Assembly (NCBI GenBank): GCA_037128705.1
Contig: JBAXVX010000002.1
Coordinates: forward strand, 78,361 to 142,360
DNA: 64,000 nucleotides
Reading direction: 5' to 3'
From: Bacteroidota bacterium
GTDB taxonomy: Bacteria > Bacteroidota > Bacteroidia > Bacteroidales > FEN-979
In this document: in pieces, positions 1 to 64,000 of the stretch
How the letters are laid out: every line of letters starts with the position of its first letter
How positions within the stretch are numbered: position 1 is the first letter of the stretch
The notes under the pieces: generated by a model
Database searches by the model: none
What the model was told of the DNA's origin: nothing
Seen by the model: the letters and a program-made list of their open reading frames with translations, nothing else
Position numbers and translations under genes: made by a program

Positions 1-764
1 TTCAGATCGCCTCCTGCCACAAACCATCCACCCTCACCGGCAATCCGGTCCAATTCGTCTTTAAACTGGTGGATATGTTGCTGTTTAATATCCAGTGTTG
101 CCGTGGCCGAGGCATGGATGTTTACCGCGTAAAAGTTGTTCAGCCCCGGAATCCCGATGCGGCAGGTCACCATACAGCAGCGTTCATAAAAGTAACGGGT
201 GAGATTATCCTGGTCTGTACGCAGGGCCAGCTGGATCCGCTGTGCATCGCTTATTTTCCAGCGGCTGAAGATGACGTTTTCCTCATCCATCCGCCCCAAT
301 CCATCACTCGGGATAAACTGTGCTTTCCATTGGGATCCACAAACCGCGTAGTTGAAGTAGGTATGGTCGAGAAGCCACTGAACCTGGTCGATGTAGGCCG
401 AACGTTTTGATTTGATATCCACCTCCTGAAGCAGCAGGATATCGGGTTTTACCTGGTTGATTTTAGCGGCAATGGCCTGCAAGGATCCGTAAATTTCCTC
501 TTCCGTCAGAATAACCCTTTCCCCACAGGCATCGCCGAACCAAAGGATGCGGCCTGCCCCAAAACGGATATTCCACGTCATAACGCGAACTGAGGTAAAG
601 GTATCTGCCACCGGGGTCATCGAACCGGCCGTATAATATATGGCCGTTTCAGTGTCATCAAAATTGGTGGCCAAAGGTTCGCATGAGGAGAGGAAAAGAA
701 TTAAACAGAAGCCGGCAGCGTAAAATATAAAGTGCTTCCCTGACCTTCTTCGCTTTTGATCCAT
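1..764 (-). CDS. endonuclease/exonuclease/phosphatase (EEP) family lipoprotein; C-terminus lies beyond the window edge
   Basis: Absent from the ORF track because it runs off the edge. My minus-strand translation from the ATG at 764-762 reads MDQKRRRSGKHFIFYAAGFCLILFLSSCEPLATN (lipobox), then VRVMTWNIRFG, PDILLLQEVD and NIHASAT, which are typical N-terminal EEP-fold motifs. It overlaps the 3' end of the kinase gene by 64 nt. Confidence 0.6.
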   Translation of the reverse strand, partial: MDQKRRRSGKHFIFYAAGFCLILFLSSCEPLATNFDDTETAIYYTAGSMTPVADTFTSVRVMTWNIRFGAGRILWFGDACGERVILTEEEIYGSLQAIAAKINQVKPDILLLQEVDIKSKRSAYIDQVQWLLDHTYFNYAVCGSQWKAQFIPSDGLGRMDEENVIFSRWKISDAQRIQLALRTDQDNLTRYFYERCCMVTCRIGIPGLNNFYAVNIHASATATLDIKQQHIHQFKDELDRIAGEGGWFVAGGDL

Positions 765-2104
765 AATTTGCCTCCGTTTTTTTCGACGAACTCTTTACAG
801 ATGATTAACCCCAAACCGTTGCTGGGTTCCCCTTCGGTGCCCTTGCGGTTTGTGTTGGCATCCAGATTGAAAAGATTCTCCAACATCTCTTTGTTTATTC
901 CGATGCCTGTGTCCTGGACTGAAATTTCAACCCAATGATCATCCTTTGACTTTGCCGTGATTGTAATTTTTCCCCCGGGGGAGGTGAATTTTGTGGCATT
1001 GGATACCAGGTTTCGAATAATGGATTCAAACATATAGCTGTCGGCATAAACCTTCAAATCTTCTGAAACATTATAAAGGAGGTCAATCTCTTTACTTGTG
1101 ATTGCCTCCAAATTTGGAGCCAGGCTGTCAGAAAGTTTTGACATCAAATAAAGTGACTCCGGTTTAAAACTGGTTATTCCCCTTTTCATTCGTGACCATT
1201 GTAAGAGGTTTTCGAGCAGGTCAAAGAGTTTGTTGGCAGCATCTCTCATACTCAGGGCGATTTTTTGAATCTCGTCTTGCCTCAGGGTGGGCAGGTCTTC
1301 TGCCAGCATCCTGGAAAATCCAAGGATTGGTTGGAAAGGACCAAGCAAATCGTGGGCGATAATTGAAAAGAATTTGTCTTTTTCGATATTGAGTTGCAAA
1401 AGTTCTTTGTTTTTAAGTTTAATCTCCTCTTCTGAACGCTTTTGGTCGGTGATATCGTGAAAAGACCAGACCCTTCCTTTTGGAACCCTTCCAAGATACA
1501 TCGGTTTCGAAATGCGTTCGAAAATACGTCCATTCTTAAAGTTTATCAAATCAAAGGATTCCGAATCGGGTTTATTATACAGTTCCGATACTTTAGCCAT
1601 AAATTCATCAGGATCATCCAGTTGTCCGATTACATATCCCAACAGTGCTTTATCATCAGATGATGCGAGGATCTCACCCGGTATGTTCCATAATTCAGCA
1701 AATTTTTTATTGGTTTTGAGGACTGCTCCCTGCTCACCGACCACAAGAATCCCGTTATGAATGGATTCAAGCGTTGCATCCAGCAGCGACATGGCGTTTT
1801 TCAATTCCTCCTCTGCCTGATTGCGTTCGATAAAAATCGACTTAATTTTAAGAACACCTATAAAAATAAAAGCAGATAAAATCAGTCCGATGATTTCATT
1901 AAGGAAATCAACCTCAAAATTCAGGTTCGACAGGATAAAATAGAGGGGTATTAATCTTCTGATACACATCAGGGATAAGGCGATTGAAATCAAAATCCAG
2001 GCATAGGGCTTACCAGTGATCCTGATAAGACGAAAAGCAAAATATGCAGCCAGGGATTGAAATAAAATAGAAAGAACAAGGACTGCTATCAGGGCTGTTG
2101 TCAT
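701..2104 (-). CDS. membrane-bound PAS sensor histidine kinase
   Basis: Multi-TM N-terminus, a PAS-like segment, the HisKA H-box [12 protein letters not shown] and HATPase_c motifs ([24 protein letters not shown]). Confidence 0.85.
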   Translation of the reverse strand: [467 protein letters not shown]

Positions 2105-2410
2105 AAAACTCCTTTCATTTTAAAAAATCTGGTCATAGCATCCGGGTAAAGCAGCAGGCAGATCAAAAATTTGAAATTTATCCCGCATTACTCGTTGTTG
2201 TTGGTTATGAGCATAGTAAAGGTAATATAAAAAAGATTAAATACAATCTTTCAGAAGCCTGAAATATATTTTTCAGCCACAGATTGAACCGTACGTGCTT
2301 TATAGACTTACGGCTATGAAATAAAATATTTGTTTTAACAGCAGGTGATTCATTATTTTTGAGCTTTAGTGCAGTATGACCTGATAAATTATAGAAATGG
2401 TTACAAATAA

Positions 2411-3187
2411 ATGAGTTATATGAATAAAAAACAATGGTACGAATCGCTGTTTGAAAATTACGGCAGGAAATACGATAATGAGAATTTCACCCGAGGAACT
2501 GTTGGTGAATGTGATTTTATAGAAACTGAACTCAAATCTGATAAATCCCTGAAGATATTGGATGTTGGATGCGGAACAGGAAGACATGCAATTGAATTGT
2601 CAAAAAGAGGATATATGGTTACCGGGATTGATTTGTCAGAAACACAACTCCTCAGGGCAAGGGAAAAAGCAAAAAGGAACAATCTCAACATTAATTTTAT
2701 CAAGCAGGATGCTAGAAATTTGTCTTTTACCAATGAATTTGACATTGCCATCATGCTTTGTGAGGGCGGCTTTCCATTGATGGAAACTGATGAAATGAAT
2801 TATGAGATTTTGAAGAGTGTGACAAAATCGCTTGGAGAGAATGGAAAATTTATATTTACAACACTCAACGGGCTATTCGCATTATATCACTCTGTTGAAG
2901 AATTTTGTGATTCAGCATCCGGAGAAGGCCATGCAACCTATCGAAGTAATACGTTTGATTTAATGACATTTCGCGACCACAATATCACTGAATTTGAAGA
3001 CGATTCAGGAAATAAAAAAACGCTTGACTGCAACGAAAGGTATTACGTCCCCAGTGAAATAACCTGGTTATTAAACTCGCTCGGATACAGAAAAATTAAC
3101 ATTTTTGGAGCGAAACTCGGAGCATTTTCTAAAAATGACAAATTAACAACCGAAGATTTTGAAATGCTGGTAATTGCTGAAAAATGA
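2411..3187 (+). CDS. class I SAM-dependent methyltransferase
   Basis: Motif I ILDVGCGTGRH followed by an acidic loop (GIDLS). Confidence 0.8.
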   Translation: MSYMNKKQWYESLFENYGRKYDNENFTRGTVGECDFIETELKSDKSLKILDVGCGTGRHAIELSKRGYMVTGIDLSETQLLRAREKAKRNNLNINFIKQDARNLSFTNEFDIAIMLCEGGFPLMETDEMNYEILKSVTKSLGENGKFIFTTLNGLFALYHSVEEFCDSASGEGHATYRSNTFDLMTFRDHNITEFEDDSGNKKTLDCNERYYVPSEITWLLNSLGYRKINIFGAKLGAFSKNDKLTTEDFEMLVIAEK

Positions 3188-3241
3188 TTGTGATAAACGA
3201 ATGAAATGTCCAGCCTGAATCTGACAGCAATGACAGAAAGA

Positions 3242-4645
3242 TTATGTACGCCGGGCCTGGGCGTTGCGTGAGAAACGGGTAAAAATCAGCGCGAATACAA
3301 GAAAAACAGCCCCGCAAATAAAGGCATTCCTTACGCCGGCAACATTCTGGATCAGCGACTGATGAGCGTTGTTGCCGCCGGTAGTAAGGGAAAAGATCAT
3401 CTGAAAAACCGAAACACCGATCACTGCCGCCACGGAGGTGAAGGTATTGGATGTTGCAGAAACAATACCCTGTTTCCCTTCAGTAGCCATATCCATGATC
3501 ATCTTGTTGTTTGGCGACAGGAACAGGCCCAGGAAAATGCCCGAGAAGAAAAGGAATATCACCGGTCCCCATAGCTGCAACATCCCCACGACGGATGAAA
3601 AGAAGACATAATCGAGTACTCCGACAATCAGGGCAGCAGTGCAGATCCTTACAGGTTTTATTTTATCGGACATTTTTCCGGCAAACGGAGCCAGAACCAT
3701 CACGACCAGAGATGAAATAAGCAGCAGCATCCCCACTACATTTGAAGTAAGCCCAAGCTCCTTTTCAAGGTAAAAAGGCATGAGGTAAGCATAGCCGAAA
3801 TTCGCGCTGCTGGCCAGAAGGCTGGCTATGAGGGCGAATGTCAGGGGCTTCATGCTGAAAAGGTTCAGATCAAGGATCGGATGAATAGCTTTTTTCTCCC
3901 TGTTGATGAAAAAGTAAAACAGAAGGGCGGTAATGACGAGCGCGGCGTATGGCATGATCACTTCAAATCCCCTGTTGTCGAGAGAATTGAACGCAAAGAT
4001 CAGGAAGGTAAAGGCGAACAGGGCCAGCAAGGCCCCCGTGAAGTCAAATCCCTTGAACGAAAATTTCTCCTTTTTCTCCGAAGGAATGTATTTTGCCGAT
4101 AGCCAGATGGCAAAAATACCGATGGGTACATTGATCAAAAAAACCCAGTGCCAGCTGGCATAATAAGTTATTAATCCTCCGAGAGGGGCGCCCAGGCTAA
4201 CCCCGATCGAAGAAATGGTGGTAAGAACACCATACGCAGAACCAATCTTGTCGTGGGGCAGGAATTGACCGATGATGGCCAGGCAATTGGCGACCAGCAT
4301 GGAACCACCCAGCCCCTGTATGAAGCGTGAAATGATAAGCAGGACAATGTTGGTCGACATCCCGCAGAAAAGAGATCCAATGGTAAACAGGATAAAGCCT
4401 GAGATAAAGATCTTCTTCAGCCCGAGGCGGTCTCCCAGCATGCCAAAAAGCAGAAGGGTGGCTGTACTGGCAACCAGGTAGGCAAGCAGCACCATTGAAA
4501 CAATGTCGCGGGAACATCCGAAGTTCTGTGCGATCGTGGGCAGTGAAATGTTTACGATAAATGCATCGAGCTTCACCATCAGCATGGCAAGGGATGCGCT
4601 GACCAGGATCAGCGTGTGTGATTTTTTTGTGGAGATTCCGGTCAT
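3242..4645 (-). CDS. MFS transporter, 14-TMS drug:H+ antiporter-like (EmrB/QacA type)
   Basis: 467 aa and very hydrophobic, with about 14 predicted helices. Contains the MFS motif GMLGDRLGLKK. Confidence 0.8.
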   Translation of the reverse strand: MTGISTKKSHTLILVSASLAMLMVKLDAFIVNISLPTIAQNFGCSRDIVSMVLLAYLVASTATLLLFGMLGDRLGLKKIFISGFILFTIGSLFCGMSTNIVLLIISRFIQGLGGSMLVANCLAIIGQFLPHDKIGSAYGVLTTISSIGVSLGAPLGGLITYYASWHWVFLINVPIGIFAIWLSAKYIPSEKKEKFSFKGFDFTGALLALFAFTFLIFAFNSLDNRGFEVIMPYAALVITALLFYFFINREKKAIHPILDLNLFSMKPLTFALIASLLASSANFGYAYLMPFYLEKELGLTSNVVGMLLLISSLVVMVLAPFAGKMSDKIKPVRICTAALIVGVLDYVFFSSVVGMLQLWGPVIFLFFSGIFLGLFLSPNNKMIMDMATEGKQGIVSATSNTFTSVAAVIGVSVFQMIFSLTTGGNNAHQSLIQNVAGVRNAFICGAVFLVFALIFTRFSRNAQARRT

Positions 4646-5091
4646 TTGCTATTTTGAATTTGACTGTGTTATTTTAAAGTAGCTCTCAATCACTCTAAGG
4701 TCCATCATTGAAACGCCCCCGTCGAACCGAAGGGGGCATTTCATCTTTTATGACCAATTGAATGGTGCTGCGGTACACAGGGTGCCGTCTTTTTGTTCTC
4801 CGCCTCTTGCGGGTAGGTCAGCATTAAAACAAATTAATGCGACATTCAAATATAGTGTTAATAGTCGGGAATTGTTCCGATTTATGAATATTTATTATTG
4901 GGGTTGGCGATGATTTTCTTGGGCCATGGTGATCTAGCGCCCTTTTGCAATGTTGTAATTGACAAAATACTGGATCAGCATCTGGTTTACATCGGCTCTG
5001 TCGCTGTTTCCTGCAAACATATCCCAGGCGGGTGGTCCTGTTAAAAAAAATTGTACTTTTGACCACCTTCCCCCTTTCAAAATAAGCACGA

Positions 5092-6321
5092 ATGATTAAA
5101 AAGAAAATTTTTATCCCCTTTGTTTGCATCCTTTTATTAAGCCTTGCATTGTTGTCATGTACAAAAAAGAATTCTGATAATGTACCTTTCAAAAGAACCC
5201 TGATCCGGGACAGCCTGCAGACCATGGTGGATAAAATAGTCACGGATTACAAATCTGAATTTCCCGGTTTTCCCGGGGGCCTTGCATTAAAAGTAACTTC
5301 GAAAAATGGGTCATACTTTGTTTCATCAGGGTTTACCGAGGCCATCAATGATCAGTACCATTTCAGGATTGCCAGCCTGACAAAAGTTTTCACATCCACT
5401 TCGGTCATCCTTCTCGCCCAGCAAGGGAAGCTCAACCTGGATGCAAAGATTACGGATACCATCCCCGGCACCAACATGACCTATGTTCCACAGGATGCAA
5501 ATTACAATATCCCCTATAAGGACCAGATCACGATCCGCCTCCTGCTCGAACATAATGCAGGGGTATTCGATGTCTCTAACGCCTTGATCCCTGATACGGT
5601 GAAGGCCCCGGTTCCATACAAGGGGCAATGGTACATTGGCTATATGGAAAACCTGGATCCGAAACATACATTTACATTTGATGAACTGGTCGGGGTTGTA
5701 TCTACCTGCAGGCTTTTCCTGTGCCCCCCGGGGCAGGGGCATCATTATTCCAATACCGGGTATTCAATCCTCGGCAAGATCATTGAACGCGTATCGGGTT
5801 TAAGTTATCCGCAGTTCATCGCACAGAATATCTTCAAACCGATGGGACTGAACAATTCTTTTGCGCCTTACAGGGGGGATGACCAGCTGATCCCGCCGCC
5901 ATTCATCAGGGGCTTCAGGTATTCGCCGGCAGTTGTGGAATGCACGGAGTCGAATATTTCGGCCAATGTTGGCGAAGGCAACCTCATCTCGAACGCCGAT
6001 GATCTTTCGCGTTTCATCCGCAGCCTGGTCAGGGGTGAAGGTGTTCTCAGCCCTGTTTGGGTGAATGACTATATGCTGGTTATTCCCAAAACCTCCTTCG
6101 ACGTGCTGAATTATGGCCTGGGCATCACCTACGCCCAGAACCTCGGCTGGGGTCATACAGGCGCTCATGAAGGATTTTACACCCGCATGGTGACGGACCC
6201 TGTGAACGACATCACCATAGTGGCCTTCGTCAATTCATGGAACGATGTACCCGGAGCTGAGATTCCCCTGATCATTAAGATTGAAGAGGCCTGTTACTAT
6301 GCCAGGAATATTGTGCAATAA
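5092..6321 (+). CDS. beta-lactamase-fold serine hydrolase lipoprotein
   Basis: Lipobox LLSC and the SxxK nucleophile motif ASLTKVFT. YSNTGY resembles the class C YxN element. Confidence 0.75.
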   Translation: MIKKKIFIPFVCILLLSLALLSCTKKNSDNVPFKRTLIRDSLQTMVDKIVTDYKSEFPGFPGGLALKVTSKNGSYFVSSGFTEAINDQYHFRIASLTKVFTSTSVILLAQQGKLNLDAKITDTIPGTNMTYVPQDANYNIPYKDQITIRLLLEHNAGVFDVSNALIPDTVKAPVPYKGQWYIGYMENLDPKHTFTFDELVGVVSTCRLFLCPPGQGHHYSNTGYSILGKIIERVSGLSYPQFIAQNIFKPMGLNNSFAPYRGDDQLIPPPFIRGFRYSPAVVECTESNISANVGEGNLISNADDLSRFIRSLVRGEGVLSPVWVNDYMLVIPKTSFDVLNYGLGITYAQNLGWGHTGAHEGFYTRMVTDPVNDITIVAFVNSWNDVPGAEIPLIIKIEEACYYARNIVQ

Positions 6322-6400
6322 GCCAGAATCTTTCAGAAATTAAATAGGGTTGGAAAAAACGTTTCATTAATCTGCCTGACAATCTATAATTTAAAATTTT

Positions 6401-7858
6401 ATGATCATGTCAATCCACCTAAAATACCTTGGTAAAGTAGTTATCCCAGCCATTTTTCTTTTCCTGGCATCAGCCGGTCATGGATGGGCACAAACGGGTG
6501 ATCTTAAAATTACCGTCCACCTGCGTGGTGTTTACGAAAGCAAAATAAGCCTGTTGGCGCTTTCCAACAATAAAACTTTTAAACCGATTCTGGAGATACA
6601 GGGTATAAAAAGGGACGCCACGACCCGGCTTTCGGTTTCGAAAGATAAACTGCCCGGAGAGTTTGTTTTACGCTTCGACTACAAAGAAAATGAGACGAGC
6701 ACGCCCTACCCGTCAGAAAAGTACATTTTTATCAACGACCAGGACCTGGAACTTTGGGTTAGCCCGAAATACTGTAACAATGCCGACAGTACCCGGTTTC
6801 AGAAGGATGAAAGGGAGAATGCAACATTTGTGCGGTTTTCGAAAGAAAACGGGAAACAGAAAGAGAAACTCGGGCTGCTTCAAAATTTTCTGATGAACTA
6901 TGATGACGTCGAATCCGTGTTTTATCAGCAAGGCATCCAGGAATATGAAAAGCGGAGACAAGCATTCAACCAATGGCTTACAGACCAGATTCAACAGGAT
7001 AAATCCCTGTTTGTAAGCACCCTCTACCCTTTTCAGTATGTACCGCAAATACCCTGGAAAGGCACCGAAACCGAGCGGATAAACAGCCTGATAACCCACT
7101 ATTTTGATGGCATGGATTTTCAAAATCCCTTCCTGATCAAAACATCCGAGATAAACAAATGGATGGACAGTTACGTAAATCTATATGGTCAGCTTTCTAC
7201 GACTGAAGCCCTGCGTGATTCCCTGTTTCCCGAAGCCGGCAAAAGAGCAATTGAAAAAGCAAAACAAGGTGATCCGCTGGTTTATGGATGGATGGTTGAT
7301 TATTTCTACCGGGGTTACGAAAGCAATGGCATAACGGCAGGGATGAAAGTACTTGAACCCTATATGAACGATCCAAACTGCCTCACCTCGAAAAGACAGG
7401 AAATTGCCCGCAGGCTGAAGGGGATGGAAACCCTGGTGCCCGGAAGCAAGGCGCCGGATATAGCTTTGACAGACATGTATGGCAGCCTTTTTAAACTGTA
7501 TGAGTTTGAACCCAGGGTCAAATATCTGCTTCTTTTTTTCTGGTCGGCCGATTGCAGCCATTGTGTTGAAATGGAAAATCAACTGTACGCATGGCAGCAG
7601 CAACCGGAGATGCAGCAGAAAATCAGGGTGGTTGCTGTCAGCCTGGATGAAACCGATACTGAAATTGCAGCCTGGCAGAAGAAGATCCCGCAAATGAAAG
7701 GTTGGAAAAATCTTCGGGCGCCTGAAGGGGTCCGCAGCAAAGTAGCCGGCGATTATTACGTATTGGCAACTCCTGTGATGATTTTGCTTGATGCAAAAAC
7801 CAAGGAGATTATCGCATTGCCAAATACTTTGACCGGGTTGATTTCATCAATAAAGTAA
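6401..7858 (+). CDS. thioredoxin-fold (TlpA/AhpC-TSA-like) thiol:disulfide oxidoreductase with an N-terminal extension
   Basis: Signal peptide. The C-terminal thioredoxin-like domain carries the CxxC motif WSADCSHC. Confidence 0.7.
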   Translation: MIMSIHLKYLGKVVIPAIFLFLASAGHGWAQTGDLKITVHLRGVYESKISLLALSNNKTFKPILEIQGIKRDATTRLSVSKDKLPGEFVLRFDYKENETSTPYPSEKYIFINDQDLELWVSPKYCNNADSTRFQKDERENATFVRFSKENGKQKEKLGLLQNFLMNYDDVESVFYQQGIQEYEKRRQAFNQWLTDQIQQDKSLFVSTLYPFQYVPQIPWKGTETERINSLITHYFDGMDFQNPFLIKTSEINKWMDSYVNLYGQLSTTEALRDSLFPEAGKRAIEKAKQGDPLVYGWMVDYFYRGYESNGITAGMKVLEPYMNDPNCLTSKRQEIARRLKGMETLVPGSKAPDIALTDMYGSLFKLYEFEPRVKYLLLFFWSADCSHCVEMENQLYAWQQQPEMQQKIRVVAVSLDETDTEIAAWQKKIPQMKGWKNLRAPEGVRSKVAGDYYVLATPVMILLDAKTKEIIALPNTLTGLISSIK

Positions 7859-7909
7859 CCTTGCAAATTTGAGATCCCATCGGTGATTGGACGGGCCGGT
7901 GCCCTCCCC

Positions 7910-9103
7910 TTAAAACCTGATCCCCATGGTGATCACGAAGTTCTGCCTGGAATGGTCAGCCCAGTAAGCGTCGTCGGGGGAAACCACCTCGTTGAAGGGC
8001 TTCACACCCGGATCCCCGGTAGTCAGCCAGTTGTATTGCAGCCGGATATAAGCGTCGCTGAAGGGCTTGAATTCAAGCCCGGCGGAGCAGCCGAAGATCA
8101 TGAATTGGTTCGTCTGGCCTGTAAACGAATCGCCGATAAGGATGTTTTCGGGATCATAGAACATTTCGCCGCGCAGGGCCAGGGAGAACTTCGGGTGAAA
8201 CCAGTATTTCGCCCCGATCAGCCCCGATACCATCAACCCGCCCTTCACCGAATCCGATACCTTACTCTCCGTGCGCTTGAAAGCAAGGTCGGCCTGGGCG
8301 ATAAGGTTCCAGCGGGGCGCCGGGTCCCACCTGGCAAAGAGGTTGTTGAAGAAATAATACCGGTTGAACGATGTGCCCTGCGGGGCGGTATTGCCCAACG
8401 CATTGTTGTAACTCACCGTCAGGTCATCGGTCGGGTTCCAGTTGATGTCGAAGCCGAACATCACATGGTGATTCTGCCCGAAAGGCACAGTAAAGGGATT
8501 GCCTGCCCAGCCGATGAATTCCCACTTTTTATTCGCGGTGGTGAAGGAAAGCGCGGCGCCCAGCAGGGTGCTGGGCTCATAGTAGCTGCCTACCGTGCAG
8601 GTGCTTAAAAGGTTGTCGACCGGCCGTGTCGATTCGACCCCGACCAGGCTCTCCAGGTACCCGCAGTCGAACCAGAGTCCTTTGTAAATCCTGAAGCCCA
8701 GCGATAGTTCATGAATGTAATTGATCCATTCGGCCGTCGTGTTGCCTGCCAGCAACTGAGGCTGATCGCCGAACCGGATGTCGGCGGTGGCCCTCGCCCA
8801 TCGGTTTTCGTATTGAATGTCGAGGTCGAACATGTTCACCCTCACCTGGTTGATATAGGGCGAATTGCTTTGGAACTCATAGGTGTGCGAGGTGGGGATC
8901 GTCCCCCCGATATTCCCCACATAATAGACATCAAGGTAGGCTTCGACCGAAAGCCCCTTGAGGAGATGCCTGTTTTTCCACTGCTCCGCCTGCTTCACCA
9001 GGGAGTCGACGGGCTGACACCTCAGGGCGCTCCCACCTGGAAACAGTATGAACGAACACGCCGCAACGATGATAAAAAAAAGGATCTTCCTTCCCTGCTC
9101 CAC
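7910..9103 (-). CDS. outer-membrane beta-barrel protein (putative porin)
   Basis: Signal peptide, alternating aromatic/polar strand pattern, and a C-terminal ...MGIRF with terminal Phe. Confidence 0.5.
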   Translation of the reverse strand: MEQGRKILFFIIVAACSFILFPGGSALRCQPVDSLVKQAEQWKNRHLLKGLSVEAYLDVYYVGNIGGTIPTSHTYEFQSNSPYINQVRVNMFDLDIQYENRWARATADIRFGDQPQLLAGNTTAEWINYIHELSLGFRIYKGLWFDCGYLESLVGVESTRPVDNLLSTCTVGSYYEPSTLLGAALSFTTANKKWEFIGWAGNPFTVPFGQNHHVMFGFDINWNPTDDLTVSYNNALGNTAPQGTSFNRYYFFNNLFARWDPAPRWNLIAQADLAFKRTESKVSDSVKGGLMVSGLIGAKYWFHPKFSLALRGEMFYDPENILIGDSFTGQTNQFMIFGCSAGLEFKPFSDAYIRLQYNWLTTGDPGVKPFNEVVSPDDAYWADHSRQNFVITMGIRF

Positions 9104-9184
9104 AACGTAATTTTTCGGTTCAAATATACATGAGATCCAAAGATGTAATGTATATTTGACCTGAAATAATTCAAATGCTGCATT

Positions 9185-9640
9185 ATGGAAAAACTGATCT
9201 GCGTTAAAGAGACTCCCTTAAAAGGGAGGGGGATCTTTGCTCTCCGCGACATCCGGAAAGATGAAATAATCTCAACCTTCACCGGACCCCGTGTAAAGGT
9301 TGAACGACTGGATGAATTTCCGCCCGAGGTGGTTGATCACCTTTTCAATGTGGGAACCGATGAGTACCTCATGGCACGGGAACCGGAGGTAAGGACAAAC
9401 CACTCCTGCGATCCGAACGCCGGCATCGTCAGGGATGTCTGCCTCATTGCCATGCGCGACATTCAAAAGGATGAAGAGATCACTTTCGACTATTCGGTGA
9501 TCATGAACGACGACTGGGTGTTGGAGTGCCGGTGCGGATCGCCGCTGTGCAGGAAAATCATCGGGAAATACAGGGACCTGCCTTCGGAAATGAAAGAGAA
9601 ATACAGGGACTACTCCCCGGAGTGGATCAAAAATACGTGA
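9185..9640 (+). CDS. SET domain protein (putative lysine methyltransferase)
   Basis: Contains RGIFA, NHSCDPN, EEITFDY and the post-SET Cys cluster CRCGSPLCR. Confidence 0.8.
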   Translation: MEKLICVKETPLKGRGIFALRDIRKDEIISTFTGPRVKVERLDEFPPEVVDHLFNVGTDEYLMAREPEVRTNHSCDPNAGIVRDVCLIAMRDIQKDEEITFDYSVIMNDDWVLECRCGSPLCRKIIGKYRDLPSEMKEKYRDYSPEWIKNT

Positions 9641-9706
9641 TGTGCGATTTAAATGACACCATCCGACAACGATCCTGCTACTGGCTATTTAGATTGAACC
9701 AACGAC

Positions 9707-12598
9707 ATGAGGTTTTCCTATTCTGAACAATTTTTCCTTTTAACTGTTGACCCGGTGACGGGCAAACCATTTCCTGTTCCCGACCAGGTGATGCACCTGA
9801 CCCTTGCCGGTGCCCTTTTGTTCGATGCATCATTCAAAGGGATGATCAATGATGACTGGGAGAATGTAACAGTACTGAAAACATCTGAAACCAGGCATCC
9901 CGCGCTTGATGAAACCTTGCGTTGCATGCAGGTTCCTGAACAGTCCGTTCCGCTCGAAAAAGCGCTGGAACTTGTCGCGGCCCACGGGTCCACCCTGCGC
10001 CGGATGGTGTCGGATTTTCTGCAATCACGCCGCGTGTTGACCAGGAAAAAAAAGGAGATCATTCAAAGAGCATGGAAAAATGAGTTATTCTCGCCCGACA
10101 TGCCCGTGGTCACTGAAATACACCGTAAGATCAGGCATGCGATCCTGAAGGATGAAATTCCTGATTTCCAGATTCCCGCACTGGTCAGCCTGGTGGTTGC
10201 CGGCGGGTTGATCAAGCATATTTTAAACCCGGATGAAGCCTCGCGGTTCAGTGAAAAGATTGACTGGCTTGCTTCCATGGAATCACTGGGGAGGGCCGTC
10301 ATCCGATCGGTTCGTTCTCTTGAATCCTCCGACCTGGAAAAGGATGCGGCGAAACTGGTGGGGTTGAAATACAGTGAGCCCAAAACAATAGCAGGTGGCA
10401 TGGATGCCGTATTATCCTCCCTGGGCTATCTCTACAAGGAGGTCGGGATCAGGAAAAGCCGGAAACTCCTTGCCGGCTTTAACCAGCTGAAAGGATTTGA
10501 GTGCCCGGGTTGCGCCTGGCCCAATCCCGACAAGGGACGGTCACATTTTGAATTCTGTGAGAACGGCGCCAAAAGCGTAAGTGCCGAGGCAACATCCAAA
10601 ACCATTACGGCCGCGTTTTTTAAAAAATGGTCGCTGAATGACCTGCTGCGCACACAGGGTTACTGGCTCGAACAGCAAGGGCGCCTTACCTCTCCAATGA
10701 TACGGAATGTAAACGAACAGCATTATAAGCCCATTTCATGGAACGACGCATTCAATTTAATCGCAAATGAACTGAAAGCCCTTACCCATCCTGATGAAGC
10801 TGTTTTTTATGCGTCAGGAAAATCTTCCATTGAGGCCGCCTATCTTTACCAGTTATTGGCGCGCACCCTGGGAACCAACAACCTGCCAAGCAGCGCCAAT
10901 CTCTGTCATGAGCCGTCGGGGAAAGCCATCGCCATGAGCCTGGGTTATGGGAAAAGCAGTGTCACCCTTGACGATTTTCCCAAAGCTGATGCCATCTTCC
11001 TGTTTGGGCACAATCCGGGATCAAATCACCCCCGGATGTTGAAATCATTACAATCGGCCGCCCGAAAAGGTTGCAGGATCGTTGCGGTAAACCCTCTGCC
11101 GGAAGCAAGCCTGATGGGTTTTGCCGATCCCCAGGACCCCGGCTCCTATATGGGTATACAAACAAGGCTTGCCCATCTTTACATTCAGCCCGTGATCAAT
11201 GGCGACATGGCTCTCATCAGGGGAATGGTGAAGGCGACCCTGGAAGAAGAGGATCTCCACGGAAAGATTCTCGATACCGGTTTCATTCAGAAATACTGCA
11301 GCGGATTTGAACAATACAAACAGTTGGTTTTACATACTTCCTGGGAATCGCTGGTTGCGGCCAGCGGTGTCGAAAAGGTCCAGATCACCGAGGCTGCCAG
11401 GATATATTTTACCTCCGGGAATGTGATCGCATCCTGGTGCCTGGGGATTGCGCACCACCTGAATGCCACGGAAACGATCAGAGAATTGATCAACCTGCTG
11501 CTGTTACGCGGAAATATAGGGAAGCCTGGCGCCGGGGTATGCCCGGTACGCGGCCACAGCAACATCCAGGGGATCCGCACCTCCGGAATCGGCACAAACA
11601 TGCCCGTTTCTTTTTTCGAATCCCTTGAAAAACATTTCCCGATCAGGATTCCCCGGACAGCCGGGATGAGCGCAATCCCCGCAATCAAATCCATGGCTGA
11701 GGGAAAAATTAAAGTTCTGATCTCCCTGGGAGGGAATCTTGCTTCAGCGGTTCCCGACACCTCGTTTACCGAGGAGGCTTTGCAGCGATGCGGGCTTACG
11801 GTCATGATCTCGACAAAACTGAACCGGAGTCACCTTGTATGCGGCAGGAAGGCGCTGATCCTGCCATGCCTTTCAAGATCGGAGGAGGACATTGTCCATG
11901 GAAATAAGCAATTTGTAACCATCGAAGATACCATGGGCAAAGTCAGTTTCTCCGGGGGATGTCTTCCGCCGGCTTCGCCTGATCTGAAAAGCGAAGTTTC
12001 CATAATCAGCGGAATCGCCCGGGCCACATTCGGCGATCATGCGGGGATTGAATGGCAAAAGTTCCCGAACGACTATCAGCACATCAGGTCAACCATTGCC
12101 GAAACCATACCGGCCTTCGCCGACCTGGGAAAACACAAATCATCCATGCATGGATTTTACCTGGAAAACCCGCTGCGAAAGCGTATTTTCAACACCCCCG
12201 GCGGCAAAGCCCAATTCAGCGTCGATCCATTGGAGATGGTTGTTCCGGGAGCAAATGAACTGGTACTGATGACGATTCGAAGCCACGACCAGTTCAATAC
12301 TTCTGTTTTCGGACTTAATGACCGCTATCGTGGCGTCAGCAATGAAAGACGGGTGCTGTTCATGAACCGCCAGGATATGGAAGAGCGGAACATTTTCCCG
12401 GAACAGCAGGTTAACATCGAAAGCCACTACGATGAAAAAGTAAGGAAACTGGAGGGCTATTATGTAATCCCCTATCCCATCAGCAAAGGTTGCGTGGCAG
12501 CCTATTTCCCTGAAGCAAACTGGCTTCTTTCAATAAACAATACCGCCAGGGAATGTGAAACACCTGCGTATAAATCAGTAAAAGTCCTCGTACTTTGA
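9707..12598 (+). CDS. GPP34/GOLPH3-like N-terminal domain fused to a YdeP/FdhF-family molybdopterin oxidoreductase
   Basis: The N-terminal ~215 aa (FFLLTVDPVTGKPF, LTLAGALLFD) look like the GPP34 family. From about residue 222 the sequence tracks E. coli YdeP as I recall it (GFECPGCAWPNPD, FCENGAK, NLCHEPSG, GHNPGSNHPRM, GNIGKPGAGVCPVRGHSNIQG, RSHDQFNTS). Confidence 0.75.
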   Translation: MRFSYSEQFFLLTVDPVTGKPFPVPDQVMHLTLAGALLFDASFKGMINDDWENVTVLKTSETRHPALDETLRCMQVPEQSVPLEKALELVAAHGSTLRRMVSDFLQSRRVLTRKKKEIIQRAWKNELFSPDMPVVTEIHRKIRHAILKDEIPDFQIPALVSLVVAGGLIKHILNPDEASRFSEKIDWLASMESLGRAVIRSVRSLESSDLEKDAAKLVGLKYSEPKTIAGGMDAVLSSLGYLYKEVGIRKSRKLLAGFNQLKGFECPGCAWPNPDKGRSHFEFCENGAKSVSAEATSKTITAAFFKKWSLNDLLRTQGYWLEQQGRLTSPMIRNVNEQHYKPISWNDAFNLIANELKALTHPDEAVFYASGKSSIEAAYLYQLLARTLGTNNLPSSANLCHEPSGKAIAMSLGYGKSSVTLDDFPKADAIFLFGHNPGSNHPRMLKSLQSAARKGCRIVAVNPLPEASLMGFADPQDPGSYMGIQTRLAHLYIQPVINGDMALIRGMVKATLEEEDLHGKILDTGFIQKYCSGFEQYKQLVLHTSWESLVAASGVEKVQITEAARIYFTSGNVIASWCLGIAHHLNATETIRELINLLLLRGNIGKPGAGVCPVRGHSNIQGIRTSGIGTNMPVSFFESLEKHFPIRIPRTAGMSAIPAIKSMAEGKIKVLISLGGNLASAVPDTSFTEEALQRCGLTVMISTKLNRSHLVCGRKALILPCLSRSEEDIVHGNKQFVTIEDTMGKVSFSGGCLPPASPDLKSEVSIISGIARATFGDHAGIEWQKFPNDYQHIRSTIAETIPAFADLGKHKSSMHGFYLENPLRKRIFNTPGGKAQFSVDPLEMVVPGANELVLMTIRSHDQFNTSVFGLNDRYRGVSNERRVLFMNRQDMEERNIFPEQQVNIESHYDEKVRKLEGYYVIPYPISKGCVAAYFPEANWLLSINNTARECETPAYKSVKVLVL

Positions 12599-12738
12599 TA
12601 AAAGTGTGCAGGCTACAGGTGGCAAGAATCAGAAACCCCTCCACTGCATCATTTTCTCCACAATACCCGGAAAAATAATTTTTGATTTGGAAAGTAACAA
12701 TAATACATATATCTTTGACAATACAAAAACAGACAACC

Positions 12739-13407
12739 ATGAACAAAGTAATGTATCTTTTATTGGCATTCTCCCTGTTCACATCCTGCAAAAAGGATGA
12801 TACAACGGACGAGAACAGTTCTACATCCATTGGTGGTGATACAAATATTGAGATCAACCAGGTTGGAAACACATTTACCCCTGCTGCAGTTTCGGTGGGA
12901 GGCAGCTATCTTGACATCCCGGCTTCGATCGAAACCATTAAAACCGAAAACGGGATCAATACCATTAAAATGGTCGTCGACCTCACTAAAGCACCTGAAC
13001 TGGCAGCCTTGAATGCCATGATCCCTGCACAGTATAAAGATAACCAGGGCCGGGTAAATTCAGAAGTCAGGGTAAAAATGACATCCGAAGGCATATTGGA
13101 TTATACGAACAAGGACGGGGCTCCTTTTGTTGCGGTAAAATATGGCTCCAGCGTTGGCGATCAATACCAGCTCACCAAGTCGGATGGCAAAACAATTACC
13201 CGGAAAGTAGTTCAAAAATCAACCACCGACGACTTCTCCTGGGGTTTTTTAATGATCAAGACCATCTCAGTGGAACAAGATTCACGGATGCCGGGTATCA
13301 GCAAAATCGTCTACCGGTTCAACCACAAGTTCGGCCTTGTGGCTTTTGAACTTCATGGCGAGGATCGGTCGGTATTAGAGGGCCTGGTATATCCAAAATA
13401 TCCCTGA
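12739..13407 (+). CDS. hypothetical lipoprotein
   Basis: The internal ATG at 12739 gives MNKVMYLLLAFSLFTSCKKDD, a lipoprotein signal. The longer ORF from 12682 adds a non-signal extension. Confidence 0.55.
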   Translation: MNKVMYLLLAFSLFTSCKKDDTTDENSSTSIGGDTNIEINQVGNTFTPAAVSVGGSYLDIPASIETIKTENGINTIKMVVDLTKAPELAALNAMIPAQYKDNQGRVNSEVRVKMTSEGILDYTNKDGAPFVAVKYGSSVGDQYQLTKSDGKTITRKVVQKSTTDDFSWGFLMIKTISVEQDSRMPGISKIVYRFNHKFGLVAFELHGEDRSVLEGLVYPKYP

Positions 13408-13429
13408 TCGTTGAATGTAGTTACCCCTG

Positions 13430-13894
13430 GTGATTTTGAAGAAACTTCTGCTGCCATCTTACTGCAAAATAATCGGTTATATTCTGACGATCACCGGCAT
13501 TTTTCTCAGCTTTGTCCGGTTTGGCCTCGGGATCAAACCCACCTTCCTTGAAGTAAAGGTTTTTGCCATTTATAGCTCAATTTTTCAAGCGAGGTACTTT
13601 TCCCTGGTATACAACAACATCAGTGAGGAAATTTGCGGAGTGCTTTTGCTTTCAGGACTCTTTCTGATGACCTTTTCGCGCGAACGACATGAACAGAATT
13701 CCCTGTGGCGCCTGCGTTATCGGTCGATGTTTCTTGCTGTTTTCATCAATACCCTGCTGCTGCTCTTTGCCATCCTGTTTTTTTTCGGATTGGGTTTTCT
13801 CGTTATGATGACCCTGCATTTATTCTCCCTGCTCCTGATCTACAATATCATCTTTCTCATCTCACGTATCCGCAGTAAAAGGTCAATCGCTTAA
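13430..13894 (+). CDS. hypothetical integral membrane protein
   Basis: Four to five hydrophobic helices, a GTG start and no recognisable motif. Confidence 0.45.
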   Translation: MILKKLLLPSYCKIIGYILTITGIFLSFVRFGLGIKPTFLEVKVFAIYSSIFQARYFSLVYNNISEEICGVLLLSGLFLMTFSRERHEQNSLWRLRYRSMFLAVFINTLLLLFAILFFFGLGFLVMMTLHLFSLLLIYNIIFLISRIRSKRSIA

Positions 13895-13896
13895 TA

Positions 13897-14670
13897 ATGA
13901 ATCTGATCCATGAAACCGTGAGTCAAACCGACTGGCTCTATACCCGAATTTATCAAAATAATCTTCTCTTTATTGATCTTTGGTCGTTTGTTCATTTCTG
14001 GAGCGGTTTTGGTCTCATCATCCTTGCCAGGGACTTTAAAATCAAGCACCCTGTGGCCCTCATGGTTATAATACTTATCCTCTATGAACTAGTGGAAATT
14101 TCATTTCTCTATTTTGCCATGTCTGTTTTCCGACCCGAAACCATCAAAGACCAGTTTACCGATATTTTCATTGGCATAGCGGGAGGGGTAAGTATCTGGT
14201 ACGCGCTGAAGTTTATCCGCAAAAATGATCTTTTGAACAGAAAGTTTACGCTGCAGGGAATTGCATTGTATGCTGCCATCACCATTGCCTTCATTTGGGT
14301 AGGGTTTTACCGGTATGAATACAACTGGGGATTCATGAACAGCAATGGCATCAACTACTGGGCTCTCTCATGGTGGACCCTTGCATGTTATGTGACCATC
14401 AACCTCTTTCTTCTTTTCAAAAACCGGGGAGCAGCAATTTCAGTCATCATAACCTATGCAATTTATTTCACCTCCTTATTGATTCTTGAATATTGCGGTT
14501 ACTACCTGGCCGGGATGCATGAGATCAGCAAGCCGGGGTCAGATGCACTGATTTTCGGTCTGATTCACGGCACCCGGGCCATGCATCTCTTTTATATCTC
14601 GGCTCCCGGAATTTCAATTCTTGCGTTTCTCCTGGCGAGATGGCTTATTGCCAGAGCCATCAGTGGTTAG
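13897..14670 (+). CDS. hypothetical integral membrane protein
   Basis: Polytopic and hydrophobic. It starts 2 nt after the previous gene. Confidence 0.5.
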   Translation: MNLIHETVSQTDWLYTRIYQNNLLFIDLWSFVHFWSGFGLIILARDFKIKHPVALMVIILILYELVEISFLYFAMSVFRPETIKDQFTDIFIGIAGGVSIWYALKFIRKNDLLNRKFTLQGIALYAAITIAFIWVGFYRYEYNWGFMNSNGINYWALSWWTLACYVTINLFLLFKNRGAAISVIITYAIYFTSLLILEYCGYYLAGMHEISKPGSDALIFGLIHGTRAMHLFYISAPGISILAFLLARWLIARAISG

Positions 14671-14719
14671 CGATCCAACCCCCACATCAAGCCATCGGGC
14701 TGGCGGGGGGATTGGATCG
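14671..14719 (+). terminator. long imperfect hairpin immediately after the stop codon (possible terminator)
   Basis: cgatccaaccccc (14671-14683) pairs with ggggg-a-ttggatcg (14706-14719), giving 13 bp with one bulge. Only three T residues follow. Confidence 0.35.
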
Positions 14720-14802
14720 TTTAACAGATATAACTACCCATTTTACCGATCATTTTTGACCTGAAGAGCGGTCTTCAATACTTTTGCACAAATCCTTGTC
14801 CC

Positions 14803-15390
14803 ATGAAAAAGATTTTTACCCTGCTCGCACTTTTAATCACATTTCAATTTGTTTATGCACAGGCTGATGAACCGGAAAAGGTTCTTATGAAACCTGCCCT
14901 GCTGGTGATCGATGTCCAAAAACAATATTTGCCCCTCATGTCAAAAGAAGACCAGGACAGGGCCCTCGAAATGATGAACTGGTCCATCTGGCTCTTCAGG
15001 CAATATGGTTTACCTGTGATACGGGTTTACCACACAAGTGAAAAGTGGGGCCCAAAACCGGGTTCGCCTGGCTTTGAATTCCACGACTCACTGAAAATCG
15101 AACAGTCGGACCCGAAGGTGATCAAAACCTACCCGAGTGCATTCAACAAGACAGAGCTCAACAACCTGCTCAAAGAGAAAGGCATCAATGCGCTGTTCCT
15201 GTGCGGGCTGAGCTCGGTCGGATGCGTCCTGGCAACCTATATGGATGCAGGCAACTATGACTACGAGGTGTTCCTCATCAAGGACGCCATCATCGGCCAT
15301 GACGCCAAGTATACCGACCAGGTTGAAACCATCTTTAACGCCCTGGATCTGAATACGATCAACTACATGTTCAAGATCCGGAAAGAGTGA
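14803..15390 (+). CDS. isochorismatase-family cysteine hydrolase, secreted
   Basis: Signal peptide, ALLVIDVQ, and the catalytic Cys context GLSSVGCVLAT. Confidence 0.75.
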   Translation: MKKIFTLLALLITFQFVYAQADEPEKVLMKPALLVIDVQKQYLPLMSKEDQDRALEMMNWSIWLFRQYGLPVIRVYHTSEKWGPKPGSPGFEFHDSLKIEQSDPKVIKTYPSAFNKTELNNLLKEKGINALFLCGLSSVGCVLATYMDAGNYDYEVFLIKDAIIGHDAKYTDQVETIFNALDLNTINYMFKIRKE

Positions 15391-15559
15391 TGATGCAGGC
15401 TTCGAATTTAAATCCTGACATGCAAAGTGCCGACTGCTCCTCCGAAATCGGTGAAAATTTAATTAGGAATTCGGGAAAAAATGTTGTACATTTGTCTTAA
15501 CGGCTAAATGTTCAAATTTTTTCATACGAATAAAGTGAGATAATTTCCTAGTATTTTTT

Positions 15560-15598
15560 GAAGCATCAGGCTGGCCGTTCCTGATGCTTTCTTTTTTT
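15560..15598 (+). terminator. rho-independent terminator
   Basis: A perfect 10-bp stem (aagcatcagg at 15561-15570 with cctgatgctt at 15580-15589), a 9-nt loop, then tcTTTTTTTg. Confidence 0.6.
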
Positions 15599-15776
15599 GT
15601 GCATATTTGATTCCCATTCGTTTCGATCAGATCTGTCTTGCCCCTCCTCACAAACCTGCAGATACTGCAATCTCCGGGATGGTTCACAGCACGAATCATC
15701 CTTGGATAAGTTTAATGCGCATCACTGCCAGGTCTTTCCAGGGATCATCCGGGTGTAGAAAAATCATTGTTTTTGA

Positions 15777-17555
15777 CTACAATGCCTTTTTGCTTTCATA
15801 AACAACATTTCCACCGACGATGGTCTGGTATATCCTGATGTCAATGATCTTCTCCGGATCTATGGTCAGGATATCGTCCGACAAGACGGTCATGTCGGCA
15901 AACTTCCCGGGTTCGATTGTTCCCTTGAGTTTTTCCTCCCCGAGCGATTTAGCGGCCCAGATGGTCCACATCTTAAGCGATTCGGTGACGGTCAGCGCCT
16001 GGTCGGGCTCAAACTTCCCGTTATCGCTGTTCCTTGTGACGGTCGCATAAATAGCCTTCATGGGGTTGGTGTTTTCCAGGTAGACCCCGGTTACATCGGT
16101 GCTGCCGGCGGGTTCAAGCCCTGCGTTCACCATGGTCCGGAACCGGAAACCGGTCGCAGCCCTTTCATAGCCCATGTCCTCGATATCGGACTTTACCAGA
16201 ACAGTCAGCCAGGTGGGCTGAACCGAGATGCGCATTCCCTCCGTGTGTAGTTTGACAGCCCTGTCGAGCTGGTTCTGGTACATCTGGAATACGCCGAAAT
16301 GTTCTATCCTGAAGATGTTTTTAGGATTTCCCGGGGCACAAAGGGTTTCGTAGGTGGTCATGCCGATGGCCATCGCCTTGTCGCCCGAGCAGTGCAGCAT
16401 ACAGATCACCCCGTTTTTCTGGGCGATCTTCGCCAGCCGGATCGCCTGCTCCCCGGAAGTTACCTGGGAACCATGTCCGCCCTCGGGATCGGTCTCTTTG
16501 TGTCCAAGGTAGGGACTGCACATCAGTCCGGTGCGGGCGTCGTTCTCGCCGTCCACCCAGGCCTTGATTCCGGTGAAATGATAGTAATCGGGATCACTTC
16601 CTGCCGGGAATGCGAATACCGACAGGTCTTCGGGCATGTCCTCGCCATTGGCGGCCTTCCACACCGACATGGAGTACCGCAGTGCAGGCTTGTAGCCGGT
16701 GGATGCTACTTTTTGAATTACCGGCACCACCGCGGCCTGGGTGATCCCCATTACGGTGGTGAAACCGTAGCTGTTCCAGAAATTCTGGATACCGGTAGTA
16801 AAGAAACTTTCCAGCTGGGCCGGGGTTAGAACAGAAGGAACGTCGGCAAAGGCATCGGTCAGGGTGCCGTTGGGATTGCCATTGCTGTCGAGGCCGATCC
16901 CTCCGCCATGGGGAAGCTTGGTCTGGCCCTTTTTTACCCCGATGACCTCCAGGGCTTTGCTGTTTACGACGAAAAGATGGGTTCCGTCGAGCACCACAAC
17001 GGGGTTGTCGGGACTGATCGAATCGAGCTCGGCAAGAGTAGGCATCCGCTTTTCTGCAAATTTGGTCTGGGAGGCGGAAACGCAGGCAGCCAGTATCCAT
17101 TGGCCTTTTTTTGCCGTTTTCACCGAATCGGTCATATTGCGGAGCGCCTGTTTTACCGAAGGTACGCCAGGATAGCGGCAGTTCACAAAATCGGTCGTAA
17201 GGTACATCGTCTCCACCGGATGGGTGTGCGCATCGATAAAGCCCGGCGTGACCGTTTTCTTCTCCAAATCAACCAGTTTGGTATTCGGCCCGGCCATTTT
17301 TTTTATCTCGGCATTGTTTCCGGCGGCCAGAAACTTCCCATTCAAGACTGCCACAGCCTCCACGATCCTGTCCGACTTGTCGAGGGTGATGATCTTTCCG
17401 TTGAAATAGATCACCTCCGGCACTTCGCCGGCAGAGCCTGATAACGGCATTAAAAAGAGCAATATCATCCCGGTAATAAAGACCCTCGTTGTAGAACTGA
17501 TTTTTTTTGTGATTAAAGTTAGTTTCATAGATTTATTTTTCAGGATTTTCATCAT
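15777..17555 (-). CDS. amidohydrolase-family metallohydrolase (Amidohydro_3-like), secreted
   Basis: Signal/TM segment, the metal-binding motif GFIDAHTHP, and a ~590-aa length typical of this family. Confidence 0.75.
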   Translation of the reverse strand: MMKILKNKSMKLTLITKKISSTTRVFITGMILLFLMPLSGSAGEVPEVIYFNGKIITLDKSDRIVEAVAVLNGKFLAAGNNAEIKKMAGPNTKLVDLEKKTVTPGFIDAHTHPVETMYLTTDFVNCRYPGVPSVKQALRNMTDSVKTAKKGQWILAACVSASQTKFAEKRMPTLAELDSISPDNPVVVLDGTHLFVVNSKALEVIGVKKGQTKLPHGGGIGLDSNGNPNGTLTDAFADVPSVLTPAQLESFFTTGIQNFWNSYGFTTVMGITQAAVVPVIQKVASTGYKPALRYSMSVWKAANGEDMPEDLSVFAFPAGSDPDYYHFTGIKAWVDGENDARTGLMCSPYLGHKETDPEGGHGSQVTSGEQAIRLAKIAQKNGVICMLHCSGDKAMAIGMTTYETLCAPGNPKNIFRIEHFGVFQMYQNQLDRAVKLHTEGMRISVQPTWLTVLVKSDIEDMGYERAATGFRFRTMVNAGLEPAGSTDVTGVYLENTNPMKAIYATVTRNSDNGKFEPDQALTVTESLKMWTIWAAKSLGEEKLKGTIEPGKFADMTVLSDDILTIDPEKIIDIRIYQTIVGGNVVYESKKAL

Positions 17556-17630
17556 TTTTTTTGCGGATCAATCTGGAGAGTCCGCCTGCACGATCAGCCG
17601 GGGCGTGACCATAACGGGATGGATCATGGT

Positions 17631-19769
17631 TTAGTTCCAAATGGTATAGGAACCGTTGTAAATGATCTGGCAATAGTAGTTCAGGGTTAAGGCATGCACG
17701 TTCCCTGTGGAATTCGGATTGTCAAGCCAGAATCCAAAATTGTAAGACTTTGAGCCGCTGCTGACCTGCACATTCGTAACTCCTGATTCCTCCGAAAATG
17801 AGGTTATATCGAACAATGTCCTGTTTGACTCCACGCGTTGTCCGGCATTCTGGGGTATCACCATGTCTGTACCGCCATACATATGCATTTTCGCCTGTGT
17901 CAGGTAAGGTGGAGAGGTGTAATAATAAGTGAATGCCGATATGGTCTTGGGATCCTGGTCCGATTGATTATTCCCAATGTTCACGTCTGATACACGGCAG
18001 TCAACCACATAACATTGATGACTGGTTTCACAAAGCGGACCGTTATATCCAATCTGGTTGTACGATTCGATAAAATACTGCAGAAATGAGTTGTGGGGAT
18101 AATCATTGCCGCCACCATCGGTGGTACAAAAAACCGGGGGATTGCATTGAGAAGTACTGCCATTGAAAGAGTTCCATAAAAAGTTGGTTCCGGCATTATG
18201 CAGGTTTGCGTTGTCATTGAAGTGTAAATAACCCCATGGCCAGTAAAGCGAGGCGGAACCGAACGAAATACAGAAGGTTGATGAATAGGACGGTGAGGTT
18301 TGCGAAGGATCGTCGGGATTCACCCAAACCATTGAAACATTGCCGCTGGGTATCGATAGGTGCGACCATGGTATCGTTGGAAAAGAAACAGGTATCGGTA
18401 CCAAATCGCCACTTGGGCTGATGTTATCGACTCCGTTCCCCCGGTAAAAACATACTTTATTATCGGGCGCACTGGAAGATCCTGTCCAGTAAGTATACGG
18501 ATACTGACTTTTATGCATCCCGCCGTTATCTATTGTAAACGGATACGTATTGAGGCCGGTGGAAAATGACATAGCCGATGAGCAGTAATTCCTGGGTAGC
18601 GACATGGTCAGGAATAAGCTTCCGGGGTTCTGTCCAATGGAAAGCCTGATCATTCGTGCAAGTAAATTGGCTCTTGAAATAAATGGTCCGCAGGCATGGT
18701 CGATCGCAATGCCGTAATTAAAACTTTCCAAATCGGTATTGAACTGACTGGTTGTGCGGTAATCGATTAGATTGATGCTCAGGTAGTCGACAACCTCGAG
18801 AAACATTGCAACCTCATTCTCAATCATCGGACGGAATCCCTGAGTTATATAATACTGTACCACGCTGTCCCCGCCGGTTTCCCATGCATTTTCAGCATTG
18901 CTGTAAACGATCAGTGCCTTAAATTGAGCGTTTAGAATATAGAGGAAATAGTTTTCGAGCAGTTTGTAGGTTGACAGGGCGTTACCGGGAATTTTGGTGT
19001 AGGCGTTGGCATTGTTGTGCAAAATGATATCATCGGTAAAAATCTTCAGCACACTGGTGCTGAATCCGGGACAGACCAAATCGTTTAACTTGCTTATCTG
19101 CAACTGCATGTCATTGTCGTCGACAGGACTTTGCGCATACCTGTTGATAAAATTGGGCACCACCTCATTTTGTAAGGTTGAAATAGTAATCGAGGGTTTC
19201 CCCTGCAAGGCAAGTTTTGTATTTTTAGTATAGTATCTCAAACCGACATTTCTGCCTGAATCTACCGCACCTTTCACATTGGTGACATAGGAATGGGTGG
19301 CCATTCCTGAGATGTAGGTGATGATATTGGCCTGTGTCATATACAACTGGTTCGACAGGTTTTGAATGTCCTGCATGATCAGGGTGTCAAGTTGCAGGGC
19401 CTGGTCAAGTTCCTGGTCAATTTTTGCGAAATCGGATTCAGTTTGTTTGTTTTCGTGAAGTTCCTTCATTGCATCGATGATGTCCCCGAAAGGGAGGTCG
19501 GGTTCATTTTCACCTTCGCCGATGCCTGTGCCCATATGATATATTAAGCTTCCCAGGAACGGATTCGGGCTGGAAGTTTCAGCAAAGGTCAGGAATTTAT
19601 ACCCGTTGGTCTTGAAAAGACTTTCGGGATTGGAATTCGCTGAATTAATGGGTGTAAAGTTCATGGGCGATTCCTTCTTGCGGCAGGAGCTATTCAAGAC
19701 AACAAGGGAGGCAAACATCAAAACCACCGCAAGGAAGGTGATGGATTTTATAAGTTTTTTCATAATCAT
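17631..19769 (-). CDS. large hypothetical lipoprotein (helix-rich N-half; Cys/aromatic-rich C-half)
   Basis: Lipobox LNSSC and no motif I recognise. Last gene of a tightly spaced three-gene minus-strand unit. Confidence 0.5.
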   Translation of the reverse strand: MIMKKLIKSITFLAVVLMFASLVVLNSSCRKKESPMNFTPINSANSNPESLFKTNGYKFLTFAETSSPNPFLGSLIYHMGTGIGEGENEPDLPFGDIIDAMKELHENKQTESDFAKIDQELDQALQLDTLIMQDIQNLSNQLYMTQANIITYISGMATHSYVTNVKGAVDSGRNVGLRYYTKNTKLALQGKPSITISTLQNEVVPNFINRYAQSPVDDNDMQLQISKLNDLVCPGFSTSVLKIFTDDIILHNNANAYTKIPGNALSTYKLLENYFLYILNAQFKALIVYSNAENAWETGGDSVVQYYITQGFRPMIENEVAMFLEVVDYLSINLIDYRTTSQFNTDLESFNYGIAIDHACGPFISRANLLARMIRLSIGQNPGSLFLTMSLPRNYCSSAMSFSTGLNTYPFTIDNGGMHKSQYPYTYWTGSSSAPDNKVCFYRGNGVDNISPSGDLVPIPVSFPTIPWSHLSIPSGNVSMVWVNPDDPSQTSPSYSSTFCISFGSASLYWPWGYLHFNDNANLHNAGTNFLWNSFNGSTSQCNPPVFCTTDGGGNDYPHNSFLQYFIESYNQIGYNGPLCETSHQCYVVDCRVSDVNIGNNQSDQDPKTISAFTYYYTSPPYLTQAKMHMYGGTDMVIPQNAGQRVESNRTLFDITSFSEESGVTNVQVSSGSKSYNFGFWLDNPNSTGNVHALTLNYYCQIIYNGSYTIWN

Positions 19770-19787
19770 TTTTATTAAGGAATGAAA

Positions 19788-20393
19788 TTACTGAACAAGT
19801 GTCATGGTCGATTCATGGGTCTCCGTGTAGGTTCCAATCGTTTTTTGCCATTTGCAGTTAACGACGATCTCCTTGTTTTTCAGTTCATCAAGGACCCAGG
19901 AATAGAGGACCGTCGGGGTGCCCTGCATACTGATATCCGGTGAACTTGTCAGGATGTGAAAGGTCACCATCTGCTTGTTTTTTATATTTTCATTCTTATT
20001 TCCCTCACTCCAAAACCAGCTGCCCGATTCGGCATAGTTTAATTTTTCCCCTACGCTCCTTGTTATGGCTTTTTCCAAACTGTAACCCCCCTTTTTATCA
20101 ATGTTTATCCACCATGTATAGCTGCCAGTTACCACCTTCGATCCTGTGGTTTCAGAATAGGCTCCCTCGTTACAGATGATGGTTGTGGTAGAAGAAAGGC
20201 CATTGTCAGAAGCGGAAACGACTTCCTGGAAATATTTTACGGTCCAGCTGCCAGCCAAACGTTCGGTGCGCGAGCGGAAAGAGATTGCAGGATCATTAGG
20301 CCCCTTTTTGCATGACTGGCCTGATAAAAGAATAAGGCAAGCAATAATGATGATCATTGGAAATGACTTTGGAAATGAACAGATTGTTTTCAT
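19788..20393 (-). CDS. lipocalin-like lipoprotein
   Basis: Lipobox SGQSC. The LAGSWTV start of a beta-barrel domain is common in Bacteroidota lipocalin-like proteins. Confidence 0.5.
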   Translation of the reverse strand: MKTICSFPKSFPMIIIIACLILLSGQSCKKGPNDPAISFRSRTERLAGSWTVKYFQEVVSASDNGLSSTTTIICNEGAYSETTGSKVVTGSYTWWINIDKKGGYSLEKAITRSVGEKLNYAESGSWFWSEGNKNENIKNKQMVTFHILTSSPDISMQGTPTVLYSWVLDELKNKEIVVNCKWQKTIGTYTETHESTMTLVQ

Positions 20394-20422
20394 AATTCTC
20401 GTTTTTTAAAGGTTATTTGGAT

Positions 20423-20677
20423 TTATTGATTTTCATTTTTTTTCATTAACTCTTCACTCTTTCTTTTCTCCATCTTCACCTCTTCTATCAACTTCCTGTA
20501 AACACGCCCCTCCATTCGGGCCAGTTCGGCAAAACGGTTCAATGTTTTCGCAAAATCATTCTTTTCGTCTTCCGGTTCATCGCATGAGGGTTCTTCATCC
20601 CATGATGAAGTAAAGTCGTTTGTCTCCTGGTCGGGCAGCCGGGAAGATAAGGGAAGGGAATTGTCGTTGGGTTCCAT
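20423..20677 (-). CDS. small acidic protein with a C-terminal charged helix
   Basis: 84 aa with a D/E-rich N-half and a K/E-rich helical tail. It lies 29 nt upstream of the lipocalin-like gene. Confidence 0.35.
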   Translation of the reverse strand: MEPNDNSLPLSSRLPDQETNDFTSSWDEEPSCDEPEDEKNDFAKTLNRFAELARMEGRVYRKLIEEVKMEKRKSEELMKKNENQ

Positions 20678-20812
20678 GCTGCAATGATAGCTCAGGGCAT
20701 GGCCGGTATCCTAATTCCCGGGTACTGAAAACCTACTGAAAAACCGACAGGTTCGGGAAAAGTATACTTAAAAATTACTGGATGAAACTACCGTGAATTG
20801 TAAACCTCTGAA

Positions 20813-22564
20813 TTATAGTGTGATAAGAAAAGTGGTGAGGTTCTGGTCATCTCCCAGGTTCAGTTTCTTTTTGATCTGGTATTTTGAAGACTCAATGGTT
20901 CTTGAACTTCGGTTGAGCATATGGGCGATCTCTTTGGTTGAGAGGTTGAGCCTGACCATGGAGCATATTTTCCGGTCGTTGGTTGTCAGATCAGGGAAAC
21001 GGGCGATAAGCTTTGCCAGGAAGGCGGGATGCATTTTTTCGAAATATTTTTCGACCTCTTCCCAGAGATTGTCATCGGTTGGTTTGCTAAATTCGTCTAC
21101 CAGGCTTTGCAAAACAGTTTGACCTTCACGGTTGATAAACGGGACAAGCGCGACGAGCTTTTCGGCAAATACTGCCTTTTTCTCTGCGTGGCCGGCCAGA
21201 TGCAGGGCTTTGGCGGTAAGAGCATGACTCATCTTCATCAAATCCTCTTTTGCCTCCAGGGCCTCCTGTTCTGATTTGATCTTGTTGAGAATAAGTTGTT
21301 TTCTTTTACGCAGAAAGATGCCTGCTAAAATAATGGCAGTCAACAGCGCAGCCAGGGCGAATGCTGTAATCATCCCCATGCGGAATCTATGAACCCGGAT
21401 ATCTGCTTTCAGCAATTCGTTTTCAGCAGACATTTTTTCTGTTTCATAACGGATGCTCAGCTCTTCGATGGCCTTTGTTTTTTCAGCCGATGCCAGGGTG
21501 TCTTTCAGGGCATTGTATCGTTTGAAGAAATTCAATGCAAGCCGATCTTGCTGCAAGGTATCATACACCCGGCTGTAAAGGAGGAAAATCCGGGATTGCA
21601 AACCTGGATCATTTTCGGGAGTAATCAGTTTTTCGGCCGTGGTCAGGTTGATGATCGCCTCGTTCCAGTTTGCCTTGTCAAAATGAATTTCGGCCAGGTC
21701 AAAGTAAACAGCTGCTTCAGCCCAGGTATTGTTGATTTGCCTGATCATCGGCAGGGCTTTACGGTACCAGTCAAAAGCATTCTGAAAATCACCCTTCGCC
21801 TTATAAAGCTGGGCCAGGTTACTGGTAGTCACTGCCATACCAAAAACGTTGTGATTCTGGTTGTAAAACCCGAGTGATTTCTTGAGATGATACTCTGCCT
21901 GGGTGAAATTTCCGATTGATTTAAAGGCAACACCAAGGTTTACCCCTGCATCAGCCATCATCCTTTCATCATTTTCTTCTGCAAAAATCTCCAATGCTTT
22001 TTGATGCGCACTTAATGCCTGGTCGACTTTCATGAGTTGTTCATAAACCAGTCCCAGGCTCATGTACACGCGAGCCTGTTTCGGCAGATCTTTTGTTTTC
22101 GTATACCATTTGAGCGCCCGATTGTAGCAGGTCAGAGAATTTTCAAACGAACCGATCTGCGACCATGCGATCCCGAGGTTGTTGGTCACCTTTGCCATGC
22201 CCTCCCCATCATTCAGCGAGTCATAAATCCGACTGCTTTCCTGCAGCAGCAGCACCGCCTGTCTGTTTTGCTGCATCATCAGCATCAGGATGGCTATGTC
22301 ATTCATGGCATCTGCCTCCAGGCTGCGGTCGTTCATGGCCCTGGCCTGTTTCCTCGCCTCGCCGGCATATTCAATTGATTTTGCCGGATCTGATGGTTTG
22401 TAGTATTTCCCCAGCGCTTTGAGCGCCTTGAACCTGGCTTCTCCTGATGCATTCTTCACGATTAGAAGCAAACTATCGGCCTTGTTCTGTGCCGCAACGC
22501 CAGTCAAATGTGCAAGGCATATCATAATTGCCGACAGTAGAAGGTACGTACGGTAGGGTTTCAT
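20813..22564 (-). CDS. TPR-repeat / LuxR-type HTH transcriptional regulator (membrane-spanning)
   Basis: Signal-like start MKPYRTYLLLSAIMICLAHL (ATG at 22564; the longest ORF starts at 22612). Multiple TPR units, an internal TM segment, and the C-terminal LuxR HTH LSTKEIAHMLNRSSRTIESSKYQIKKKL. Confidence 0.8.
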   Translation of the reverse strand: MKPYRTYLLLSAIMICLAHLTGVAAQNKADSLLLIVKNASGEARFKALKALGKYYKPSDPAKSIEYAGEARKQARAMNDRSLEADAMNDIAILMLMMQQNRQAVLLLQESSRIYDSLNDGEGMAKVTNNLGIAWSQIGSFENSLTCYNRALKWYTKTKDLPKQARVYMSLGLVYEQLMKVDQALSAHQKALEIFAEENDERMMADAGVNLGVAFKSIGNFTQAEYHLKKSLGFYNQNHNVFGMAVTTSNLAQLYKAKGDFQNAFDWYRKALPMIRQINNTWAEAAVYFDLAEIHFDKANWNEAIINLTTAEKLITPENDPGLQSRIFLLYSRVYDTLQQDRLALNFFKRYNALKDTLASAEKTKAIEELSIRYETEKMSAENELLKADIRVHRFRMGMITAFALAALLTAIILAGIFLRKRKQLILNKIKSEQEALEAKEDLMKMSHALTAKALHLAGHAEKKAVFAEKLVALVPFINREGQTVLQSLVDEFSKPTDDNLWEEVEKYFEKMHPAFLAKLIARFPDLTTNDRKICSMVRLNLSTKEIAHMLNRSSRTIESSKYQIKKKLNLGDDQNLTTFLITL

Positions 22565-22796
22565 GATCTGTTTTTTCTTGCTGACTTTGTTTTCCTGGTA
22601 ATTATTTATCAAAGCTATAAATTATTCGATGAAAATGATACATGTATTGAATGTTTTCACTGCATAAAACAGGTCATTTGAAGATACCGATTCCATTAGT
22701 TTTAGGGCAGGTTCCTGGTCGGGACGGGCGCACTGATTTCCTTTCGCCAATTTTGGCTGACCAGTTCGCAGTAATCGAAAAATCCGTAAAGGTTGT

Positions 22797-24341
22797 TTAT
22801 CTTGCGTAGACCATCTTCTTTGTAACTGTCTTGTGGTCGGTGACCAGCGAATAATGGTACATCCCCGAGGGGAGATCCCATTTTTCGGGCGAGAAACTGA
22901 CTACATGTTTTCCTGGGGACATCTTTTTGTTAGAGATGATCGTTGCCACGGTTTTCCCGAAGAGGTCGGTCACCAGGAGGGTCACGGCCGAAGTGCTTTC
23001 GAGTTTGAAGGAGAAGAAGGTGTTCTCGCGGAAAGGGTTGGGTGTGTTCTGCGTCAGCGAAAGGGGGATGGCCTTTCCGGGCTCCTTCCCGACGGTGGTG
23101 GGGTCGATGGGGGCGCCCCAGAGCGTCAGTTCCCCTTCGTCCATGCGCATCCAGGTGGCGAAGACCTTGTCGTTATGGGCGACCACCCCGATGTAATGGC
23201 CAAAGAATACGGTCGAGAAGGGGATGAAGGAGGTTTCACTGATTTTGTGATTCGCGAAGGTTTCGCCGCCGTCGTCCGAAATGGCGAGATAGACATCGGT
23301 GTTGGCGTTGGTGTAATTCCTCCGGTCGTAAAAGATGACATAAATCTTGCCGGTCACCTGGTCGATGGTGATGAAATTGAAGAACTGGTGCGTTACCGAA
23401 GCGTCATCATTGACCTTTTTGGGTTCCGACCAGGTATTGCCGCCGTCGGTCGATTTCACCAGCCAGATGTTGGCATCGCCCTGGGCTCCCCTGCGGTCGG
23501 TCCAGTTGATGTAGATGGTTCCGTTCGCAGGCCCTCCGCTGCGGTCGCATGCGATGACCGGGAAGGAGACCCCTGTCTGGATTCCCGGGATGGAGACGAT
23601 CCACTGGACCGGGAACCCGGTCACATTGATGTCGGTACCGAGCCAGGTTTCACCTTCATCGAGCGACCGGTCGAACATCAGTCCGGCCGGGCTCCACCAG
23701 GCCACGTAAACCTCCCCGTTGGGACCGGTAGCCGGGTAAGAGCCGTGAACGCTGCCGAATCCGCCTGTGGCGTTGCCACCGATGTTGCTGACCAATTTCT
23801 GGTCGCCCCAGGATGCCCCCCCATCGGTCGATTTCGAGATAAATATATCGGTCGAATCCGTGGGGCTGGAACTTCCCCAGTTGTTGAACCGGGTCCAGGA
23901 GGTGTAAAGGTTATCGTGCACAGGGTCATAAACCGCCCACTCCTTGTCGATGTCGTAGCTGTTGTATACCGCTGTATAGGATCCGTCGGACCAGGGAGGC
24001 TGAAATCCCTCCATCTTCTGGCAAACCACCCGGCTCAGGTTGGGGACGAGGTGGAAATAGTAGAAGTTCCCGTCGTTGCCGGCAACGATCACCGGGTCGC
24101 AATTTACCCCGAACGACGAGGTCAGTATCCCATGTTGCCAGGTTGCGCCCCCGTCATCCGACAGGTAATACTGATCGGGATTGACCCCGATTACGATCTG
24201 GCCGGTGTTGGCCGGATTCATGCATATGGCCGGTTCGTTGGGCCAGTCGCCCGCCACGCCGATCTGGATGTTGGTTACCTGTGAAAAGAGGGTGCCGGCG
24301 AACAGGAGACTCAGCACGAAGATGATCAGGTTTGTTTTCAT
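22797..24341 (-). CDS. BNR/Asp-box (sialidase-fold) protein with a T9SS C-terminal sorting domain
   Basis: Five SxDxGxTW-type boxes (SDDGGATW, STDGGASW, SLDEGETW, STDGGNTW, SDDGGETF). The C-terminus NTPNPFREN...GMYHYSLV is a Por/T9SS CTD. The signal peptide begins at the ATG at 24341. Confidence 0.8.
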   Translation of the reverse strand: MKTNLIIFVLSLLFAGTLFSQVTNIQIGVAGDWPNEPAICMNPANTGQIVIGVNPDQYYLSDDGGATWQHGILTSSFGVNCDPVIVAGNDGNFYYFHLVPNLSRVVCQKMEGFQPPWSDGSYTAVYNSYDIDKEWAVYDPVHDNLYTSWTRFNNWGSSSPTDSTDIFISKSTDGGASWGDQKLVSNIGGNATGGFGSVHGSYPATGPNGEVYVAWWSPAGLMFDRSLDEGETWLGTDINVTGFPVQWIVSIPGIQTGVSFPVIACDRSGGPANGTIYINWTDRRGAQGDANIWLVKSTDGGNTWSEPKKVNDDASVTHQFFNFITIDQVTGKIYVIFYDRRNYTNANTDVYLAISDDGGETFANHKISETSFIPFSTVFFGHYIGVVAHNDKVFATWMRMDEGELTLWGAPIDPTTVGKEPGKAIPLSLTQNTPNPFRENTFFSFKLESTSAVTLLVTDLFGKTVATIISNKKMSPGKHVVSFSPEKWDLPSGMYHYSLVTDHKTVTKKMVYAR

Positions 24342-24582
24342 ACCTTCGGGATATAAACGGCATAAAAATATTCCATTCTCCATGCCCGAAGCAAATGCAT
24401 TCTGTGAAACCCTGTTTACCGCCGGTATCTGCCGGGTGAATTTTGTCAGCCATGTTATGGTGAAGGTTTCATAAAACAATGATTCATTACATTGTGCAAC
24501 ATATTTTGTAAATAATTTCTTAACAATAATTTAACACTCCTGTCGTAAGGAATTGCCTGAGTACAGCTACTTTTGTAACTTC

Positions 24583-24885
24583 ATGAAAAGCAATCGGAAA
24601 ATATCATTTGGAATTCTGTTTACCCTGGCAGTTCTATTCTGTTTCGGAACAAATGCATATTCAAATTCCGGTATCCGATCATATAGTGCTGCGTTAACAT
24701 CATCTTCAAATAATGGTGAAAATAGTTTCAGTTCGGATATTGATTCATTCGATGACGATCAGGATTTTCATGTTATTGAAAACCGTTTATGGGAGGAACC
24801 AATATCTCCAATGCCAATTCCCCTCCACCTCCTTTTGATCAATAAATTCGTCCTTTCTGTCTGGCAACCGCCAAAGGTTTCCTAA
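24583..24885 (+). CDS. hypothetical secreted protein
   Basis: The ATG at 24583 gives MKSNRKISFGILFTLAVLFCFGTNAYS, a signal peptide. Confidence 0.4.
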   Translation: MKSNRKISFGILFTLAVLFCFGTNAYSNSGIRSYSAALTSSSNNGENSFSSDIDSFDDDQDFHVIENRLWEEPISPMPIPLHLLLINKFVLSVWQPPKVS

Positions 24886-25007
24886 GCAATTTCATCTTTA
24901 TTTTTCTCACAGGTTCATCAGGAATCTAAATTCCGGAATGTCTCAATTGCAAATTTTTATGCATCTGAGAGAACTTGTAATCATTTATTTATTTAAAACT
25001 ATACGAT

Positions 25008-25367
25008 ATGGGATTTGATGATTTTTTTGAAGAAAAACGAAAGTATCATGGCAATTACAGGGAGTACGGATACCATGATGACCATGAAGACAACACATAT
25101 TCGCACGGACAGCACCATCCGGCCCACCGTAACGAAGGCCACCTGCAACTGTTTGCTATTCTGGAAAAGATCAGGAATAACAGAAAGCTGAAAATTATTG
25201 TTATAATGGCAGTTATCGTGTTATTAATCATTGCAGTTGCCCTTATTGCAGCTTTCCTGCCACTGATCATAAAACTTTTCAATTATATTTCTCAGAATGG
25301 AATACAAAGCATATTTGATGCGATCACCGGATTCCTGGACAAACTTTGGAAAGGTTCAGGTAAGTGA
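25008..25367 (+). CDS. small His-rich membrane-anchored protein
   Basis: Eight His between residues 14 and 45, then one strong TM helix (IIVIMAVIVLLIIAVALIAAFLPLII). Confidence 0.45.
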   Translation: MGFDDFFEEKRKYHGNYREYGYHDDHEDNTYSHGQHHPAHRNEGHLQLFAILEKIRNNRKLKIIVIMAVIVLLIIAVALIAAFLPLIIKLFNYISQNGIQSIFDAITGFLDKLWKGSGK

Positions 25368-25520
25368 TTTCCTATTACCCTGCATTTTAAACCAAGGATG
25401 ACCTGCATATTGATTTTTGGTGTTTTCATAGTGTTCAGTCGGATGGTGAGCTTTCAACTGAATACTTACTCTGTTATGTTATGATATTTTTGGGAAGAAG
25501 AAATTAAATTATGATCGAAA

Positions 25521-26210
25521 ATGGAAACCTTAAATTCATTACTTGATTTTCTATTACACTTTGATAAACAGTTGTTTTCAATGATTCAAAATTACGGAGT
25601 TTGGATTTATGCCATCCTGTTTCTGATTATTTTCATTGAAACCGGAATTATCCTGATGCCGTTTTTACCGGGCGATTCGCTTTTGTTCATTGCAGGCACT
25701 TTCTGTGCCGGAGTGATGAATGAATCAGGAAATATGGCAGGATTAAATGTATGGATCGTTCTGCTATTGCTTATTGTTGCGGCAGTTGCCGGCGACAGCT
25801 TAAACTATTTTCTTGGCAAAACACTCGGGATGAGCATTTTATCCTGGAACATAAAAGGTCGACAATTGGTGGGGCAAAAATACCTCGATCAGACCCATGC
25901 GTTTTATGAAAAACACGGACCTAAGACCATCATATTTGCCCGGTTTGTTCCGGTAGTGCGCACGTTTGCTCCCTTTGTGGCAGGTATCGGCGCCATGAAT
26001 TATAAAAAATTTATCCGGTTCAATGTCATTGGAGGTATTACCTGGGTGACAGGCCTGGTATTACTGGGTTATTTCTTTGGTAATTTTCCCCTGGTACAAA
26101 AGAATTTTGAAATTGTGGTTTTTGGTATTATTGGATTGTCATTATTGCCGGTGATTATAGAAACTATCCGGGCAAAAATCAAAGGATCTGAAGCAAGGCT
26201 TCAATTTTAA
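25521..26210 (+). CDS. DedA-family (SNARE-associated/VTT domain) membrane protein
   Basis: Contains LPFLPGDSLLF and FARFVPVVRTFAPFVAG, both characteristic of DedA. Confidence 0.8.
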   Translation: METLNSLLDFLLHFDKQLFSMIQNYGVWIYAILFLIIFIETGIILMPFLPGDSLLFIAGTFCAGVMNESGNMAGLNVWIVLLLLIVAAVAGDSLNYFLGKTLGMSILSWNIKGRQLVGQKYLDQTHAFYEKHGPKTIIFARFVPVVRTFAPFVAGIGAMNYKKFIRFNVIGGITWVTGLVLLGYFFGNFPLVQKNFEIVVFGIIGLSLLPVIIETIRAKIKGSEARLQF

Positions 26211-26263
26211 TTTCCGGATCAATTTTTACTTTTATCAGTATTAACCTCTCAAAATTATAAAAA

Positions 26264-26704
26264 ATGGAAACCTTAAATTATTTGGATTATTCATTAAAAC
26301 AACAAAATATTGAATACTTTATTCATCTTGTCCGAATTGCAAAAGCAGATGATTTTTTAAGCAAGCCTGAATTGGATTTACTGCATAGAATGGGCAGAAT
26401 GATTGGTTTTTCTGACACGGAAATCGATCAATATATTGAATCAACTGACAAGTCAGACTATTTGCCTCCCTATGAATTATCCAAGCGCTTTGAACAGGTT
26501 TGTGGCATTATGAAGATGGCGTTCTCTGATGGGATAATTGATAAAAATGAAATGCGTTTGGTAACCAGTTTCGCACTAAAATCAGGCTTTCCTGAAAATG
26601 AAATCCCCAAACTGATGCTTCTTCTTATAACTGGCATTAAACAAGGCCATGACGAAGACGATTTGTTTGAATTATATAAAAAGAGCCGGAAATCCTTTAG
26701 CTGA
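26264..26704 (+). CDS. TerB-like domain protein
   Basis: Repeated A(D/S)DG-x-hydrophobic-x-x-x-E-hydrophobic helices (IAKADDFLSKPELDLL, AFSDGIIDKNEMRLV). Confidence 0.4.
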   Translation: METLNYLDYSLKQQNIEYFIHLVRIAKADDFLSKPELDLLHRMGRMIGFSDTEIDQYIESTDKSDYLPPYELSKRFEQVCGIMKMAFSDGIIDKNEMRLVTSFALKSGFPENEIPKLMLLLITGIKQGHDEDDLFELYKKSRKSFS

Positions 26705-26823
26705 GTCGAAAATGTCTGTTTAATTTATCAGAGAACGTCGAATGAGTGCGACGCCTCGGCAACAACAGGGATTATGGTAACCGAGATAGAGGTAGCCTTC
26801 CTTGTCAAATGCAGGATGGTCGA

Positions 26824-27201
26824 TTATTTCATTGACCTTACCCAATCGTATGCCAATTCCAGGGTCTCAAATATCCTGCATTCCCAATTTGTACCCTCAA
26901 ATTGTTTGAAATAGGTTTCCGCGATCGGGATAAACTTTTTATCTTTTGTGACTACAATGTTTCTCATCATATTGTGAGTCCATCGGGAGGATGACCTGTC
27001 CAAAGCCCCGATCACCTTGGCATACCTTGGCGTTATCTGAATATTCATCGCCCCGGTATAATCTGAAATCTGGTACTTTATTGTTCCAAACCTTATGTCA
27101 CCATACATCAGGTCGTTCGCCATCATAACATCCTGTTCCGTAACCGTGCCTGAAAACCTGACAAGGATACCCTTTTCTTCCCAAATAATTTCATACGCCA
27201 T
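26824..27201 (-). CDS. hypothetical protein downstream of the sensor kinase (STAS-like?)
   Basis: Probable start MAYEIIWEEKG (ATG at 27201). It lies 26 nt downstream of the kinase gene on the same strand. No firm motif. Confidence 0.4.
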   Translation of the reverse strand: MAYEIIWEEKGILVRFSGTVTEQDVMMANDLMYGDIRFGTIKYQISDYTGAMNIQITPRYAKVIGALDRSSSRWTHNMMRNIVVTKDKKFIPIAETYFKQFEGTNWECRIFETLELAYDWVRSMK

Positions 27202-27251
27202 TTTTCCGGAATTAATAATCCACAAATTTGTCTGAACCCACTATATCATTG

Positions 27252-28838
27252 TTATTTCTGTGCTTTGGCCGGGAGTGTAAAATAAAAAGTGCTTCCCTTC
27301 CCTTCTTCGCTCTCCACCCATAATTTTCCACCGTGTTTTTTTATTAAATCCTTGCAGATGATTAATCCCAAACCGGTGCTGGGTTCACCCTCGGTCCCTT
27401 TGCGGTTGGTATTGGTATCCAACCTGAAAAGATTCTCAACTATTTCCTTGTTCATTCCAATGCCCGTGTCATTGACCTTGATCTCTACCCAATGATCTCC
27501 TGCTGACCTCGCGATAATTGAAATATTCCCTCTGGGTGCAGTGAACTTTAAGGCATTGGAAACCAGATTTCGAATTATGGATTCAAACATGTTGCCGTCG
27601 GCAAAAACCCTTAAGTCTTCTGAAACATCATACCTGATTTCAATCCCCTTCTCTGCGATGGCATGCTGAACTAAAACCAGGCTCTCTGAAATTTTAGGAA
27701 GAAGGAAAAATGATCCCGGTTCAAAATTGATTAAACCCCGTTGCATTCTTGACCATTCCAAAAGGTTTTCGAGCAGGTCAAAGAGTTTATTGGCTGCACT
27801 CCTCATACTTAAAGCCATCTTTTGAATTTCGTCCTGCCTCAATTTAGGCAGATCTTCTGCCAGCATTCGGGTAAAGCCAAGCAGTGGCTGGAATGGGCCG
27901 CGCAGGTCGTGTGCAATAATTGAAAAGAATTTATCTTTTTCGGCATTCGCCTGATGAAGTTGTTCGTTTTTTAGTTGTATTTCTTCTTCCGCCCGCTTGC
28001 GTTCAGTGATATCCCTTGTTATTCCTTCGTGAAACAGGATTTCTCCATTTTCACCCGTAATATACCATCCGTGATCTTCAACCCAAATCTCTGAACCATC
28101 CTTTTTTTTCACCGGGTAAACTGCCATTTCTTCCCATTTTTCCAGTAATTGCAGACTTTCACGGTCGCCTGGTTCAAAATACAGGTCCTTCTTTATATCA
28201 ATGGCGAGCAATTCCTCTTTGCTATCATAACCCAGCAACTTAACCATGGCAGAGTTGACATCAACAAATTTTCCATCGTGGGTGCTTTTATACACACCAT
28301 CCATCATCCTTTCAATCAAATTGCGGTGAACTGCCTCGCTTTCCTTCAAGGCCTCCTCCATCTGCCTGCGGGCAGTCACATCCTGAAAAAAACCCACAAT
28401 GCATTTTTTCCCGTTGAGCATAATGGGGGCCCCGGAAATGTCGGCATGGAAAATGGTTCCGTCTTTTCTCAGGCAGGTCTGGGCAAAAGATACGGGTTTC
28501 TTACCCCCGACCTGGGAGGCGAATTCTGACATCACCGAATCCAAAGAATCCCTGGGTACCAAATTGGCTATCGTAAGCCGCTGAAATTCTTCATCCGTGT
28601 ATCCGAATAGTTCGCAGCTGGCTGGATTGGAAAATAAAAACCGATGGGTCCCGATATCGGCGGCTAAAATGCCATATGAACTTCCGTTAAGCAGTACACG
28701 GTATTTTTCTTCCGATTCCATCAGGGCTTCGCTGGCCTTTTTGTGCTCCATATGAACATCCTTCATCCACTTAATATAAAGCAATACCAACCCCAGAAGA
28801 ATGAGACTGATCAGGCCTGTTATGGAACCAACAATCAA
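27252..28838 (-). CDS. PAS-domain sensor histidine kinase (paralog of 701-2104)
   Basis: Two PAS-like segments, the H-box FFSIIAHDLRGP and HATPase_c motifs. The only in-frame start is a TTG at 28838. Confidence 0.85.
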   Translation of the reverse strand: MIVGSITGLISLILLGLVLLYIKWMKDVHMEHKKASEALMESEEKYRVLLNGSSYGILAADIGTHRFLFSNPASCELFGYTDEEFQRLTIANLVPRDSLDSVMSEFASQVGGKKPVSFAQTCLRKDGTIFHADISGAPIMLNGKKCIVGFFQDVTARRQMEEALKESEAVHRNLIERMMDGVYKSTHDGKFVDVNSAMVKLLGYDSKEELLAIDIKKDLYFEPGDRESLQLLEKWEEMAVYPVKKKDGSEIWVEDHGWYITGENGEILFHEGITRDITERKRAEEEIQLKNEQLHQANAEKDKFFSIIAHDLRGPFQPLLGFTRMLAEDLPKLRQDEIQKMALSMRSAANKLFDLLENLLEWSRMQRGLINFEPGSFFLLPKISESLVLVQHAIAEKGIEIRYDVSEDLRVFADGNMFESIIRNLVSNALKFTAPRGNISIIARSAGDHWVEIKVNDTGIGMNKEIVENLFRLDTNTNRKGTEGEPSTGLGLIICKDLIKKHGGKLWVESEEGKGSTFYFTLPAKAQK

Positions 28839-29071
28839 ATGTTCTTTATCAAAATAGGGGATTTCCGGATGTAAAAAAAATCTGCAATTGCGTTCAGATT
28901 ACTCATAAAAAAAACAAGTACAACGCAAATTATAATTCCTGAAACCCTTTGCTTTTCAACAAATGCCTTTAACGATTTCATTTTCAGCAAAGCTTCTGCT
29001 TTTTGGTGGAAAATTTTGGAACTTGATGAATTATTGAGACCTGTAAAGGTATTACAAAAAATTATATTCAA
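28835..29071 (-). CDS. upstream ORF, probably the displaced 5' segment (first TM helix) of the sensor kinase gene
   Basis: Contains the TM helix GIIICVVLVFFMSNL. Its TGA overlaps the kinase TTG start. One extra A in the A8 tract (28873-28880) would fuse the two frames. Confidence 0.35.
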   Translation of the reverse strand: MNIIFCNTFTGLNNSSSSKIFHQKAEALLKMKSLKAFVEKQRVSGIIICVVLVFFMSNLNAIADFFYIRKSPILIKNI

Positions 29072-29297
29072 TCTTCCAAAAGCCAGAAATACATTTTCAA
29101 AGGATGGGTGGAGGGGAGAGGGATGTTTTTTTTCAGTTACAGGTGAAAAGAGGGTTCAGGTGGGAAATTTGGTTATTTTTACAATTATAACGCATATTCT
29201 GAAAGTACTGAATATGAAAAGGAACCTTTTATTATGCCCGGCAACAGCCGCTTGAAATGTCAGATCACCTGATTGCCAACTCATAAAACAAAGAAAG

Positions 29298-30551
29298 ATG
29301 AAAACAAACAAGATCATTTCGTCCTATTTATTGGTGCTTATATTATTTGCAGGTTTTCTTACGCTGCTTCCGGGCTGCAAAAAAGAGGAACCCACCCCCG
29401 TTCAACCTGAAGTTACCTGGCAGTATATCGAAACTTACGATCTGCAGAAACTGAATCATATCCTGAACGTGGAACTTGAGGATTTCCTGGCGACTTCAAC
29501 CATGCATATGGCCGATTTCCAGGGCCAGTTTGCAGTACCGGCATACCCTGTTAAATTATACCGGGTAACCTATCCCACGGTAGTTCCTGAACTCGGCATC
29601 CCCACGGTGGCTTCCGGACTGGTGGCCATTCCCGACAACGGGCTGGATTCCATGCCTGTCATCTCCTATCAGCATGGAACTGTTGCGGCCAAGACTGCAT
29701 GCCCATCCTACCCCGATTCATCGCTGGAAACCAGCCTGATGATCGCGCAGTTTGCCTCCCAGGGCTATATCGTGATCGCAGCCGATTTCATTGGTCTCGG
29801 AGTTTCAGACCAACCCCATGCAGATTTCGTCAGACTCAGCACAGAACAAGCCTGCATCGACATGCTGAATGCAGCCGATAAGGTTCTTAAAGAACAGAAA
29901 ATCAGGAAGGGGCCCCTGTTCCTGCATGGCTGGTCGCAGGGAGGATGGGCCTCCATGACCTTTCTGAGGAAGCTGGAGGCGATGAACATTCCTGTGAAGG
30001 CTGCATCAACAGCCTGCGCTGTTGCCGACTTTTTCCCCCATATGGATCGCTGGATCAACGATCCCCAACCCGGCGATTCTCCGGCTCTGCCGGGTGTGGT
30101 TGCCAATTGTATTTTCGCGAGCGCATACTACAACGGGCTGACAAGCATTCCTTCCTATGCAATCAAGCCTGAATATTTGCAAGCTTCAAAAGATCTTTTC
30201 GAGTGGAAGATGGATCTGAATACCTTCCTTTTAAAAACCACTATACATGTCAGGGATTTACTGCGGCCAGAATTCCTGTCGCCTGGAAATACCGGAAGTG
30301 TTCCATTCTGGAAGATCCTCGAGCAGGCCCAGTCTTACCGCTGGCAATGTCAAACCCCGCTCAGGATGTATTATGGCGAGGTCGATAATATCGTCCCTGT
30401 ATTTCTCGCCACGCTGCCGGCAGCTTATCAGAATCAACTGGGCTGCAATACCATGGCCATTTCGACAGGAGCCACATCTGATCACAGAGCCGGTTATATT
30501 TACTCCCTTATTCACGTGAAGCCATGGTTCGATGAATTTTTGAAAAAGTAA
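29298..30551 (+). CDS. alpha/beta hydrolase lipoprotein (secretory-lipase-like), copy 1
   Basis: Lipobox LLPGC and the nucleophile elbow HGWSQGG. Confidence 0.65.
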   Translation: MKTNKIISSYLLVLILFAGFLTLLPGCKKEEPTPVQPEVTWQYIETYDLQKLNHILNVELEDFLATSTMHMADFQGQFAVPAYPVKLYRVTYPTVVPELGIPTVASGLVAIPDNGLDSMPVISYQHGTVAAKTACPSYPDSSLETSLMIAQFASQGYIVIAADFIGLGVSDQPHADFVRLSTEQACIDMLNAADKVLKEQKIRKGPLFLHGWSQGGWASMTFLRKLEAMNIPVKAASTACAVADFFPHMDRWINDPQPGDSPALPGVVANCIFASAYYNGLTSIPSYAIKPEYLQASKDLFEWKMDLNTFLLKTTIHVRDLLRPEFLSPGNTGSVPFWKILEQAQSYRWQCQTPLRMYYGEVDNIVPVFLATLPAAYQNQLGCNTMAISTGATSDHRAGYIYSLIHVKPWFDEFLKK

Positions 30552-30564
30552 AAGCAAAAGCCTT

Positions 30565-31701
30565 ATGAAACAGTTTTACACAAACCGGAATTACCCATTC
30601 ATCATCGCAATTTGGTTTGTCATCCTTCTTTCCACCAGCTGCAAAAAAGATGATACGGTTGCCGACCCCAACCAGGCGACAATCGACCGCCTGAAGCTGG
30701 CGGCTGATTCAGTGATAAAGAACACTACGATACCCGGCCTTGTGGCCCTGGTGGTCGACCACCAGAAGGGAATCAACTGGCTTTATGCCGCCGGGGTCAG
30801 CAATACCCAGACCAAAGCGCCCATGGATGTCAATCATACATTCAGGATTGCCAGCAATACCAAAACATTTACAGGCACGGTACTGCTGCAGCTGGTCGAT
30901 GAAGGGAAGATCAGGCTGAACGATAAACTGTCGGAATATTTTCCCCAGTATCCCAAATCGGACAGCATCACCATAAAGATGCTCTGTAACATGAGCAGCG
31001 GCATTAATGCTTATGAAACCGATGAATGGATGAATGCAGTGAAGGCAAACCCTTTAAGGGAGTGGGCCCCCGGTGAACTTGCCGACTTCGCATTTTCCCA
31101 GCCTTTTCTTTTCAGTCCCGGAACCGGTTATCAATACATTAATTCAAACACAATCATCCTGGGCATGATCATAGAACAGGTAACCGGCAACACACTCGAA
31201 TCAGAGATTACCAACCGCATCATCAACCCGCTTCAACTCACCAACACGGCATTTCATACCAGCGGAACCGATCTTCCGGGAAACCATGGCCGGGGTTATG
31301 ACTTCGAGGAATTTGGTATGACCGGGGATGTAACGGAGTCGTATGATCTTTCGATGATGTGGGCGGCTGGTTCGGTTCACAGCACCCCGCGTGAATTGCA
31401 GGCCTATGTCGAGGCCCTTGTGAAAGGAAGGTTCCTGTCGGACACCCTGCAGCAGAGAAGGCTGAACGACATGATTACAACCAGCACGATCAGTAAATAC
31501 GGATTATGCCTTGCCAGGCTGACATCTTTTTACGGCCACAACGGCGAGGTTTGGGGTTACACATCATCCATGTGGCACAGCCCAAAGCACGACTGCACCA
31601 TCATCATCTATTACAATTGCGATCGCATATCAATATACAATCCTGATAATCTCGCCGGAAAATTCTTAATCATTCTTTATGGAAGCATTGATAACGCCTG
31701 A
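30565..31701 (+). CDS. beta-lactamase-fold serine hydrolase lipoprotein
   Basis: Lipobox LSTSC, the SxxK motif ASNTKTFT and the YxN-like YINSN. Confidence 0.75.
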   Translation: MKQFYTNRNYPFIIAIWFVILLSTSCKKDDTVADPNQATIDRLKLAADSVIKNTTIPGLVALVVDHQKGINWLYAAGVSNTQTKAPMDVNHTFRIASNTKTFTGTVLLQLVDEGKIRLNDKLSEYFPQYPKSDSITIKMLCNMSSGINAYETDEWMNAVKANPLREWAPGELADFAFSQPFLFSPGTGYQYINSNTIILGMIIEQVTGNTLESEITNRIINPLQLTNTAFHTSGTDLPGNHGRGYDFEEFGMTGDVTESYDLSMMWAAGSVHSTPRELQAYVEALVKGRFLSDTLQQRRLNDMITTSTISKYGLCLARLTSFYGHNGEVWGYTSSMWHSPKHDCTIIIYYNCDRISIYNPDNLAGKFLIILYGSIDNA

Positions 31702-31882
31702 TTGTTCGAGATGATCTCCTGATCCTCACAATCAGTAACAACTTAGAATCAATACACCATGAAAAACTCATCATCATTCTGTTTTCAGGCATCATCCTGC
31801 TTGCCTGGGGCTGTAAGTAAGGCGAACATGAGAATATCAGCGGGTCTTCCTCTCATATTTTTAAAAGTATCATCATAAAAAA

Positions 31883-33151
31883 ATGATCCCAATGAACGTG
31901 AAATTATTTACCATTAGAAAGAACCTGCTTCCACTCATTGCAGCAAACCTGCTTGTTATCCTTGTTATCAGTTCCTGCAGAAAAGAGTGCCCCGCCCCGG
32001 CAGAGCCTGTAGTGACCTGGGAGTATATCGAAACCTATGACCTGCCTAAGCTCAATCATATCCTGAATGTGGAACTAGAGGAGTTCCTGGTGGGTTCGAC
32101 CATGAAGGCTTCCGATTTCCAGGGTCAGTTTGCAACGCCGAAATACCCTGTGAAATTATACCGGGTAACCTATCCCACAATGGTTCCTGAACTCGGCATA
32201 CCCACAGTGGCTTCCGGCCTGGTGGCCATCCCCGACAACGGACTCGATTCCATGCCCGTCGTCTCGTATCAGCATGGAACTGTGATGCTCAAGACTGCCT
32301 GCCCTTCCAACCCCGATTCATCGCTGGAAACAAGGCTGATGATCGCGCAGTTTGCCTCCCGGGGATATATCGTGATTGGCCCCGATTTCATTGGTCTCGG
32401 AGTTTCAGATCAGCCCCATGCGGATTTCGTCAGACTTACCACTGAACAAGCCTGCATTGACATGCTGAATGCAACCGATAAGGTTCTTAAAGAACAGAAA
32501 ATCAGGAGAGGGACCCTGTTCCTGCATGGCTGGTCACAGGGAGGTTGGGCCACCATGACCTTTCTGAGGAGGCTGGAAGCCATGAACATCCGCGTTACGG
32601 CTGCATCAACAGCCTGCGCCGCTGCCGACTTTTTCGCTTTAATGGATCGCTGGATCAACAATCCCCAGCCCGGCGATTCTCCGATTTTGCCGGCCATTAT
32701 AGCCACCTGCCTCTTTTCATACGAATATTACAACCAGTTGAATGGCCTTGCCTCCTCTGCCATCAGGCCCGAATTTTTCCAGGCTTCCAAGGATCTCTAC
32801 TGCTGGAAAATGGATTATATAACATTCCTGACAAAAACGACAATGAATGTGAGGGAGTTACTGCGACCTGAGTTCATGTCGACCGGAAATACCGGAAGCA
32901 CTCCATTCTGGCAGGTCCTCGAGCAGGCCCAGGCTTACCGCTGGCGTTGCCAGACCCCATTGAGAATGTATTATGGCGAGGTCGATGTGATCATCCCGCT
33001 ATATTTCTCCACGCTGCCGGCAGCTTATCAGAATCAATTGGGCTGCAATACCATGGCCATTTCGGCAGGAGCCATAGCTGATCACAGCGCCGCCTATGTT
33101 TACTCCATTATTCATGCAAAACCATGGTTTGATGAATTTTTGAAAAAATAA
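31883..33151 (+). CDS. alpha/beta hydrolase lipoprotein (secretory-lipase-like), copy 2
   Basis: Aligns without gaps to the 29298-30551 product over the mature protein, with most residues identical. Same HGWSQGG elbow and same C-terminus KPWFDEFLKK. Confidence 0.65.
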   Translation: MIPMNVKLFTIRKNLLPLIAANLLVILVISSCRKECPAPAEPVVTWEYIETYDLPKLNHILNVELEEFLVGSTMKASDFQGQFATPKYPVKLYRVTYPTMVPELGIPTVASGLVAIPDNGLDSMPVVSYQHGTVMLKTACPSNPDSSLETRLMIAQFASRGYIVIGPDFIGLGVSDQPHADFVRLTTEQACIDMLNATDKVLKEQKIRRGTLFLHGWSQGGWATMTFLRRLEAMNIRVTAASTACAAADFFALMDRWINNPQPGDSPILPAIIATCLFSYEYYNQLNGLASSAIRPEFFQASKDLYCWKMDYITFLTKTTMNVRELLRPEFMSTGNTGSTPFWQVLEQAQAYRWRCQTPLRMYYGEVDVIIPLYFSTLPAAYQNQLGCNTMAISAGAIADHSAAYVYSIIHAKPWFDEFLKK

Positions 33152-33421
33152 AAGCATACCAGGATAAGTATAATGGCTGGGTTCGCTTGGAAAAACCTTT
33201 CAGTTCAAACTGTATGCAGATTGCTGGCACACCCCCATGTTTAGCAACACGCAGCAATATATTGATGACATAAAGAAGTTTATTGACGGTTTATGAAATT
33301 TATGTGATCATTGAAAAATTAATTATTAGCCCATGAAAAATATCCGACCATTCACCGGGAAGCCCGCCGTTTCTGATGGCCGGGAAAAAGAGGCGGTTGA
33401 AATGAGAGAGGGACCGGAACT

Positions 33422-35704
33422 TTAAACTTTAATACAATACATCAGATATACCCCGTTCTCATTTTCTATCCCATGCGTTTCATGTTCAAAACCGGGAAAC
33501 CGGTTATCAAAATCCTGGAGGGTTTTCAGATAGGCTAAAACCGGACCATTCAGCGACCCGGTGCGTTCGCCACCCATGAGCAACGGAATTCCCGGGGGAT
33601 AGGGAACAATGCCCCCGGCCATGATGCGTCCCTGGGCCTGTTCAAGGGAAACCCTTTCCACATTGTTTTTCACAAGATGCCGGTATGCTTCGGCCGGGGT
33701 CATCACCGGTTCAGGCAGGAACGAAAATGCTTCATCCAGCAGCTGCAGCTGCCTTGAATCACGCTTGAATTCATGCATCTCATGCGCAAGCATGGGCAAA
33801 GATTTTCCGCCGTAAATCGCGGGATGTTTTTCAACCAGGTCGGGAAAAACATCCTCCAGCATGGCATTTTCATCATACAGGGTTTTGAAACTGAAGAATC
33901 TTGTAGTCAGGGTTCCCCACTTTCCCTTGGTAATCCCCATGGAGAAGAGGAATAACACGCTGTAATCGCCCGATTTTTCAATGACGATTCCTTCGCAATC
34001 CAGGTATTTGACCAGTAAGGCGGCGGGTATTCCCCATGACGAGAGGGAGCCATCCCGCTCCACGCCCGGTGTTAGCACCGTTACTTTAATGGGATCCAGC
34101 ATGGCGTAACCCTCATCGATGTCGCCGAAACCATGCCAGCTTTCGTTCGGATGCAGAACCCAGCATGAGGAATCCTTTGCCAGTAATTCTATCGGGGCAT
34201 CGGCAAAACTGATGCGCTTCCCCGTAGCCTGATTGGTGACCTCATCGGGCTGCCACATCTCAAACCACCAGTCGTTGATATTTTCGCTCATAATCTTCCT
34301 TCGTATCCTTGCCATCGTGGTACGGAAGGTAACAGCCTCCATGATACATTCATCGGTAAGGGCTTTGCCCATCGGCCCCTCCATCATCTTTGCCGAAACA
34401 TCACAGGAGGCAATGATGGCATAGGAGGGTGAGGTGGAGGTATGCATCATGAAGGATTCATTGAACCGGTTGTGCTCGATGGGCTGACGCCCCTCTTTGA
34501 CATGGACCATCGAGGCCTGCGAAATGGCTGCCAGCAACTTATGGGTTGATTGCGATACAAAAACAGTGGGTGCATCGGGATCCCTCGCCCCATCCCTCAT
34601 TCCGTAACGGTTGTTGTATATCGGGTTGAACCTGGCATAAGCGTACCAGGCCTCATCAAAATGCAGCCTGGAAACTACTTCACCCAGCATTTTTTCCACC
34701 TCCACGGCATCATAACAAATCCCGTCGTAGGTGGAATTTGTCACGACGGCATATACCGGGCTTGCTGCCTTGTCGCGGACCAGGGGGCATTCGCTGATCT
34801 TTTTCCGGATGGTTTCGGCGTTCATCTGCTCCTTACGGATGGGTCCGATGATACCCAGGTGATTCCTGACCGGGACCATCCATACCGGCCGCGAACCGGT
34901 GAGTATGGCTGAGTGTTCCAGTGATTTATGGCAGTTCCGGTCAATGAGCACCACATCGCCCTCCACGGCGCAGGCCATGAAAATGATTTTATTTGCAGTG
35001 GAGGTCCCGTTTGTGACATAGTAGGTACGGTCGGCACCGAACACCTTTGCAGCAAATCGTTCCCCCGCTCCAATCGACCCTGAATGATCGAGAAGGGAAC
35101 CCAGTTCTCCCACTGAAATGGAGAGGTCGGACCGGAATAACTGTTCGCCAAAGAAATTATAAAAGATCCGCCCGGCCGGTGATTTCAGAAAAGCGGTGCC
35201 ACCGGTATGACCCGGAGTATGCCAGGAATACTCAAAATCGTCGGCAAAGTTGACCAGCGCTTCGAAAAAAGGCGGGAGCAGGCGGTTCCGGTACCTGCGG
35301 GCGGCCGCTTCAACACGCCCGGCAATAAAATCACGGGTATCTTCAAGGATCCAGAAATTTTCGGAGATGATCCTTTCAATTTCCAGCGGGATCGTCATCA
35401 GCACCTCAGGCCGTATCGATAAAAAAATCGGGATCTCATGGTTTCTGCTCCTGATGTTCAGTATAAGTTGTTTTGCCAGGTTGCGGTTCTCGGCGACCAC
35501 CGGGTCCCAGTCCACAATCACAGCGTCCAGTTCCGGTAGCCTGATAATGCCCGACAAGGCCGTTTCAAATGATTTCCATTCCGTCACAATGATTTCGATC
35601 TCGTTCATCTTTTTGATCAGCTCATGCATGGCATGCCCGTCGGGAGTGTCTTTGCATAATTCGTCATCCACGATGGCGATGTTCAGTTTTTCGTACAGAT
35701 ACAT
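33422..35704 (-). CDS. Orn/Lys/Arg decarboxylase, large inducible (AdiA/CadA/SpeF-like) type
   Basis: 760 aa with an N-terminal receiver-like wing domain. PLP-lysine motif SQSTHKLL, plus a conserved C-terminal domain. Confidence 0.85.
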   Translation of the reverse strand: MYLYEKLNIAIVDDELCKDTPDGHAMHELIKKMNEIEIIVTEWKSFETALSGIIRLPELDAVIVDWDPVVAENRNLAKQLILNIRSRNHEIPIFLSIRPEVLMTIPLEIERIISENFWILEDTRDFIAGRVEAAARRYRNRLLPPFFEALVNFADDFEYSWHTPGHTGGTAFLKSPAGRIFYNFFGEQLFRSDLSISVGELGSLLDHSGSIGAGERFAAKVFGADRTYYVTNGTSTANKIIFMACAVEGDVVLIDRNCHKSLEHSAILTGSRPVWMVPVRNHLGIIGPIRKEQMNAETIRKKISECPLVRDKAASPVYAVVTNSTYDGICYDAVEVEKMLGEVVSRLHFDEAWYAYARFNPIYNNRYGMRDGARDPDAPTVFVSQSTHKLLAAISQASMVHVKEGRQPIEHNRFNESFMMHTSTSPSYAIIASCDVSAKMMEGPMGKALTDECIMEAVTFRTTMARIRRKIMSENINDWWFEMWQPDEVTNQATGKRISFADAPIELLAKDSSCWVLHPNESWHGFGDIDEGYAMLDPIKVTVLTPGVERDGSLSSWGIPAALLVKYLDCEGIVIEKSGDYSVLFLFSMGITKGKWGTLTTRFFSFKTLYDENAMLEDVFPDLVEKHPAIYGGKSLPMLAHEMHEFKRDSRQLQLLDEAFSFLPEPVMTPAEAYRHLVKNNVERVSLEQAQGRIMAGGIVPYPPGIPLLMGGERTGSLNGPVLAYLKTLQDFDNRFPGFEHETHGIENENGVYLMYCIKV

Positions 35705-35813
35705 GATTCCTCCTTTGTTGTTTGGTAAACCAAATGAAAATACGGGTTCAGCTAATACTTCTTAGTAAAATTAATTAAATTATGGTAATACCTTTGTACG
35801 CCAATTCACAAGT

Positions 35814-36266
35814 ATGAAGTTAAGGATTAAAGAATGGATCAGGCGATATGCCTGGGCAGAGGTATTCAGCACCCTCCTTACTTTTCTCTTCGGATGGGTC
35901 GCATCCGGTGTTACGAAGAACCCTGTATTTATGGCCTATGCAGGTACAATTGGCGCTGCAACCGGGTTTTACGGTTTCATCTTCATCAAGGATATCAGCA
36001 GCAGTTATTTAAAACATGAACCGGATACGGTCCGCGCAAAATCCCTGCTTGTGGTGGCGTGCTTACGGAATATGGGATTTGAATTCGGCCTTGCTGAACT
36101 GCTCGATTTTTTTCTGGTCCGTCCCTTCTGTTTACTCTACGGGCCTGTCATTTTGAATAACTATTTTTGGGGGATCCTTGCCGGGAAGACCATCGCGGAT
36201 ATCATCTTTTTTGCCCTTTCCATTCTCATGTTCGAGATCCGGAAAAAACATTTTCACTGGTTCTGA
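35814..36266 (+). CDS. hypothetical small membrane protein
   Basis: Four hydrophobic segments. Divergent from the decarboxylase gene. Confidence 0.4.
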   Translation: MKLRIKEWIRRYAWAEVFSTLLTFLFGWVASGVTKNPVFMAYAGTIGAATGFYGFIFIKDISSSYLKHEPDTVRAKSLLVVACLRNMGFEFGLAELLDFFLVRPFCLLYGPVILNNYFWGILAGKTIADIIFFALSILMFEIRKKHFHWF

Positions 36267-36356
36267 CATTGGTTTTCTCTCTGAGGATTTTTTTCGGGCG
36301 GGTTTGAACTTCTGACCGGGAAAAAACTATATTTGTTATATCATTGAGAATTCTCC

Positions 36357-37292
36357 ATGTACTCCTTTTCCGGTAAGCTGATGACACCCGTTAAAACCGT
36401 TTTTGGACTCATCCTTCTTCTGGCGTTTGCAATTTCCTGTACCGATAAAAGGAAAAGTCTCGAACAATACGAGTTCGACGAAACAAAAAAACTGGTGGCT
36501 TTTGTTGAAGATGCGGCCGACCTCATACAGGTTAAAGGGATTGCTGCATTCCGTGATTTCGCCCGGAAGAACAGCACATGGCAGAGCGGCAACAGATACC
36601 TGTTTGCTTATAACCTGGACGGGACCTGTATTTTTCACCCGGTTTCACCGGAGCTGATCGGGAGGAATATCATCAATATGAAAGACCTGAACGGGAAACC
36701 AGTGATTGGGGAGATCGTACAGATTGCCTCCAACACGGAACATCCCTACGGATGGGTTCATTATCTCTGGATGGAACCGGGTGAGATCTATCCCGAATAT
36801 AAAAGCTCCTACATCATGCGGGTAACCGACCCGGCCGGGCATGTCTTTGCCATTGGCAGCGGGAATTACAACCAGAAGGCTGAAAAGATCTTTGTTTCCG
36901 ACATGGTCGATTCGGCATGCATCCAACTGAAGAGAACAGGGCTGGATATGATCCCTCAGTTCCTTGATAAGTCGGGGAAATATACCTTCTATGACTCTTA
37001 CATCTTTATCCTTGATGAAAAGGGGACGGCCCTTGTTGATCCGTCGTTCCCAAGCCTGAGCGGCCGTAAACTGGTGAATCTGAAAGATGCCATTGGCAAA
37101 CCCATTGTATTGGAGATGATCGAGAAGCTGACAACAAAGCAAACGGCATGGCTTTCTTACATGTCGAAGAGCCCCGATGAGAACAAACCGGTCAAAAAAC
37201 TCGCTTACATCCGAAAGATTTACATCAACAATAAAGGCTATATCGTCGGATCTTCCATCCGGCTCGAAAAACCGGTATGGCTTAAGATCTGA
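36357..37292 (+). CDS. Cache-domain lipoprotein (extracytoplasmic ligand-binding)
   Basis: Lipobox AISC and two Cache_2-like halves (GTCIFHP...MKDLNGKP and GTALVDP...LKDAIGKP). Confidence 0.6.
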   Translation: MYSFSGKLMTPVKTVFGLILLLAFAISCTDKRKSLEQYEFDETKKLVAFVEDAADLIQVKGIAAFRDFARKNSTWQSGNRYLFAYNLDGTCIFHPVSPELIGRNIINMKDLNGKPVIGEIVQIASNTEHPYGWVHYLWMEPGEIYPEYKSSYIMRVTDPAGHVFAIGSGNYNQKAEKIFVSDMVDSACIQLKRTGLDMIPQFLDKSGKYTFYDSYIFILDEKGTALVDPSFPSLSGRKLVNLKDAIGKPIVLEMIEKLTTKQTAWLSYMSKSPDENKPVKKLAYIRKIYINNKGYIVGSSIRLEKPVWLKI

Positions 37293-37309
37293 TCTCAAAA
37301 CAAGGCAGC

Positions 37310-38671
37310 ATGGCTACACCTCCAAAAGGCATGATCTATGGCGTTGATGACAAACCACCTTTCTTTGTCACGATTTTGCTTGGATTACAGCATATTTTCA
37401 CCATGTCAAGCATGCTGGTGCTCCCGGTCGTGATCGTCCAGGAGATCGGCGGGAGTTTCCTGGAGATAAACAGCGTGGTATCTTTTTCTATGATTGCAGC
37501 CGGTTTTGGGACGATCCTCCAGTCTTTGAAAAGAGGCCCCATCGGATCGGGTTACCTCTGCCCGAATCTCTGCGGCCCGTCGTACATGGCAGTCTCCCTT
37601 GAAGCGGGCTGGCTGGGTGGACTGCCGTTAATGCATGGCATGATCATGTTGTCGGGACTGGCCGAGATGGCGTTCGCACAGGTCATCCCCAAACTGAAGA
37701 AACTCTTTCCCCCGGAGATTACCGGACTGGTTGTCATCATGGTTGGCGTCGCACTGATCCCGCTGGGGGTATCAAGATTCATTGGTGTGGAATACTCCGG
37801 CGACTCGATCGAACCGCCCAAGATTATCATTGCATGCATCACCCTGTGTGTGATGATTGGACTCAACATCTGGGGCAAAGGCAAAATCAGGCTTTACGGC
37901 GTGCTCATCGGCATCATTGTGGGATATCTCCTCTCCCTGGCCGTAGGCCTGATCGGCTCAGCTGAAATAAAACAGGTATCGCAGACCCCTCTTTTTTCAT
38001 TGCCCGGCCAGGGTGTGAAAATGTTCAGGTATGCCTTCGATCCCTCGCTCATCATTCCCTTTATCCTGATCTCGATCATCCAGTGTCTGAAATCGTTCGG
38101 GAACATCATCACCTGCCAGAAACTCAGTGATGACGACTGGAAGGAACCTGACTTGAAAAACGTGGGTAAAGGATTGATGGCTTCGGGTATCAGTGTCTTT
38201 ACCTGCGGACTCCTGGGCGGGGTGGCCACCGACACTTCAGCAAGCAACGTGGGGCTTTCGGCTGCAACCGGCGCAAACAGCAGGGTCATTGCCTGGAGCG
38301 CAGGAGGGATCTTCATCCTTCTGGGATTTCTGCCGAAAATGGCTGCATTGTTCACCATCATGCCTCAGCCGGTGATGGGCGCCATCGTGGTTTTTGTGAC
38401 CTGCTTTATGCTCATTTCCGGAATGCAGATCATTCTTTCCAACCCGATCTCAACACGCATGATCTTCATCATCGGGATTTCCATGATCTTTGGATTGAGT
38501 GCAGATATCTCTTCCTCGCTGTTCTTCACAGTCCCGTCATGGCTGGTGCCGATATGCTCTTCATCACTCACCGTCTCTACCCTGCTGGCCGTAATATTGA
38601 ACCAGATCTTTGTCGTCCATGACCATCAGCCGGCAAAGACAGCTGAAAAAGCTGTTAAACCGCATGCTTAG
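37310..38671 (+). CDS. NCS2/SLC23-family nucleobase (xanthine/uracil-type) permease
   Basis: N-terminus VDDKPPFFVTILLGLQHIFTM, about 13 helices and a family-typical length. Confidence 0.75.
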   Translation: MATPPKGMIYGVDDKPPFFVTILLGLQHIFTMSSMLVLPVVIVQEIGGSFLEINSVVSFSMIAAGFGTILQSLKRGPIGSGYLCPNLCGPSYMAVSLEAGWLGGLPLMHGMIMLSGLAEMAFAQVIPKLKKLFPPEITGLVVIMVGVALIPLGVSRFIGVEYSGDSIEPPKIIIACITLCVMIGLNIWGKGKIRLYGVLIGIIVGYLLSLAVGLIGSAEIKQVSQTPLFSLPGQGVKMFRYAFDPSLIIPFILISIIQCLKSFGNIITCQKLSDDDWKEPDLKNVGKGLMASGISVFTCGLLGGVATDTSASNVGLSAATGANSRVIAWSAGGIFILLGFLPKMAALFTIMPQPVMGAIVVFVTCFMLISGMQIILSNPISTRMIFIIGISMIFGLSADISSSLFFTVPSWLVPICSSSLTVSTLLAVILNQIFVVHDHQPAKTAEKAVKPHA

Positions 38672-38691
38672 GCCGGGAAGGAAAAGAAAAC

Positions 38692-39600
38692 TCATACACT
38701 CTCCATCGCCATCTTCTCGTAATAATTGTGCACGAACAGGATGGCAACGCCAAACAACACAGCCACCACTATCAGGATCGTATTTAATAACCCCTCGGCA
38801 CCAAATGACAGTTTTATCAGGATCGTGGAAATGATGAAGCCTGAATTCCTGATTACCTTATGGAATTTGTCGGTGTGTAAAAAGGAGATCAGAAGCAATA
38901 AAACATCCGTGAGAATCAGAACGGTAAAAAATTCATTGAAAAATATGGTATTGATGTCTTTGAAGGAATAGACGATCTGGTCGATTGAAAAAAAACTTCC
39001 TTGCACCCAGCGGCTTAAACCGGTGATGGCCAGGATTAAAAATATCGGGATTAAACACATGGCAATGATCTTTTTCAGCCTGATGAATCTCACGATCTCC
39101 GGCAAAAGTTGTATCTTTTTTTCCTGAACCTTCTCTTTCTGCTCATTGAGCCTGTAAAAAAGAAAAATCAAAACAAATAAAAAGATTGTTGCGATCAGGT
39201 CGTAGGTAAACTTGAGATTATTGTTTACCCTAAACCAGTCGGCCGTGAATTCCAGGTTGGCCAGGTCTTTAAAAATACCCCTGATCAGGATCAAAGTGAT
39301 GATTTCATACTGCTTCCCTATGTAGATCGTGGTTGACTTGGGCAGGTAATAGACCAGCAGGTAGACTTCGTAGATCAATATGAAAGAAAAGGGGGTATAA
39401 ATGGCAGCAATCGGATTCCTGAAAAGATTGGAGTAGTTTTTCAGTTCAATGATATTAAAATTGACCATTGCCACCAGTGTCAAATGAAGGATAAAGGTTA
39501 TGATCGCAACGGATATAATGATCACCTCACTTTTACCCCTTATTTTTTCAGAAAGAAGCCTGGAATAAAAAAAATTGAATACCGTTTCGCCTTTCGTCAT
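38692..39600 (-). CDS. hypothetical polytopic membrane protein
   Basis: AT-rich gene with 6-8 helices and no motif recognised. Confidence 0.4.
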   Translation of the reverse strand: MTKGETVFNFFYSRLLSEKIRGKSEVIIISVAIITFILHLTLVAMVNFNIIELKNYSNLFRNPIAAIYTPFSFILIYEVYLLVYYLPKSTTIYIGKQYEIITLILIRGIFKDLANLEFTADWFRVNNNLKFTYDLIATIFLFVLIFLFYRLNEQKEKVQEKKIQLLPEIVRFIRLKKIIAMCLIPIFLILAITGLSRWVQGSFFSIDQIVYSFKDINTIFFNEFFTVLILTDVLLLLISFLHTDKFHKVIRNSGFIISTILIKLSFGAEGLLNTILIVVAVLFGVAILFVHNYYEKMAMESV

Positions 39601-39733
39601 CGGTGGAACATTTTATAAGGCCATGAATACTAAAAGCATCCAAAGATACTGTTTTTATCACCGGCGAAAAAAAAGGCAAATTGAAAATCGTCAGGGGAGC
39701 TGATCCCTCCTGGCAAAGGATTGGAAAGCTTTA

Positions 39734-40261
39734 CTATTTCCCAAAATAGGTTATGCTGCTGAAAGCTTCAGGCTTTTCACGCCAGGTTGCTCTTGTGGCC
39801 ATCTCATTCAGAACCCCAACCCGCTTGTTTTCGGAGTCGTATATTTTTGTTCCCTCAAAAGTATTCGAATCGGTTCCATAAACATGCAGTGACACCGACA
39901 TCTCTTTCCCGGGATTTTTGATGGAGTGGATGTCATTTACCGAAACATTCAATATATCGCCGGGGTGGCCTATATTACTGGCGAGGAGTTCAAGCTTTGA
40001 ACCATCAAATGAATAGCGTTCCTCGGTAACTGAACCCTTCAGAACCTTAACCCTTCCGATGCTGCCGCCATGATCGTGAAGCGCCGTTGCTGCACCCGGG
40101 CCCCACAACATCAAAATGACCATGCATGCTCCTTTATAAACAGGGATCCTGTAATATTCATCTTCGGTGAGCGGATCAGGTATTCCCGGTGGTACGAATG
40201 AACGGTAATCATCCCAGCTCCCCTGATGAAACTTATTGCATATTTCTTCGAAATTTTCCAT
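39734..40261 (-). CDS. cysteine dioxygenase type I (cupin) family protein
   Basis: LWGPGAATALHDHGGS and VSLHVYG parallel the mammalian CDO metal-binding motifs (WGPGHGSSIHDH and SLHLYSPP). Start taken at MENFEE (ATG at 40261). Confidence 0.7.
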   Translation of the reverse strand: MENFEEICNKFHQGSWDDYRSFVPPGIPDPLTEDEYYRIPVYKGACMVILMLWGPGAATALHDHGGSIGRVKVLKGSVTEERYSFDGSKLELLASNIGHPGDILNVSVNDIHSIKNPGKEMSVSLHVYGTDSNTFEGTKIYDSENKRVGVLNEMATRATWREKPEAFSSITYFGK

Positions 40262-40380
40262 TTTCTGATTTTTCACAAAAATATACAATACCTCAACCGA
40301 TTCTGGGGTCGTGGGTATTCAATATTGTAGTCTGCATCCTAAAATATTTCATACTCCAAAGGGAACAGACAGTCACCACA

Positions 40381-41070
40381 TCAGAACTTTCCAAATTTCA
40401 GGGCAACCACGGCGTTGAAATTGTTTATCAGGCCGGCACTTGTCTGCATCAGGTCAAGGTCAGGAGTATAACGATAGGTTACCCCTGCATCAAGCTGCAT
40501 GAATTTAAGCAGGTTAAGTTCAACCATCACCCCGGGTTCCACCACAAAGAACGCATCCGAGTCAAGCGTGGTCCCGTTATTATTGTTATAATCCTGGTAA
40601 TCTTTGTTGTGCATCTGCCAGGTATTATATACAAGTCCTCCCCCCCCGATCAGGATGGGAAAATTGATATGTACCGGAGAAGTGGAAAACACTTTGAATT
40701 CAAATTTTACACCACCATATCCGCCATAAAGATAAGCCCCTGAAGGAGCGCCGAGTGGACCATCAAGGTCGTACCAGAGGTTCCCGGAGTTTAGAATTCC
40801 TTTGGCACTTAATCCAACCGAGAAAAAATGGTTGATGATCACTCCCAGGCTAAGACCGCCTAAAAAGACATCTCTTCCCTGGAATTGCGTATAGGCGCCT
40901 TCGGGACTGATATAATATCCGATTTTCAGGCGATGATTTGAATGTTTGAAGAGGGTTTTAATTTCACCATCATCTTTTTTTGCAGGCGATTGGGTTGAAG
41001 TGTTCTCCTGGGCAAAAACAGGAATCACCTGGCTTAAAACCAGGATCAGGGCTAACAGAACTTTTTTCAT
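40381..41070 (-). CDS. small outer-membrane beta-barrel protein
   Basis: Signal peptide, Gly/aromatic-rich alternating strands, and a C-terminal ...ALKFGKF. Confidence 0.5.
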   Translation of the reverse strand: MKKVLLALILVLSQVIPVFAQENTSTQSPAKKDDGEIKTLFKHSNHRLKIGYYISPEGAYTQFQGRDVFLGGLSLGVIINHFFSVGLSAKGILNSGNLWYDLDGPLGAPSGAYLYGGYGGVKFEFKVFSTSPVHINFPILIGGGGLVYNTWQMHNKDYQDYNNNNGTTLDSDAFFVVEPGVMVELNLLKFMQLDAGVTYRYTPDLDLMQTSAGLINNFNAVVALKFGKF

Positions 41071-41127
41071 GGGAAAGGAATAGTTTAAACAAATATAATT
41101 GATTTATCCGACCGGCACTAATAAATA

Positions 41128-41874
41128 TTAACATTTCAATTCTTTCCCTTTTACATACGCAACATCCAGATATTTTTTTCTTGTCTCCGGGCTGACCGCT
41201 AAAATGGAATGAAAATAAATATGATCAACAGTTTCAATGCCCGGATATTTCAGGCTCCAATCATCAATTGTTTTTTCCATGGCTGATTTAAATCCCTTTT
41301 CCCTGTAAACTTTTTCGTTAAAGAACGTAGGTTGCATAATCACTGCCTTTTTAATTTTCAGTAAGGGTATCCGGCCATCAGGGTCACCTTTCCAGCCGTC
41401 TTCATTTAATTTGTAAGCGAATCCGTAGGTTAAAACCCTTTCCATCCATCCTTTTACCAGTGCCGGAAAGTGCATCCAGAAAACCTGGGTGATAAAAACC
41501 AGCACATCGGCCTCCGCTACTTTCTTTTGTTGACATAAAACATCTTTTGGTTTTTGAGAATTAATCAGCTTGATCAGGTCATCATCGGTCTTGTTTTTAA
41601 TATACCATTTTGCAATGAACCGCTTGACCGGTCCGCCGGCAAGTCCGACAATCATGGCTCTCATGTCCATTTGCTGAAAAAGTTCCCTGGGCATGTCTGC
41701 ATCCACGAAAAATGCTGAATCCATGTCCTGAAAAACAGGATTGAACTTCGTTTTGTACAAATCGACAATCTCGTACAGATGTCCCGCCTCCCTGAGGCCC
41801 CTGACAAAATTGTCAAGAACTGCTTTTGTAAAGGACATCGGGTTTGGATGTGCATAAATGATTAATACTTTCAT
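41128..41874 (-). CDS. flavodoxin-like fold NAD(P)H dehydrogenase (quinone) family protein
   Basis: N-terminus MKVLIIYAHPNPMSFT is typical of the Flavodoxin_2/NQO family. Confidence 0.7.
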   Translation of the reverse strand: MKVLIIYAHPNPMSFTKAVLDNFVRGLREAGHLYEIVDLYKTKFNPVFQDMDSAFFVDADMPRELFQQMDMRAMIVGLAGGPVKRFIAKWYIKNKTDDDLIKLINSQKPKDVLCQQKKVAEADVLVFITQVFWMHFPALVKGWMERVLTYGFAYKLNEDGWKGDPDGRIPLLKIKKAVIMQPTFFNEKVYREKGFKSAMEKTIDDWSLKYPGIETVDHIYFHSILAVSPETRKKYLDVAYVKGKELKC

Positions 41875-41885
41875 GGTTGTGATTT

Positions 41886-42455
41886 TTAAAATGAAAGATA
41901 TCTGTTGACTCTTTTTGCATATGCTCTGTATTCGTCACCATATTGGGAGGTGAGGAATTGTTCTTCTTTGATCATAATAAAATGATGGATGATCCACGCA
42001 CCAATAAATGCCAGGATATTGATATAATTTGGATTTAAAAGACAGGAGGAGAAGAGGATGAAAATAAATCCCAAATAAAATGGATGGCGGCTGATAGAAT
42101 AAATGCCCTTTGTCTGGAGTTTGTGATTTTCGGAAGAGGATAAACCAAAAACCAAATCCGTATTCAGTCTGAAGGTGGAAAGAAATAATATGACAGTTCC
42201 GGTAATTAAAAAGGCCAATGCGATAATATCAATTAGTTCAACAGGTATAAAAATTCTATAAACATCAATTTTTAGCCCTTTCAGGAGCAGAAATGTCAGG
42301 TTTACGACTACCAGCATTTTTGCAAGAAGAAAAAAGAACACAGGAATGGGGGGGCGACCGAAAATTTGTTGTTTTGTAACGATTGACCGGCCAACAACGA
42401 CTGTTATTAAAAGGATTAATAACAGGGAGGTAATTAAAACGATGGTTGAAATCAT
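41886..42455 (-). CDS. isoprenylcysteine carboxyl methyltransferase (ICMT/PEMT-like) family membrane protein
   Basis: GIYSISRHPFYLG together with a C-terminal EE...YG..Y motif (EEQFLTSQYGDEYRAY). Confidence 0.7.
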   Translation of the reverse strand: MISTIVLITSLLLILLITVVVGRSIVTKQQIFGRPPIPVFFFLLAKMLVVVNLTFLLLKGLKIDVYRIFIPVELIDIIALAFLITGTVILFLSTFRLNTDLVFGLSSSENHKLQTKGIYSISRHPFYLGFIFILFSSCLLNPNYINILAFIGAWIIHHFIMIKEEQFLTSQYGDEYRAYAKRVNRYLSF

Positions 42456-42685
42456 ATCGGTGAGTTAATAATTGTTAATATTCATTTGTTTTCAGATCCA
42501 TGGTTCGGTTTGTATTTGTAATACCATCAAAATATCCAATTTTTTCGCTCTTGCTTTAATGTATTTGAATCTCCGAAACGCTGCCTGTCCTCAACGGAAC
42601 ACTGAAATCCGGCCAGGAGGGGACCGCCGATGAGGGTGGCAGTAAACAGTTGTTTTATACTGAAAAGACCCGGTTTGAACATGTT

Positions 42686-43957
42686 TTACTGATCGGGTTG
42701 ACTGTTACACATACTGAGCTTTAGTAAAAACATATCATGCCCTTCAGGCTTTTCGATACTTTTAAACAGGTTGCCTCCTGTATTGCCGGAGTGGTATATA
42801 TTTCCCGTATGATCGATACAAACTCCCTTGCCGCACGTTCCTCCGTTTTTTCCGTTAGCTGTATAATTATTAACCCATAGCAGCCTTCCCTCTTTTGAAT
42901 ACATCCGCACAAAGGATTGGCAGGAGGGCCAGTGCTGGCAGCCACTTACAACGATATTCCCGGATGTCCTTTCATTTAAAGCCATTCCATTGATTCCATC
43001 CCATTTCTCTGTGCCAAATTGTTGGGTCCAGATGATCCCGAAGTTCTTGTCGAATTTCGATAAAAAGCTGTCTCCCTCACCCAGATTTTTACTGTCAAGA
43101 TCTCCGCCAGTACTGCCCCCGATATAGATGTTTTCCTCTTTATCAACTGTTATATGGCTCGCCATATCAAACCCGGCTGTTCCAAACTGGAATAATTTTA
43201 CCTGTTCCCCTTTATCATTGAATTTCCCGATAAATGCATCCAGGCTGCCTTTGTTTTTGGCTGCCAGGTCTCCGAAGGTATACCCGCACACATAAATATC
43301 TGTGCCGTCTCCCGTTATTCCCTGGCACTCATCCCCCTTCGGGGTTCCGAATTGCTTCGTCCAGAGGATATTGCCTTTGCCATCCAGTTTCAGCAGAACG
43401 CAATCCGCACCGCCATACGACAATTGATCCATGGTTCCCCTGGTCGCTGCTGATAAATAAATATAACCCTGATTATCCACATATACCATGTTCCCGACAT
43501 CGGTGCTGTCACTGCCGAATTGTTTCTGCCATTCAAGATTGCCATTGGTGTCAAATTTGGCAACTACAATATCTTCCTTTCCGTAGTTCTTCTCACCGAA
43601 CACGCCATTTGTGCACCCGGTTACATAGGCATTTCCAGCCTGGTCCAGCGTTATCCAGTTGATGAGATCATCTTCGGCTGTTCCAAATTGTTTTGTCCAG
43701 ATTGTATTTCCCGCGCTGTCGCATTTAGAGACAAATCCATCCGTTTTGCCATAAGACTGACCTGCAAGAGCCCCACTCGTATTACCGGCTATGTATACAT
43801 TCCCGGATTTATCAGCTACCGGGTTAAAGGCCACGCCATCCTTAACTGAACCAAATTGTTTTCCGTAGATAAAATTGGTTTGTGAATCGACATCATTTGT
43901 AAAACAAATGAACAGGGATACAATAAGCATCCCTTTGATTTTGATTAAATCTTTCAT
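42686..43957 (-). CDS. SBBP-type beta-propeller repeat protein, secreted
   Basis: Signal peptide from the ATG at 43957. Repeated units of the form GN-Y(V/I)-(A/T)G-T-G-L---YG--D-F(V/I)-K-D--GN--W-KQFGT. Confidence 0.65.
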   Translation of the reverse strand: MKDLIKIKGMLIVSLFICFTNDVDSQTNFIYGKQFGSVKDGVAFNPVADKSGNVYIAGNTSGALAGQSYGKTDGFVSKCDSAGNTIWTKQFGTAEDDLINWITLDQAGNAYVTGCTNGVFGEKNYGKEDIVVAKFDTNGNLEWQKQFGSDSTDVGNMVYVDNQGYIYLSAATRGTMDQLSYGGADCVLLKLDGKGNILWTKQFGTPKGDECQGITGDGTDIYVCGYTFGDLAAKNKGSLDAFIGKFNDKGEQVKLFQFGTAGFDMASHITVDKEENIYIGGSTGGDLDSKNLGEGDSFLSKFDKNFGIIWTQQFGTEKWDGINGMALNERTSGNIVVSGCQHWPSCQSFVRMYSKEGRLLWVNNYTANGKNGGTCGKGVCIDHTGNIYHSGNTGGNLFKSIEKPEGHDMFLLKLSMCNSQPDQ

Positions 43958-44043
43958 GTTATGTATCCTTATCGGCCACCCTGGTAATAAATCTGCAAGA
44001 AATATCAATGTCAATAAAAAACATGTAAAACAAAAGCAGAAAG

Positions 44044-45414
44044 TCACCGCTTCAGCAATTCTGTAGCTGCATTCATAAAACAATACACCTCATACTCTTT
44101 GGGATCAATCCAGGGGTCCTTCCATGTACTCCACACAACCGTCACCATCCGCTCCTTCTGATTTATGTGAATGAACTGCCCGAACACCCCCTGGGCCGTA
44201 AATGTACCCTCCAGGTTTGGAAAGTAGGTGGAAGGAGCACTGATGGTATCCTCCCCCCACAACAGGGGTTCACTCAGGTAATCCCATGGCCCCCATGGCG
44301 TTTCAGGCAAGGCCCACCAGTTGTAGCCATAACCGAGGGGGTAGTAGTAACCTTCGGGAAGATACAGGGCTCCCCAATTACATTGTGGCGAATCGGCGGC
44401 CGGGTTCCCCGCCTCAGCTGTCCACCCTTCGGGAAGTAAGGACGTTCCGTTCACCACCCCGTCGTTCAGGATGAACATCCCGAACCGCCCGTAGTCACGC
44501 AGCGTCATGCTCACATTTCCGCAGCCAAACTCGGCGCCGTTGTCCGACTCGAGCAGCCAGTAAGCATCGGACTCCATTCCCATGTTGGCCCAGATCTTCC
44601 GCGACAGGTATGCTGAAAGGGATTCACCACCCAGGGCGGCTTTCAGAACCTCCCCCTCCAGGAAGGTCTCACCGGAATTGTACAGGAACCGGGTACCCGG
44701 TTCACCTGCCCGGGTGAGTTTCGACAATAACTCCATGGTTCCCCCTGCTTTACCATCCACCGCACACTGAAACATGACTCTGAAATCGGAGGAGGGATCG
44801 CGGTAATCTTCATTCCAGGAAGCCCCCGACGACATCTGGAGCAGTTGCCTCACAGTCACTCCATCGTAAGCCGTACCTGTCATCCGGGGGAGGTAAGTGG
44901 TAACCCGGTCGTTGATATTATTGATCTTTCCCTCCTTCAGGGCAATCCCGATCAGTGTGGCCGTAATTGATTTCGCCACCGAGTAGGAGGTCCACCTCGA
45001 AGCGGCATTGTTACCCTCTGCGTAGCGTTCAAGAACGATCTTCCCGTCCTTGATGATCAGTAACCCCGCCACCTGGTTCCTGACAATAAAATCGTCAATG
45101 TTGTAGGTTTTGGTTCCGTTCAGTGTGTATTCAACCGAAGTCAGGGGCCGGGTCGATTCGGGAAGCGGGTAGACGGTGTTTCCGCGTGGAATGGTCCTGG
45201 TAAAGGCGATCTTATCCATATTCCGGTAGGTTCCGGGCTGATATTCAGGTGTCAGCCACAGCAGGTCTTTGAACCTGCCAATTTTATCTTCGGAAGGTTC
45301 GGTCGGGGTGCACTCCTCCCTTTTACAGCCATTGTTAGAAAGGAGCAAAAACCAGGAGAGAATCCACACGTAAATCCAGTTTCTGTTTTTCCGGTTAGTT
45401 CCCTGAGCCTTCAT
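44044..45414 (-). CDS. beta-lactamase-fold serine hydrolase lipoprotein
   Basis: Lipobox SNNGC, the SxxK motif YSVAKSITA and the YxN-like YNSGE. Confidence 0.75.
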   Translation of the reverse strand: MKAQGTNRKNRNWIYVWILSWFLLLSNNGCKREECTPTEPSEDKIGRFKDLLWLTPEYQPGTYRNMDKIAFTRTIPRGNTVYPLPESTRPLTSVEYTLNGTKTYNIDDFIVRNQVAGLLIIKDGKIVLERYAEGNNAASRWTSYSVAKSITATLIGIALKEGKINNINDRVTTYLPRMTGTAYDGVTVRQLLQMSSGASWNEDYRDPSSDFRVMFQCAVDGKAGGTMELLSKLTRAGEPGTRFLYNSGETFLEGEVLKAALGGESLSAYLSRKIWANMGMESDAYWLLESDNGAEFGCGNVSMTLRDYGRFGMFILNDGVVNGTSLLPEGWTAEAGNPAADSPQCNWGALYLPEGYYYPLGYGYNWWALPETPWGPWDYLSEPLLWGEDTISAPSTYFPNLEGTFTAQGVFGQFIHINQKERMVTVVWSTWKDPWIDPKEYEVYCFMNAATELLKR

Positions 45415-45635
45415 AGTTCATATTTTTTCAGTTGTCCGATCTTATAGCTGACTGTATCCTGTTTTATGCAGGGAACAAATGAACGGGATGATCCTTATAA
45501 TTAAAAAAGCAGGCATATGACATCGTAAAGTCCTGATAAAGTTACGATAGTTTTCAAAGAGGCACCAAGCCCGGGTATATTTTTTAAAGATTTCGAAAAG
45601 CGGTGTTAAATCAAATGTTTTTGTAAATTCGGACT

Positions 45636-46142
45636 ATGAAACACTCAACGTTATTATTCGGCCTTTTTATGCTTTTGATTATTTCCGGCTGCAGGAATAA
45701 TGAGCATAGCATTGATAACAGATTTCACGGGATGTGGAGACTTGTTAAAATTGAATCCATGGATAAAGAGTCCGGCAAGTGGGCTTCCGACTCAGCATTT
45801 GACGGGTGGAATGGATTCATTCTCTATGATGGTCTTGGGCATATGGCTGCGCATATTACACCGAAAGGGTACAAAGATTTTGACGTAAGTAAAAACATGG
45901 ACAGTTTAGACACGAAGGGTCTGAAAGAACTGGTGAAATTCTATAAATCGAACTTTGTATATTTCGCCAACTATAAAATCAACAAGGAGAGCATTGATCA
46001 TAACCGCCTTTCTGCTACAAACCCAAAAGACTGGGGTTCGGTATTGACACGCGATTTTGAATTCAGGAATGATACCCTCCTGTTGACGCCGCATGAAATT
46101 CTCTGGGGAAAAAAATCAAGACTGTGGTGGGTGAAGTTATGA
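45636..46142 (+). CDS. lipocalin-like domain lipoprotein
   Basis: Lipobox ISGC. FHGMWRLVKIES is the usual opening strand of the bacterial lipocalin-like domain. Confidence 0.55.
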   Translation: MKHSTLLFGLFMLLIISGCRNNEHSIDNRFHGMWRLVKIESMDKESGKWASDSAFDGWNGFILYDGLGHMAAHITPKGYKDFDVSKNMDSLDTKGLKELVKFYKSNFVYFANYKINKESIDHNRLSATNPKDWGSVLTRDFEFRNDTLLLTPHEILWGKKSRLWWVKL

Positions 46143-46155
46143 TTTCACAAGGAAA

Positions 46156-46614
46156 ATGACTGAAAACAATAAATTCGAAAGATCATTCGGGCCGGCGGGT
46201 TCATTTGCAGGCATGGTGGTGTTTGTTGCCGGACTGGTCTTAACTTTCTTTCATCTCACGGCGCTCATTTTAGTCCTGATCGGTGCTTTCGTCGGATTTT
46301 CATCGACCAGCACCCTGATCGATTATGAAAGGAAACGGGTCAGGTTTTCGAACAACCTGTTTGGGATTATAAAAATCGGCCGCTGGCTGAATGTTGAGTC
46401 CTCCATGAAAATCGGAATGAAGGAATCGGAATTGACATGGCGGGCCTTCAGCCAGGGAAACCGGGCGCTTGATATCGTCGATAGGGATTACAAAATAATC
46501 CTCTTTGACTCCGTGAATAAAGAGATCATGCCGGTAAAAAAGACCCGTTCAAAAGATCAGGCAAAAATTGATCTTGAGGCAATGGGGAGCCGGTTGGGTA
46601 TACGTTTGCTCTGA
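46156..46614 (+). CDS. hypothetical membrane protein
   Basis: Two adjacent TM helices near the N-terminus followed by a soluble tail. Confidence 0.4.
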   Translation: MTENNKFERSFGPAGSFAGMVVFVAGLVLTFFHLTALILVLIGAFVGFSSTSTLIDYERKRVRFSNNLFGIIKIGRWLNVESSMKIGMKESELTWRAFSQGNRALDIVDRDYKIILFDSVNKEIMPVKKTRSKDQAKIDLEAMGSRLGIRLL

Positions 46615-46693
46615 TCAGCTCAACCGGGGCGTCGGCCGGAGAACCCTACCCGGGTGTAAACATCCCTCCCAATACAAAATGTATCCCGCTGCA

Positions 46694-47071
46694 TTACTCG
46701 CTGGTCCTGGCGACAAAGATCCCCCTGTTTTCACAAAAATCACCCTCGGCAATGTTGGTTATGACCACCCTGCTTTGAACCTGCCAGGCATATTGATTTA
46801 TCGGGTGGCACATGAGCGGACCTCCCTGTGAGTTGTCAAACTGAACATTCGAAAACATGGTGAAACCTGAACAGGCCCATCCCTTTTGCACAACCGTGCC
46901 CTTCTCTCCCACCAGGGGGGCCCAGTTCCCCAGCATCGTCCCTTTGACCATTTTTTTTTCAGGGGCTCTTTCATTGAATGAAATAACCAGCAGAACAGCC
47001 GCCGTGGCGATAATCAACCCGGAAATAAACCCGGCGATATAAAATTTGTTTCTGATGAAGTTGAGGTTCAT
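46694..47071 (-). CDS. hypothetical membrane-anchored protein
   Basis: Single N-terminal TM helix (YIAGFISGLIIATAAVLLVI). Confidence 0.35.
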   Translation of the reverse strand: MNLNFIRNKFYIAGFISGLIIATAAVLLVISFNERAPEKKMVKGTMLGNWAPLVGEKGTVVQKGWACSGFTMFSNVQFDNSQGGPLMCHPINQYAWQVQSRVVITNIAEGDFCENRGIFVARTSE

Positions 47072-47412
47072 TTTCCAGGTTTTAGTGGTTCAACAATGTA
47101 TATTAAATACAACCAATTGTAAAAAAGTTGGCAGTGCCCCTGCCACAAAACTAAAATTAATTTTCGTCATGCATCCCAAACCAAAAAAACTTAATCAAAG
47201 AAATATGTCTTGCCCCCCTTGCTTTCAGGGTTTTCTTTACATATATTTGCAACAAGCGGTCAGTTTATTGCCAATACCTAAGCGACACTCCCAGCCTCAC
47301 CGATCAATCCCGGTTCCTGACTGACCCCTGGTTTTTAAGCCATTGATATGTCTGTCAATTCTTCAAATAAATCATCCCCAGGTCATTATTTGAAACCTTA
47401 AAACCAAAACCC

Positions 47413-48111
47413 ATGAAAAAGACAAAAACTGGAATCACTATGATGGCTACCCTGCTGCTGGTGGCATTTACTTCATCGTACGACGGGCCCGATCCGGCCT
47501 ATTTTAAAGCGTTCGGCTATGGATCCATAGCCGTTTCCATCGGGGGAGCACCTTCATTTGATCATTACGATCCGGCTCAGTTCGACTATCAGAACGGAAT
47601 ATTTTATGTGAAGGCGGGTGCCAGCCGTTTGGATCTGCGGGCTCTTTTACCACAGGGCCAAACCTATGAAACGATGATGAATGCCTTGTTTAAGGCCAAG
47701 AGCGATTTGCTGAAAGACAAAAAAAAGGAGAACATCTACTGGTATGCATGGAGCTCTCATGATTATGACGGAACCAGAAAATATCCCGAATGGAAAAAAG
47801 GATCGCCGCATCCCGATTATCACGACAAGACTGTATGGAGGACCCCTATTAACTATGAACCAGCAAAGACCTGGATCTCCTCTGCCGCCTATTTTGATGA
47901 CGAGGATACTGATTTCAACACAGATGTGGTGAATACCTGGCTGAAAATGTCAAAGCCCGGGACGCAGCTATACATCCTCAACACGGTCGGGTTTGAAAGG
48001 TGGGTGAAGGAGGCAGCCTACTGGGATTACGGACAGGGAAAAACAGTAACCCCACTCGAGTATGTTATGTCCGATAATCACTATGCCTATTGCATTCTCC
48101 AGATCAAGTAA
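47413..48111 (+). CDS. hypothetical secreted protein
   Basis: Signal peptide, aromatic-rich, no motif recognised. Confidence 0.4.
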   Translation: MKKTKTGITMMATLLLVAFTSSYDGPDPAYFKAFGYGSIAVSIGGAPSFDHYDPAQFDYQNGIFYVKAGASRLDLRALLPQGQTYETMMNALFKAKSDLLKDKKKENIYWYAWSSHDYDGTRKYPEWKKGSPHPDYHDKTVWRTPINYEPAKTWISSAAYFDDEDTDFNTDVVNTWLKMSKPGTQLYILNTVGFERWVKEAAYWDYGQGKTVTPLEYVMSDNHYAYCILQIK

Positions 48112-48154
48112 TTCAGGAATCCTGATAAAAATTTATACGTTACCACATTAGCGG

Positions 48155-49210
48155 ATGAAAACCTCATCGATCCTACTATTTGGTGTATACCTTCCCCTGC
48201 TGTTAGCATTGGCGGCAGGTTGTAAAAAGGACTCAGACAATCCACCCTCAACCGGGATGGCCCTGCTCGATGAAACCTTCGCGGCGGTGCAGCAGATAAA
48301 CAACATTAAAAGCCTGGTGGTAGTCCGCAACGATACCCTGATCAGGGAGGCCTATTTCGGATCGGGCGGGGCTGATGTGGCCCACGATGTACGGTCGGTC
48401 ACCAAGAGCATCACCGCCCTGCTCGTTGGAATTGCCATCGACCAGGGATTTATTTCTTCAGTGGATCAACAAATCGGGGGCTTTTTACGACCCCTCGTTG
48501 ATACCATCACCCCTGAAAAAGCGAAAATAACCATCCGTGATCTCCTGACCATGAGCAGCGGATTTGAATGGGATGAACTGACCTCCGTTTCCGGGTATAA
48601 TCTCTGGGCCGGTGCGGCCAACCAGGTGCAATATGCTTTGAACAAACCATTGATTGCGCAACCCGGACAAAGGTTTGCCTACAACTCAGGAGCATTCCAC
48701 CTGTTATCTGTAATATTATCAAGAGCCACAGGTAAGACCACCCTTGATTTTGCCAAACAATATCTGTTCGAACACCTGGAGATAACCACCAGTACCTGGG
48801 AAACGGATAACCAGGGCTACAACAACGGGTCGGCCGGGCTTGAATTGACCCCACACGACATGGTAAAGATCGGTCAGCTTATTTTACATCATGGAGAATT
48901 CCATGGAAAACAGGTTGTTACTTCAAAGTGGATCGATGACCTGGGCAGTTTTAAAATAACCACCAACACGGCGGTTCCCTACGGCACCGGCTACGGTTAT
49001 GGATGGTGGAATGGCCAGTCCCCTCAGGGCAGCTACACATTTGCCATGGGATGGGGAGGCCAGTTCATCATAACCGTTCCAACCCTGGACCTGGTGGTTG
49101 TTGCGACAAACACCTGGAGCGGTGTCCCCTCAGCCGAAGCCAACGATCAGTGGTACCGCACGGTCGACCTGATCATGACCGGTGTCCTTCCCGCAATTGC
49201 GATGTGGTGA
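48155..49210 (+). CDS. beta-lactamase-fold serine hydrolase lipoprotein
   Basis: Lipobox LAAGC, the SxxK motif RSVTKSITA and the YxN-like YNSGA. Convergent with lanM, 44 nt apart. Confidence 0.75.
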   Translation: MKTSSILLFGVYLPLLLALAAGCKKDSDNPPSTGMALLDETFAAVQQINNIKSLVVVRNDTLIREAYFGSGGADVAHDVRSVTKSITALLVGIAIDQGFISSVDQQIGGFLRPLVDTITPEKAKITIRDLLTMSSGFEWDELTSVSGYNLWAGAANQVQYALNKPLIAQPGQRFAYNSGAFHLLSVILSRATGKTTLDFAKQYLFEHLEITTSTWETDNQGYNNGSAGLELTPHDMVKIGQLILHHGEFHGKQVVTSKWIDDLGSFKITTNTAVPYGTGYGYGWWNGQSPQGSYTFAMGWGGQFIITVPTLDLVVVATNTWSGVPSAEANDQWYRTVDLIMTGVLPAIAMW

Positions 49211-49254
49211 CTGGTGTTTCAGGAAAATTTACCAAACTGATCCCTATCAGCAGT

Positions 49255-52200
49255 TCATTCAAAAATAAGGACAGAGGGGAATCTATCGGGGTAGGCCTGC
49301 CTGAGCAAGGCATAACCGATGCCCGAAATTCCCTGGAAGAAGCCAGGATTGATCATTCCTTCATCCGAACCGAATGACAGGTCGTAATGGCCGTTTTTTT
49401 CGGCGAAGTGAAGAACCTGGTTCGTTTTTTTACCTGCCTCCGTCATTAAAGCGCGATCCCCGGTCCTGGCGGCAAAGTACAAAAGTATGTCGGCAAGCCC
49501 CATGTTCCCGCAGCAGAGGTGATCCCTGAATCCCATGTTCATGGAGGATGCCCGTGTCGCCCGGATGGCATTCCGGATATCTGTCTCGACGGTTTGATTG
49601 TTAAAAATATGCCGGGAGGCCAGCCGGGCAAGACCAATCCCCGGGGCCCCATGGCACCAGCTCAGCATATAGGAGGTGCCTGTATTTGGCTTGTCTTTAT
49701 ACTCCCTGAGATCCTGCCAGTTATTCTTCTCCTGCGTAAACAGTGTATTCTCATACCGGATGGCCCGTTCGGCCGTGTCGCGGGAAGCAGCTGTTCCTGT
49801 GAATTCGAACAACTTCAAAAGAGCATAGGCGATGCCGGCCTGGCCGTGCGAAAACCCCGACAGCATTTTATTTCCCGCGAATTTCCATCCGCAGCTTCCA
49901 TCATTATTCTCTGTAAGGTTTTTCAGCAGGTGTTCGCCGCAAAGATCAGCCTTTTCCAGGGCTTCCTGATAGCCTGTAAGTTTGTACAGCGCCAGCATCC
50001 CCAAAATGCATCCGGCACTGCCTGAAATGATATCGAAGGTCTTGTCATCCTGTATCACCCGCGGCCCGACCATGTGACAAACCGATTTTGCATCTTCCAG
50101 GAATGAGGGGTCACCGAGAAATCCGGAAATTTTAATCAGCGTATAAATGGCCGAGGATATCCCGGAGGCAATTCCGATAAATCCGCCCGATCCGGTCATT
50201 CCATATTGCTTCATTTGGGCAAATCCCTGGCGAAGGGATTGGATGGTTGATTCATTTAACCTTCGCAGCGCCGGATCATCCTTTACCGACAAAAGCGCGG
50301 ATAAGAAAAGGGTGACACCCGGAAGCCCGTCATAAAGGTTAAAGGACATAGGCTGTAAACGGAACCGGTCTGTGCCGGGTATGATCCCTGAGGTGATCCA
50401 GGTACAACTGCCGTCCTTTGAAAAGATGGCTTCAGATTGCAGTTTTGCCGCAATTTCTGTTGCAGCCTTCATCAGCGTTTCCGCTGGTGCCGGTTGGATC
50501 GCCCGTGCTGTGATAACCTGTTTTTCTTCCCCTGTTTTGACCTGGTTGTGTTCTAAATCCCTGAAAAGCAGCGCAGCCCGGATGAATTTTACCTGTGTTT
50601 TAAGATCCTCTTCATTCATTTCCGAAACCGAATTTACAACCTGGTCATAGGCTGCTTTGATCATATAGTCAGGACAAACAATTCCATACGGATCCTTGAG
50701 ATCGGTCCTGCCTGATTCAGTCCAGAAAATAGGAAAATCCGTGTCTTCCATCTGCCTCATTTCCGATTTGTTCATGGACCAGAAACTGCCTGATTCCGGA
50801 TTGTGCAGGAATGCACGGCAAAGCATCTCTTTCTGCATGCTGCGCTCCAAACCTTTACGCATATAGTTCGGATTCATCAGGTTTTTGATGATCAACCCAT
50901 ATATCCGGGTCGCCCTGAAAATAAACCGCAGATCTTTTCCTTCAAACAGGCGGACGGGAATTTGAGTGCGATGTTTGACCAGCAACCGGTAAAGGGTGGT
51001 AAACCCCGAAACGATTTCTTCTGTATAGTTGACAGGGGGCTGTTTCCGACCTTGATAAACCGGGATATTCTGGTTTTCCTGGAAGACGATGGGCACGTAG
51101 GATATCCTCATGCTGTCGCTGTTGATATATTGCCACTCCATCCGCTGGTATGGAGATTCATCGTAATCATACCCTCCAATGCCACTGACATCGTAAACGA
51201 ATCCATCTTTACCGAGTATCCATGATGGTAAAAGGCCGGTGCGAAAAACAGAAAATTCAAATTGTGAATTGGCAAGAACATAGGCACTGTCTTCAAATTG
51301 GGTATCTATGTTTTTGCCTTCATGATGCATCACCGATTCAAGATCGATGAGCATAGGTTGTGACCCGGCAGCGATGAGGTTCTCCATGTGGCAATCATTC
51401 CCCCTCAGCGTGTAAATAATTCCGATGAGTGCACCAATACGCCTGTAATAATCCGTAATCTCCTGCCCTGATGTACAGTCTGAGGCCTCAATAAAGCCAA
51501 CCCATCCATATTCACCTTTACTGACAAGGTTGAGGGGTTTCATAGGAGGCGTCAGCCCTTTTTCGTTCAGCCAGTTTATGAAGGCTGACCATGCCACTTC
51601 CAGTGCGAGATTTTTTGGCTTGTAAATCAGTTTCAGCCCCGATTCAAATTTGATGGATATCACTCCCTGGCCATGGTTGTGCGAATCGGAGATCCCCCCC
51701 TGGTAACTTGTTAATTTTCCGGGTGCGGTATCCCTGACGAAATGGGTTGAAAGTTCAGCCATGTCATCCGACAGGTGGTGGATGAATGAAGCAGTGGTGC
51801 GTATCCAGTTGTCGATCAGTATGGTTATGATTTTGGCCAGGGCACTGTATTCAGCGAAGAAATCCTGCCAGCCGTTTTCAACAATCCGGCCAACAAATTG
51901 TTCATAAAAGTGAGTGCCCGGAACCTCAGCCGGAAGCGTCTCAGCCAGGATCCTGAACACCGAAGACTGACGGGTGCTTTTGAAGACCTCGAACTCCAGT
52001 TGAAAAGTCTTTGAAGTATAAAATTGCAACCTGCGCATCAGCAACAGGTTCATCATTTTTTCTGCCTCCCCCGAAAACAAATCCGTTTTCTTTTTCCCGA
52101 CATTCAAATCAAGTTTTTCAACAGCATAAAGAACCAGCGGGGTTAAAAGATGCTGGTAGGGAATTTTATCCGCATATTCCTCCCCGATGCACTGTTTCAT

Positions 52201-52539
52201 TTTCAAAGATAGATCCGTCGGATCATATGATTGAAGGAATCCGATCAGTTCCCTGAAGGTATTTATCCATGCCGGAAGCTGATCCTTATCCCTGAAAGAA
52301 ACCGTTCCGGCCAATTTCCCCAGGTCATCATCGGTAAGCCCGTCCATTTTCAGCCGGTTTTCGAACATCACGGGATCATCCGGGGCAACAATTTTTCTCC
52401 ATTCGGTTCGGAATTTTTCCACTTCCCCCTCTTTTGCCGGATGAAAAACAAACCGGTGCGGTTCATCGATTTTCTCTCGTAAGGTAATGGCCCTGGCGGC
52501 CACGTTGTGCCAGTAGGAATCAGGTAGTTCGGGCCTCAT
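49255..52539 (-). CDS. lanM: class II lanthipeptide synthetase LanM (dehydratase plus LanC-like cyclase), CCG zinc-site type
   Basis: Dehydratase-domain motifs DSHNHGQGVISIKFESGLKLIYKPKNL and NDCHMENLIAAGSQPMLIDLES. Cyclase motifs SGFSHGQAGIAYAL, SWCHGAPGIG and HLCCGNMG. Start taken at MRPELP (ATG 52539-52537), which forms an ATGA overlap with the upstream stop. The longest ORF extends to 52605. Confidence 0.9.
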   Translation of the reverse strand: MRPELPDSYWHNVAARAITLREKIDEPHRFVFHPAKEGEVEKFRTEWRKIVAPDDPVMFENRLKMDGLTDDDLGKLAGTVSFRDKDQLPAWINTFRELIGFLQSYDPTDLSLKMKQCIGEEYADKIPYQHLLTPLVLYAVEKLDLNVGKKKTDLFSGEAEKMMNLLLMRRLQFYTSKTFQLEFEVFKSTRQSSVFRILAETLPAEVPGTHFYEQFVGRIVENGWQDFFAEYSALAKIITILIDNWIRTTASFIHHLSDDMAELSTHFVRDTAPGKLTSYQGGISDSHNHGQGVISIKFESGLKLIYKPKNLALEVAWSAFINWLNEKGLTPPMKPLNLVSKGEYGWVGFIEASDCTSGQEITDYYRRIGALIGIIYTLRGNDCHMENLIAAGSQPMLIDLESVMHHEGKNIDTQFEDSAYVLANSQFEFSVFRTGLLPSWILGKDGFVYDVSGIGGYDYDESPYQRMEWQYINSDSMRISYVPIVFQENQNIPVYQGRKQPPVNYTEEIVSGFTTLYRLLVKHRTQIPVRLFEGKDLRFIFRATRIYGLIIKNLMNPNYMRKGLERSMQKEMLCRAFLHNPESGSFWSMNKSEMRQMEDTDFPIFWTESGRTDLKDPYGIVCPDYMIKAAYDQVVNSVSEMNEEDLKTQVKFIRAALLFRDLEHNQVKTGEEKQVITARAIQPAPAETLMKAATEIAAKLQSEAIFSKDGSCTWITSGIIPGTDRFRLQPMSFNLYDGLPGVTLFLSALLSVKDDPALRRLNESTIQSLRQGFAQMKQYGMTGSGGFIGIASGISSAIYTLIKISGFLGDPSFLEDAKSVCHMVGPRVIQDDKTFDIISGSAGCILGMLALYKLTGYQEALEKADLCGEHLLKNLTENNDGSCGWKFAGNKMLSGFSHGQAGIAYALLKLFEFTGTAASRDTAERAIRYENTLFTQEKNNWQDLREYKDKPNTGTSYMLSWCHGAPGIGLARLASRHIFNNQTVETDIRNAIRATRASSMNMGFRDHLCCGNMGLADILLYFAARTGDRALMTEAGKKTNQVLHFAEKNGHYDLSFGSDEGMINPGFFQGISGIGYALLRQAYPDRFPSVLIFE

Positions 52540-53600
52540 TTTGCAGATTCTTGACCGGTTGTTACTTTCTGTGGATTGATCATGGTTCCGAAATATCCCT
52601 TGCACTCCGGGGGCATTCCTGGCTTATATACCAGTTTAAGGTGATTGATACCGTTCATATAGTGAACCGGAACGAGGTACGAAACGGTTTTTTTACTGGT
52701 ATAGCTTGTCAGTCCCTCCCTCTTTTCCCGGAGCAGGAGATTTTCAGCCTCGAGAAAATCGAAAATTTCGTTCCATCTCGGGTCCCACCTGGGCTGGCTC
52801 AAATCCTTAAGATACATCTCTATTCCGAAAACGGGAAGCACTGTTTTCCCAATGTGAAGATTACAGGAAAAGTGATCAAATTTTAAAGCATAGTTTGTAA
52901 CCATTTTTTGGATCACATCCATCTCCCCGGGCCACCGGATATCCTTTAAATATTCAATGAATGAATCTTCCCTGAGCCTCGAAAGAATGAGTCGGACGGC
53001 TTCTGTTTTCCTGGGGATCATAAACCCTAAAATAGAAATAACCGCATGCTGCGGGAGTGCCTCAAAGCATCTTTTCAGGTTTCTGCCCAAACCGGCTGGA
53101 AATTTTATCCCAAAAAGGATCCGGTATATTTCATCCAGTACTTCAAGCACAAAAAGCCATTGGGATCTCCTGGGGGCTTCCTTTTCAATAATTTTGAAAA
53201 ATATGTTCGGGATTGGATTGAAGGCTGATTCCATGCAGTCGAATTCGAGCCAGAATGATTCAATCCGTTCATGGAGAAAAGAAGAAGCATCTGTCCAGGC
53301 TGAGAAAAGTTCTGAGATTTTTTGCCAGAAAGGGATGCTTAACAATGACGGGGATAACATGGATACCTTGCTTTTACCGGCAATTATGCCGGCTCCTTCA
53401 CCCTCTTTTCTGATCTGCAGGAAAAAATCGCAGGTGGCTTCCCGGTTTCCTAAACGCGTTTCGAAACCGAAGTCTGTTGCAGCGTCGAACGGGAACATGG
53501 AACAAAGTTCTTCGACCGCATGAAGATGCCCGGGAGCAAGCAAAGCGGGCGAAATCCCGGGTGTAATGGCTGAAAAGTGATCACGGAAAGAGTATTTCAT
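52536..53600 (-). CDS. uncharacterised 354-aa protein translationally coupled to lanM
   Basis: Its TGA stop (52538-52536) overlaps the lanM ATG. No signal peptide, TM helix or classic cofactor motif. Shows repeated short strand-like motifs (CDFFLQIR, SFWLEFD, VRLILSRL, FSCNLHIG, FGIEMYLK, LKLVYKPG). Confidence 0.7.
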   Translation of the reverse strand: MKYSFRDHFSAITPGISPALLAPGHLHAVEELCSMFPFDAATDFGFETRLGNREATCDFFLQIRKEGEGAGIIAGKSKVSMLSPSLLSIPFWQKISELFSAWTDASSFLHERIESFWLEFDCMESAFNPIPNIFFKIIEKEAPRRSQWLFVLEVLDEIYRILFGIKFPAGLGRNLKRCFEALPQHAVISILGFMIPRKTEAVRLILSRLREDSFIEYLKDIRWPGEMDVIQKMVTNYALKFDHFSCNLHIGKTVLPVFGIEMYLKDLSQPRWDPRWNEIFDFLEAENLLLREKREGLTSYTSKKTVSYLVPVHYMNGINHLKLVYKPGMPPECKGYFGTMINPQKVTTGQESAK

Positions 53601-53650
53601 CTGAATGATATTGTTTTACGTTATTGGCAAAGAATCCCGGGTTTATAATT

Positions 53651-53658
53651 CAAATGTA
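53651..53658 (-). promoter_or_regulatory. candidate Bacteroidota -7 promoter element (TAnnTTTG) for the 354-aa gene/lanM operon
   Basis: The minus strand reads TACATTTG, about 50 nt upstream of the ATG at 53600. I saw no clear -33 TTTG. Confidence 0.3.
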
Positions 53659-53670
53659 ACAACTAATTCC

Positions 53671-53678
53671 TAGTTTTG
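53671..53678 (+). promoter_or_regulatory. candidate Bacteroidota -7 promoter element (TAnnTTTG) for the export operon
   Basis: The plus strand reads TAGTTTTG, about 25 nt upstream of the ATG at 53703. Confidence 0.3.
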
Positions 53679-53702
53679 TATGAATTCTAATGCAACAAGG
53701 AA

Positions 53703-54509
53703 ATGCTTAGCCGCCAGATTTTCAGAAAAACCTCTCTTGAAAAAATGACCAACATGGATGACCTGGATGAATTGCTCCAGGTTAATTCAATAAAGACATG
53801 GTTATTGTTTTCAGGTATTTGTGCAGTTCTGGCAGGGATGCTTGCCTGGGGATTCCTTGGTACGATCTCTCATAATGTCCAGGGATTCGGCATCATAAAA
53901 ACGCAGGCCCCCTGGAGGGAAGTTCTGGCAGACCGTTCGGGGCAGATTGACTCCATCTTTTGCAATACAGGCGACAGGATTGCGACGGGACAGAAGATGG
54001 CCACGATCTTCGAACTGGAAAATAAGACCTATGTGCCGATCAATTCCCTGGTCCCCGGCCAGGTGGTGGCCATCAATGTAAGGGAGGGAACCTATGTAAC
54101 CAAGGGAACTTCTTTGTTTGAATTAATGCTGGCTGACAAGCAAACGAAGAAACAACCCGAGGTGATTTTCTTCATCGTTGAAAGGGAGGTATCAAAGCTG
54201 AAAAAGGGAATGTTCTGCAACCTCCAGGTTGACAAGCAGGGAGTCCCGCCTGAACTATTAAATGCAGTCATCACTTTCATCTCCGATTATTCGGTTTCGA
54301 AAAATACCATCTCAAAGTATTTCCCGGGTGGGGATATGTCGGATGATATTGGCGACAAGGATTTCTATGAAGTAAGGGCATTTCTGAAGGTTGATCCTGA
54401 TGGGTCGCCGAACCTGGCAAACTTTGACCTCAGTAAATTAAACTGGCTGACCTGCAGGGTAAACATCACCGTTGAACGAAAAAGTCCCATCGCCTTCCTT
54501 TTCAAATAA
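53703..54509 (+). CDS. NHLP/NHLM-type bacteriocin secretion adaptor (HlyD-like), short form without alpha-hairpin
   Basis: The N-terminus FRKTSLEKMTNMDDLDELLQVNSIKTWLLFSGICAVLAGMLAWGF matches the characteristic start of this family. The two half-lipoyl motifs are separated by only about 10 residues. Confidence 0.7.
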   Translation: MLSRQIFRKTSLEKMTNMDDLDELLQVNSIKTWLLFSGICAVLAGMLAWGFLGTISHNVQGFGIIKTQAPWREVLADRSGQIDSIFCNTGDRIATGQKMATIFELENKTYVPINSLVPGQVVAINVREGTYVTKGTSLFELMLADKQTKKQPEVIFFIVEREVSKLKKGMFCNLQVDKQGVPPELLNAVITFISDYSVSKNTISKYFPGGDMSDDIGDKDFYEVRAFLKVDPDGSPNLANFDLSKLNWLTCRVNITVERKSPIAFLFK

Positions 54510-54533
54510 TCCTGCCTATCTTCCCACCAGCCG

Positions 54534-56732
54534 ATGAATCTGAATCCCATCAACCTCCTCCGCACTGTGTATCACCGTCTGACCGGAACCAGGCGGGTTA
54601 AAACCCCGACGGTTTTGCAGATGGAAGCGCTTGAATGCGGAGCTGCATCGCTGGGCATTGTGCTGGCCTATTATGGTAAATATGTACCACTGGAAAAACT
54701 GCGGGTCGATTGCGGCGTATCACGCAACGGGAGCACTGCCGGCAACCTGACTAAAGCTGCACGGAGCTATGGCCTCGAGGTGAAGGCCTATAAAAAGGAA
54801 CCTGAGAAACTCAGGGAGTTGCGCGCCCCGATGATCGTTTTCTGGAACTTTTACCATTTCCTGGTTGTTGAAGGCTTCGGGAAAAATAAAGTGTACCTCA
54901 ATGATCCCGCCTCTGGTCCGCGCGTGGTGGATGACAAAACCTTTGATCACTCTTTCACCGGGGTGGTGATGACCTTCGAACCCGGACCCGGTTTTCAGCC
55001 CGGTGGTGTAAAACCCAGGTTCCTTCCCACCCTGAAGAAATGGCTGAAAGGTTATTACTACAGCCTGCTTTTCCTTTTCCTGGTCGGACTGGCCCTGATC
55101 ATTCCCGGGTTGGCGATCCCGATCTTTTCCAAAATCTTTGTAGACCAGATCCTGATCAAAAACTCAGAATCGTGGATCATCCCCCTTCTGGTTGGACTTA
55201 CGCTTACAACCCTGCTGCGTGCAATGTTATCGTGGATACAGCAGCACAGCCTGATCCGGTTTGAGATTAGCATTTCGCTGAAGAACGCTTCAAAGTTCTT
55301 CTGGCATCTGCTTCATCTGCCCATGTCATTTCATACCCAGCGTCCGGCGGGCGATATCACCATGCGTATTGGGATCAATGACCAGGTTGCGGGGTTGCTT
55401 TCAGGCCAGCTTGGAAACACCCTGCTCAATCTCTTCATGATCGTATTTTATGCGATGCTGATGTTTTATTACAGCATTCCGCTTGCACTGATTGCCATCG
55501 CCATATCCTTGCTGAATATCCTGGCCCTGCGGTTCATTTCGCGTAAACGGGTCGATTCAAATCAAAAGCTGCTACAGGATAACGGTAAAATGTACGGCCT
55601 TTCATCGGCCGGCCTGCAGATGATAGAATCAATCAAGGCCAATGCCTCTGAATCAGATTTTTTTGCCAAATGGGCCGGGTACCAGACCAAACTGCTGAAC
55701 ATGCAGCAAAAACTGGGCATACTCACCCAAACCCTGCAGGTAATCCCCGTATTTCTTACCATGATGAGTACCCTGATCATCCTGGTCATGGGATCAGGAT
55801 TTATCATCGACGGGGTGATGACCGTTGGAACCTTTGTTGCATTCCAGTCGGTAATGGCAAGTTTCAACCAGCCGATTGTCTCCCTGGTAAACCTTGGAAG
55901 CTCACTGCAGGATGTCCAGGGCGGGCTGAAAAGGATCGATGATGTATACAATTATCCTGCTGCCGGTACGAATATATCGGCTGGAGAAACAGCAGCCGTC
56001 AATAAAATGGTGAAGCTCCAGGGATATATTGAGCTGAAAAATATCACCTTTGGATACAGCCCGCTGGAATCGCCCCTGATCACCAATTTTTCGCTCAGCC
56101 TGAAACCGGGGTCCCGGGTAGCCATAGTGGGCAGGACCGGCTGTGGAAAATCAACCCTGGCCAACCTGGTCAGTGGTCTGTACGATCCGTGGGAAGGTGA
56201 GATCCTGCTGGATGGCAAACGCAGGGCTGATATCCCCCAGGCTACCCTGAGTAATTCCATATCCATGGTCGATCAGAACCTTTTCCTGTTCGAAGGCAGC
56301 GTAAAAGATAATATCTCCTTCTGGGATCAGACCATCGCAAACAAGGATATCATCCAGGCAGCCAAAGAGGCCTGCATCCATGATGACATCGCCGCGCGAC
56401 CGGCTGCCTATGAGAGTCATGTTGAAGAGAATGGAAAAAATTTCAGCGGGGGCCAGCGGCAGCGCATTGAAATAGCAAGAGCGCTGGCAGCCAAGCCATC
56501 CATTCTTATTCTCGATGAAGCTACCAGCGCCCTGGATGCACAAACAGAGCAGGCGATCGATATCAACATCCGGAAAAAAGGCTGTACCTGCCTCATCATT
56601 GCGCACCGGTTAAGTACCATCCGCGATTGCGATGAAATCATCGTGATGAGTCTTGGACGGATCGTTCAGCGCGGGACCCATGAGGAATTAATGAGAAAAA
56701 TAGGATTATACCAGGACCTGATAAAAGAATGA
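54534..56732 (+). CDS. bacteriocin/lanthipeptide export ABC transporter with an N-terminal C39 peptidase domain (LanT/NHLM ABC1-like)
   Basis: C39 motifs LQMEALECGAASL (catalytic Cys), NFYHFLVVEG (His) and LNDPA. Six-TM domain. Walker A GRTGCGKST, signature FSGGQRQR and Walker B ILILDEATSALD. Confidence 0.9.
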   Translation: MNLNPINLLRTVYHRLTGTRRVKTPTVLQMEALECGAASLGIVLAYYGKYVPLEKLRVDCGVSRNGSTAGNLTKAARSYGLEVKAYKKEPEKLRELRAPMIVFWNFYHFLVVEGFGKNKVYLNDPASGPRVVDDKTFDHSFTGVVMTFEPGPGFQPGGVKPRFLPTLKKWLKGYYYSLLFLFLVGLALIIPGLAIPIFSKIFVDQILIKNSESWIIPLLVGLTLTTLLRAMLSWIQQHSLIRFEISISLKNASKFFWHLLHLPMSFHTQRPAGDITMRIGINDQVAGLLSGQLGNTLLNLFMIVFYAMLMFYYSIPLALIAIAISLLNILALRFISRKRVDSNQKLLQDNGKMYGLSSAGLQMIESIKANASESDFFAKWAGYQTKLLNMQQKLGILTQTLQVIPVFLTMMSTLIILVMGSGFIIDGVMTVGTFVAFQSVMASFNQPIVSLVNLGSSLQDVQGGLKRIDDVYNYPAAGTNISAGETAAVNKMVKLQGYIELKNITFGYSPLESPLITNFSLSLKPGSRVAIVGRTGCGKSTLANLVSGLYDPWEGEILLDGKRRADIPQATLSNSISMVDQNLFLFEGSVKDNISFWDQTIANKDIIQAAKEACIHDDIAARPAAYESHVEENGKNFSGGQRQRIEIARALAAKPSILILDEATSALDAQTEQAIDINIRKKGCTCLIIAHRLSTIRDCDEIIVMSLGRIVQRGTHEELMRKIGLYQDLIKE

Positions 56733-56739
56733 TCAAACC

Positions 56740-59649
56740 ATGAAAAACAACCCCTTTGCGGAAGCCATGCTTACACTGGGTACCCCCGGAAAAACCGGGG
56801 CGAACCAGTCTTTTACCATGGCCCATCTTCAAAGTGTGTGGTATGTAACCAAAGGGCATATCGACCTCTTTTCCGTGCGGCTTGAAAATGATCAGCCGTC
56901 GGGGTCAAGGTTCTTTCTGTTTACAGCCAGCCAGGGGGAACTCCTTTTTGGAATGCGGAGTGATCAGTTTGGAAATGAGCAGGCCCTGCTTGCGGTTCCA
57001 TCAACCGATGCTGAGATCATCGTGACCGGGATTGACCAGGTTAAGGAGCTGATAAAGCGACCGGGGTTTTTTGATACCGGGGTGTCGCTGATTGAAACCT
57101 GGATTGGTCATTTGTTATCCGGAATTTCCAAGGATCTGAATTCACGCACCGACGTGATGATTGATTCTGACACAGTGTTCACGCTGGAAGACAACATGAA
57201 GTTCCGCTCAAAAAAAGGGCTATTCTGGGTCGAATTTCTGTCGGGGAATGCATTGTTCCTTGGAATGAGGGAGATTCGGGACAACAGCGAACGGAAAAAA
57301 TTCCCGGTCTCCCAGGATTCATGGCTTCAAACAACAGAATCATCCGATATCAGATCCTGCAAGACCGGTGAACTTTTACTCCAGGATGATTTCTGGGATC
57401 ACATGGAAAATTTCTACCAGGTGATCTTCTACTGTGACTTTTTGAATACAAACCTGATGACGGTTGATGAATTCAACCGCCTCAGCGAAAAAGCGGTTCA
57501 CGATTCAAATATCCTTTCCGCTTCCCTTTTTAAAATAGCCTCTGTTATCAATGATAACATCCGGAAAACTTACATTGAGGCCGGCGTGAATCCATTGGTT
57601 TCAGCATGTAAGGCGGTGGCCGGTTATGCCGGCATTTCCGTTACCTTGCCGCCCAGGCCTAAAAGCGATGATGCGCCTCCTTTAACCCTGAACGACATCG
57701 CCCATGCCTCACGGTTCAGGACAAGGAAGGTGAGACTTGCCGGCGATTGGTGGAACAAGGACAACGGCCCGCTGCTTGCCTTCACCAGGGACAGCGACTT
57801 TCCCATTGCCCTGATACCCAAGTCGCCGGGAAAATATGAGTATATCAGTCCGGCCGAGAATTTAAAACAATTGCTAACGGCTGAATCCGCCTCATTGCTG
57901 GCTGCAGAAGCCCGCCAGTTTTACCGGCCCTTTCCCGACCGTCCCATCAAGGTTCTGGATCTGATCAGGTTCAGCTTTAAAAATTCCATCCGGGATATTA
58001 TGCTGATGATTCTGGTAGGAGTGGCAGGAGGCATACTGACCATATTGGTTCCCATGCTAACCGGGACCATCTTTGACAGTGTCATTCCCAAATCAGATTA
58101 CACCCAGCTTTACGTTTACGCCCTTGCGCTCTTTTTCAGTTTTGTTGCCATAGCGATTTTTCAGCTGGTACGCAGTTTTTCCATGATCAGAATTGAAACG
58201 AAACTCGATTTCCTGCTTCAGTCGGCCATCTGGGACCGGCTGCTCAACCTGCCTGTCCCGTTTTTCAGAAAATACCAGGCCGGGGAACTGGCAGCCAAGG
58301 CAAACAGCATCATGATGCTCCGCAAGATCCTTTCAGATACGGTGATCTACAGTGTGCTGGGCTCTGTTTTCCTGGTATTCAACTTCATTCTCATGTTTTT
58401 TTATGATGCCTCCCTGTCGCTTTATATCTTAGGCTTCTCCCTGTTATCCTATATTTTCATCTTCTTTGTCGGGAAAAAGATCCAGAAACGGCAGTATCTT
58501 ATCATTCAGCTGAACAACAAGATTTTCGGGATGCTGCTGCAGCTGTTGTCCAGTATCTCCAAAATCAAGATCGCGGGTGCTGAAATTCATGCATTTTCTC
58601 AATGGGCTGAAAAATATGCCACAAACAAGCGTCAAACCTATGAAGTAAGAAAACTGAATCAGTGGATTTCGTTGCTCACTACTTTGTGGCCGCTCCTGAT
58701 TACGATCTTTGTTTTTGCCACCATCGCCTGGCAGGTCCCGCATACCCTGTCAACTGGTGAGTTCCTGGCATTCTATACCGCCATGACTACAACCATCGCT
58801 TCATTTCTTCAGCTGGGGATGGCCGGCATTGCACTTTTCATGGCGATGCCCTTACTGGAAAACATTCGTCCGATACTGGAAACACTCCCGGAAAATGTTT
58901 CCTTAAAAGCCGAAATAAAGGAACTTTCGGGCGAAATCGAGGTGAACAATGTAAGCTTCAGGTACCAGCCCGATGGTCCGCTTGTGCTGGATAACGTTTC
59001 GTTGCAGGTACAACCCGGTGAATTTGTAGCCATCGTGGGGACATCCGGTTCCGGAAAATCAACCCTGCTTCGTTTACTGCTTGGTTTTGAAACCCCCGAA
59101 AGCGGTTCTGTCTATTACGACCGGCAGGATCTCTCCACATTCGACCCTGCTTCGGTGAGACGACAGGCGGGAACTGTTCTTCAGCAAACACAGCTGGCTC
59201 CCGGTAACATCCTGACCAACATTACGGGAGTGACCGATGCTACCTTCGAGGATGCCTGGGAGGCTGCCAGAAGTGTGGGACTGGACGAAGACATCAAGCA
59301 GATGCCCATGGGAATGTATACCGTGATCACCGGTGGCCTCAGCACGATCTCAGGTGGCCAGAAACAACGCATCATGATCGCCCGGGCTATTGTCAACAGG
59401 CCCCGGATCCTCTTTTTCGATGAAGCAACAAGCTCCCTGGATAATAAAACTCAGTTTACAGTAAGCGCCAGTCTCGAAAAACTACAGGCATCCCGTGTTG
59501 TGATTGCCCATCGTCTTACCACCGTACAGCACGCCGACAGAATCTACGTTATGGATCACGGTAAGATCGTTGAATCCGGATCATTCGCCGAATTGATTGA
59601 AACAGGAGGAAAATTCAATGAGCTGGTGAAGCGCCAGATGGTTGAATAA
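56740..59649 (+). CDS. second bacteriocin-system ABC transporter (permease/ATPase) with a ~400-aa N-terminal extension including a cNMP-binding-like fold (NHLM ABC2-like)
   Basis: 969 aa. The N-terminus (HIDLFSV...GSRFFLFTASQGELLFG) resembles a cyclic-nucleotide-binding beta-roll. TM domain, Walker A GTSGSGKST, signature ISGGQKQR and Walker B ILFFDEATSSLD. Starts 7 nt after the previous gene. Confidence 0.85.
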   Translation: MKNNPFAEAMLTLGTPGKTGANQSFTMAHLQSVWYVTKGHIDLFSVRLENDQPSGSRFFLFTASQGELLFGMRSDQFGNEQALLAVPSTDAEIIVTGIDQVKELIKRPGFFDTGVSLIETWIGHLLSGISKDLNSRTDVMIDSDTVFTLEDNMKFRSKKGLFWVEFLSGNALFLGMREIRDNSERKKFPVSQDSWLQTTESSDIRSCKTGELLLQDDFWDHMENFYQVIFYCDFLNTNLMTVDEFNRLSEKAVHDSNILSASLFKIASVINDNIRKTYIEAGVNPLVSACKAVAGYAGISVTLPPRPKSDDAPPLTLNDIAHASRFRTRKVRLAGDWWNKDNGPLLAFTRDSDFPIALIPKSPGKYEYISPAENLKQLLTAESASLLAAEARQFYRPFPDRPIKVLDLIRFSFKNSIRDIMLMILVGVAGGILTILVPMLTGTIFDSVIPKSDYTQLYVYALALFFSFVAIAIFQLVRSFSMIRIETKLDFLLQSAIWDRLLNLPVPFFRKYQAGELAAKANSIMMLRKILSDTVIYSVLGSVFLVFNFILMFFYDASLSLYILGFSLLSYIFIFFVGKKIQKRQYLIIQLNNKIFGMLLQLLSSISKIKIAGAEIHAFSQWAEKYATNKRQTYEVRKLNQWISLLTTLWPLLITIFVFATIAWQVPHTLSTGEFLAFYTAMTTTIASFLQLGMAGIALFMAMPLLENIRPILETLPENVSLKAEIKELSGEIEVNNVSFRYQPDGPLVLDNVSLQVQPGEFVAIVGTSGSGKSTLLRLLLGFETPESGSVYYDRQDLSTFDPASVRRQAGTVLQQTQLAPGNILTNITGVTDATFEDAWEAARSVGLDEDIKQMPMGMYTVITGGLSTISGGQKQRIMIARAIVNRPRILFFDEATSSLDNKTQFTVSASLEKLQASRVVIAHRLTTVQHADRIYVMDHGKIVESGSFAELIETGGKFNELVKRQMVE

Positions 59650-59689
59650 AACTTAAATTTGGGCTGATTAACGCCATTGCAAAATCCTG

Positions 59690-61249
59690 ATGACAACATC
59701 CGTCACATCCTTTTCTCAGCTTCAGTTATCCATCCTGCTGCTGGCTACCATTGGCTTCCTCTCCAGCCTCTGGTTCCATGTCAGGGATAAAGAAAACCTG
59801 GCGATTGGATTACTGGTTCTCACTGCATTCTTGGTTTTCAGCTTTGCAGCCCTCCTCGATCCATTCCTGAACCTGTGGGATGAACGGTTCCATGCACTGG
59901 TCGGAAAGAACCTGATGAACCATCCATTCATGCCAACCCTGTATGACGACCCGGTGGTCAGCATGGCCTACGACCATTGGGATAATTACCATATCTGGAT
60001 TCACAAGCAACCGCTGTTTTTATGGCAGATCGCACTTAGTTTCAAACTCTTTGGAATTTCAGAGTTTTCATTACGGATTCCCGACATCATTTTAGGGATG
60101 ATCCTCGTGTTCATCGGATACCGTTCAGGGAAGTTGCTTGTAAATAAAAACGTGGGGTATCTCACGGGAATTCTGACCATTTCCACAATTTACCTGACCG
60201 AACTGGTATCGGGAAGGCAGGAGATAGACCACAATGATTTTTCGTTTCTCGTCTATGTTTCACTGAGCATCTGGTCGCTGATAGAATATCATTTTACAAA
60301 AAAGAGATACTGGATCTTTCTTATCGGGGCGTTTTCGGGGATGGCGATCCTGTGTAAATGGGTGGTGGGATTCCTCGTCTTTCTGGGGTGGTTTGTCCTG
60401 AAACTGCAGCAAAAAAGGTTCAGGCCGTCGCACTATTATGATTTCCTGGTTGCCTTGGGAATAACCTTGCTGATGGCCGTGCCGTGGCAGGTATATACCT
60501 TTATCTGTTACCCGAAAGAGGCCATCCAGGCCTTTACCATGAATACATCGCACTTTCTTTCGGCTGTGGATGGACACCGGGGCACCCTGTTGTACCATTT
60601 CGAGAAGGCCGGCACCATTTATGGCCTCGTGATGTCATTGTTGATCATTCCGTCCTTATATGTTTTTTACAGGAACAGCAGGGATAAGATGGTGGCCGTC
60701 TCACTGCTTGTCATGGTCATTGCGGTTTATCTTTTTTTCACCATCACCGCGACAAAAATGTCCTCCTTTACAGTGGTGGTATCCATGGTCATATTTATTG
60801 CCCTGGCGGCCCTGATTGACCATGCTGTCCAATATACAAACCGGTATATCAAAAAACCGGGAGCCAGGAGCCTGCTGTTCGCGGGACTCATCATTTTAAT
60901 TGTTCTCCTGCGATTTGATATTGGACTTCTCCGGGAGAGGCATACAACCCGGAATGAGGAAAACCATTACACCCGGATGCTCATGCACAACCGGGAAGTT
61001 TTTAAATCGCTCAACCTGCCCGATAATGCTGTGCTGTTCAATGTGAAAGGAAGGCATTACCTCGAAGCCATGTTTTACACCGGACTGCCCGCCTACAATT
61101 TTATCCCAACCAGAGATCAGTACCAGGACTTAAAATCGAAAGGACGCTGCATCGCAATATTCAGACCGGCCGATCTCCCGCTTCCGGATTATCTTTCCAC
61201 CGATCCCACCACCATCATCCTGAACAAGGAAATAACAGGATACGATTAA
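59690..61249 (+). CDS. GT-C fold glycosyltransferase (GT39 PMT / ArnT-like), polytopic membrane protein
   Basis: Twelve or more TM helices. The first-loop DE motif LWDERFHALVGKNL (D64 E65 at 59879-59884) is typical of the PMT/ArnT family. Starts 40 nt after the ABC gene on the same strand. Confidence 0.7.
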   Translation: MTTSVTSFSQLQLSILLLATIGFLSSLWFHVRDKENLAIGLLVLTAFLVFSFAALLDPFLNLWDERFHALVGKNLMNHPFMPTLYDDPVVSMAYDHWDNYHIWIHKQPLFLWQIALSFKLFGISEFSLRIPDIILGMILVFIGYRSGKLLVNKNVGYLTGILTISTIYLTELVSGRQEIDHNDFSFLVYVSLSIWSLIEYHFTKKRYWIFLIGAFSGMAILCKWVVGFLVFLGWFVLKLQQKRFRPSHYYDFLVALGITLLMAVPWQVYTFICYPKEAIQAFTMNTSHFLSAVDGHRGTLLYHFEKAGTIYGLVMSLLIIPSLYVFYRNSRDKMVAVSLLVMVIAVYLFFTITATKMSSFTVVVSMVIFIALAALIDHAVQYTNRYIKKPGARSLLFAGLIILIVLLRFDIGLLRERHTTRNEENHYTRMLMHNREVFKSLNLPDNAVLFNVKGRHYLEAMFYTGLPAYNFIPTRDQYQDLKSKGRCIAIFRPADLPLPDYLSTDPTTIILNKEITGYD

Positions 61250-61261
61250 CCCAATTCTCAC

Positions 61262-61822
61262 CTATAAACCAATCTCCTCCGCAATCGGCATCATCGCCGC
61301 AATGGAGATGGCGGCGAACTCATCGATCGGAATCCCGATTTTCTCGCATTCCAGAATATTCTCCCGCTTCACCGAAGCCGCAAACATCCGCTCTTTCATC
61401 CTTTTAACCACCGACTTCGGCTTTACGCCGGACAGTTTCCGGTCGGGATAAACATAGGTTGTGGCAAAGATCAGCCCCGTGATCGTCTCCCCGGCTGCAA
61501 GGGCATACTGGAATTCGGTGCTCCGCTCCCTGCCCGACGAACACTCGTTGTGCATGCGGATTGCATCCAGGATGTCGGGATCAACCGGATAATCCTTCAG
61601 CAGGACCTCAGTTTGGGTGCCATGCACAGTGGCCTCCGCATTGGTGACCTCCACATCCAGGTCGTGGAGGAGCCCGGCCATGGCCCACTTGTCTTCATCC
61701 CTGCCCAGCTTGTGCGCGATCCCTCTCATCACGGCCTCAGAGGCAAGGCAATGGAAGATCATCTTTTCATTCTTTATGTACTGCCGGATCAGCTCCAGGG
61801 CGGTTTCGCGGGTAAGTTCCAT
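61262..61822 (-). CDS. HD-domain metal-dependent phosphohydrolase
   Basis: HCLASEAVMRGIA ... GLLHDLD, an H...HD...D pattern. Confidence 0.7.
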   Translation of the reverse strand: MELTRETALELIRQYIKNEKMIFHCLASEAVMRGIAHKLGRDEDKWAMAGLLHDLDVEVTNAEATVHGTQTEVLLKDYPVDPDILDAIRMHNECSSGRERSTEFQYALAAGETITGLIFATTYVYPDRKLSGVKPKSVVKRMKERMFAASVKRENILECEKIGIPIDEFAAISIAAMMPIAEEIGL

Positions 61823-61855
61823 ACAATTCTATTTGTCCGACTACAAAAGTAAACA

Positions 61856-63223
61856 TTAACGAATCACCAGTTTTTCAATATGGGTTTTATCCCCGGAAAA
61901 CAGCTTGATAATGTATATCCCATGTGGCAGGGCTGAGAGGTCAAGTTTACTCAATCCGGGCTGGCCTGTTTTGTTATCAGAAAAGACCAGCACACCGGCC
62001 ACATTATAAATTTCAACCGCCGTCAACGGTGTGGGGGAACTGATGGTAAGCTTTCCATTGCACGGATTTGGAAAGACGAGGGTACCCGGTTTTTGGGCTG
62101 TTGGTTCGATGATTCCTTCAGCCGTATGAAAATAGTTGTAGGTGCTGTCGCCATCCTTTATTTTGGTTCCATCTTCCTTCCAATTTTTATAAGATGCGGC
62201 TTTCGAAAAATTTCCGGCATCATAAGCAAAGAGTTCCTGGGTATAGTTAACCCAGTCGCTGCCGTACAAACTCTGCTCGAGGAAACTCGTCTCGTTATTG
62301 TTTGAATCGTAGGTATAGACAGCTTTGAAGTAATCATACCAGGAGGCGCCATCCCACTCCTGCCCCATATACCCTGTAAGGTTGTTATGGGCATCATACG
62401 TATATACTTCCTGGTAAAGATTTACCCATTCGCTTCCCGCCCAGGTTTTATAAAGGAAGTTTGTCCTCCGGTTGTTTGCATCGTATGTATAATTGAACAG
62501 CGCGTAATTCACCCAGGCCGTGCTCACCCAATACTGGCCATTTGTACTGGTCACGTTGTTTTGTTCATCATAGGTATAAAGGTTCTGAAAGGCGTTCACC
62601 CAGAAATTCCCGTCCCAATCCTGAGCCAGTTCATTCATAATATAATTGCTGGCATTGTAGGTAAAGAGGTACTGTACAACCTTCACCCAGATAGCGCCGG
62701 TCCATTGCTGAAACAATGTACTGGTCCTGTTATTGTTTGTATCCCAGGTGTTGATTCCAAGTGCAAAATTCTCCCAGGCGGTTCCGGTCCACACTTGAGT
62801 CAGGGTGCTTGTCTGGTTGCCGTTGGCATCGTAGGTGTAGGTGTATTTCCTGGAATTTGGCCATACACTGCCGCTCTTCTGAAGTAAAATGAAACTTGTC
62901 AGGTTGGAATGTTCATCATAGATCAGGCTGGTGTATTTGTAGGAGAAAAGCCATCCGGAGCTGAGGGTATCCCATTGCCACTCATGAATGCTGTCGTAAA
63001 CCTGTTTCAGTGACCTTGACCCTGCCATCCTCAGCAGGCCGGCCTTTCCCAAATCCATTCCACACAATCGGGTATTTAATCCATTCATGGAATTGAAGAA
63101 CATCCCCCGTAGTTTTTCCGGTGAACAGGATGCGGAGCGCCGGGGAATGAACGTCGTCCGTTGGTTTTGTCCGGAAACATTCAGTGCAAAGGCAAGGAGG
63201 ACGAAGAGCAGGGCTTTTTTCAT
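61856..63223 (-). CDS. T9SS-sorted secreted protein with nine tandem 29-residue YD-like repeats
   Basis: Signal peptide MKKALLFVLLAFALNVSGQ (ATG at 63223). Repeats of the form YTYD-NNN-TS...W-G--WVN. The C-terminus VFPNPCNGKLTI...GIYIIKL is a T9SS CTD. Confidence 0.8.
   Translation of the reverse strand: MKKALLFVLLAFALNVSGQNQRTTFIPRRSASCSPEKLRGMFFNSMNGLNTRLCGMDLGKAGLLRMAGSRSLKQVYDSIHEWQWDTLSSGWLFSYKYTSLIYDEHSNLTSFILLQKSGSVWPNSRKYTYTYDANGNQTSTLTQVWTGTAWENFALGINTWDTNNNRTSTLFQQWTGAIWVKVVQYLFTYNASNYIMNELAQDWDGNFWVNAFQNLYTYDEQNNVTSTNGQYWVSTAWVNYALFNYTYDANNRRTNFLYKTWAGSEWVNLYQEVYTYDAHNNLTGYMGQEWDGASWYDYFKAVYTYDSNNNETSFLEQSLYGSDWVNYTQELFAYDAGNFSKAASYKNWKEDGTKIKDGDSTYNYFHTAEGIIEPTAQKPGTLVFPNPCNGKLTISSPTPLTAVEIYNVAGVLVFSDNKTGQPGLSKLDLSALPHGIYIIKLFSGDKTHIEKLVIR
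62144..62926 (-). repeat. nine tandem in-frame 87-nt (29-codon) coding repeats
   Basis: The Y-(D/N) anchor recurs at residues 114, 143, 172, 201, 230, 259, 288, 317 and 346. That is exactly 29 apart with no indels. Confidence 0.85.
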
Positions 63224-63436
63224 ATGCAATATTAAGCAAAGCGTCGACAATAGCATAAATATGGGGGAAATATCAGGGTCATTTTTTACCTTGAAAAATA
63301 AATCACAGGTTCTGTGTAGGTAATTCGGATTTATTAATTATCTTTAACAGATTCATTATCAACCCTTTGTTGTTATGTATTTTCCCAAACAACATATTTG
63401 ATTTTTAATTCAGTTTCAATTTGTTATAAAGACATC

Positions 63437-63802
63437 ATGACCAAGATTCTTTTTATCGACGACGATTCCTCTTTTGTTGAAGCAATGAAGTTCCTGTTAG
63501 AGCAAAACGGTTTCAGTGTAGTTACAGCCTGTGGGGGTCAAGATGCTTTTCTCCTTGCCAAGGAGCAGGTTTTTGATCTGGTCATCACCGATGTGCTGAT
63601 GGCGAAGAGTCATGGAATGGAGGTCATCCAGCATATGCGGCAGTTCTACCCTAAAACCAAGATAATCACCATTACAGGGGGCGGCTGGGCCTCACCACAG
63701 TTTCATCTCGACTCGGCCCGCCTCTTCGGCTCCGACGGCTTTCTTGCCAAACCCTTTTCCATTAAAGATCTGCTCCTGGAAATCCAACGCGTATTCAGAT
63801 AA
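63437..63802 (+). CDS. single-domain response regulator (receiver)
   Basis: MTKILFIDDD, DLVITDVLM (phospho-acceptor Asp context) and AKPF. Start refined to the ATG at 63437. Confidence 0.8.
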   Translation: MTKILFIDDDSSFVEAMKFLLEQNGFSVVTACGGQDAFLLAKEQVFDLVITDVLMAKSHGMEVIQHMRQFYPKTKIITITGGGWASPQFHLDSARLFGSDGFLAKPFSIKDLLLEIQRVFR

Positions 63803-63816
63803 ATCAGGGGTCTTCC

Positions 63817-64000
63817 CTATTTTTTCAGTCTGGCATTCACTGCATTCAACAAGTCGAGTCGTGTAAATGGCTTGGTGATGTAATCATCAGCCCCGGCCCG
63901 CATGCCGTTAGCAACCTGCTGATGATCGGCCATTGCGGTCATGAATAAAAAGGGGATCTTTGAGGTTTCAGGTGTTTGACGCAGATTAGAAAGCACGGCG
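63817..64000 (-). CDS. response-regulator receiver domain, C-terminal fragment (N-terminus beyond the window)
   Basis: My minus-strand translation reads ...SKIPFLFMTAMADHQQVANGMRAGADDYITKPFTRLDLLNAVNARLKK*. The stop codon is at 63819-63817. Confidence 0.65.
   Translation of the reverse strand, partial: AVLSNLRQTPETSKIPFLFMTAMADHQQVANGMRAGADDYITKPFTRLDLLNAVNARLKK

Follow-up and report, generated by a model that had tools for sequence, protein, structure and literature searches.

Genes and control region of the locus

The window, the 64-kb stretch of DNA that we analysed, exactly matches a contig of assembly GCA_005795915.1, and the genes and elements of the locus are arranged in it as follows:

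49255-52539, minus strand: lanM, class II lanthipeptide synthetase, 1094 aa
52536-53600, minus strand: X354, the 354-aa gene, a predicted ABBA-fold peptide (Trp/Tyr) prenyltransferase judging from its modelled fold
53601-53702: divergent control region of 102 nt between both operons
53651-53658, minus strand: TAnnTTTG, a -7-like element for the X354-lanM operon
53671-53678, plus strand: TAnnTTTG, a -7-like element for the export operon
53703-54509, plus strand: HlyD-like adaptor, 268 aa, with a TM helix and a barrel-sandwich domain
54534-56732, plus strand: ABC1, 732 aa, an exporter with C39 peptidase, permease and ATPase
56740-59649, plus strand: ABC2, 969 aa, permease/ATPase partner with a long N-terminal extension
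59654-59661: the TAnnTTTG element belonging to GT-C, 29 nt before the GT-C ATG
59690-61249, plus strand: GT-C glycosyltransferase (PMT_2), 519 aa, a neighbour that is probably outside the cluster

The ORF coordinates bore out the gene order and spacing proposed in an earlier sequence-only reading of this DNA: two divergent operons around a 102-nt spacer, gaps of 24, 7 and 40 nt separating adaptor, ABC1, ABC2 and GT-C on the plus strand, and an ATGA at 52536-52539 in which the X354 gene and lanM overlap, an arrangement that suggests translational coupling. One correction concerns the lanM start, as the synthetase had been given as 1095 aa; it is 1094 aa long from its ATG, and the mechanical ORF reaches a GTG at 52605. 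The same reading saw here a class II lanthipeptide locus with NHLP-type export genes from a Bacteroidota-like genome, which agrees with the profile matches given below, the T9SS sorting domains encoded near the cluster and the close relatives of the locus, all of which come from Bacteroidales/Bacteroidota MAGs. The spacer itself holds two back-to-back copies of TAnnTTTG, a promoter-like element that we take to be the Bacteroidota -7 consensus; of the 44 copies in the window, 14 precede a start on the same strand by 17-51 nt, where 1.3 would be expected.

HMM search confirmed the proposed LanM, finding dehydratase and cyclase domains (DUF4135, E 8e-111; LANC_like, E 1e-64) and a TIGR03897 score far above the cut-off (851.6 bits; cut-off 304), and the protein could be aligned to the LicM2 and CylM structures. 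The zinc ligands fall in an SHG at 897, a WCHG motif (Cys962) and a CCG motif (Cys1009 and Cys1010), by which the enzyme is assigned from its motifs to the ProcM-like 'CCG' type with three putative Cys ligands. Both WCHG and CCG were also present in all 13 related LanMs that we read.

The NHLP export triad proposed for the plus-strand operon stood for the two transporters and less well for the adaptor. ABC1 passed TIGR03796 (1056 bits; cut-off 853.3) and ABC2 passed TIGR03797 (851.2 bits; cut-off 709.4), whereas the adaptor reached only 88.9 bits against TIGR03794, below the cut-off of 156.2, having 268 aa to the 421 positions of the model and matching it only in the N-terminal part and the barrel-sandwich segment. 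TIGR03794 is still its best-scoring family, its operon position is conserved, and it carries Biotin_lipoyl_2, HlyD_D23 and HlyD_3 matches. The length of 268 aa is kept across related loci, with a Longimicrobium relative (L021) having a 419-aa adaptor together with an OEP gene; no outer-membrane factor is encoded at the window locus. The C39 peptidase domain attributed to ABC1 was recovered (Peptidase_C39, E 3e-35) with all of its motifs, Cys (ECGAAS), His (YHFLVV) and Asp (NDPA), and is predicted from them to cleave the leader after Gly-Gly. The long N-terminal extension of ABC2, 283 aa, likewise proved to be real, as the TIGR03797 match covers residues 284-967. In an AlphaFold (AF2) model (pLDDT 76.6), this extension forms two cyclic-nucleotide-binding-like beta-rolls in tandem (residues ~1-245; 56740-57474 in the window), which Foldseek matched to CRP and to regulatory subunits of PKA (E 1e-8 to 1e-5). 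Related loci retain the extension with identities of 41-64%.

The X354 protein and its relatives

X354, which the sequence-only reading had left as an unknown enzyme, matched no Pfam or NCBIfam model at E <= 0.01 and, searched with the family profile, no PDB sequence. Its AF2 model (pLDDT 91.2, pTM 0.90) repeats an HH-EE order of secondary structure five times. When this model was compared with the PDB by Foldseek, the top 50 matches were all ABBA aromatic/peptide prenyltransferases at probability 1.0 (E 8.5e-6 to ~0.02, with 23 at E <= 0.001), including 5-DMATS, IptA, AmbP1, PriB, LimF, PagF, PirF and KgpF; the similarity to solved prenyltransferases was moderate, with TM-scores of 0.4-0.55 and identities of at most 13%. 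Twelve residues are invariant in the family: E47, R49, D58, E119, D121, R197, R203, E261, H320, K322, K334 and Y336.

A profile search yielded 3741 representative relatives, among which were Nostoc proteins of ~700 aa with an X354-like N-terminal domain and a SQHop_cyclase_C C-terminal domain. X354 aligned with the N-terminal half of one such fusion (P0222) at 30% identity over all 354 residues (E 2e-47), with every one of the invariant residues, as well as W117, retained. Downstream of another fusion of cyanobacterial type (P0237) lies a LanM gene whose start codon overlaps the stop codon of the fusion, like the arrangement in the window. By its modelled fold and remote homology, X354 is best assigned as a divergent ABBA-fold prenyltransferase, homologous to the P domain of the Nostoc prenyltransferase-cyclase fusions, and we predict that it acts on Trp or Tyr of a peptide.

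Some 20 related Bacteroidota loci combine an X354 gene with a ProcM-like (CCG) LanM, the export triad and NHLP precursors. In the 18 that were read first, every contig of sufficient length carried LanM, ABC1, ABC2 and the 268-aa adaptor along with X354, and the X354 gene adjoins lanM in L002, L003-L006, L010, L017 and L019. The contig of a 74% relative (L025, 15.6 kb) encodes the prenyltransferase, precursors and a transporter with no LanM, indicating that the prenyltransferase is not strictly LanM-bound. A stand-alone MstE-like terpene cyclase was present in six of the 18 loci read first and in several later ones, the loci with a cyclase being L001, L002, L009, L013, L015, L016, L040, L043 and L046 (E 1e-60 between the L001 protein and MstE); in the window, the 25 kb surrounding the cluster contain no homologue.

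Precursors of the relatives scored 92.9 and 79.1 bits against TIGR03793 (cut-off 50.9). Among their 40 distinct cores, 31 contain Trp, 38 contain Trp or Tyr, and 32 have one of the two within the first six residues; Cys occurs together with Ser/Thr in 37. Trp makes up 5.2% of core residues, compared to 0% of leader residues. We also observed that Trp or Tyr often occupies core position 1.

Proposed pathway and alternative readings

We think it likely that the locus encodes the enzymes and the exporter for a prenylated class II lanthipeptide, without the genes for its substrates. In the pathway that we infer, which extends to catalytic activity, acceptor residue, donor chain length and the order of the steps, precursors with NHLP leaders, encoded elsewhere, would be bound via the long leader, and the CCG-type LanM would dehydrate Ser/Thr and then close thioether rings with Cys. 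X354 would then use a prenyl diphosphate to attach an isoprenyl unit to an aromatic residue in the early part of the core, most likely the side chain of Trp and possibly of Tyr, in a reaction that probably depends on the leader and follows cyclisation. Finally, the C39 domain of ABC1 would cut the leader after Gly-Gly, with export by ABC1 together with ABC2 and the short adaptor. Because the locus is without an MstE-like terpene cyclase, the prenyl group is predicted to be linear. The earlier suggestion that the product is a further-modified lanthipeptide is probably right, with predicted prenylation by X354 as the modification.

X354 might instead serve as a non-catalytic ABBA scaffold that binds leaders for LanM, or might prenylate small molecules such as free Trp or indole, given that it matched no sequence model of any prenyltransferase family, that its TM-scores to known enzymes are only ~0.5, and that its best fold matches are small-molecule indole prenyltransferases. 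However, the invariant acidic and basic residues and the Tyr lie mostly on barrel strands of the model with the i/i+2 spacing that a diphosphate/Mg site would be expected to show, and in related loci the gene is consistently found beside precursors, LanM and the MstE-like cyclase. The fusion of an X354-like domain to a terpene cyclase in Nostoc is sensible only if that domain supplies a prenylated substrate, the relatives' cores are enriched in Trp and Tyr, and free Trp is rejected by the characterised enzyme MppC (PMC12715784). We consider either of these other functions quite unlikely. Similarly, GT-C (PMT_2, E 4e-17) had been counted as part of the lanthipeptide architecture, in which role it would act in the periplasm, transferring sugar from a polyprenyl-phosphate donor to the lanthipeptide after export. 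It does lie on the same strand as ABC2, 40 nt downstream with no convincing terminator in between, and stands beside the cluster in the closest relative as well (L003, 87% identical), but none of the other related loci compared has it, it carries its own promoter-like element, and in L003 it is parted from ABC2 by ~800 bp with an opposite-strand methyltransferase ORF. Since the neighbouring HD and T9SS-tail genes are shared by the window and L003 too, the adjacency resembles the ordinary local synteny of two close genomes; GT-C is probably an unrelated neighbour, and its membership in the cluster is very unlikely.

The substrates bear on a further alternative, in which the locus survives as a decaying or orphaned remnant that has lost its precursors and whose enzymes yield no product in this organism. 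A precursor gene is present near the synthetase in most related loci, but tblastn and HMM searches, including six frames of the window, found no NHLP precursor, and none of another recognisable kind, in the 64 kb or in the next 9.3 kb to the right; no precursor with an NHLP (TIGR03793) or Nif11 (TIGR03798) leader is present in the window, and the scanned short ORFs gave no RiPP-family match. NHLP precursors are likewise missing within 10 kb on either side in relatives L003 and L005, and a leader-pattern scan of metagenome contigs had matches in the sister assemblies SESA, SESC and SESH and none in SESF01, the assembly of the window. Against decay, all six genes are intact and of full length, and nothing is missing among the residues invariant in the family, the zinc ligands of the CCG and WCHG motifs or the motifs of the C39 triad. 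Every cluster gene is under purifying selection, with dN/dS relative to L003 of 0.06-0.24 (0.16 for lanM), similar to flanking housekeeping genes. The same precursor-less layout recurs in two independent lineages, and orphan precursors distant from their enzymes do occur in these communities, where we found NHLP precursors among housekeeping genes on contigs of 82-297 kb from similar samples. Precursors encoded in trans are an established feature of ProcM systems (PMC7268733). We regard the remnant as unlikely, and the precursors are probably encoded in trans, elsewhere in the genome. The absent precursor gene, which the sequence-only reading missed, is the most unusual feature of the locus.

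The preferred reading, a prenylating lanthipeptide locus with substrates encoded elsewhere in the genome, allows a broader version that we put forward tentatively and think rather doubtful. Here the locus would be a precursor-less 'hub', in which a promiscuous CCG LanM and its coupled prenyltransferase mature dispersed, hypervariable NHLP peptides into a lipidated prochlorosin-like library, with prenylation perhaps at a Trp or Tyr in core position 1. If this were true, uncultured Bacteroidales of environmental metagenomes would make a prochlorosin-like library that is additionally lipidated, and with prenylation at position 1 the Gly-Gly cleavage would leave a prenylated aromatic residue at the N-terminus, a chemotype that is not known from lanthipeptides so far. 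A bolder form still would add periplasmic glycosylation by the neighbouring GT-C.

Comparison with known systems

Prenylation of lanthipeptides beside a LanM, on precursors with long Nif11-type leaders, was characterised in 2024-2025 for MppC (PMC12715784) and NctPC/ChrPC (summarised in PMC13290415). Because prenylated lanthipeptides were first shown in cyanobacteria in those years, the chemistry predicted for the present cluster is already known in kind. The claim that its architecture is unrecognised among characterised lanthipeptide clusters does not hold, as the coupled enzyme appears to be a prenyltransferase of the kind described there (PMC12715784, PMC13290415). A 2020 catalogue included class II families with NHLP leaders (PMC7268733).

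NctPC-type enzymes share with X354 an ABBA barrel of low similarity to cyanobactin enzymes and a gene that immediately precedes and overlaps a class II lanM, with an acceptor Trp in the core of a long-leader precursor, which is predicted here. Hubrich et al. (Chem, 2024) reportedly described the NctPC-type terpenoid-lanthipeptide pathway and its product, 'steromaze'. This pathway is cited in PMC13290415, PMC13647313 and PMC12715784. NctPC adds a geranylgeranyl group to Trp and subsequently cyclises it (PMC13290415), and the Nostoc fusions share the architecture published for NctPC, with which, by architecture and genus, the aligned fusion may be identical. The cyclase part has an MstE-like counterpart in many Bacteroidota relatives, without one in the window. 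X354 differs from NctPC in being a stand-alone protein of 354 aa with no cyclase in the window and a linear prenyl group predicted; its gene comes from an uncultured member of the Bacteroidales rather than a cyanobacterium, and related loci have NHLP (TIGR03793) leaders, with no precursor in cis in the window.

In the MppC/MppM/MppE system of Moorena producens, MppC carries out leader-dependent prenylation of Trp on the LanM-cyclised peptide, with GPP as donor and indole C5 as the site (PMC12715784). Compared by description, MppC and X354 are both stand-alone ABBA prenyltransferases with a class II LanM (PMC12715784). MppC acts on Trp after ring formation and strictly needs a long structured leader ending in Gly-Gly, and we propose the same for X354. 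The MppE leader is of Nif11 type in a cyanobacterial system, whereas the Bacteroidota relatives have NHLP leaders.

Cyanobactin prenyltransferases (PagF, LimF, PirF and KgpF) have the ABBA fold in common with X354, are among its Foldseek matches, and attach prenyl groups to side chains of peptides, Trp and Tyr among them. They act independently of a leader on N-to-C macrocycles, whereas X354 is predicted to be leader-dependent; identity to them is at most 11%, and X354 matched no Pfam model shared with them. The export set is the NHLP/Nif11 triad TIGR03794/03796/03797 with a C39 Gly-Gly peptidase of Haft et al. 2010 (cited in PMC7268733 and PMC4289311), from which it departs in its adaptor, shortened to 268 aa and below the TIGR03794 cut-off, and in having no outer-membrane factor. 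Finally, the present family is like the prochlorosin/ProcM systems in the CCG zinc site of its LanM, in its conserved leaders and hypervariable cores, and in precursors that may lie far from the synthetase; what sets it apart from them is the additional prenyltransferase and, in the relatives, leaders of NHLP rather than Nif11 type.

Gene layout, export genes and promoter-like elements

The sequence-only reading described two divergent operons sharing a 102-nt region, an ATGA overlap on one side and gaps of 24, 7 and 40 nt on the other, and all of these were found in the sequence. The features are as follows.

49255-52539, minus strand: lanM, 1094 aa counted from the ATG
52536-53600, minus strand: gene for X354, the 354-aa product, whose 3' end forms the ATGA overlap with lanM
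53601-53702: 102-nt divergent spacer between the X354-lanM pair and the plus-strand genes
Plus strand, in order: adaptor (268 aa), ABC1 (732 aa), ABC2 (969 aa) and GT-C (519 aa), with gaps of 24, 7 and 40 nt
56740-57474: ABC2 N-terminal extension, residues ~1-245, two beta-roll modules predicted
53651-53658, minus strand: TAnnTTTG before the prenyltransferase-lanM pair
53671-53678, plus strand: TAnnTTTG before the adaptor
59654-59661, plus strand: TAnnTTTG 29 nt before GT-C

The mechanical lanM ORF extends to a GTG at 52605; homologues are 1094 aa long. In family scans, the LanM protein matched TIGR03897 at 852 bits (cut-off 304) as well as DUF4135 and LANC_like, confirming the dehydratase and cyclase domains claimed for it. 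ABC1 matched TIGR03796 at 1056 bits (cut-off 853) and carries a Peptidase_C39 domain, and ABC2 matched TIGR03797 at 851 bits (cut-off 709) over residues 284-967 only, as expected of the proposed C39 transporter and of a second transporter with a long N-terminal extension. The HlyD-like adaptor, however, reached only 88.9 bits against the TIGR03794 cut-off of 156.2, and the proposed export triad is therefore counted as two full members plus one shortened adaptor. The GT-C product matched PMT_2 and has a GT-C fold.

The ABC2 extension is a conserved feature of every related ABC2 protein, that of Longimicrobium (962 aa) included, and had no sequence-model match in Pfam (over nine homologues) or in a PDB profile search. 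In a model from a shallow seven-sequence alignment (pLDDT 76.6), helices follow each of two beta-roll modules. Foldseek matches to this model were PKA/PKG regulatory subunits, through their tandem cyclic-nucleotide-binding domains, and CRP (E 3e-8 to 1e-5), with TM-scores that are low because the domain orientation differs. Since the canonical phosphate-binding-cassette arginine was not evident by eye (GELLFGM...NEQALLAV), nucleotide binding by the extension is doubtful.

A scan of the cluster for sigma-70 promoters and intrinsic terminators gave counts no higher than shuffle expectation and is uninformative for a Bacteroidota genome. The Bacteroidota -7 promoter consensus is TAnnTTTG. The window holds 44 copies, a chance number; 14 of these sit 17-51 nt upstream of same-strand starts against 1.3 expected, which makes the motif a usable promoter marker for this genome. 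Copies elsewhere include those at 2354, 5054, 9151, 14779, 25485, 35789 and 36328 on the plus strand and at 9121, 39641, 41090 and 61844 on the minus strand. Positional analysis of the window found no such upstream copy for lanM, ABC1 or ABC2, and the placement of the motif supports two divergent operons together with a GT-C gene that may be transcribable on its own. Among the loci read, GT-C lies beside the cluster only in the window and in its closest relative, L003 (87-98% identical). Since it is not conserved and has a promoter-like element to itself, GT-C was rejected as a cluster member, contrary to the earlier suggestion that it is a system component.

Several neighbouring genes were also recorded. 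The ABC2-GT-C interval, 40 nt in the window, contains in L003 (3345-3986) an opposite-strand ORF for a 213-aa CMAS-like methyltransferase; the edge of the cluster thus differs by an insertion or deletion. On the lanM side lie genes for beta-lactamase-fold (serine hydrolase) lipoprotein-like products (48155-49210, plus strand; 44044-45414, minus strand); the nearer one, which scored 148 bits as 3-succinylated cholic acid synthase, below the cut-off of 800, adjoins lanM in L003 too and in no other locus. To the right (window 63398-63802 and, past the window end, L022 1751-9820) are genes for two very large hybrid histidine kinases with PAS/GAF domains (1052 and 1377 aa) and for two response regulators of a single domain each, possibly regulators of the cluster; LytTR/histidine-kinase regulators also occur beside the related loci L001 and P0016. 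PEMT/ICMT (isoprenylcysteine carboxyl methyltransferase)/DUF1295-type enzymes act on prenylated substrates, and a 189-aa membrane protein of this group is encoded about 7 kb from the prenyltransferase (41886-42455, minus strand), as is a DUF1295/Steroid_dh protein about 6 kb from LanM at P0016. This proximity is probably coincidence, and the ICMT-like gene was set aside as a tailoring candidate because conserved linkage was not shown.

A predicted ABBA-type prenyltransferase coupled to LanM

X354 had no match in Pfam, NCBIfam or a PDB profile search. A word-index homology search recovered 74 relatives, unnamed or 'hypothetical' and without a Pfam domain, the few named ones coming from Bacteroidota MAGs. 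Sequence models alone gave no identification; structure prediction and a full profile search did. In an alignment of 33 sequences, 26 positions were invariant, with Glu, Asp, Arg, Lys, His, Tyr and Trp prominent among them, and the AlphaFold2 model built from this alignment (pLDDT 91.2, pTM 0.90) showed a repeated helix-helix-strand-strand pattern. The best 50 Foldseek matches in the PDB were exclusively ABBA-type prenyltransferases: enzymes of indoles (5-DMATS 6zs0, IptA 7w8u, AmbP1, PriB, TleC, CymD), of phenazines or naphthalenes (EpzP, CL190 prenyltransferase) and of peptides (LimF, PagF, PirF, KgpF). Probability was 1.0, with E-values from 8.5e-6 (23 matches at E <= 0.001), TM-scores of 0.4-0.55 and identity of at most 13%. 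ABBA enzymes hold the diphosphate in the barrel lumen. In the model, invariant charged residues fall on barrel strands as i/i+2 pairs (E47/R49, E119/D121, H320/K322, K334/Y336), a pattern that, from the general family architecture, would be expected of lumen-lining residues.

When 1.84 billion representatives were searched with the profile and no filter, 3741 matches reached E <= 1e-3 and 1191 reached E <= 1e-30. Among them are proteins of about 700 aa, and the two that were scanned (P0087, P0198) combine an N-terminal X354-like domain with a C-terminal SQHop_cyclase_C domain. The P0087 cluster stems from several Nostoc strains, in which it is annotated 'prenyltransferase/squalene oxidase repeat-containing protein'. 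X354 could be aligned along its entire length of 354 residues with another such fusion, P0222 (WP_322705818.1), which is 30% identical to it (E 2e-47) and keeps nearly all invariant residues. Given this homology and the fold model, the coupled enzyme, previously of unknown type, can be assigned to the ABBA-fold prenyltransferases. We infer that the Nostoc fusion is NctPC, a characterised prenyltransferase of a lanthipeptide pathway. A word-index search with the Nostoc P-like domain, aimed at MppC and Moorena, returned 16 matches, none of them named Moorena. In MppC, Phe340 inserts into the structured leader; F337 is a tentative candidate for an equivalent aromatic residue near the C-terminus of X354. 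Other family members join the X354-like domain to a C-terminal 2OG-Fe(II) oxygenase domain (P0093, P0105 and P0108 from Leptolyngbya and others; 586-622 aa) or carry it C-terminally behind an N-terminal half of ~330 aa without a Pfam match (P0101, P0120, P0129, P0143; 690-730 aa).

About 20 related loci were read. The X354 homologue occurs with LanM on each sufficiently long contig, L025 excepted, and is divergent from genes for a 268-aa adaptor, a 732-aa ABC1 and a 968/969-aa ABC2. In the Longimicrobium relative, the prenyltransferase is accompanied by both ABC proteins, an adaptor of full length, an outer-membrane factor and an NHLP precursor. In P0237, from a JGI metagenome, a prenyltransferase-cyclase fusion whose P-like domain is 64% identical to that of the Nostoc fusion precedes a lanM gene whose start codon overlaps the stop codon of the fusion, an arrangement shared with the window. 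A separate SQHop_cyclase_C protein of ~350 aa was present in 6 of the 18 first-read loci and several later ones; that of L001 matched MstE, a class II terpene cyclase with a single domain, over its whole length (E 1e-60). The window has the prenyltransferase only, with no cyclase homologue in the 25 kb around the cluster.

The exception, L025 (a 74% relative on a 15.6-kb contig), has an X354 homologue, two NHLP precursors and export genes, with no LanM on the contig. There (8045-10487) a gene for a PolyA_pol-type nucleotidyltransferase comes before that of the prenyltransferase, and two more come after it, for an FGE-sulfatase-like protein of 232 aa and a SAM methyltransferase of 206 aa. Because the prenyltransferase is paired with these two enzymes rather than LanM, the family may serve more than lanthipeptides. 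AbiEii-like nucleotidyltransferase genes (~355-372 aa) recur at L001 (11073-12140), L015, L016, L025, L037, L040, L043 and L045, often beside the MstE-like cyclase or amid precursor genes, and are absent from the window.

Precursors and selection on the cluster

Related loci encode 1-10 NHLP precursors of ~100 aa each (TIGR03793 at 92.9 and 79.1 bits against the cut-off of 50.9), with leaders ending V-[AS]-G-G. Among 40 distinct cores from these loci, 37 have Cys plus Ser/Thr and hence lanthionine potential, 31 contain Trp and 38 contain Trp or Tyr, with the aromatic residue within the first six positions in 32 of the 38. Trp, Tyr or Phe is core position 1 in 18 of the 40, and Trp makes up 5.2% of cores versus 0% of leaders. 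By analogy with MppE, this composition would fit aromatic prenylation beside a thioether ring.

In the window itself, six-frame searches by tblastn with 11 related precursors and with the NHLP HMM gave no match better than E 0.1, short called ORFs had no RiPP-family match in NCBIfam, and small Gly-Gly/Cys-rich ORFs from a regex and ORF screen were chance-like and were discarded. The window corresponds to SESF01011123.1 (GCA_005795915.1), base-for-base over the 4 kb of overlap checked, and the 9.3 kb of that contig past the right end held no NHLP match either. L003 and L005 likewise have no precursor within 10 kb; L004, L006 and L025 (70-74% relatives) have one to three each.

When an alignment of leaders from the closest clade was used to scan metagenome contigs, 26 loci were recovered, none from SESF01. 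The scan found NHLP precursors on contigs of 82-297 kb without LanM, prenyltransferase or transporter within 3 kb, their scanned flanks including methionyl-tRNA synthetase, HipA, an MFS transporter and sensor kinases; dispersed precursors thus exist in these communities. Prochlorosin precursors are similarly dispersed in the genome (PMC7268733). Two orphan precursors share the core SFLDCMTFVTACGGPQCQ (L044 3001-3315, SESC01000324.1; L047 765-1088, Ga0194039_1010866), and a third (L051 3001-3309, 278-kb contig) has it with one substitution. All three have housekeeping genes as neighbours and are distant from any LanM; the L047 sample also contains the window's organism, and the L051 sample is the source of L003. 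Since the L047 core is identical in a different MAG (SESC01), L047 is not assignable to the window's genome, and none of these orphan precursors could be placed in that genome or in that of L003.

Between the window and L003, dN/dS was 0.16 for LanM, 0.24 for the prenyltransferase, 0.18 for the adaptor, 0.06 for ABC1 and 0.11 for ABC2, with 0.05-0.23 for flanking genes. The C39 Cys, His and Asp motifs of ABC1 are present, and the LanM zinc ligands (WCHG and CCG) form the three-Cys ProcM-like set, the same in 13 of 13 related LanMs read. Relaxed substrate specificity and large numbers of precursors are associated with the CCG group of LanMs.

Proposed pathway and comparison with known systems

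We think it likely that the cluster acts on trans-encoded precursors. NHLP precursors from elsewhere in the genome would be cyclised by the CCG-type LanM, the coupled ABBA enzyme X354 would prenylate Trp or Tyr near the core start, and ABC1 and ABC2 with the adaptor would release the product from its leader by cleavage after Gly-Gly and export it. The prenyl group would stay linear in this organism, there being no cyclase at the locus. The enzyme activity, donor length, acceptor residue and step order are presumed.

That the cluster is instead dead and orphaned appears unlikely, as its genes are under purifying selection and its motifs are intact. Slightly less probable still is a non-catalytic X354, or one acting on a small molecule, against which stand the conserved lumen residues, the fusion or partnership with a cyclase and the composition of the cores. 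The least probable of the three alternatives is a tailoring role for GT-C, where both the missing conservation and the separate promoter-like element count against it. For the trans-acting pathway that we favour, a precursor-less layout under purifying selection offers a test case of such maturation outside cyanobacteria, from which prenylated or terpenoid-decorated lanthipeptides have so far mainly been characterised.

The locus is part of a coherent, uncharacterised group of at least 70 Bacteroidota sequence clusters, in which a stand-alone prenyltransferase of the NctPC-P-like family is used together with NHLP leaders, a synthetase of ProcM-like type and export genes of a distinctive kind. 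With ~3,700 representatives and no Pfam or NCBIfam model, the X354 family is called 'hypothetical' by automated annotation and receives no prenyltransferase label from domain-based annotation; naming it would improve mining for lipidated ribosomal peptides. Practical value is moderate, because the predicted chemistry is known in principle and the product is not predictable without this organism's precursors.

The sequence-only reading took the architecture for an unrecognised one, but the kind of pathway is already known: a catalogue of class II families with NHLP leaders dates from 2020 (PMC7268733), and ABBA enzymes were shown in 2024-2025 to prenylate lanthipeptides (PMC12715784; PMC13290415). 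The supplement on MppC lists no Bacteroidota example (PMC12715784). New here are the taxon, an uncultured Bacteroidales, the combination of a stand-alone NctPC-P-like family member with NHLP leaders, and the shortened adaptor, CNB-like ABC2 extension and precursor-less layout. MppE needs a Nif11-type leader and is geranylated at C5 of Trp82 in a LanM-cyclised heptapeptide (PMC12715784), whereas the related Bacteroidota leaders are NHLP. According to a review (PMC13290415, citing Hubrich et al. 2024), NctPC attaches a geranylgeranyl group to Trp before cyclising it, joining prenyltransferase and cyclase in one protein; in those Bacteroidota relatives that have a stand-alone MstE-like cyclase, the same logic is divided between two separate genes.

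What the first reader, a model, noticed from the sequence alone, without database searches (positions are those of the whole stretch)
49507..49656. LanM cyclase domain has an all-Cys (CCG) zinc site like ProcM
The expected zinc-ligand motifs read SWCHGAPG (Cys984, codon 49654-49656) and HLCCGNMG (Cys1031-Cys1032-Gly, 49507-49515). The second motif is CCG rather than the usual CHG. The CCG variant is the hallmark of the ProcM-type clade of LanM enzymes. That clade is known for processing many diverse precursors with Nif11/NHLP-type leaders, often encoded away from the synthetase. This fits both the NHLP-type exporter here and the absence of a cis precursor.
Basis: partly seen in the sequence, partly recalled or inferred. 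Interest (0 to 1): 0.6.

Follow-up and report, generated by a model that had tools for sequence, protein, structure and literature searches.

The report
ProcM-like all-cysteine zinc site LanM
This gene encodes a lanthipeptide-making enzyme whose ring-forming zinc site has three cysteines instead of two cysteines and a histidine; that places it in the already known ProcM-like group, so it is a well-supported but ordinary new member from a Bacteroidales-type bacterium.

Summary
Window 49255-52605(-) encodes a class II lanthipeptide synthetase (LanM). Its motifs SWCHGAPG (Cys984) and HLCCGNMG (Cys1031-Cys1032-Gly1033) lie at the stated codons. They align with the zinc ligands of CylM (Cys875, Cys911, His912), LicM2 and ProcM (Cys924, Cys970, Cys971), so Cys1032 replaces the usual His ligand.

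In a 55-row maximum-likelihood tree built without the motif columns, all 43 CCG enzymes form one side of a branch (99/98 support). This group includes ProcM, the window enzyme and a second LanM from the same genome. The window enzyme sits in an all-CCG, mostly Bacteroidota subclade and is only 26% identical to ProcM.

The genome has no Nif11 precursors. It has six NHLP-leader precursors with GG cleavage sites, all outside the window. Five of the six cores have Ser/Thr and Cys.

Orthologous loci carry 0, 1 or about 11 NHLP precursors in cis. Across 77 LanM loci, full NHLP or Nif11 precursors flank 44 of 60 CCG enzymes and 0 of 17 enzymes of the CHG sister clade.

CCG LanMs with NHLP/Nif11 substrates are already described, so novelty is low. 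The coupled 354-aa gene folds as an ABBA prenyltransferase, which is also a known pairing.

The parts
49255..52605 (-). lanM, a class II lanthipeptide synthetase. The ORF runs from the GTG at 52605, but the likely real start is the ATG at 52539-52537, giving 1094 aa.
   Evidence: TIGR03897 scores 851.6 bits against a cut-off of 304. Pfam finds DUF4135 at residues 253-629 and LANC_like at 752-1114. Orthologues are 1094 aa.
50719..51849 (-). Dehydratase (kinase-like, DUF4135) domain, residues 253-629.
   Evidence: Pfam E = 7.7e-111. D307, H309, D404, H406, N409, D421 and R560 align with CylM D252, H254, D347, H349, N352, D364 and R506 (alignment; the residues targeted by mutagenesis are listed). 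All are invariant or nearly invariant in A1.
49264..50352 (-). LanC-like cyclase domain, residues 752-1114.
   Evidence: Pfam PF05147 E = 9.9e-65.
49846..49848 (-). His920 codon in the SGFSHG motif, the conserved LanC-type active-site His.
   Evidence: Invariant in A1. It aligns with GFSHG of ProcM, SalM and other sequences.
49654..49656 (-). Cys984 codon (SWCHGAPG), the first zinc ligand.
   Evidence: Aligns with CylM Cys875 and ProcM Cys924.
49507..49515 (-). Cys1031-Cys1032-Gly1033 codons (HLCCGNMG). These are the second ligand, the third ligand (Cys in place of His) and the conserved Gly.
   Evidence: Align with CylM Cys911-His912 and ProcM Cys970-Cys971. Invariant in A1.
52536..53600 (-). 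354-aa gene translationally coupled to lanM, predicted to be an ABBA-fold prenyltransferase.
   Evidence: No Pfam or NCBIfam hit. The AF2 model has pLDDT 92.1. The top 43 Foldseek PDB hits are all ABBA prenyltransferases, including IptA, PriB, EpzP, AmbP3, PagF and LimF. A 47%-identical paralogue lies beside the second LanM. It sits immediately upstream of lanM in the orthologous loci.
53601..53702 (.). 102-nt divergent intergenic gap. This is the position where a 73%-identical orthologous locus carries its NHLP precursor gene. It is empty here.
   Evidence: Sequence read.
53703..54509 (+). Short (268-aa) HlyD-like adaptor of the NHLP exporter.
   Evidence: Partial TIGR03794 match, below cut-off. 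Pfam finds HlyD_D23, HlyD_3 and Biotin_lipoyl_2. The length is also 268 aa in orthologous loci.
54534..56732 (+). NHLP-family bacteriocin export ABC transporter with an N-terminal C39 leader peptidase.
   Evidence: TIGR03796 scores 1056 bits against a cut-off of 853. Peptidase_C39 covers residues 24-151. The Cys (ALECGAAS), His (YHFLVV) and Asp (NDPASG) motifs are present. It is the only copy in the genome.
56740..59649 (+). Second NHLP exporter ABC subunit, a permease/ATPase with a long N-terminal extension.
   Evidence: TIGR03797 scores 851 bits against a cut-off of 709.

Best explanation
The gene encodes a functional class II lanthipeptide synthetase of the CCG (ProcM-like) clade.

Proposed mechanism. 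The N-terminal kinase-like domain phosphorylates Ser/Thr in a precursor's core and eliminates the phosphate to give dehydro-residues. The C-terminal LanC-like domain holds one zinc ion, bound here by Cys984, Cys1031 and Cys1032 (three thiolates instead of Cys-Cys-His). The zinc activates core cysteines for Michael addition, which forms the thioether rings.

Proposed substrates and downstream steps. The substrates are long NHLP-leader peptides. None is encoded next to the enzyme in this genome. Six unlinked genes elsewhere are the candidates. A translationally coupled ABBA prenyltransferase probably lipidates the product. The divergently transcribed exporter (C39-ABC, second ABC, short HlyD) cleaves after the GG motif and exports it.

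Shown here: domain identity, conservation of catalytic residues, ligand-column identity, clade placement, the precursor inventory and the architecture of orthologous loci.

Inferred: that the three Cys actually bind zinc, which of the six peptides this enzyme modifies (as opposed to its paralogue), prenylation, and any link between the Cys3 site and relaxed specificity.
For: - The LanM family score is far above cut-off and both domains are full length.
- Seven dehydratase residues match those mutated in CylM.
- The ligand columns align with CylM, LicM2 and ProcM.
- CCG monophyly, including ProcM and this enzyme, has 99/98 support with the motif columns excluded. The quick tree gives 98.
- The ProcM anchor is secure. 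Genome G353 is a single 2,410,873-bp contig with 38 scattered Nif11 hits. Its precursors have prochlorosin-like cores, and its ligand numbering comes out as 924/970/971.
- The genome has six NHLP precursors and no Nif11 precursors. Five of the six cores have Ser/Thr spaced 2-7 residues from a Cys.
- It has only one NHLP exporter set, and that set is adjacent to this lanM.
- Orthologous loci have NHLP precursors in cis, either one or about 11 with hypervariable Cys/Ser/Thr cores.
- Both leader subtypes seen in this genome flank a single LanM in locus L038.
- Full NHLP or Nif11 precursors flank 44 of 60 CCG loci and 0 of 17 CHG-clade loci.
- The literature calls CCG the ProcM-like signature with three zinc-binding residues (PMC8524650; PMC10783134; PMC12328550).
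Against: - There is no biochemical evidence. Zinc binding by Cys1032 is inferred from homology.
- The enzyme is only 26% identical to ProcM, less than its 30% identity to one CHG-clade enzyme.
- A second LanM (58% identical), with its own prenyltransferase paralogue and a neighbouring precursor, could be the enzyme that serves some or all of the six peptides.
- One precursor core (TANWGGPGQGT) has no Cys and cannot form a lanthionine.
- Three precursors sit beside AbiEii-like nucleotidyltransferase paralogues, which may belong to another modification route.
- The genome is a draft of 80 contigs (98% complete), so linkage between contigs is unknown.
Confidence: 0.85

Rival explanations
1. The CCG motif is only an inherited clade marker here. 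The enzyme would be a narrow-specificity LanM that lost its single cis substrate, in effect an orphan or one dedicated to one or two peptides. On this reading the scattered NHLP peptides are mostly substrates of the paralogous LanM2 or of other enzymes.
For: - A 73%-identical orthologue has exactly one cis precursor, and another orthologue has also lost it.
- LanM2 on C14 has an adjacent precursor, and a LanM remnant on C16 lies 2 kb from another.
- Three precursors lie in the same neighbourhood as AbiEii-like genes (two directly beside one, the third about 3 kb away), and two of these neighbourhoods also hold a C10 peptidase gene.
- There are only six precursors in total.
Against: - All catalytic residues of the gene are intact. 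It remains translationally coupled to the prenyltransferase gene and paired with the genome's only NHLP exporter. An orphan would not be expected to keep these features.
- A member of the same 13-row subclade has about 11 hypervariable precursors.
- The C1 precursor's leader is 65% identical to the cis precursor of the orthologous locus.
- Both leader subtypes surround a single LanM in L038.
Confidence: 0.25
2. Cys1032 is not a metal ligand in this protein. The zinc site would be two-Cys plus water, or non-functional, making the cyclase domain weakened or degenerate, as in some clade members with Asn or Tyr at this position.
For: Three cyanobacterial members nested inside the CCG clade have Ser/Cys-Asn or Cys-Tyr at the ligand columns (L012, L015, L037). 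So the position can drift.
Against: - Cys984, Cys1031, Cys1032, Gly1033 and His920 are invariant across 23 diverse clade members.
- They are present in 91 of the 94 sequences in the clade.
- The surrounding DHLCCGN context is identical to ProcM's DHLCCGS at all but the last of its seven residues.
Confidence: 0.05

Closest known systems
ProcM (Prochlorococcus MIT9313) and SyncM, the promiscuous marine cyanobacterial LanMs
   Same: They have the same two-domain LanM architecture and the same Cys/Cys-Cys ligand columns (ProcM C924/C970/C971). They fall in the same CCG clade. Their substrates have long structured leaders ending in GG and are encoded partly or wholly away from the enzyme (for MIT9313; here).
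   Different: Identity to ProcM is only 26%. The leaders here are NHLP, not Nif11. There are six candidate substrates shared with a paralogue, against 35 Nif11 hits above cut-off in MIT9313. The host is a Bacteroidales-type bacterium. The enzyme is coupled to a prenyltransferase and to an NHLM-type three-part exporter.
Cyanobacterial and other multi-phylum CCG LanMs with Nif11/NHLP precursors (for example the Nostoc sp. ATCC 53789 plasmid LanM, L093)
   Same: They are closer in sequence (35%) and have the same motif. An annotated Nif11-like precursor and a C39 ABC transporter lie next to the Nostoc enzyme. NHLP or Nif11 precursors lie in cis at 44 of 60 such loci.
   Different: The window enzyme belongs to a separate, mostly Bacteroidota subclade with 100% support. 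It has no precursor in cis.
MppM/MppC, a lanthipeptide synthetase plus leader-dependent ABBA prenyltransferase from Moorena producens (PMC12715784)
   Same: A class II LanM is paired with a soluble ABBA prenyltransferase, and both act on a long-leader precursor. The fold of the 354-aa partner matches ABBA prenyltransferases.
   Different: The window's partner has no detectable sequence-family match, and its substrate residue and prenyl donor are unknown. The MppE leader is Nif11-like. Homology between the window's partner and MppC was not tested here.
OspM/DprM, characterised NHLP-modifying LanMs (PMC12537861)
   Same: They are class II LanMs acting on NHLP-leader precursors.
   Different: Their zinc-site type and their relationship to this enzyme were not examined here. 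The paper reports that they cluster apart from ProcM and SyncM in a similarity network.
CylM, LicM2, LctM and SalM, classical CHG LanMs of Firmicutes
   Same: They have the same fold and the same catalytic residues in both domains.
   Different: They have His at the third ligand position and short leaders, with cis precursors. Identity is 23-24%. They fall outside the CCG clade.

Membership tests
Class II lanthipeptide synthetase LanM (TIGR03897) | Full-length match to the family model above the curated cut-off | tested here: met
   851.6 bits against a cut-off of 304, covering profile positions 2-932 of 932.
Class II lanthipeptide synthetase LanM (TIGR03897) | N-terminal kinase-like dehydratase domain with the catalytic Asp/His/Asn/Arg residues defined in CylM | tested here: met
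   DUF4135 E = 7.7e-111. D307, H309, D404, H406, N409, D421 and R560 align with CylM D252, H254, D347, H349, N352, D364 and R506.
Class II lanthipeptide synthetase LanM (TIGR03897) | C-terminal LanC-like cyclase domain with a zinc-ligand triad and an active-site His | tested here: met
   PF05147 E = 9.9e-65. C984, C1031, C1032 and H920 lie in the ligand and His columns.
Class II lanthipeptide synthetase LanM (TIGR03897) | Catalyses dehydration and thioether cyclisation of a precursor peptide | not testable with these tools
   This needs expression and mass spectrometry.
ProcM-like (CCG) LanM clade | Cys-Cys-Gly instead of Cys-His-Gly at the second ligand motif, in the columns of ProcM Cys970-Cys971 | tested here: met
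   MAFFT columns of C1031 and C1032 hold C970 and C971 of the MIT9313-type enzyme. CylM has His912 in the second of these columns.
ProcM-like (CCG) LanM clade | Phylogenetic placement with ProcM, apart from CHG enzymes | tested here: met
   In the 55-row LG+C20 tree built without the motif columns, the CCG group is one side of a branch at 99/98, in 99% of bootstrap trees. The 114-row tree gives 98.
ProcM-like (CCG) LanM clade | Substrates carry long Nif11- or NHLP-type leaders with a GG cleavage site | tested here: inconclusive
   The genome has six NHLP precursors, and orthologous loci have NHLP genes in cis. That this particular enzyme modifies them is inferred, not shown.
ProcM-like (CCG) LanM clade | One enzyme serves many diverse precursors, some encoded far away | tested here: inconclusive
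   There are six diverse cores, none in the window, and the nearest is about 62 kb from lanM on the same contig. A second LanM shares the pool. A subclade member has about 11 in cis.
ProcM-like (CCG) LanM clade | Zinc physically coordinated by three cysteine thiolates | not testable with these tools
   This needs metal analysis, EXAFS or a crystal structure.

The most novel reading that the evidence does not exclude
The mostly Bacteroidota CCG subclade may be a distinct combinatorial system. In it, a Cys3-zinc LanM and a translationally coupled, sequence-orphan ABBA prenyltransferase would act together, in trans, on a dispersed and fast-evolving pool of NHLP precursors. The pool includes a conserved Cys-free, Trp-containing core (T-x-x-W-G-G-P-G-Q-G-S/T) that can be prenylated but not cyclised. 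Such a system would give anaerobic Bacteroidales a library of lipidated lanthipeptides and linear lipopeptides exported through one shared NHLM transporter.
Probability: 0.3. Interest if true: 0.5.

Novelty: new member of a known kind. Interest (0 to 1): 0.3.

Why it matters
The finding adds a Bacteroidales-type MAG, and a well-supported, mostly Bacteroidota subclade, to the known ProcM-like CCG lanthipeptide synthetases. The signature (three Cys ligands, long NHLP/Nif11 leaders, precursors often in trans) holds outside cyanobacteria. For annotation, lanM loci without a nearby lanA in such genomes should not be called orphan until the whole genome has been scanned for NHLP/Nif11 genes. For natural-product discovery, the LanM-prenyltransferase pair and six short cores are a small, tractable set for heterologous expression. 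The finding does not change how these enzymes are understood.

Tried and rejected
- Several key papers were not held: Zhang et al. 2012 PNAS, PMC4245175, PMC4111213 and PMC4487812. ProcM's ligand numbering, the MIT9313 genome size and the recognition of a prochlorosin core (AACHNHAPSMPPSYWEGEC) therefore rest on my memory. corroborate them.\n- The supplement of PMC8524650 (alignment of CCG enzymes) was not held.\n- ProcM was not among the best 80 loci of the genome-contig scan. I recovered it by scanning 400 cyanobacterial genomes for LanM and picking genomes of about 2.4 Mb.\n- My first home-made NHLP profile drifted in round 2. It called short 'IIRAWKDEEYR'-type leaders beside CHG-clade enzymes as NHLP. 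After tightening the threshold these were separated as a different, shorter leader type.\n- I looked for a precursor remnant in the 102-nt gap and found none.\n- I considered horizontal acquisition. LanM is rare in the order, with 2 of 201 genomes above cut-off. The PDB alignment served for CylM.
Full report
**Observation.** The minus-strand ORF 49255-52605 translates to a 1116-residue protein. It contains SWCHGAPG and HLCCGNMG. The ORF is numbered from a GTG. The more likely start is the ATG at 52539-52537 (Met23). It overlaps the stop codon of the upstream gene as ATGA and gives 1094 aa, the length of most orthologues.

**What the protein is.** It matches TIGR03897 (type 2 lanthipeptide synthetase LanM) at 851.6 bits against a cut-off of 304. 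Pfam finds DUF4135 (dehydratase) at residues 253-629 and LANC_like at 752-1114. The PDB sequence search finds LicM2 (6ST5, E = 6e-75) and CylM (5DZT). From that alignment, D307, H309, D404, H406, N409, D421 and R560 correspond to CylM D252, H254, D347, H349, N352, D364 and R506. These are the residues probed by mutagenesis in the CylM paper (primer list). All are invariant or nearly invariant among 23 relatives. The enzyme looks fully functional.

**Are the cysteines in the ligand columns?** CylM binds zinc through Cys875, Cys911 and His912 (PMC4550811). In one search, SWC(984)HGAPG aligns with CylM SWC(875)KGTVG, and DHLC(1031)C(1032)G aligns with DCLC(911)H(912)G. LicM2 aligns the same way (WCHGAPG; SLCHG). 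So Cys1032 occupies the His-ligand position.

I then recovered ProcM itself. A LanM scan of 400 cyanobacterial genomes found genome G353. It is a single contig of 2,410,873 bp, which is the published size of Prochlorococcus marinus MIT9313 as I remember it. G353 has 38 scattered Nif11-leader hits, 35 of them above cut-off. Its precursors have the MSEEQLKAF...GVAGG leader and cores such as AACHNHAPSMPPSYWEGEC, which I recognise as a prochlorosin. With the start at residue 17 of the open frame, the aligned ligand columns read Cys924, Cys970 and Cys971. That is the numbering I recall from the ProcM literature. The local context is nearly identical: DHLCCGN in the window and DHLCCGS in ProcM.

**Phylogeny.** I combined four sets of sequences:
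- the window enzyme and its paralogue;
- 25 database homologues;
- LanMs from 80 named genomes;
- four picocyanobacterial LanMs including ProcM, plus SalM, LctM and a Streptomyces LanM from plasmids.

The ligand columns were removed before tree building.

In the 114-row quick tree, all 91 CCG enzymes fall in one clade with SH-aLRT 98. Three members with degenerate sites are nested among them. The clade is separate from a 17-row CHG clade (cyanobacteria, Acidobacteriota, Myxococcota, Chloroflexota) and from the Firmicutes enzymes.

In a careful 55-row tree (LG+C20 PMSF), the 43 CCG rows form one side of a branch at 99 ultrafast bootstrap / 98 SH-aLRT, and in 99% of bootstrap trees.

The window enzyme lies in a 29-row, all-CCG subclade (support 100). 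The few named members of this subclade are mostly Bacteroidales and Prolixibacteraceae MAGs. T9SS sorting domains in neighbouring genes fit a Bacteroidota host. The enzyme is only 26% identical to ProcM, 35% to a Nostoc CCG enzyme and 30% to one CHG-clade enzyme. ProcM sits on a long branch, so 'ProcM-type' here means a broad clade.

**Precursors.** A whole-genome search found no Nif11 leader above noise. It found six NHLP leaders at 80-90 bits against a cut-off of 50.9. A regular-expression scan for the (D/E)L..(D/E)L..V(A/S)GG leader end found the same six and nothing more. None is in the window. Their locations are:
- C12:192580-192864, about 62 kb from lanM;
- C14:56950-57270;
- C14:69754-70098;
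- C47:13907-14221;
- C1:113672-113980;
- C16:8536-8847.

The cores after the GG site are RAEDSVLICTVFGCPPPGDPGG, SFLDCMTFVTACGGPQCQ, QQEILIFPPESTQNYYGCGG, GGAYGGTDGGCS, NMYSIGCEYT and TANWGGPGQGT. Five of them pair Ser/Thr with Cys at spacings of 2-7 residues. The last has no Cys. The leaders are 46-80% identical to each other.

**A second enzyme.** The genome holds a second LanM on C14 (65254-68544), which is 58% identical and also CCG. It also holds a LanM fragment on C16. LanM2 has its own paralogue of the 354-aa partner, and the Cys-free precursor lies beside it. The six peptides are therefore a pool shared by two enzymes. Which enzyme takes which peptide cannot be settled by computation.

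**Orthologous loci.** A 73%-identical orthologue (L094/L095) has the same divergent layout: ABC2, C39-ABC1 and the 268-aa HlyD-like gene on one side, and the 363-aa partner and LanM on the other. It carries one 107-aa NHLP precursor exactly where the window has its 102-nt gap. Another orthologue (P0005) lacks the precursor, like the window. A third (L096) has about 11 tandem NHLP precursors with near-identical leaders and hypervariable Cys/Ser/Thr cores. Cis-precursor number is therefore labile in this subclade. In L038, both leader subtypes found in this genome surround a single LanM. The NHLM exporter next to the window lanM is the only one in the genome.

I built leader profiles from these NHLP genes and from the MIT9313-type Nif11 genes, then scanned the ±6-kb flanks of 77 LanM loci. 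Full-length NHLP or Nif11 precursors flank 44 of 60 CCG enzymes and 0 of 17 enzymes of the CHG sister clade. Eleven of those 17 instead have short 'IIRAWKDEEYR'-type leaders. Fisher p = 2e-8, uncorrected for shared ancestry. Sixteen of the 60 CCG loci have no such precursor within 6 kb, so a locus without a precursor in cis is not unusual. The literature calls CCG the characteristic ProcM-like motif with three zinc-binding residues and proposes that it contributes to promiscuity. NHLP-modifying LanMs have been characterised.

**Surroundings.** The 354-aa gene coupled to lanM has no family match. It has 74 homologue clusters; the few that carry a source name are Bacteroidota or Bacteroidales MAGs. 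Its AF2 model (pLDDT 92) matches only ABBA prenyltransferases in the PDB (top 43 hits). LanM plus a leader-dependent ABBA prenyltransferase is a described pairing, MppM/MppC.

**Verdict.** The gene is a new member, from a poorly explored host group, of the known CCG (ProcM-like) LanM kind. Zinc coordination by three thiolates, the substrate assignment and any effect on promiscuity remain inferences. Interest is modest.

Noticed in passing
window 52536-53600 (-); paralogue at G000 C14:68668-69708: The 354-aa gene coupled to lanM by an ATGA overlap has no Pfam or NCBIfam match. It folds with high confidence (pLDDT 92) as an ABBA prenyltransferase. It has 74 homologue clusters; the few that carry a source name are Bacteroidota or Bacteroidales MAGs. 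It lies directly upstream of lanM in the three orthologous loci examined.
   Followed up: yes
G000 C14:69754-70098 and L038:1856-2167: This NHLP precursor has a core with no cysteine (TANWGGPGQGT). The core is conserved in another Bacteroidales MAG (TGWGGPGQGS). It lies beside LanM2 and its prenyltransferase paralogue. It cannot form a lanthionine, so it may be a prenylation-only or dehydration-only substrate.
   Followed up: partly
G000 C14:59006-64037, C12:192949-196754, C16:8892-10016: Three paralogous AbiEii-like nucleotidyltransferase genes of about 370 aa lie near three of the NHLP precursors. Two of them are accompanied by C10 (streptopain-like) peptidases of about 870 aa with T9SS tails. 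One is accompanied by a squalene-hopene-cyclase-like 385-aa protein. This may be a second processing or modification cassette for NHLP peptides.
   Followed up: partly
G000 C16:5811-6316: A frameshifted remnant of a third LanM matches residues 474-605 and 1080-1116 of the window enzyme. It lies about 2 kb from the C16 NHLP precursor.
   Followed up: no
L012, L015, L037 (cyanobacterial LanM loci): Three enzymes nested inside the CCG clade have degenerate ligand columns: Ser/Cys-Asn in L012, and Cys-Tyr in L015 and L037. L015 also has Cys in place of the active-site His. These are possibly cyclase-dead LanMs.
   Followed up: no
L057, L063, L076, L082 and other CHG sister-clade loci: The CHG clade closest to the CCG clade (cyanobacteria, Acidobacteriota, Myxococcota) is flanked by arrays of short-leader precursors sharing an 'IIRAWKDEEYR...LPE(H/N)P(A/S)G...GG' leader. 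The start of this leader resembles the NHLP 'IEKAMKDE.FR' segment.
   Followed up: partly
L094:7557-7880 and L096:3896-8886: In the orthologous loci almost every core begins with Tyr straight after the GG cleavage site (YGDG, YDDS, YEPK and others). This conserved aromatic could be the prenylation site. The six cores of this genome do not share it.
   Followed up: no
window 53703-54509: The HlyD-like adaptor is only 268 aa, against 421 positions in the NHLM HlyD profile. The length is the same in orthologous loci, so it is a conserved short form, not a truncation.
   Followed up: partly
window 59690-61249: A PMT_2/ArnT-like GT-C glycosyltransferase (519 aa) follows the second ABC gene by 40 nt. 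A 39%-identical paralogue lies on C20. It is absent from the orthologous loci, which have a Pirin gene beyond the ABC genes.
   Followed up: no
order-level genome sample: LanM is rare in the host's order. Only 2 of 201 sampled genomes score above the family cut-off, so the distribution is patchy. GC content of the locus does not stand out.
   Followed up: partly

Follow-up and report, generated by a model that had tools for sequence, protein, structure and literature searches.

The window (the whole 64-kb stretch of Bacteroidota DNA that was analysed) carries five genes in two divergent operons, which together with the region between them are laid out as follows:

49255–52539, minus strand: LanM, class II lanthipeptide synthetase, 1094 aa from the ATG at 52539 (TIGR03897; DUF4135 and LANC_like)
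52536–53600, minus strand: predicted ABBA-fold peptide prenyltransferase (PT) gene, 354 aa with an ATG start, first in its operon and stand-alone
53601–53702, no strand: divergent intergenic region of 102 bp, with the presumed promoters of both operons
53703–54509, plus strand: short HlyD-like NHLP-system membrane-fusion protein, 268 aa (TIGR03794, E value 3.2e-25, under the curated cutoff; Biotin_lipoyl_2 and HlyD_D23)
54534–56732, plus strand: C39-peptidase ABC transporter, NHLP export subunit 1 (TIGR03796, 1056 bits with a cutoff of 853; Peptidase_C39, ABC_membrane and ABC_tran)
56740–59649, plus strand: NHLP export ABC transporter subunit 2, 969 aa (TIGR03797, 851 bits with a cutoff of 709)

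Gene organization and coding integrity

The PT open reading frame (ORF) was found where the first-pass annotation had placed it, and its overlap with lanM was confirmed by reading the sequence: the minus strand reads ...GCAAAATGAGGCCC..., in which the PT stop codon TGA (52538–52536) overlaps the lanM ATG (52539–52537) as ATGA. The first position in the operon also held, the upstream neighbour being the divergent HlyD-like gene, 102 bp away. LanM was identified at an E value of 5.7e-256 for TIGR03897, with the DUF4135 and LANC_like domains present and the Zn-ligand motifs WCHGAPG and CCGN intact. The ORF list also contains an alternative lanM start, an upstream GTG at 52605; the ATG is preferred because orthologous LanMs, such as that called in the related locus L004, are 1094 aa long with the same 4-base overlap with the PT gene. 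Both ABC genes exceed the NHLP-export equivalog cutoffs, and the 268-aa length of the HlyD-like protein is kept in the homolog loci.

The intergenic region presumably holds the promoters for both operons. Within it lies one TAnnTTTG per strand (53651–53658 on the minus and 53671–53678 on the plus strand), which we take to be the Bacteroidota −7 promoter consensus and which across the whole window is not above chance (44 found versus 42.5 expected). No sigma-70-type site was found in this region, and scans of 49000–54000 for sigma-70 promoters and terminators gave counts at or below chance. Neither a tRNA nor an Rfam family was detected in the window.

The PT gene is a real ORF under purifying selection. 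Compared with its 87%-identical ortholog in L004 it shows a dN/dS of 0.24, somewhat above that of the neighbour genes (0.06–0.18), and its homologs form 74 clusters; thus it is more than a chance ORF. As the maximum 19-residue Kyte–Doolittle hydrophobicity is only 1.3, the protein has no transmembrane helix and is soluble, and scans of its sequence for DDxxD/[DN]DxxD, CxxxCxxC and Rossmann motifs returned none. The lack of (N/D)DxxD sets ABBA prenyltransferases apart from enzymes of the trans-isoprenyl diphosphate synthase type and from membrane prenyltransferases of the UbiA type, and PT is both soluble and free of this motif. The first-pass annotation was accurate in seeing no transmembrane helix and no radical-SAM motif (there is no CxxxCxxC), yet a nucleotide-binding-like motif is present, a Walker-A-like AGIIAGKS at residues 70–77; this is read as a chance match because its Lys-Ser is absent from the superfamily consensus (LAGxxx).

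Predicted fold, homologs and conserved residues

Searches of PT against Pfam and NCBIfam gave no match at E≤1, phmmer against the PDB was likewise empty, profile searches of the PDB with two PT-family profiles found nothing, and Pfam run on 102 PT superfamily members had no match. The one NCBIfam hit, to a haloacid dehalogenase model, scored 13.9 bits where the cutoff is 291 and is noise. The AlphaFold2 model of PT (pLDDT 92.5, pTM 0.90) comprises five alpha-alpha-beta-beta repeats, and all six strand-like motifs that had been picked out by eye fall on its predicted beta strands. In a Foldseek search of the PDB, the best 50 matches were all ABBA prenyltransferases, with a probability of 1.00 for the top 32, E values down to 2.9e-6, moderate TM scores (0.45–0.57) and rmsd of 6–8 Å; they include bacterial DMATS, IptA, PriB, NphB, EpzP, CloQ, AmbP3 and PatF/PagF/PirF/LimF/KgpF. 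The same search against viral structures gave no relevant match. The ABBA (PT-barrel) fold is an antiparallel beta barrel of five alpha-alpha-beta-beta repeats inside a ring of helices, and by its predicted structure, a five-repeat barrel, PT belongs to it.

Two homologs tie PT to peptide prenylation. In Nostoc WP_322705818.1, a PT is fused to a squalene-hopene-cyclase-like domain, and the N-terminal domain of this protein is 30% identical to the window PT over the full length of the latter (E value 2e-47); the fusion is encoded with NHLP precursors on one side and a LanM on the other. The window PT is also 26% identical (BLASTP E value 2e-36) to a 375-aa protein of Moorena producens in locus L024, which was reached via the published MppE peptide sequence and in which the genes beside the PT encode a Nif11 precursor resembling MppE, a LanM and a Trp halogenase; the PT-family profile matches this protein at an E value of 3.4e-57 for a 1.8-billion-sequence library. 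A search with the Nostoc P domain gave 16 matches, none from Moorena. From architecture, synteny and a consistent +6 residue offset, rather than from the published sequence, the Moorena protein is a probable ortholog of MppC; from architecture and synteny we infer, again independently of the published sequence, that the Nostoc fusion is a counterpart of NctPC. It is via these two presumed orthologs that PT would be homologous to prenyltransferases of the MppC and NctPC-P type. The first-pass idea of an ABBA-barrel prenyltransferase, put forward with little confidence and with a prenylated lanthipeptide as the possible product, is supported by this homology as well as by the model and the uniformly ABBA structural matches.

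The superfamily is large (3,720 representatives at 50% identity), with members also fused to terpene cyclases, 2OG oxygenases and sulfotransferases; every PT-family member is annotated as 'hypothetical protein'. Six residues invariant across 102 diverse members (E47, E119, D121, K322, K334 and Y336) are all kept in PT, as are W92, W102, W117 and the near-invariant D58, R197, R203, E261 and H320, and the Moorena protein and the Nostoc fusion have every one of them too. Most of these residues are on or beside predicted barrel strands in i/i+2 register, a register from which alone they would be expected to point into the barrel lumen. In ABBA prenyltransferases, basic residues and a Tyr in the lumen bind the diphosphate, and an acidic residue is catalytic or binds Mg.

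Precursor context and comparison with characterised enzymes

Among the homolog loci with enough flank, every one harbours NHLP precursors (from 1 to >10 per locus), often immediately adjoining the PT gene, and most also carry LanM and NHLP export genes. The co-occurrence check that the first-pass annotation had asked for came out in its favour, RiPP genes being found beside the homolog in almost all the loci looked at; the distant members L023 and L022 are, respectively, without LanM and without any RiPP context. A stand-alone cyclase, 37% identical to the C domain of the Nostoc fusion, occurs at four separate loci (L010, L016, L017 and L001/L014, the last pair being a single locus), while the window, L004, L006 and L007 form a cyclase-less Bacteroidales clade. 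Trp makes up 5.6% of residues in 32 precursor cores versus 0.1% in the leaders (the cores all come from PT clusters and are not independent) and is present in 25 of the 32; most of the seven Trp-free cores have Tyr/Phe. The pair W-[S/T] was found 14 times in these cores versus 5.7 expected (P value=7e-4; cores not independent), each time with a Cys at most 8 residues away. This W-[S/T]...C motif is also present in the Nostoc cores (HSWTGC), and MppE has W82-S83. In two MAGs, a Cys-free core with a single Trp, TGWGGPGQGS, lies directly upstream of the PT gene.

In the window itself, only noise came from tblastn queries with three NHLP leaders and from an HMM (32 leaders, --max) run against all six-frame segments, and Cys/Trp-rich small ORFs in intergenic DNA included nothing convincing; nor was there a precursor within 10 kb of the PT locus of L004. 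The substrate of PT is not seen because no precursor gene lies in the 64 kb. No terpene cyclase was found in the window by tblastn with a cyclase query and a scan of flank ORFs, no polyprenyl diphosphate synthase among the ORFs at 31.9–49.2 kb and 59.7–63.3 kb, and no PatA/PatG-type proteases in the cluster or the scanned flanks. An ICMT/PEMT-like methyltransferase gene at 41886–42455 was suggestive of prenyl chemistry; its link to PT was rejected because a counterpart is missing from all 24 related loci.

NctPC belongs to a cyanobacterial proteusin/lanthipeptide 'steromaze' pathway (Hubrich et al., Chem 2024, as presented in PMC13290415 and PMC13647313), and is described as geranylgeranylating Trp and then cyclising the prenyl group (PMC13290415). 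In these accounts its P domain is an ABBA prenyltransferase weakly similar to cyanobactin enzymes, encoded directly upstream of LanM and with NHLP precursors and a HlyD/C39-ABC exporter alongside, as in the PT homolog loci. The window PT differs in being a stand-alone 354-aa protein from Bacteroidota. It neither contains a class II terpene-cyclase domain nor has one close by, and would therefore not be expected to yield a cyclised C20 unit; moreover, the precursors in PT homolog loci have a single NHLP leader, whereas those of NctPC are described as having a double one.

MppC of Moorena producens is a leader-dependent lanthipeptide Trp C5-geranyltransferase, which geranylates Trp82 of LanM-cyclised MppE, adjoining the ring-forming Ser83, and does not accept free L-Trp (PMC12715784). 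Like PT it is a stand-alone soluble ABBA prenyltransferase of about 350–375 aa in a class II lanthipeptide cluster; unlike the PT family, which goes with NHLP leaders, it works with a Nif11 leader, and the mpp cluster has tailoring genes, a halogenase gene among them, with no counterpart in the window. MppC binds its leader through W336/F340, with F340 inserting into a structured leader nucleus (PMC12715784). These positions map to Y330/F334 of the Moorena homolog (the +6 offset), and F334 falls in a gap relative to the window PT, in which the loop is deleted and the leader-engaging Phe is thus lacking; no W336/F340 pair was found on screening the collected homolog proteins. Because of this deletion, leader recognition by the window PT may differ from that of MppC, and engagement through a Phe loop may be specific to Nif11 leaders. 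The published MppC network spans Cyanobacteriota, Myxococcota and Pseudomonadota, its members being found near LanM, Nif11 and in some cases NHLP genes (PMC12715784), in agreement with the taxa and neighbours seen for the PT homologs.

The cyanobactin prenyltransferases (LynF/TruF/PatF/PagF/PirF/LimF/KgpF) share the ABBA fold (Foldseek E values of 3.5e-3 to 3e-2) and the use of ribosomal peptides as substrates, but have no detectable sequence relationship to PT and rank below the bacterial DMATS/NphB-type enzymes in structural similarity. They act leader-independently on N–C macrocycles freed by PatA/PatG-type proteases (PMC12715784). The likeness to the LynF/TruF/PagF family that had been suggested therefore stands for the fold but not for membership at the sequence level, since no Pfam or NCBIfam model matches and the fold alone is common. 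The best structural matches are bacterial indole/aromatic ABBA prenyltransferases (5-DMATS SCO7467, IptA, PriB, CymD, MpnD, NphB, EpzP and CloQ; E values of 2.9e-6 to 1e-3, TM≤0.57), several of which have an indole acceptor; these enzymes use free tryptophan or small aromatic acceptors, lack RiPP association and are only 8–12% identical to PT in structural alignments.

Proposed function and alternatives

We consider it likely that PT is a soluble, leader-dependent RiPP-type ABBA peptide prenyltransferase for LanM-cyclised NHLP peptides encoded outside the window. What was observed is the ORF with its lanM coupling, a predicted fold, homologs, a neighbourhood that is conserved and purifying selection; from this we infer catalytic activity and trans-encoded precursors, with donor, acceptor and order of steps as follows. 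NHLP-type precursors from outside the window would be dehydrated and cyclised by the co-translated LanM, after which an aromatic side chain of the core, most likely a Trp beside the Ser/Thr that forms a lanthionine ring, would receive an isoprenyl group that PT takes from a prenyl diphosphate (by analogy C10–C20). The prenyl group would probably stay linear because a terpene cyclase is absent. The HlyD/C39-ABC/ABC trio would then cleave the leader after Gly-Gly and export the lipidated lanthipeptide.

The lack of a precursor within 64 kb of the window and within 10 kb in L004 could also mean that the cluster is orphaned or decaying, its precursors lost and the PT–LanM pair left without a product. 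Such decay is hinted at by a transposase that parts LanM from its three precursors in L007, by broken PT copies in L011 and L019 and by the slightly faster evolution of PT than of its neighbours. Yet all five genes are intact, dN/dS is well under 1 in both precursor-less loci, and LanM retains its zinc ligands; furthermore, NHLP/Nif11 LanM systems are well known to have precursors encoded in trans, prochlorosins being an example, and on balance an orphaned cluster appears highly improbable. Nearly as hard to sustain is the view of PT as a catalytically dead ABBA-fold protein that binds leaders or serves as a scaffold for LanM, in the manner of PatF, an inactive prenyltransferase homolog from patellamide biosynthesis. 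PatF does occur among the structural matches, translational coupling suggests stoichiometric co-production with LanM, and the scanned parts of the window hold no precursor or prenyl-donor gene; a dead enzyme, however, is very unlikely to have kept every residue invariant across 102 members, the same residues being found in both the Moorena protein and the Nostoc fusion, for which the published counterparts are active enzymes, and to be under purifying selection.

An active enzyme might instead use another acceptor (Tyr, Ser/Thr, His, Arg or a peptide terminus), a linear peptide, or a small aromatic metabolite that has nothing to do with the lanthipeptide. ABBA prenyltransferases modify many kinds of nucleophiles (PMC12715784), the closest PDB matches are free-tryptophan and small-molecule enzymes, and both the Trp-free cores with their Tyr/Phe and the distant members L023 and L022 would fit this reading. 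It is nonetheless unlikely given that NHLP precursors adjoin the PT gene in every homolog locus with enough flank, that the core directly upstream of PT in two MAGs offers a single Trp and no Cys, and that Trp of leader-bearing peptides is the target of the only relatives characterised so far, MppC refusing the free amino acid.

Within the preferred assignment as a leader-dependent peptide prenyltransferase, a more specific and rather doubtful possibility is that the clade of the window, L004, L006 and L007 represents a trans-acting, prochlorosin-style PT–LanM pair that lipidates many dispersed NHLP precursors, with leader recognition that, for lack of the Phe loop, is unlike that of MppC and possibly with another acceptor or donor. 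If so, uncultured freshwater anaerobes would make prenylated lanthipeptides as a combinatorial library.

For the window gene itself, the outcome confirms expectation and holds no surprise. The other suggestion made beforehand, that PT founds a new LanM-associated family, was given up because lanthipeptide/proteusin ABBA prenyltransferases were characterised in 2024–2025 (PMC12715784; Hubrich et al. 2024, via PMC13290415). Judged from its sequence relationships, PT is an unannotated Bacteroidota representative of a known kind of RiPP prenyltransferase. Lipidated macrocyclic peptides are sought for their antibiotic and membrane-active properties, and enzymes that prenylate leader-bearing lanthipeptides have been described only in 2024–2025 and only from cyanobacteria. 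To these the locus adds a stand-alone Bacteroidota branch, closely coupled to LanM and NHLP precursors and unseen by Pfam, NCBIfam and genome annotation; since the superfamily is large and fused to several enzyme types, a family model would help RiPP genome mining.

Gene context of the 354-aa protein

The open reading frame was recovered as the first-pass annotation had described it (minus strand, 354 aa), and the claimed stop/start overlap with lanM was read in the minus-strand sequence at its end, GCAAAATGAGGCCC, where the stop codon TGA and the lanM start codon ATG share bases (ATGA). The gene is also first in its operon, being preceded by only a 102-bp spacer and then a divergent operon:

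52536-53600, (-): prenyltransferase-like protein, ATG start, 354 aa
49255-52539, (-): lanM
53703-54509, (+): short HlyD-like membrane-fusion protein
54534-56732, (+): C39-peptidase ABC transporter
56740-59649, (+): second ABC transporter

LanM is a complete class II lanthipeptide synthetase (TIGR03897, E 5.7e-256; DUF4135 and LANC_like domains), its orthologs also being called at 1094 aa with the identical 4-base overlap, and both transporters score above the NCBI equivalog cutoffs for NHLP-bacteriocin export (TIGR03796, 1056 bits; TIGR03797, 851 bits). The HlyD-like protein measures 268 aa against the 421 positions of the TIGR03794 model and scores below its cutoff; the length is the same at every Bacteroidota homolog locus, which suggests that this lineage has its own shortened adaptor. 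The 102-bp spacer carries one TAnnTTTG motif per strand, which we take to fit the Bacteroidota -7 promoter element. Since the motif is no more frequent across the window than expected by chance, its reading as the promoters of both directions is only suggestive.

The genes flanking these operons are unrelated (beta-lactamase-family, lipocalin-like, PMT_2 glycosyltransferase, HD and T9SS-sorted proteins), and neither an NHLP precursor gene nor a cyclase gene was found in the 64-kb window. Precursors for this LanM and prenyltransferase are presumably encoded elsewhere, as is known from other NHLP/Nif11 LanM systems. Two beta-lactamase-family (serine hydrolase) genes, at 44044-45414 (-) and 48155-49210 (+), flank the region downstream of lanM; both also flank the ortholog at locus L004, so they are neighbours by synteny and not evident members of the cluster. 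A PEMT/ICMT/DUF1295-like membrane methyltransferase (41886-42455, minus strand), ~7 kb from lanM, was considered because such an enzyme would suit prenyl chemistry; with a counterpart in none of 24 related loci, it is probably unrelated.

Predicted fold and candidate active site

In a search of 5.8 billion proteins, homologs formed 74 clusters, nearly all of 340-356 aa and none with a Pfam domain, and those with a source name are hypothetical proteins of Bacteroidota MAGs. Searches of Pfam, NCBIfam and PDB sequences gave no match for the protein or its profiles. Its dN/dS against the 87%-identical L004 ortholog is 0.24 (0.06-0.18 for four neighbouring genes), which places it under purifying selection slightly more relaxed than that on its neighbours. 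It lacks a TM helix, a DDxxD motif and a radical-SAM motif; the earlier statement that no nucleotide-binding motif is present overlooked residues 70-77, whose Walker-A-like string was discounted because the wider family does not conserve it.

An ABBA-barrel prenyltransferase had been guessed from strand motifs picked by eye. The AlphaFold2 model (43-sequence alignment; mean pLDDT 92.5, pTM 0.90) predicts five helix-helix-strand-strand repeats, with six of six such motifs on strands, and the best 50 Foldseek matches in the PDB were ABBA aromatic prenyltransferases only (TM-scores 0.4-0.57). Thus the by-eye call was correct in that the modelled structure supports an ABBA fold, similarity to any single solved structure being only moderate. 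The matches include:

bacterial dimethylallyltryptophan synthases (6zs0, E 2.9e-6), IptA, PriB, CymD, MpnD
cyanobactin enzymes: PatF, PagF, PirF, LimF, KgpF
others: NphB, EpzP, CloQ, AmbP3, FamD1

With the cyanobactin prenyltransferases, as with DMATS/NphB-type enzymes, the protein has the fold alone in common.

Among 102 diverse superfamily members, E47, E119, D121, K322, K334 and Y336 are invariant and D58, W92, W102, W117, F120, R197, R203, E261, K293 and H320 nearly so (numbering of the 354-aa protein, which has them all). On the barrel strands, which hold most of the conserved residues, these alternate in register (E47/R49, W117/E119/D121, H320/K322, K334/Y336), as expected in ABBA enzymes for residues that face the lumen and either bind the diphosphate or serve as acidic catalytic or metal-binding groups; on the model, we infer such a set here.

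Relationship to MppC and NctPC

Searched with a profile, 1.84 billion representatives yielded 3,720 relatives at E<=1e-3, of which 1,157 reached E<=1e-30, and none of the 102 diverse members matched Pfam. Some members are fused to squalene-hopene-cyclase-like domains, 2OG-Fe(II) oxygenases or sulfotransferases. For example, P0095, P0104 and P0110 (Leptolyngbya and others; 586-622 aa) combine a prenyltransferase-like domain with a C-terminal 2OG-Fe(II) oxygenase and are annotated merely as the latter, P0204 (640 aa) carries an N-terminal sulfotransferase, and several members of 690-730 aa (P0101, P0127, P0200) have a second half without a Pfam match.

The cyclase fusions include 707-aa Nostoc proteins, named 'prenyltransferase/squalene oxidase repeat-containing protein' at NCBI. 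The N-terminal domain of one, WP_322705818.1, matches the 354-aa protein over its full length (30% identity, E 2e-47) and retains all the conserved residues except K293 (Thr). In Nostoc sp. DedQUE04 its gene is bordered on one side by two NHLP precursors and a PhyH hydroxylase and on the other by LanM, with an HlyD/C39-ABC pair alongside. Its architecture matches that published for NctPC, in which an ABBA prenyltransferase is joined to a class II terpene cyclase resembling MstE, and which is described as geranylgeranylating Trp and then cyclising the prenyl chain (Hubrich et al. 2024 via PMC13290415); the pathway product is named steromaze (PMC13647313).

MppC of Moorena producens geranylates Trp82 at C5 in LanM-cyclised, leader-bearing MppE, where Trp82 directly precedes the ring-forming Ser83, and requires the entire Nif11 leader (PMC12715784). 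Searching with MppE retrieved an 87%-identical precursor in Moorena producens, at a locus (L024) that also encodes LanM and a Trp halogenase. The gene immediately downstream of this precursor specifies a 375-aa protein without a Pfam match. This protein is 26% identical to the 354-aa protein (E 2e-36) and keeps the whole conserved set; the profile built on the family of the 354-aa protein gives it 210 bits (E 3.4e-57 when scaled to 1.8 billion sequences), and that of the superfamily 400 bits. Its Y330/F334 match the published W336/F340 of MppC at one constant offset of 6; given this, the locus and the scores, it is taken as a probable MppC ortholog. Beside it, at 12231-14381 (-), a 716-aa protein with an amine-oxidase/NAD-binding domain and a weak C-terminal squalene-hopene-cyclase match may be the 'terpene synthase' partner noted for the mpp cluster.

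MppC-like proteins are reported to be divergent from cyanobactin prenyltransferases and spread over Cyanobacteriota, Myxococcota and Pseudomonadota, often beside LanM, Nif11 or NHLP genes (PMC12715784 supplement), in agreement with the relatives found here. The 354-aa protein is thus, by sequence, a relative of both MppC and NctPC-P that would work like leader-dependent RiPP prenyltransferases, and the alternative of a new LanM-associated family gives way to this relationship. The MppC loop with the leader-binding Phe is deleted in it, so NHLP leaders may be recognized differently.

Homolog loci, precursor cores and the proposed pathway

Twenty-four loci were examined, homolog loci coming from Bacteroidales, Bacteroidia, Lentimicrobiaceae and Prolixibacteraceae MAGs and one Chromatiales MAG. 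The proposed co-occurrence with lanM and RiPP genes was borne out: NHLP precursors were found in every homolog locus with enough flanking DNA, accompanied in most of them by LanM and the HlyD/ABC/ABC trio. In the nearest clade (L004, L006, L007; 70-87% identity), the prenyltransferase-LanM pair and exporters are present and no cyclase was found; at L007, three NHLP precursors lie 1.7 kb past LanM, behind a transposase. A stand-alone 339-aa cyclase-like protein, 37% identical to the Nostoc fusion cyclase domain (E 9e-66), occurs in four distinct loci (L001/L014, one locus counted once; L010, two copies; L016; L017), which argues that Bacteroidota possess a split version of the P-C pair.

Further afield, LanM is missing from the Longimicrobium MAG locus L023 (1735-10880), where the prenyltransferase homolog is accompanied by an NHLP-like gene and a 57-aa ORF, together with HlyD, two ABC transporters and an outer-membrane factor (OEP); this suggests prenylated non-lanthipeptide NHLP products; no RiPP context was found at the locus of a Polyangium relative. 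The 12.7-kb L010 contig (Bacteroidia MAG KTt_bin-2223 contig 456, 1-12707) holds NHLP precursor genes, at least 11 of them, whose Trp/Cys cores vary widely, plus the two cyclase genes, one prenyltransferase and one LanM, and a second contig of this MAG (L012) holds another prenyltransferase and five further precursors; together they look like a library for making terpene-modified lanthipeptides combinatorially, in the manner of prochlorosins. At the P0016 locus (ERZ1426829 contig), three NHLP precursors and the prenyltransferase are followed by a LanM-like protein (11744-14236; 830 aa) whose Pfam match is DUF4135 (dehydratase) alone, with no LANC_like cyclase domain on record. Degraded prenyltransferase copies were also seen: at L011 (9019-9126), an N-terminal fragment of 36 residues has precursor genes on both sides and an intact copy downstream of it, and at L019 (696-1044), a copy with an internal deletion adjoins a LanM 3' end and a precursor.

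In 32 precursors extracted from homolog loci, Trp makes up 5.6% of the cores (the part after the Gly-Gly site) and 0.1% of the leaders; 25 of the 32 cores contain Trp and 28 contain Cys. Trp is followed by Ser/Thr in 14 of 34 cases, against 5.7 expected (binomial p 7e-4, the sequences being inter-related), each time with a Cys within the next 8 residues. The Nostoc cores contain HSWTGC. At L016 and L017, a precursor conserved in the two MAGs (9677-9958) lies directly upstream of the prenyltransferase gene at 10001; its core, TGWGGPGQGS, has one Trp and, lacking Cys, cannot form lanthionine, and with a cyclase nearby it suggests a substrate of prenyltransferase and cyclase only. Together with Trp82-Ser83 of MppE, these features point to Trp beside a lanthionine ring as the putative prenyl acceptor, in cores that are inter-related and have no prenyltransferase-free comparison set.

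In the proposed pathway, LanM would dehydrate and cyclise NHLP-led peptides, and the co-translated prenyltransferase would bind the cyclised peptide still bearing its leader and move a prenyl cation onto a core Trp. The conserved Lys/Arg/His/Tyr would hold the diphosphate that donates it, with Mg2+ probably on the acidic cluster; the C39 transporter would then cut off the leader and export the product. With no cyclase in the window, a linear prenyl group is the probable outcome. Rather than founding a new enzyme class, the protein adds a new, unannotated Bacteroidota member to an enzyme kind characterised in cyanobacteria in 2024-2025, and its main value lies in annotation and in genome mining of lipidated lanthipeptides.
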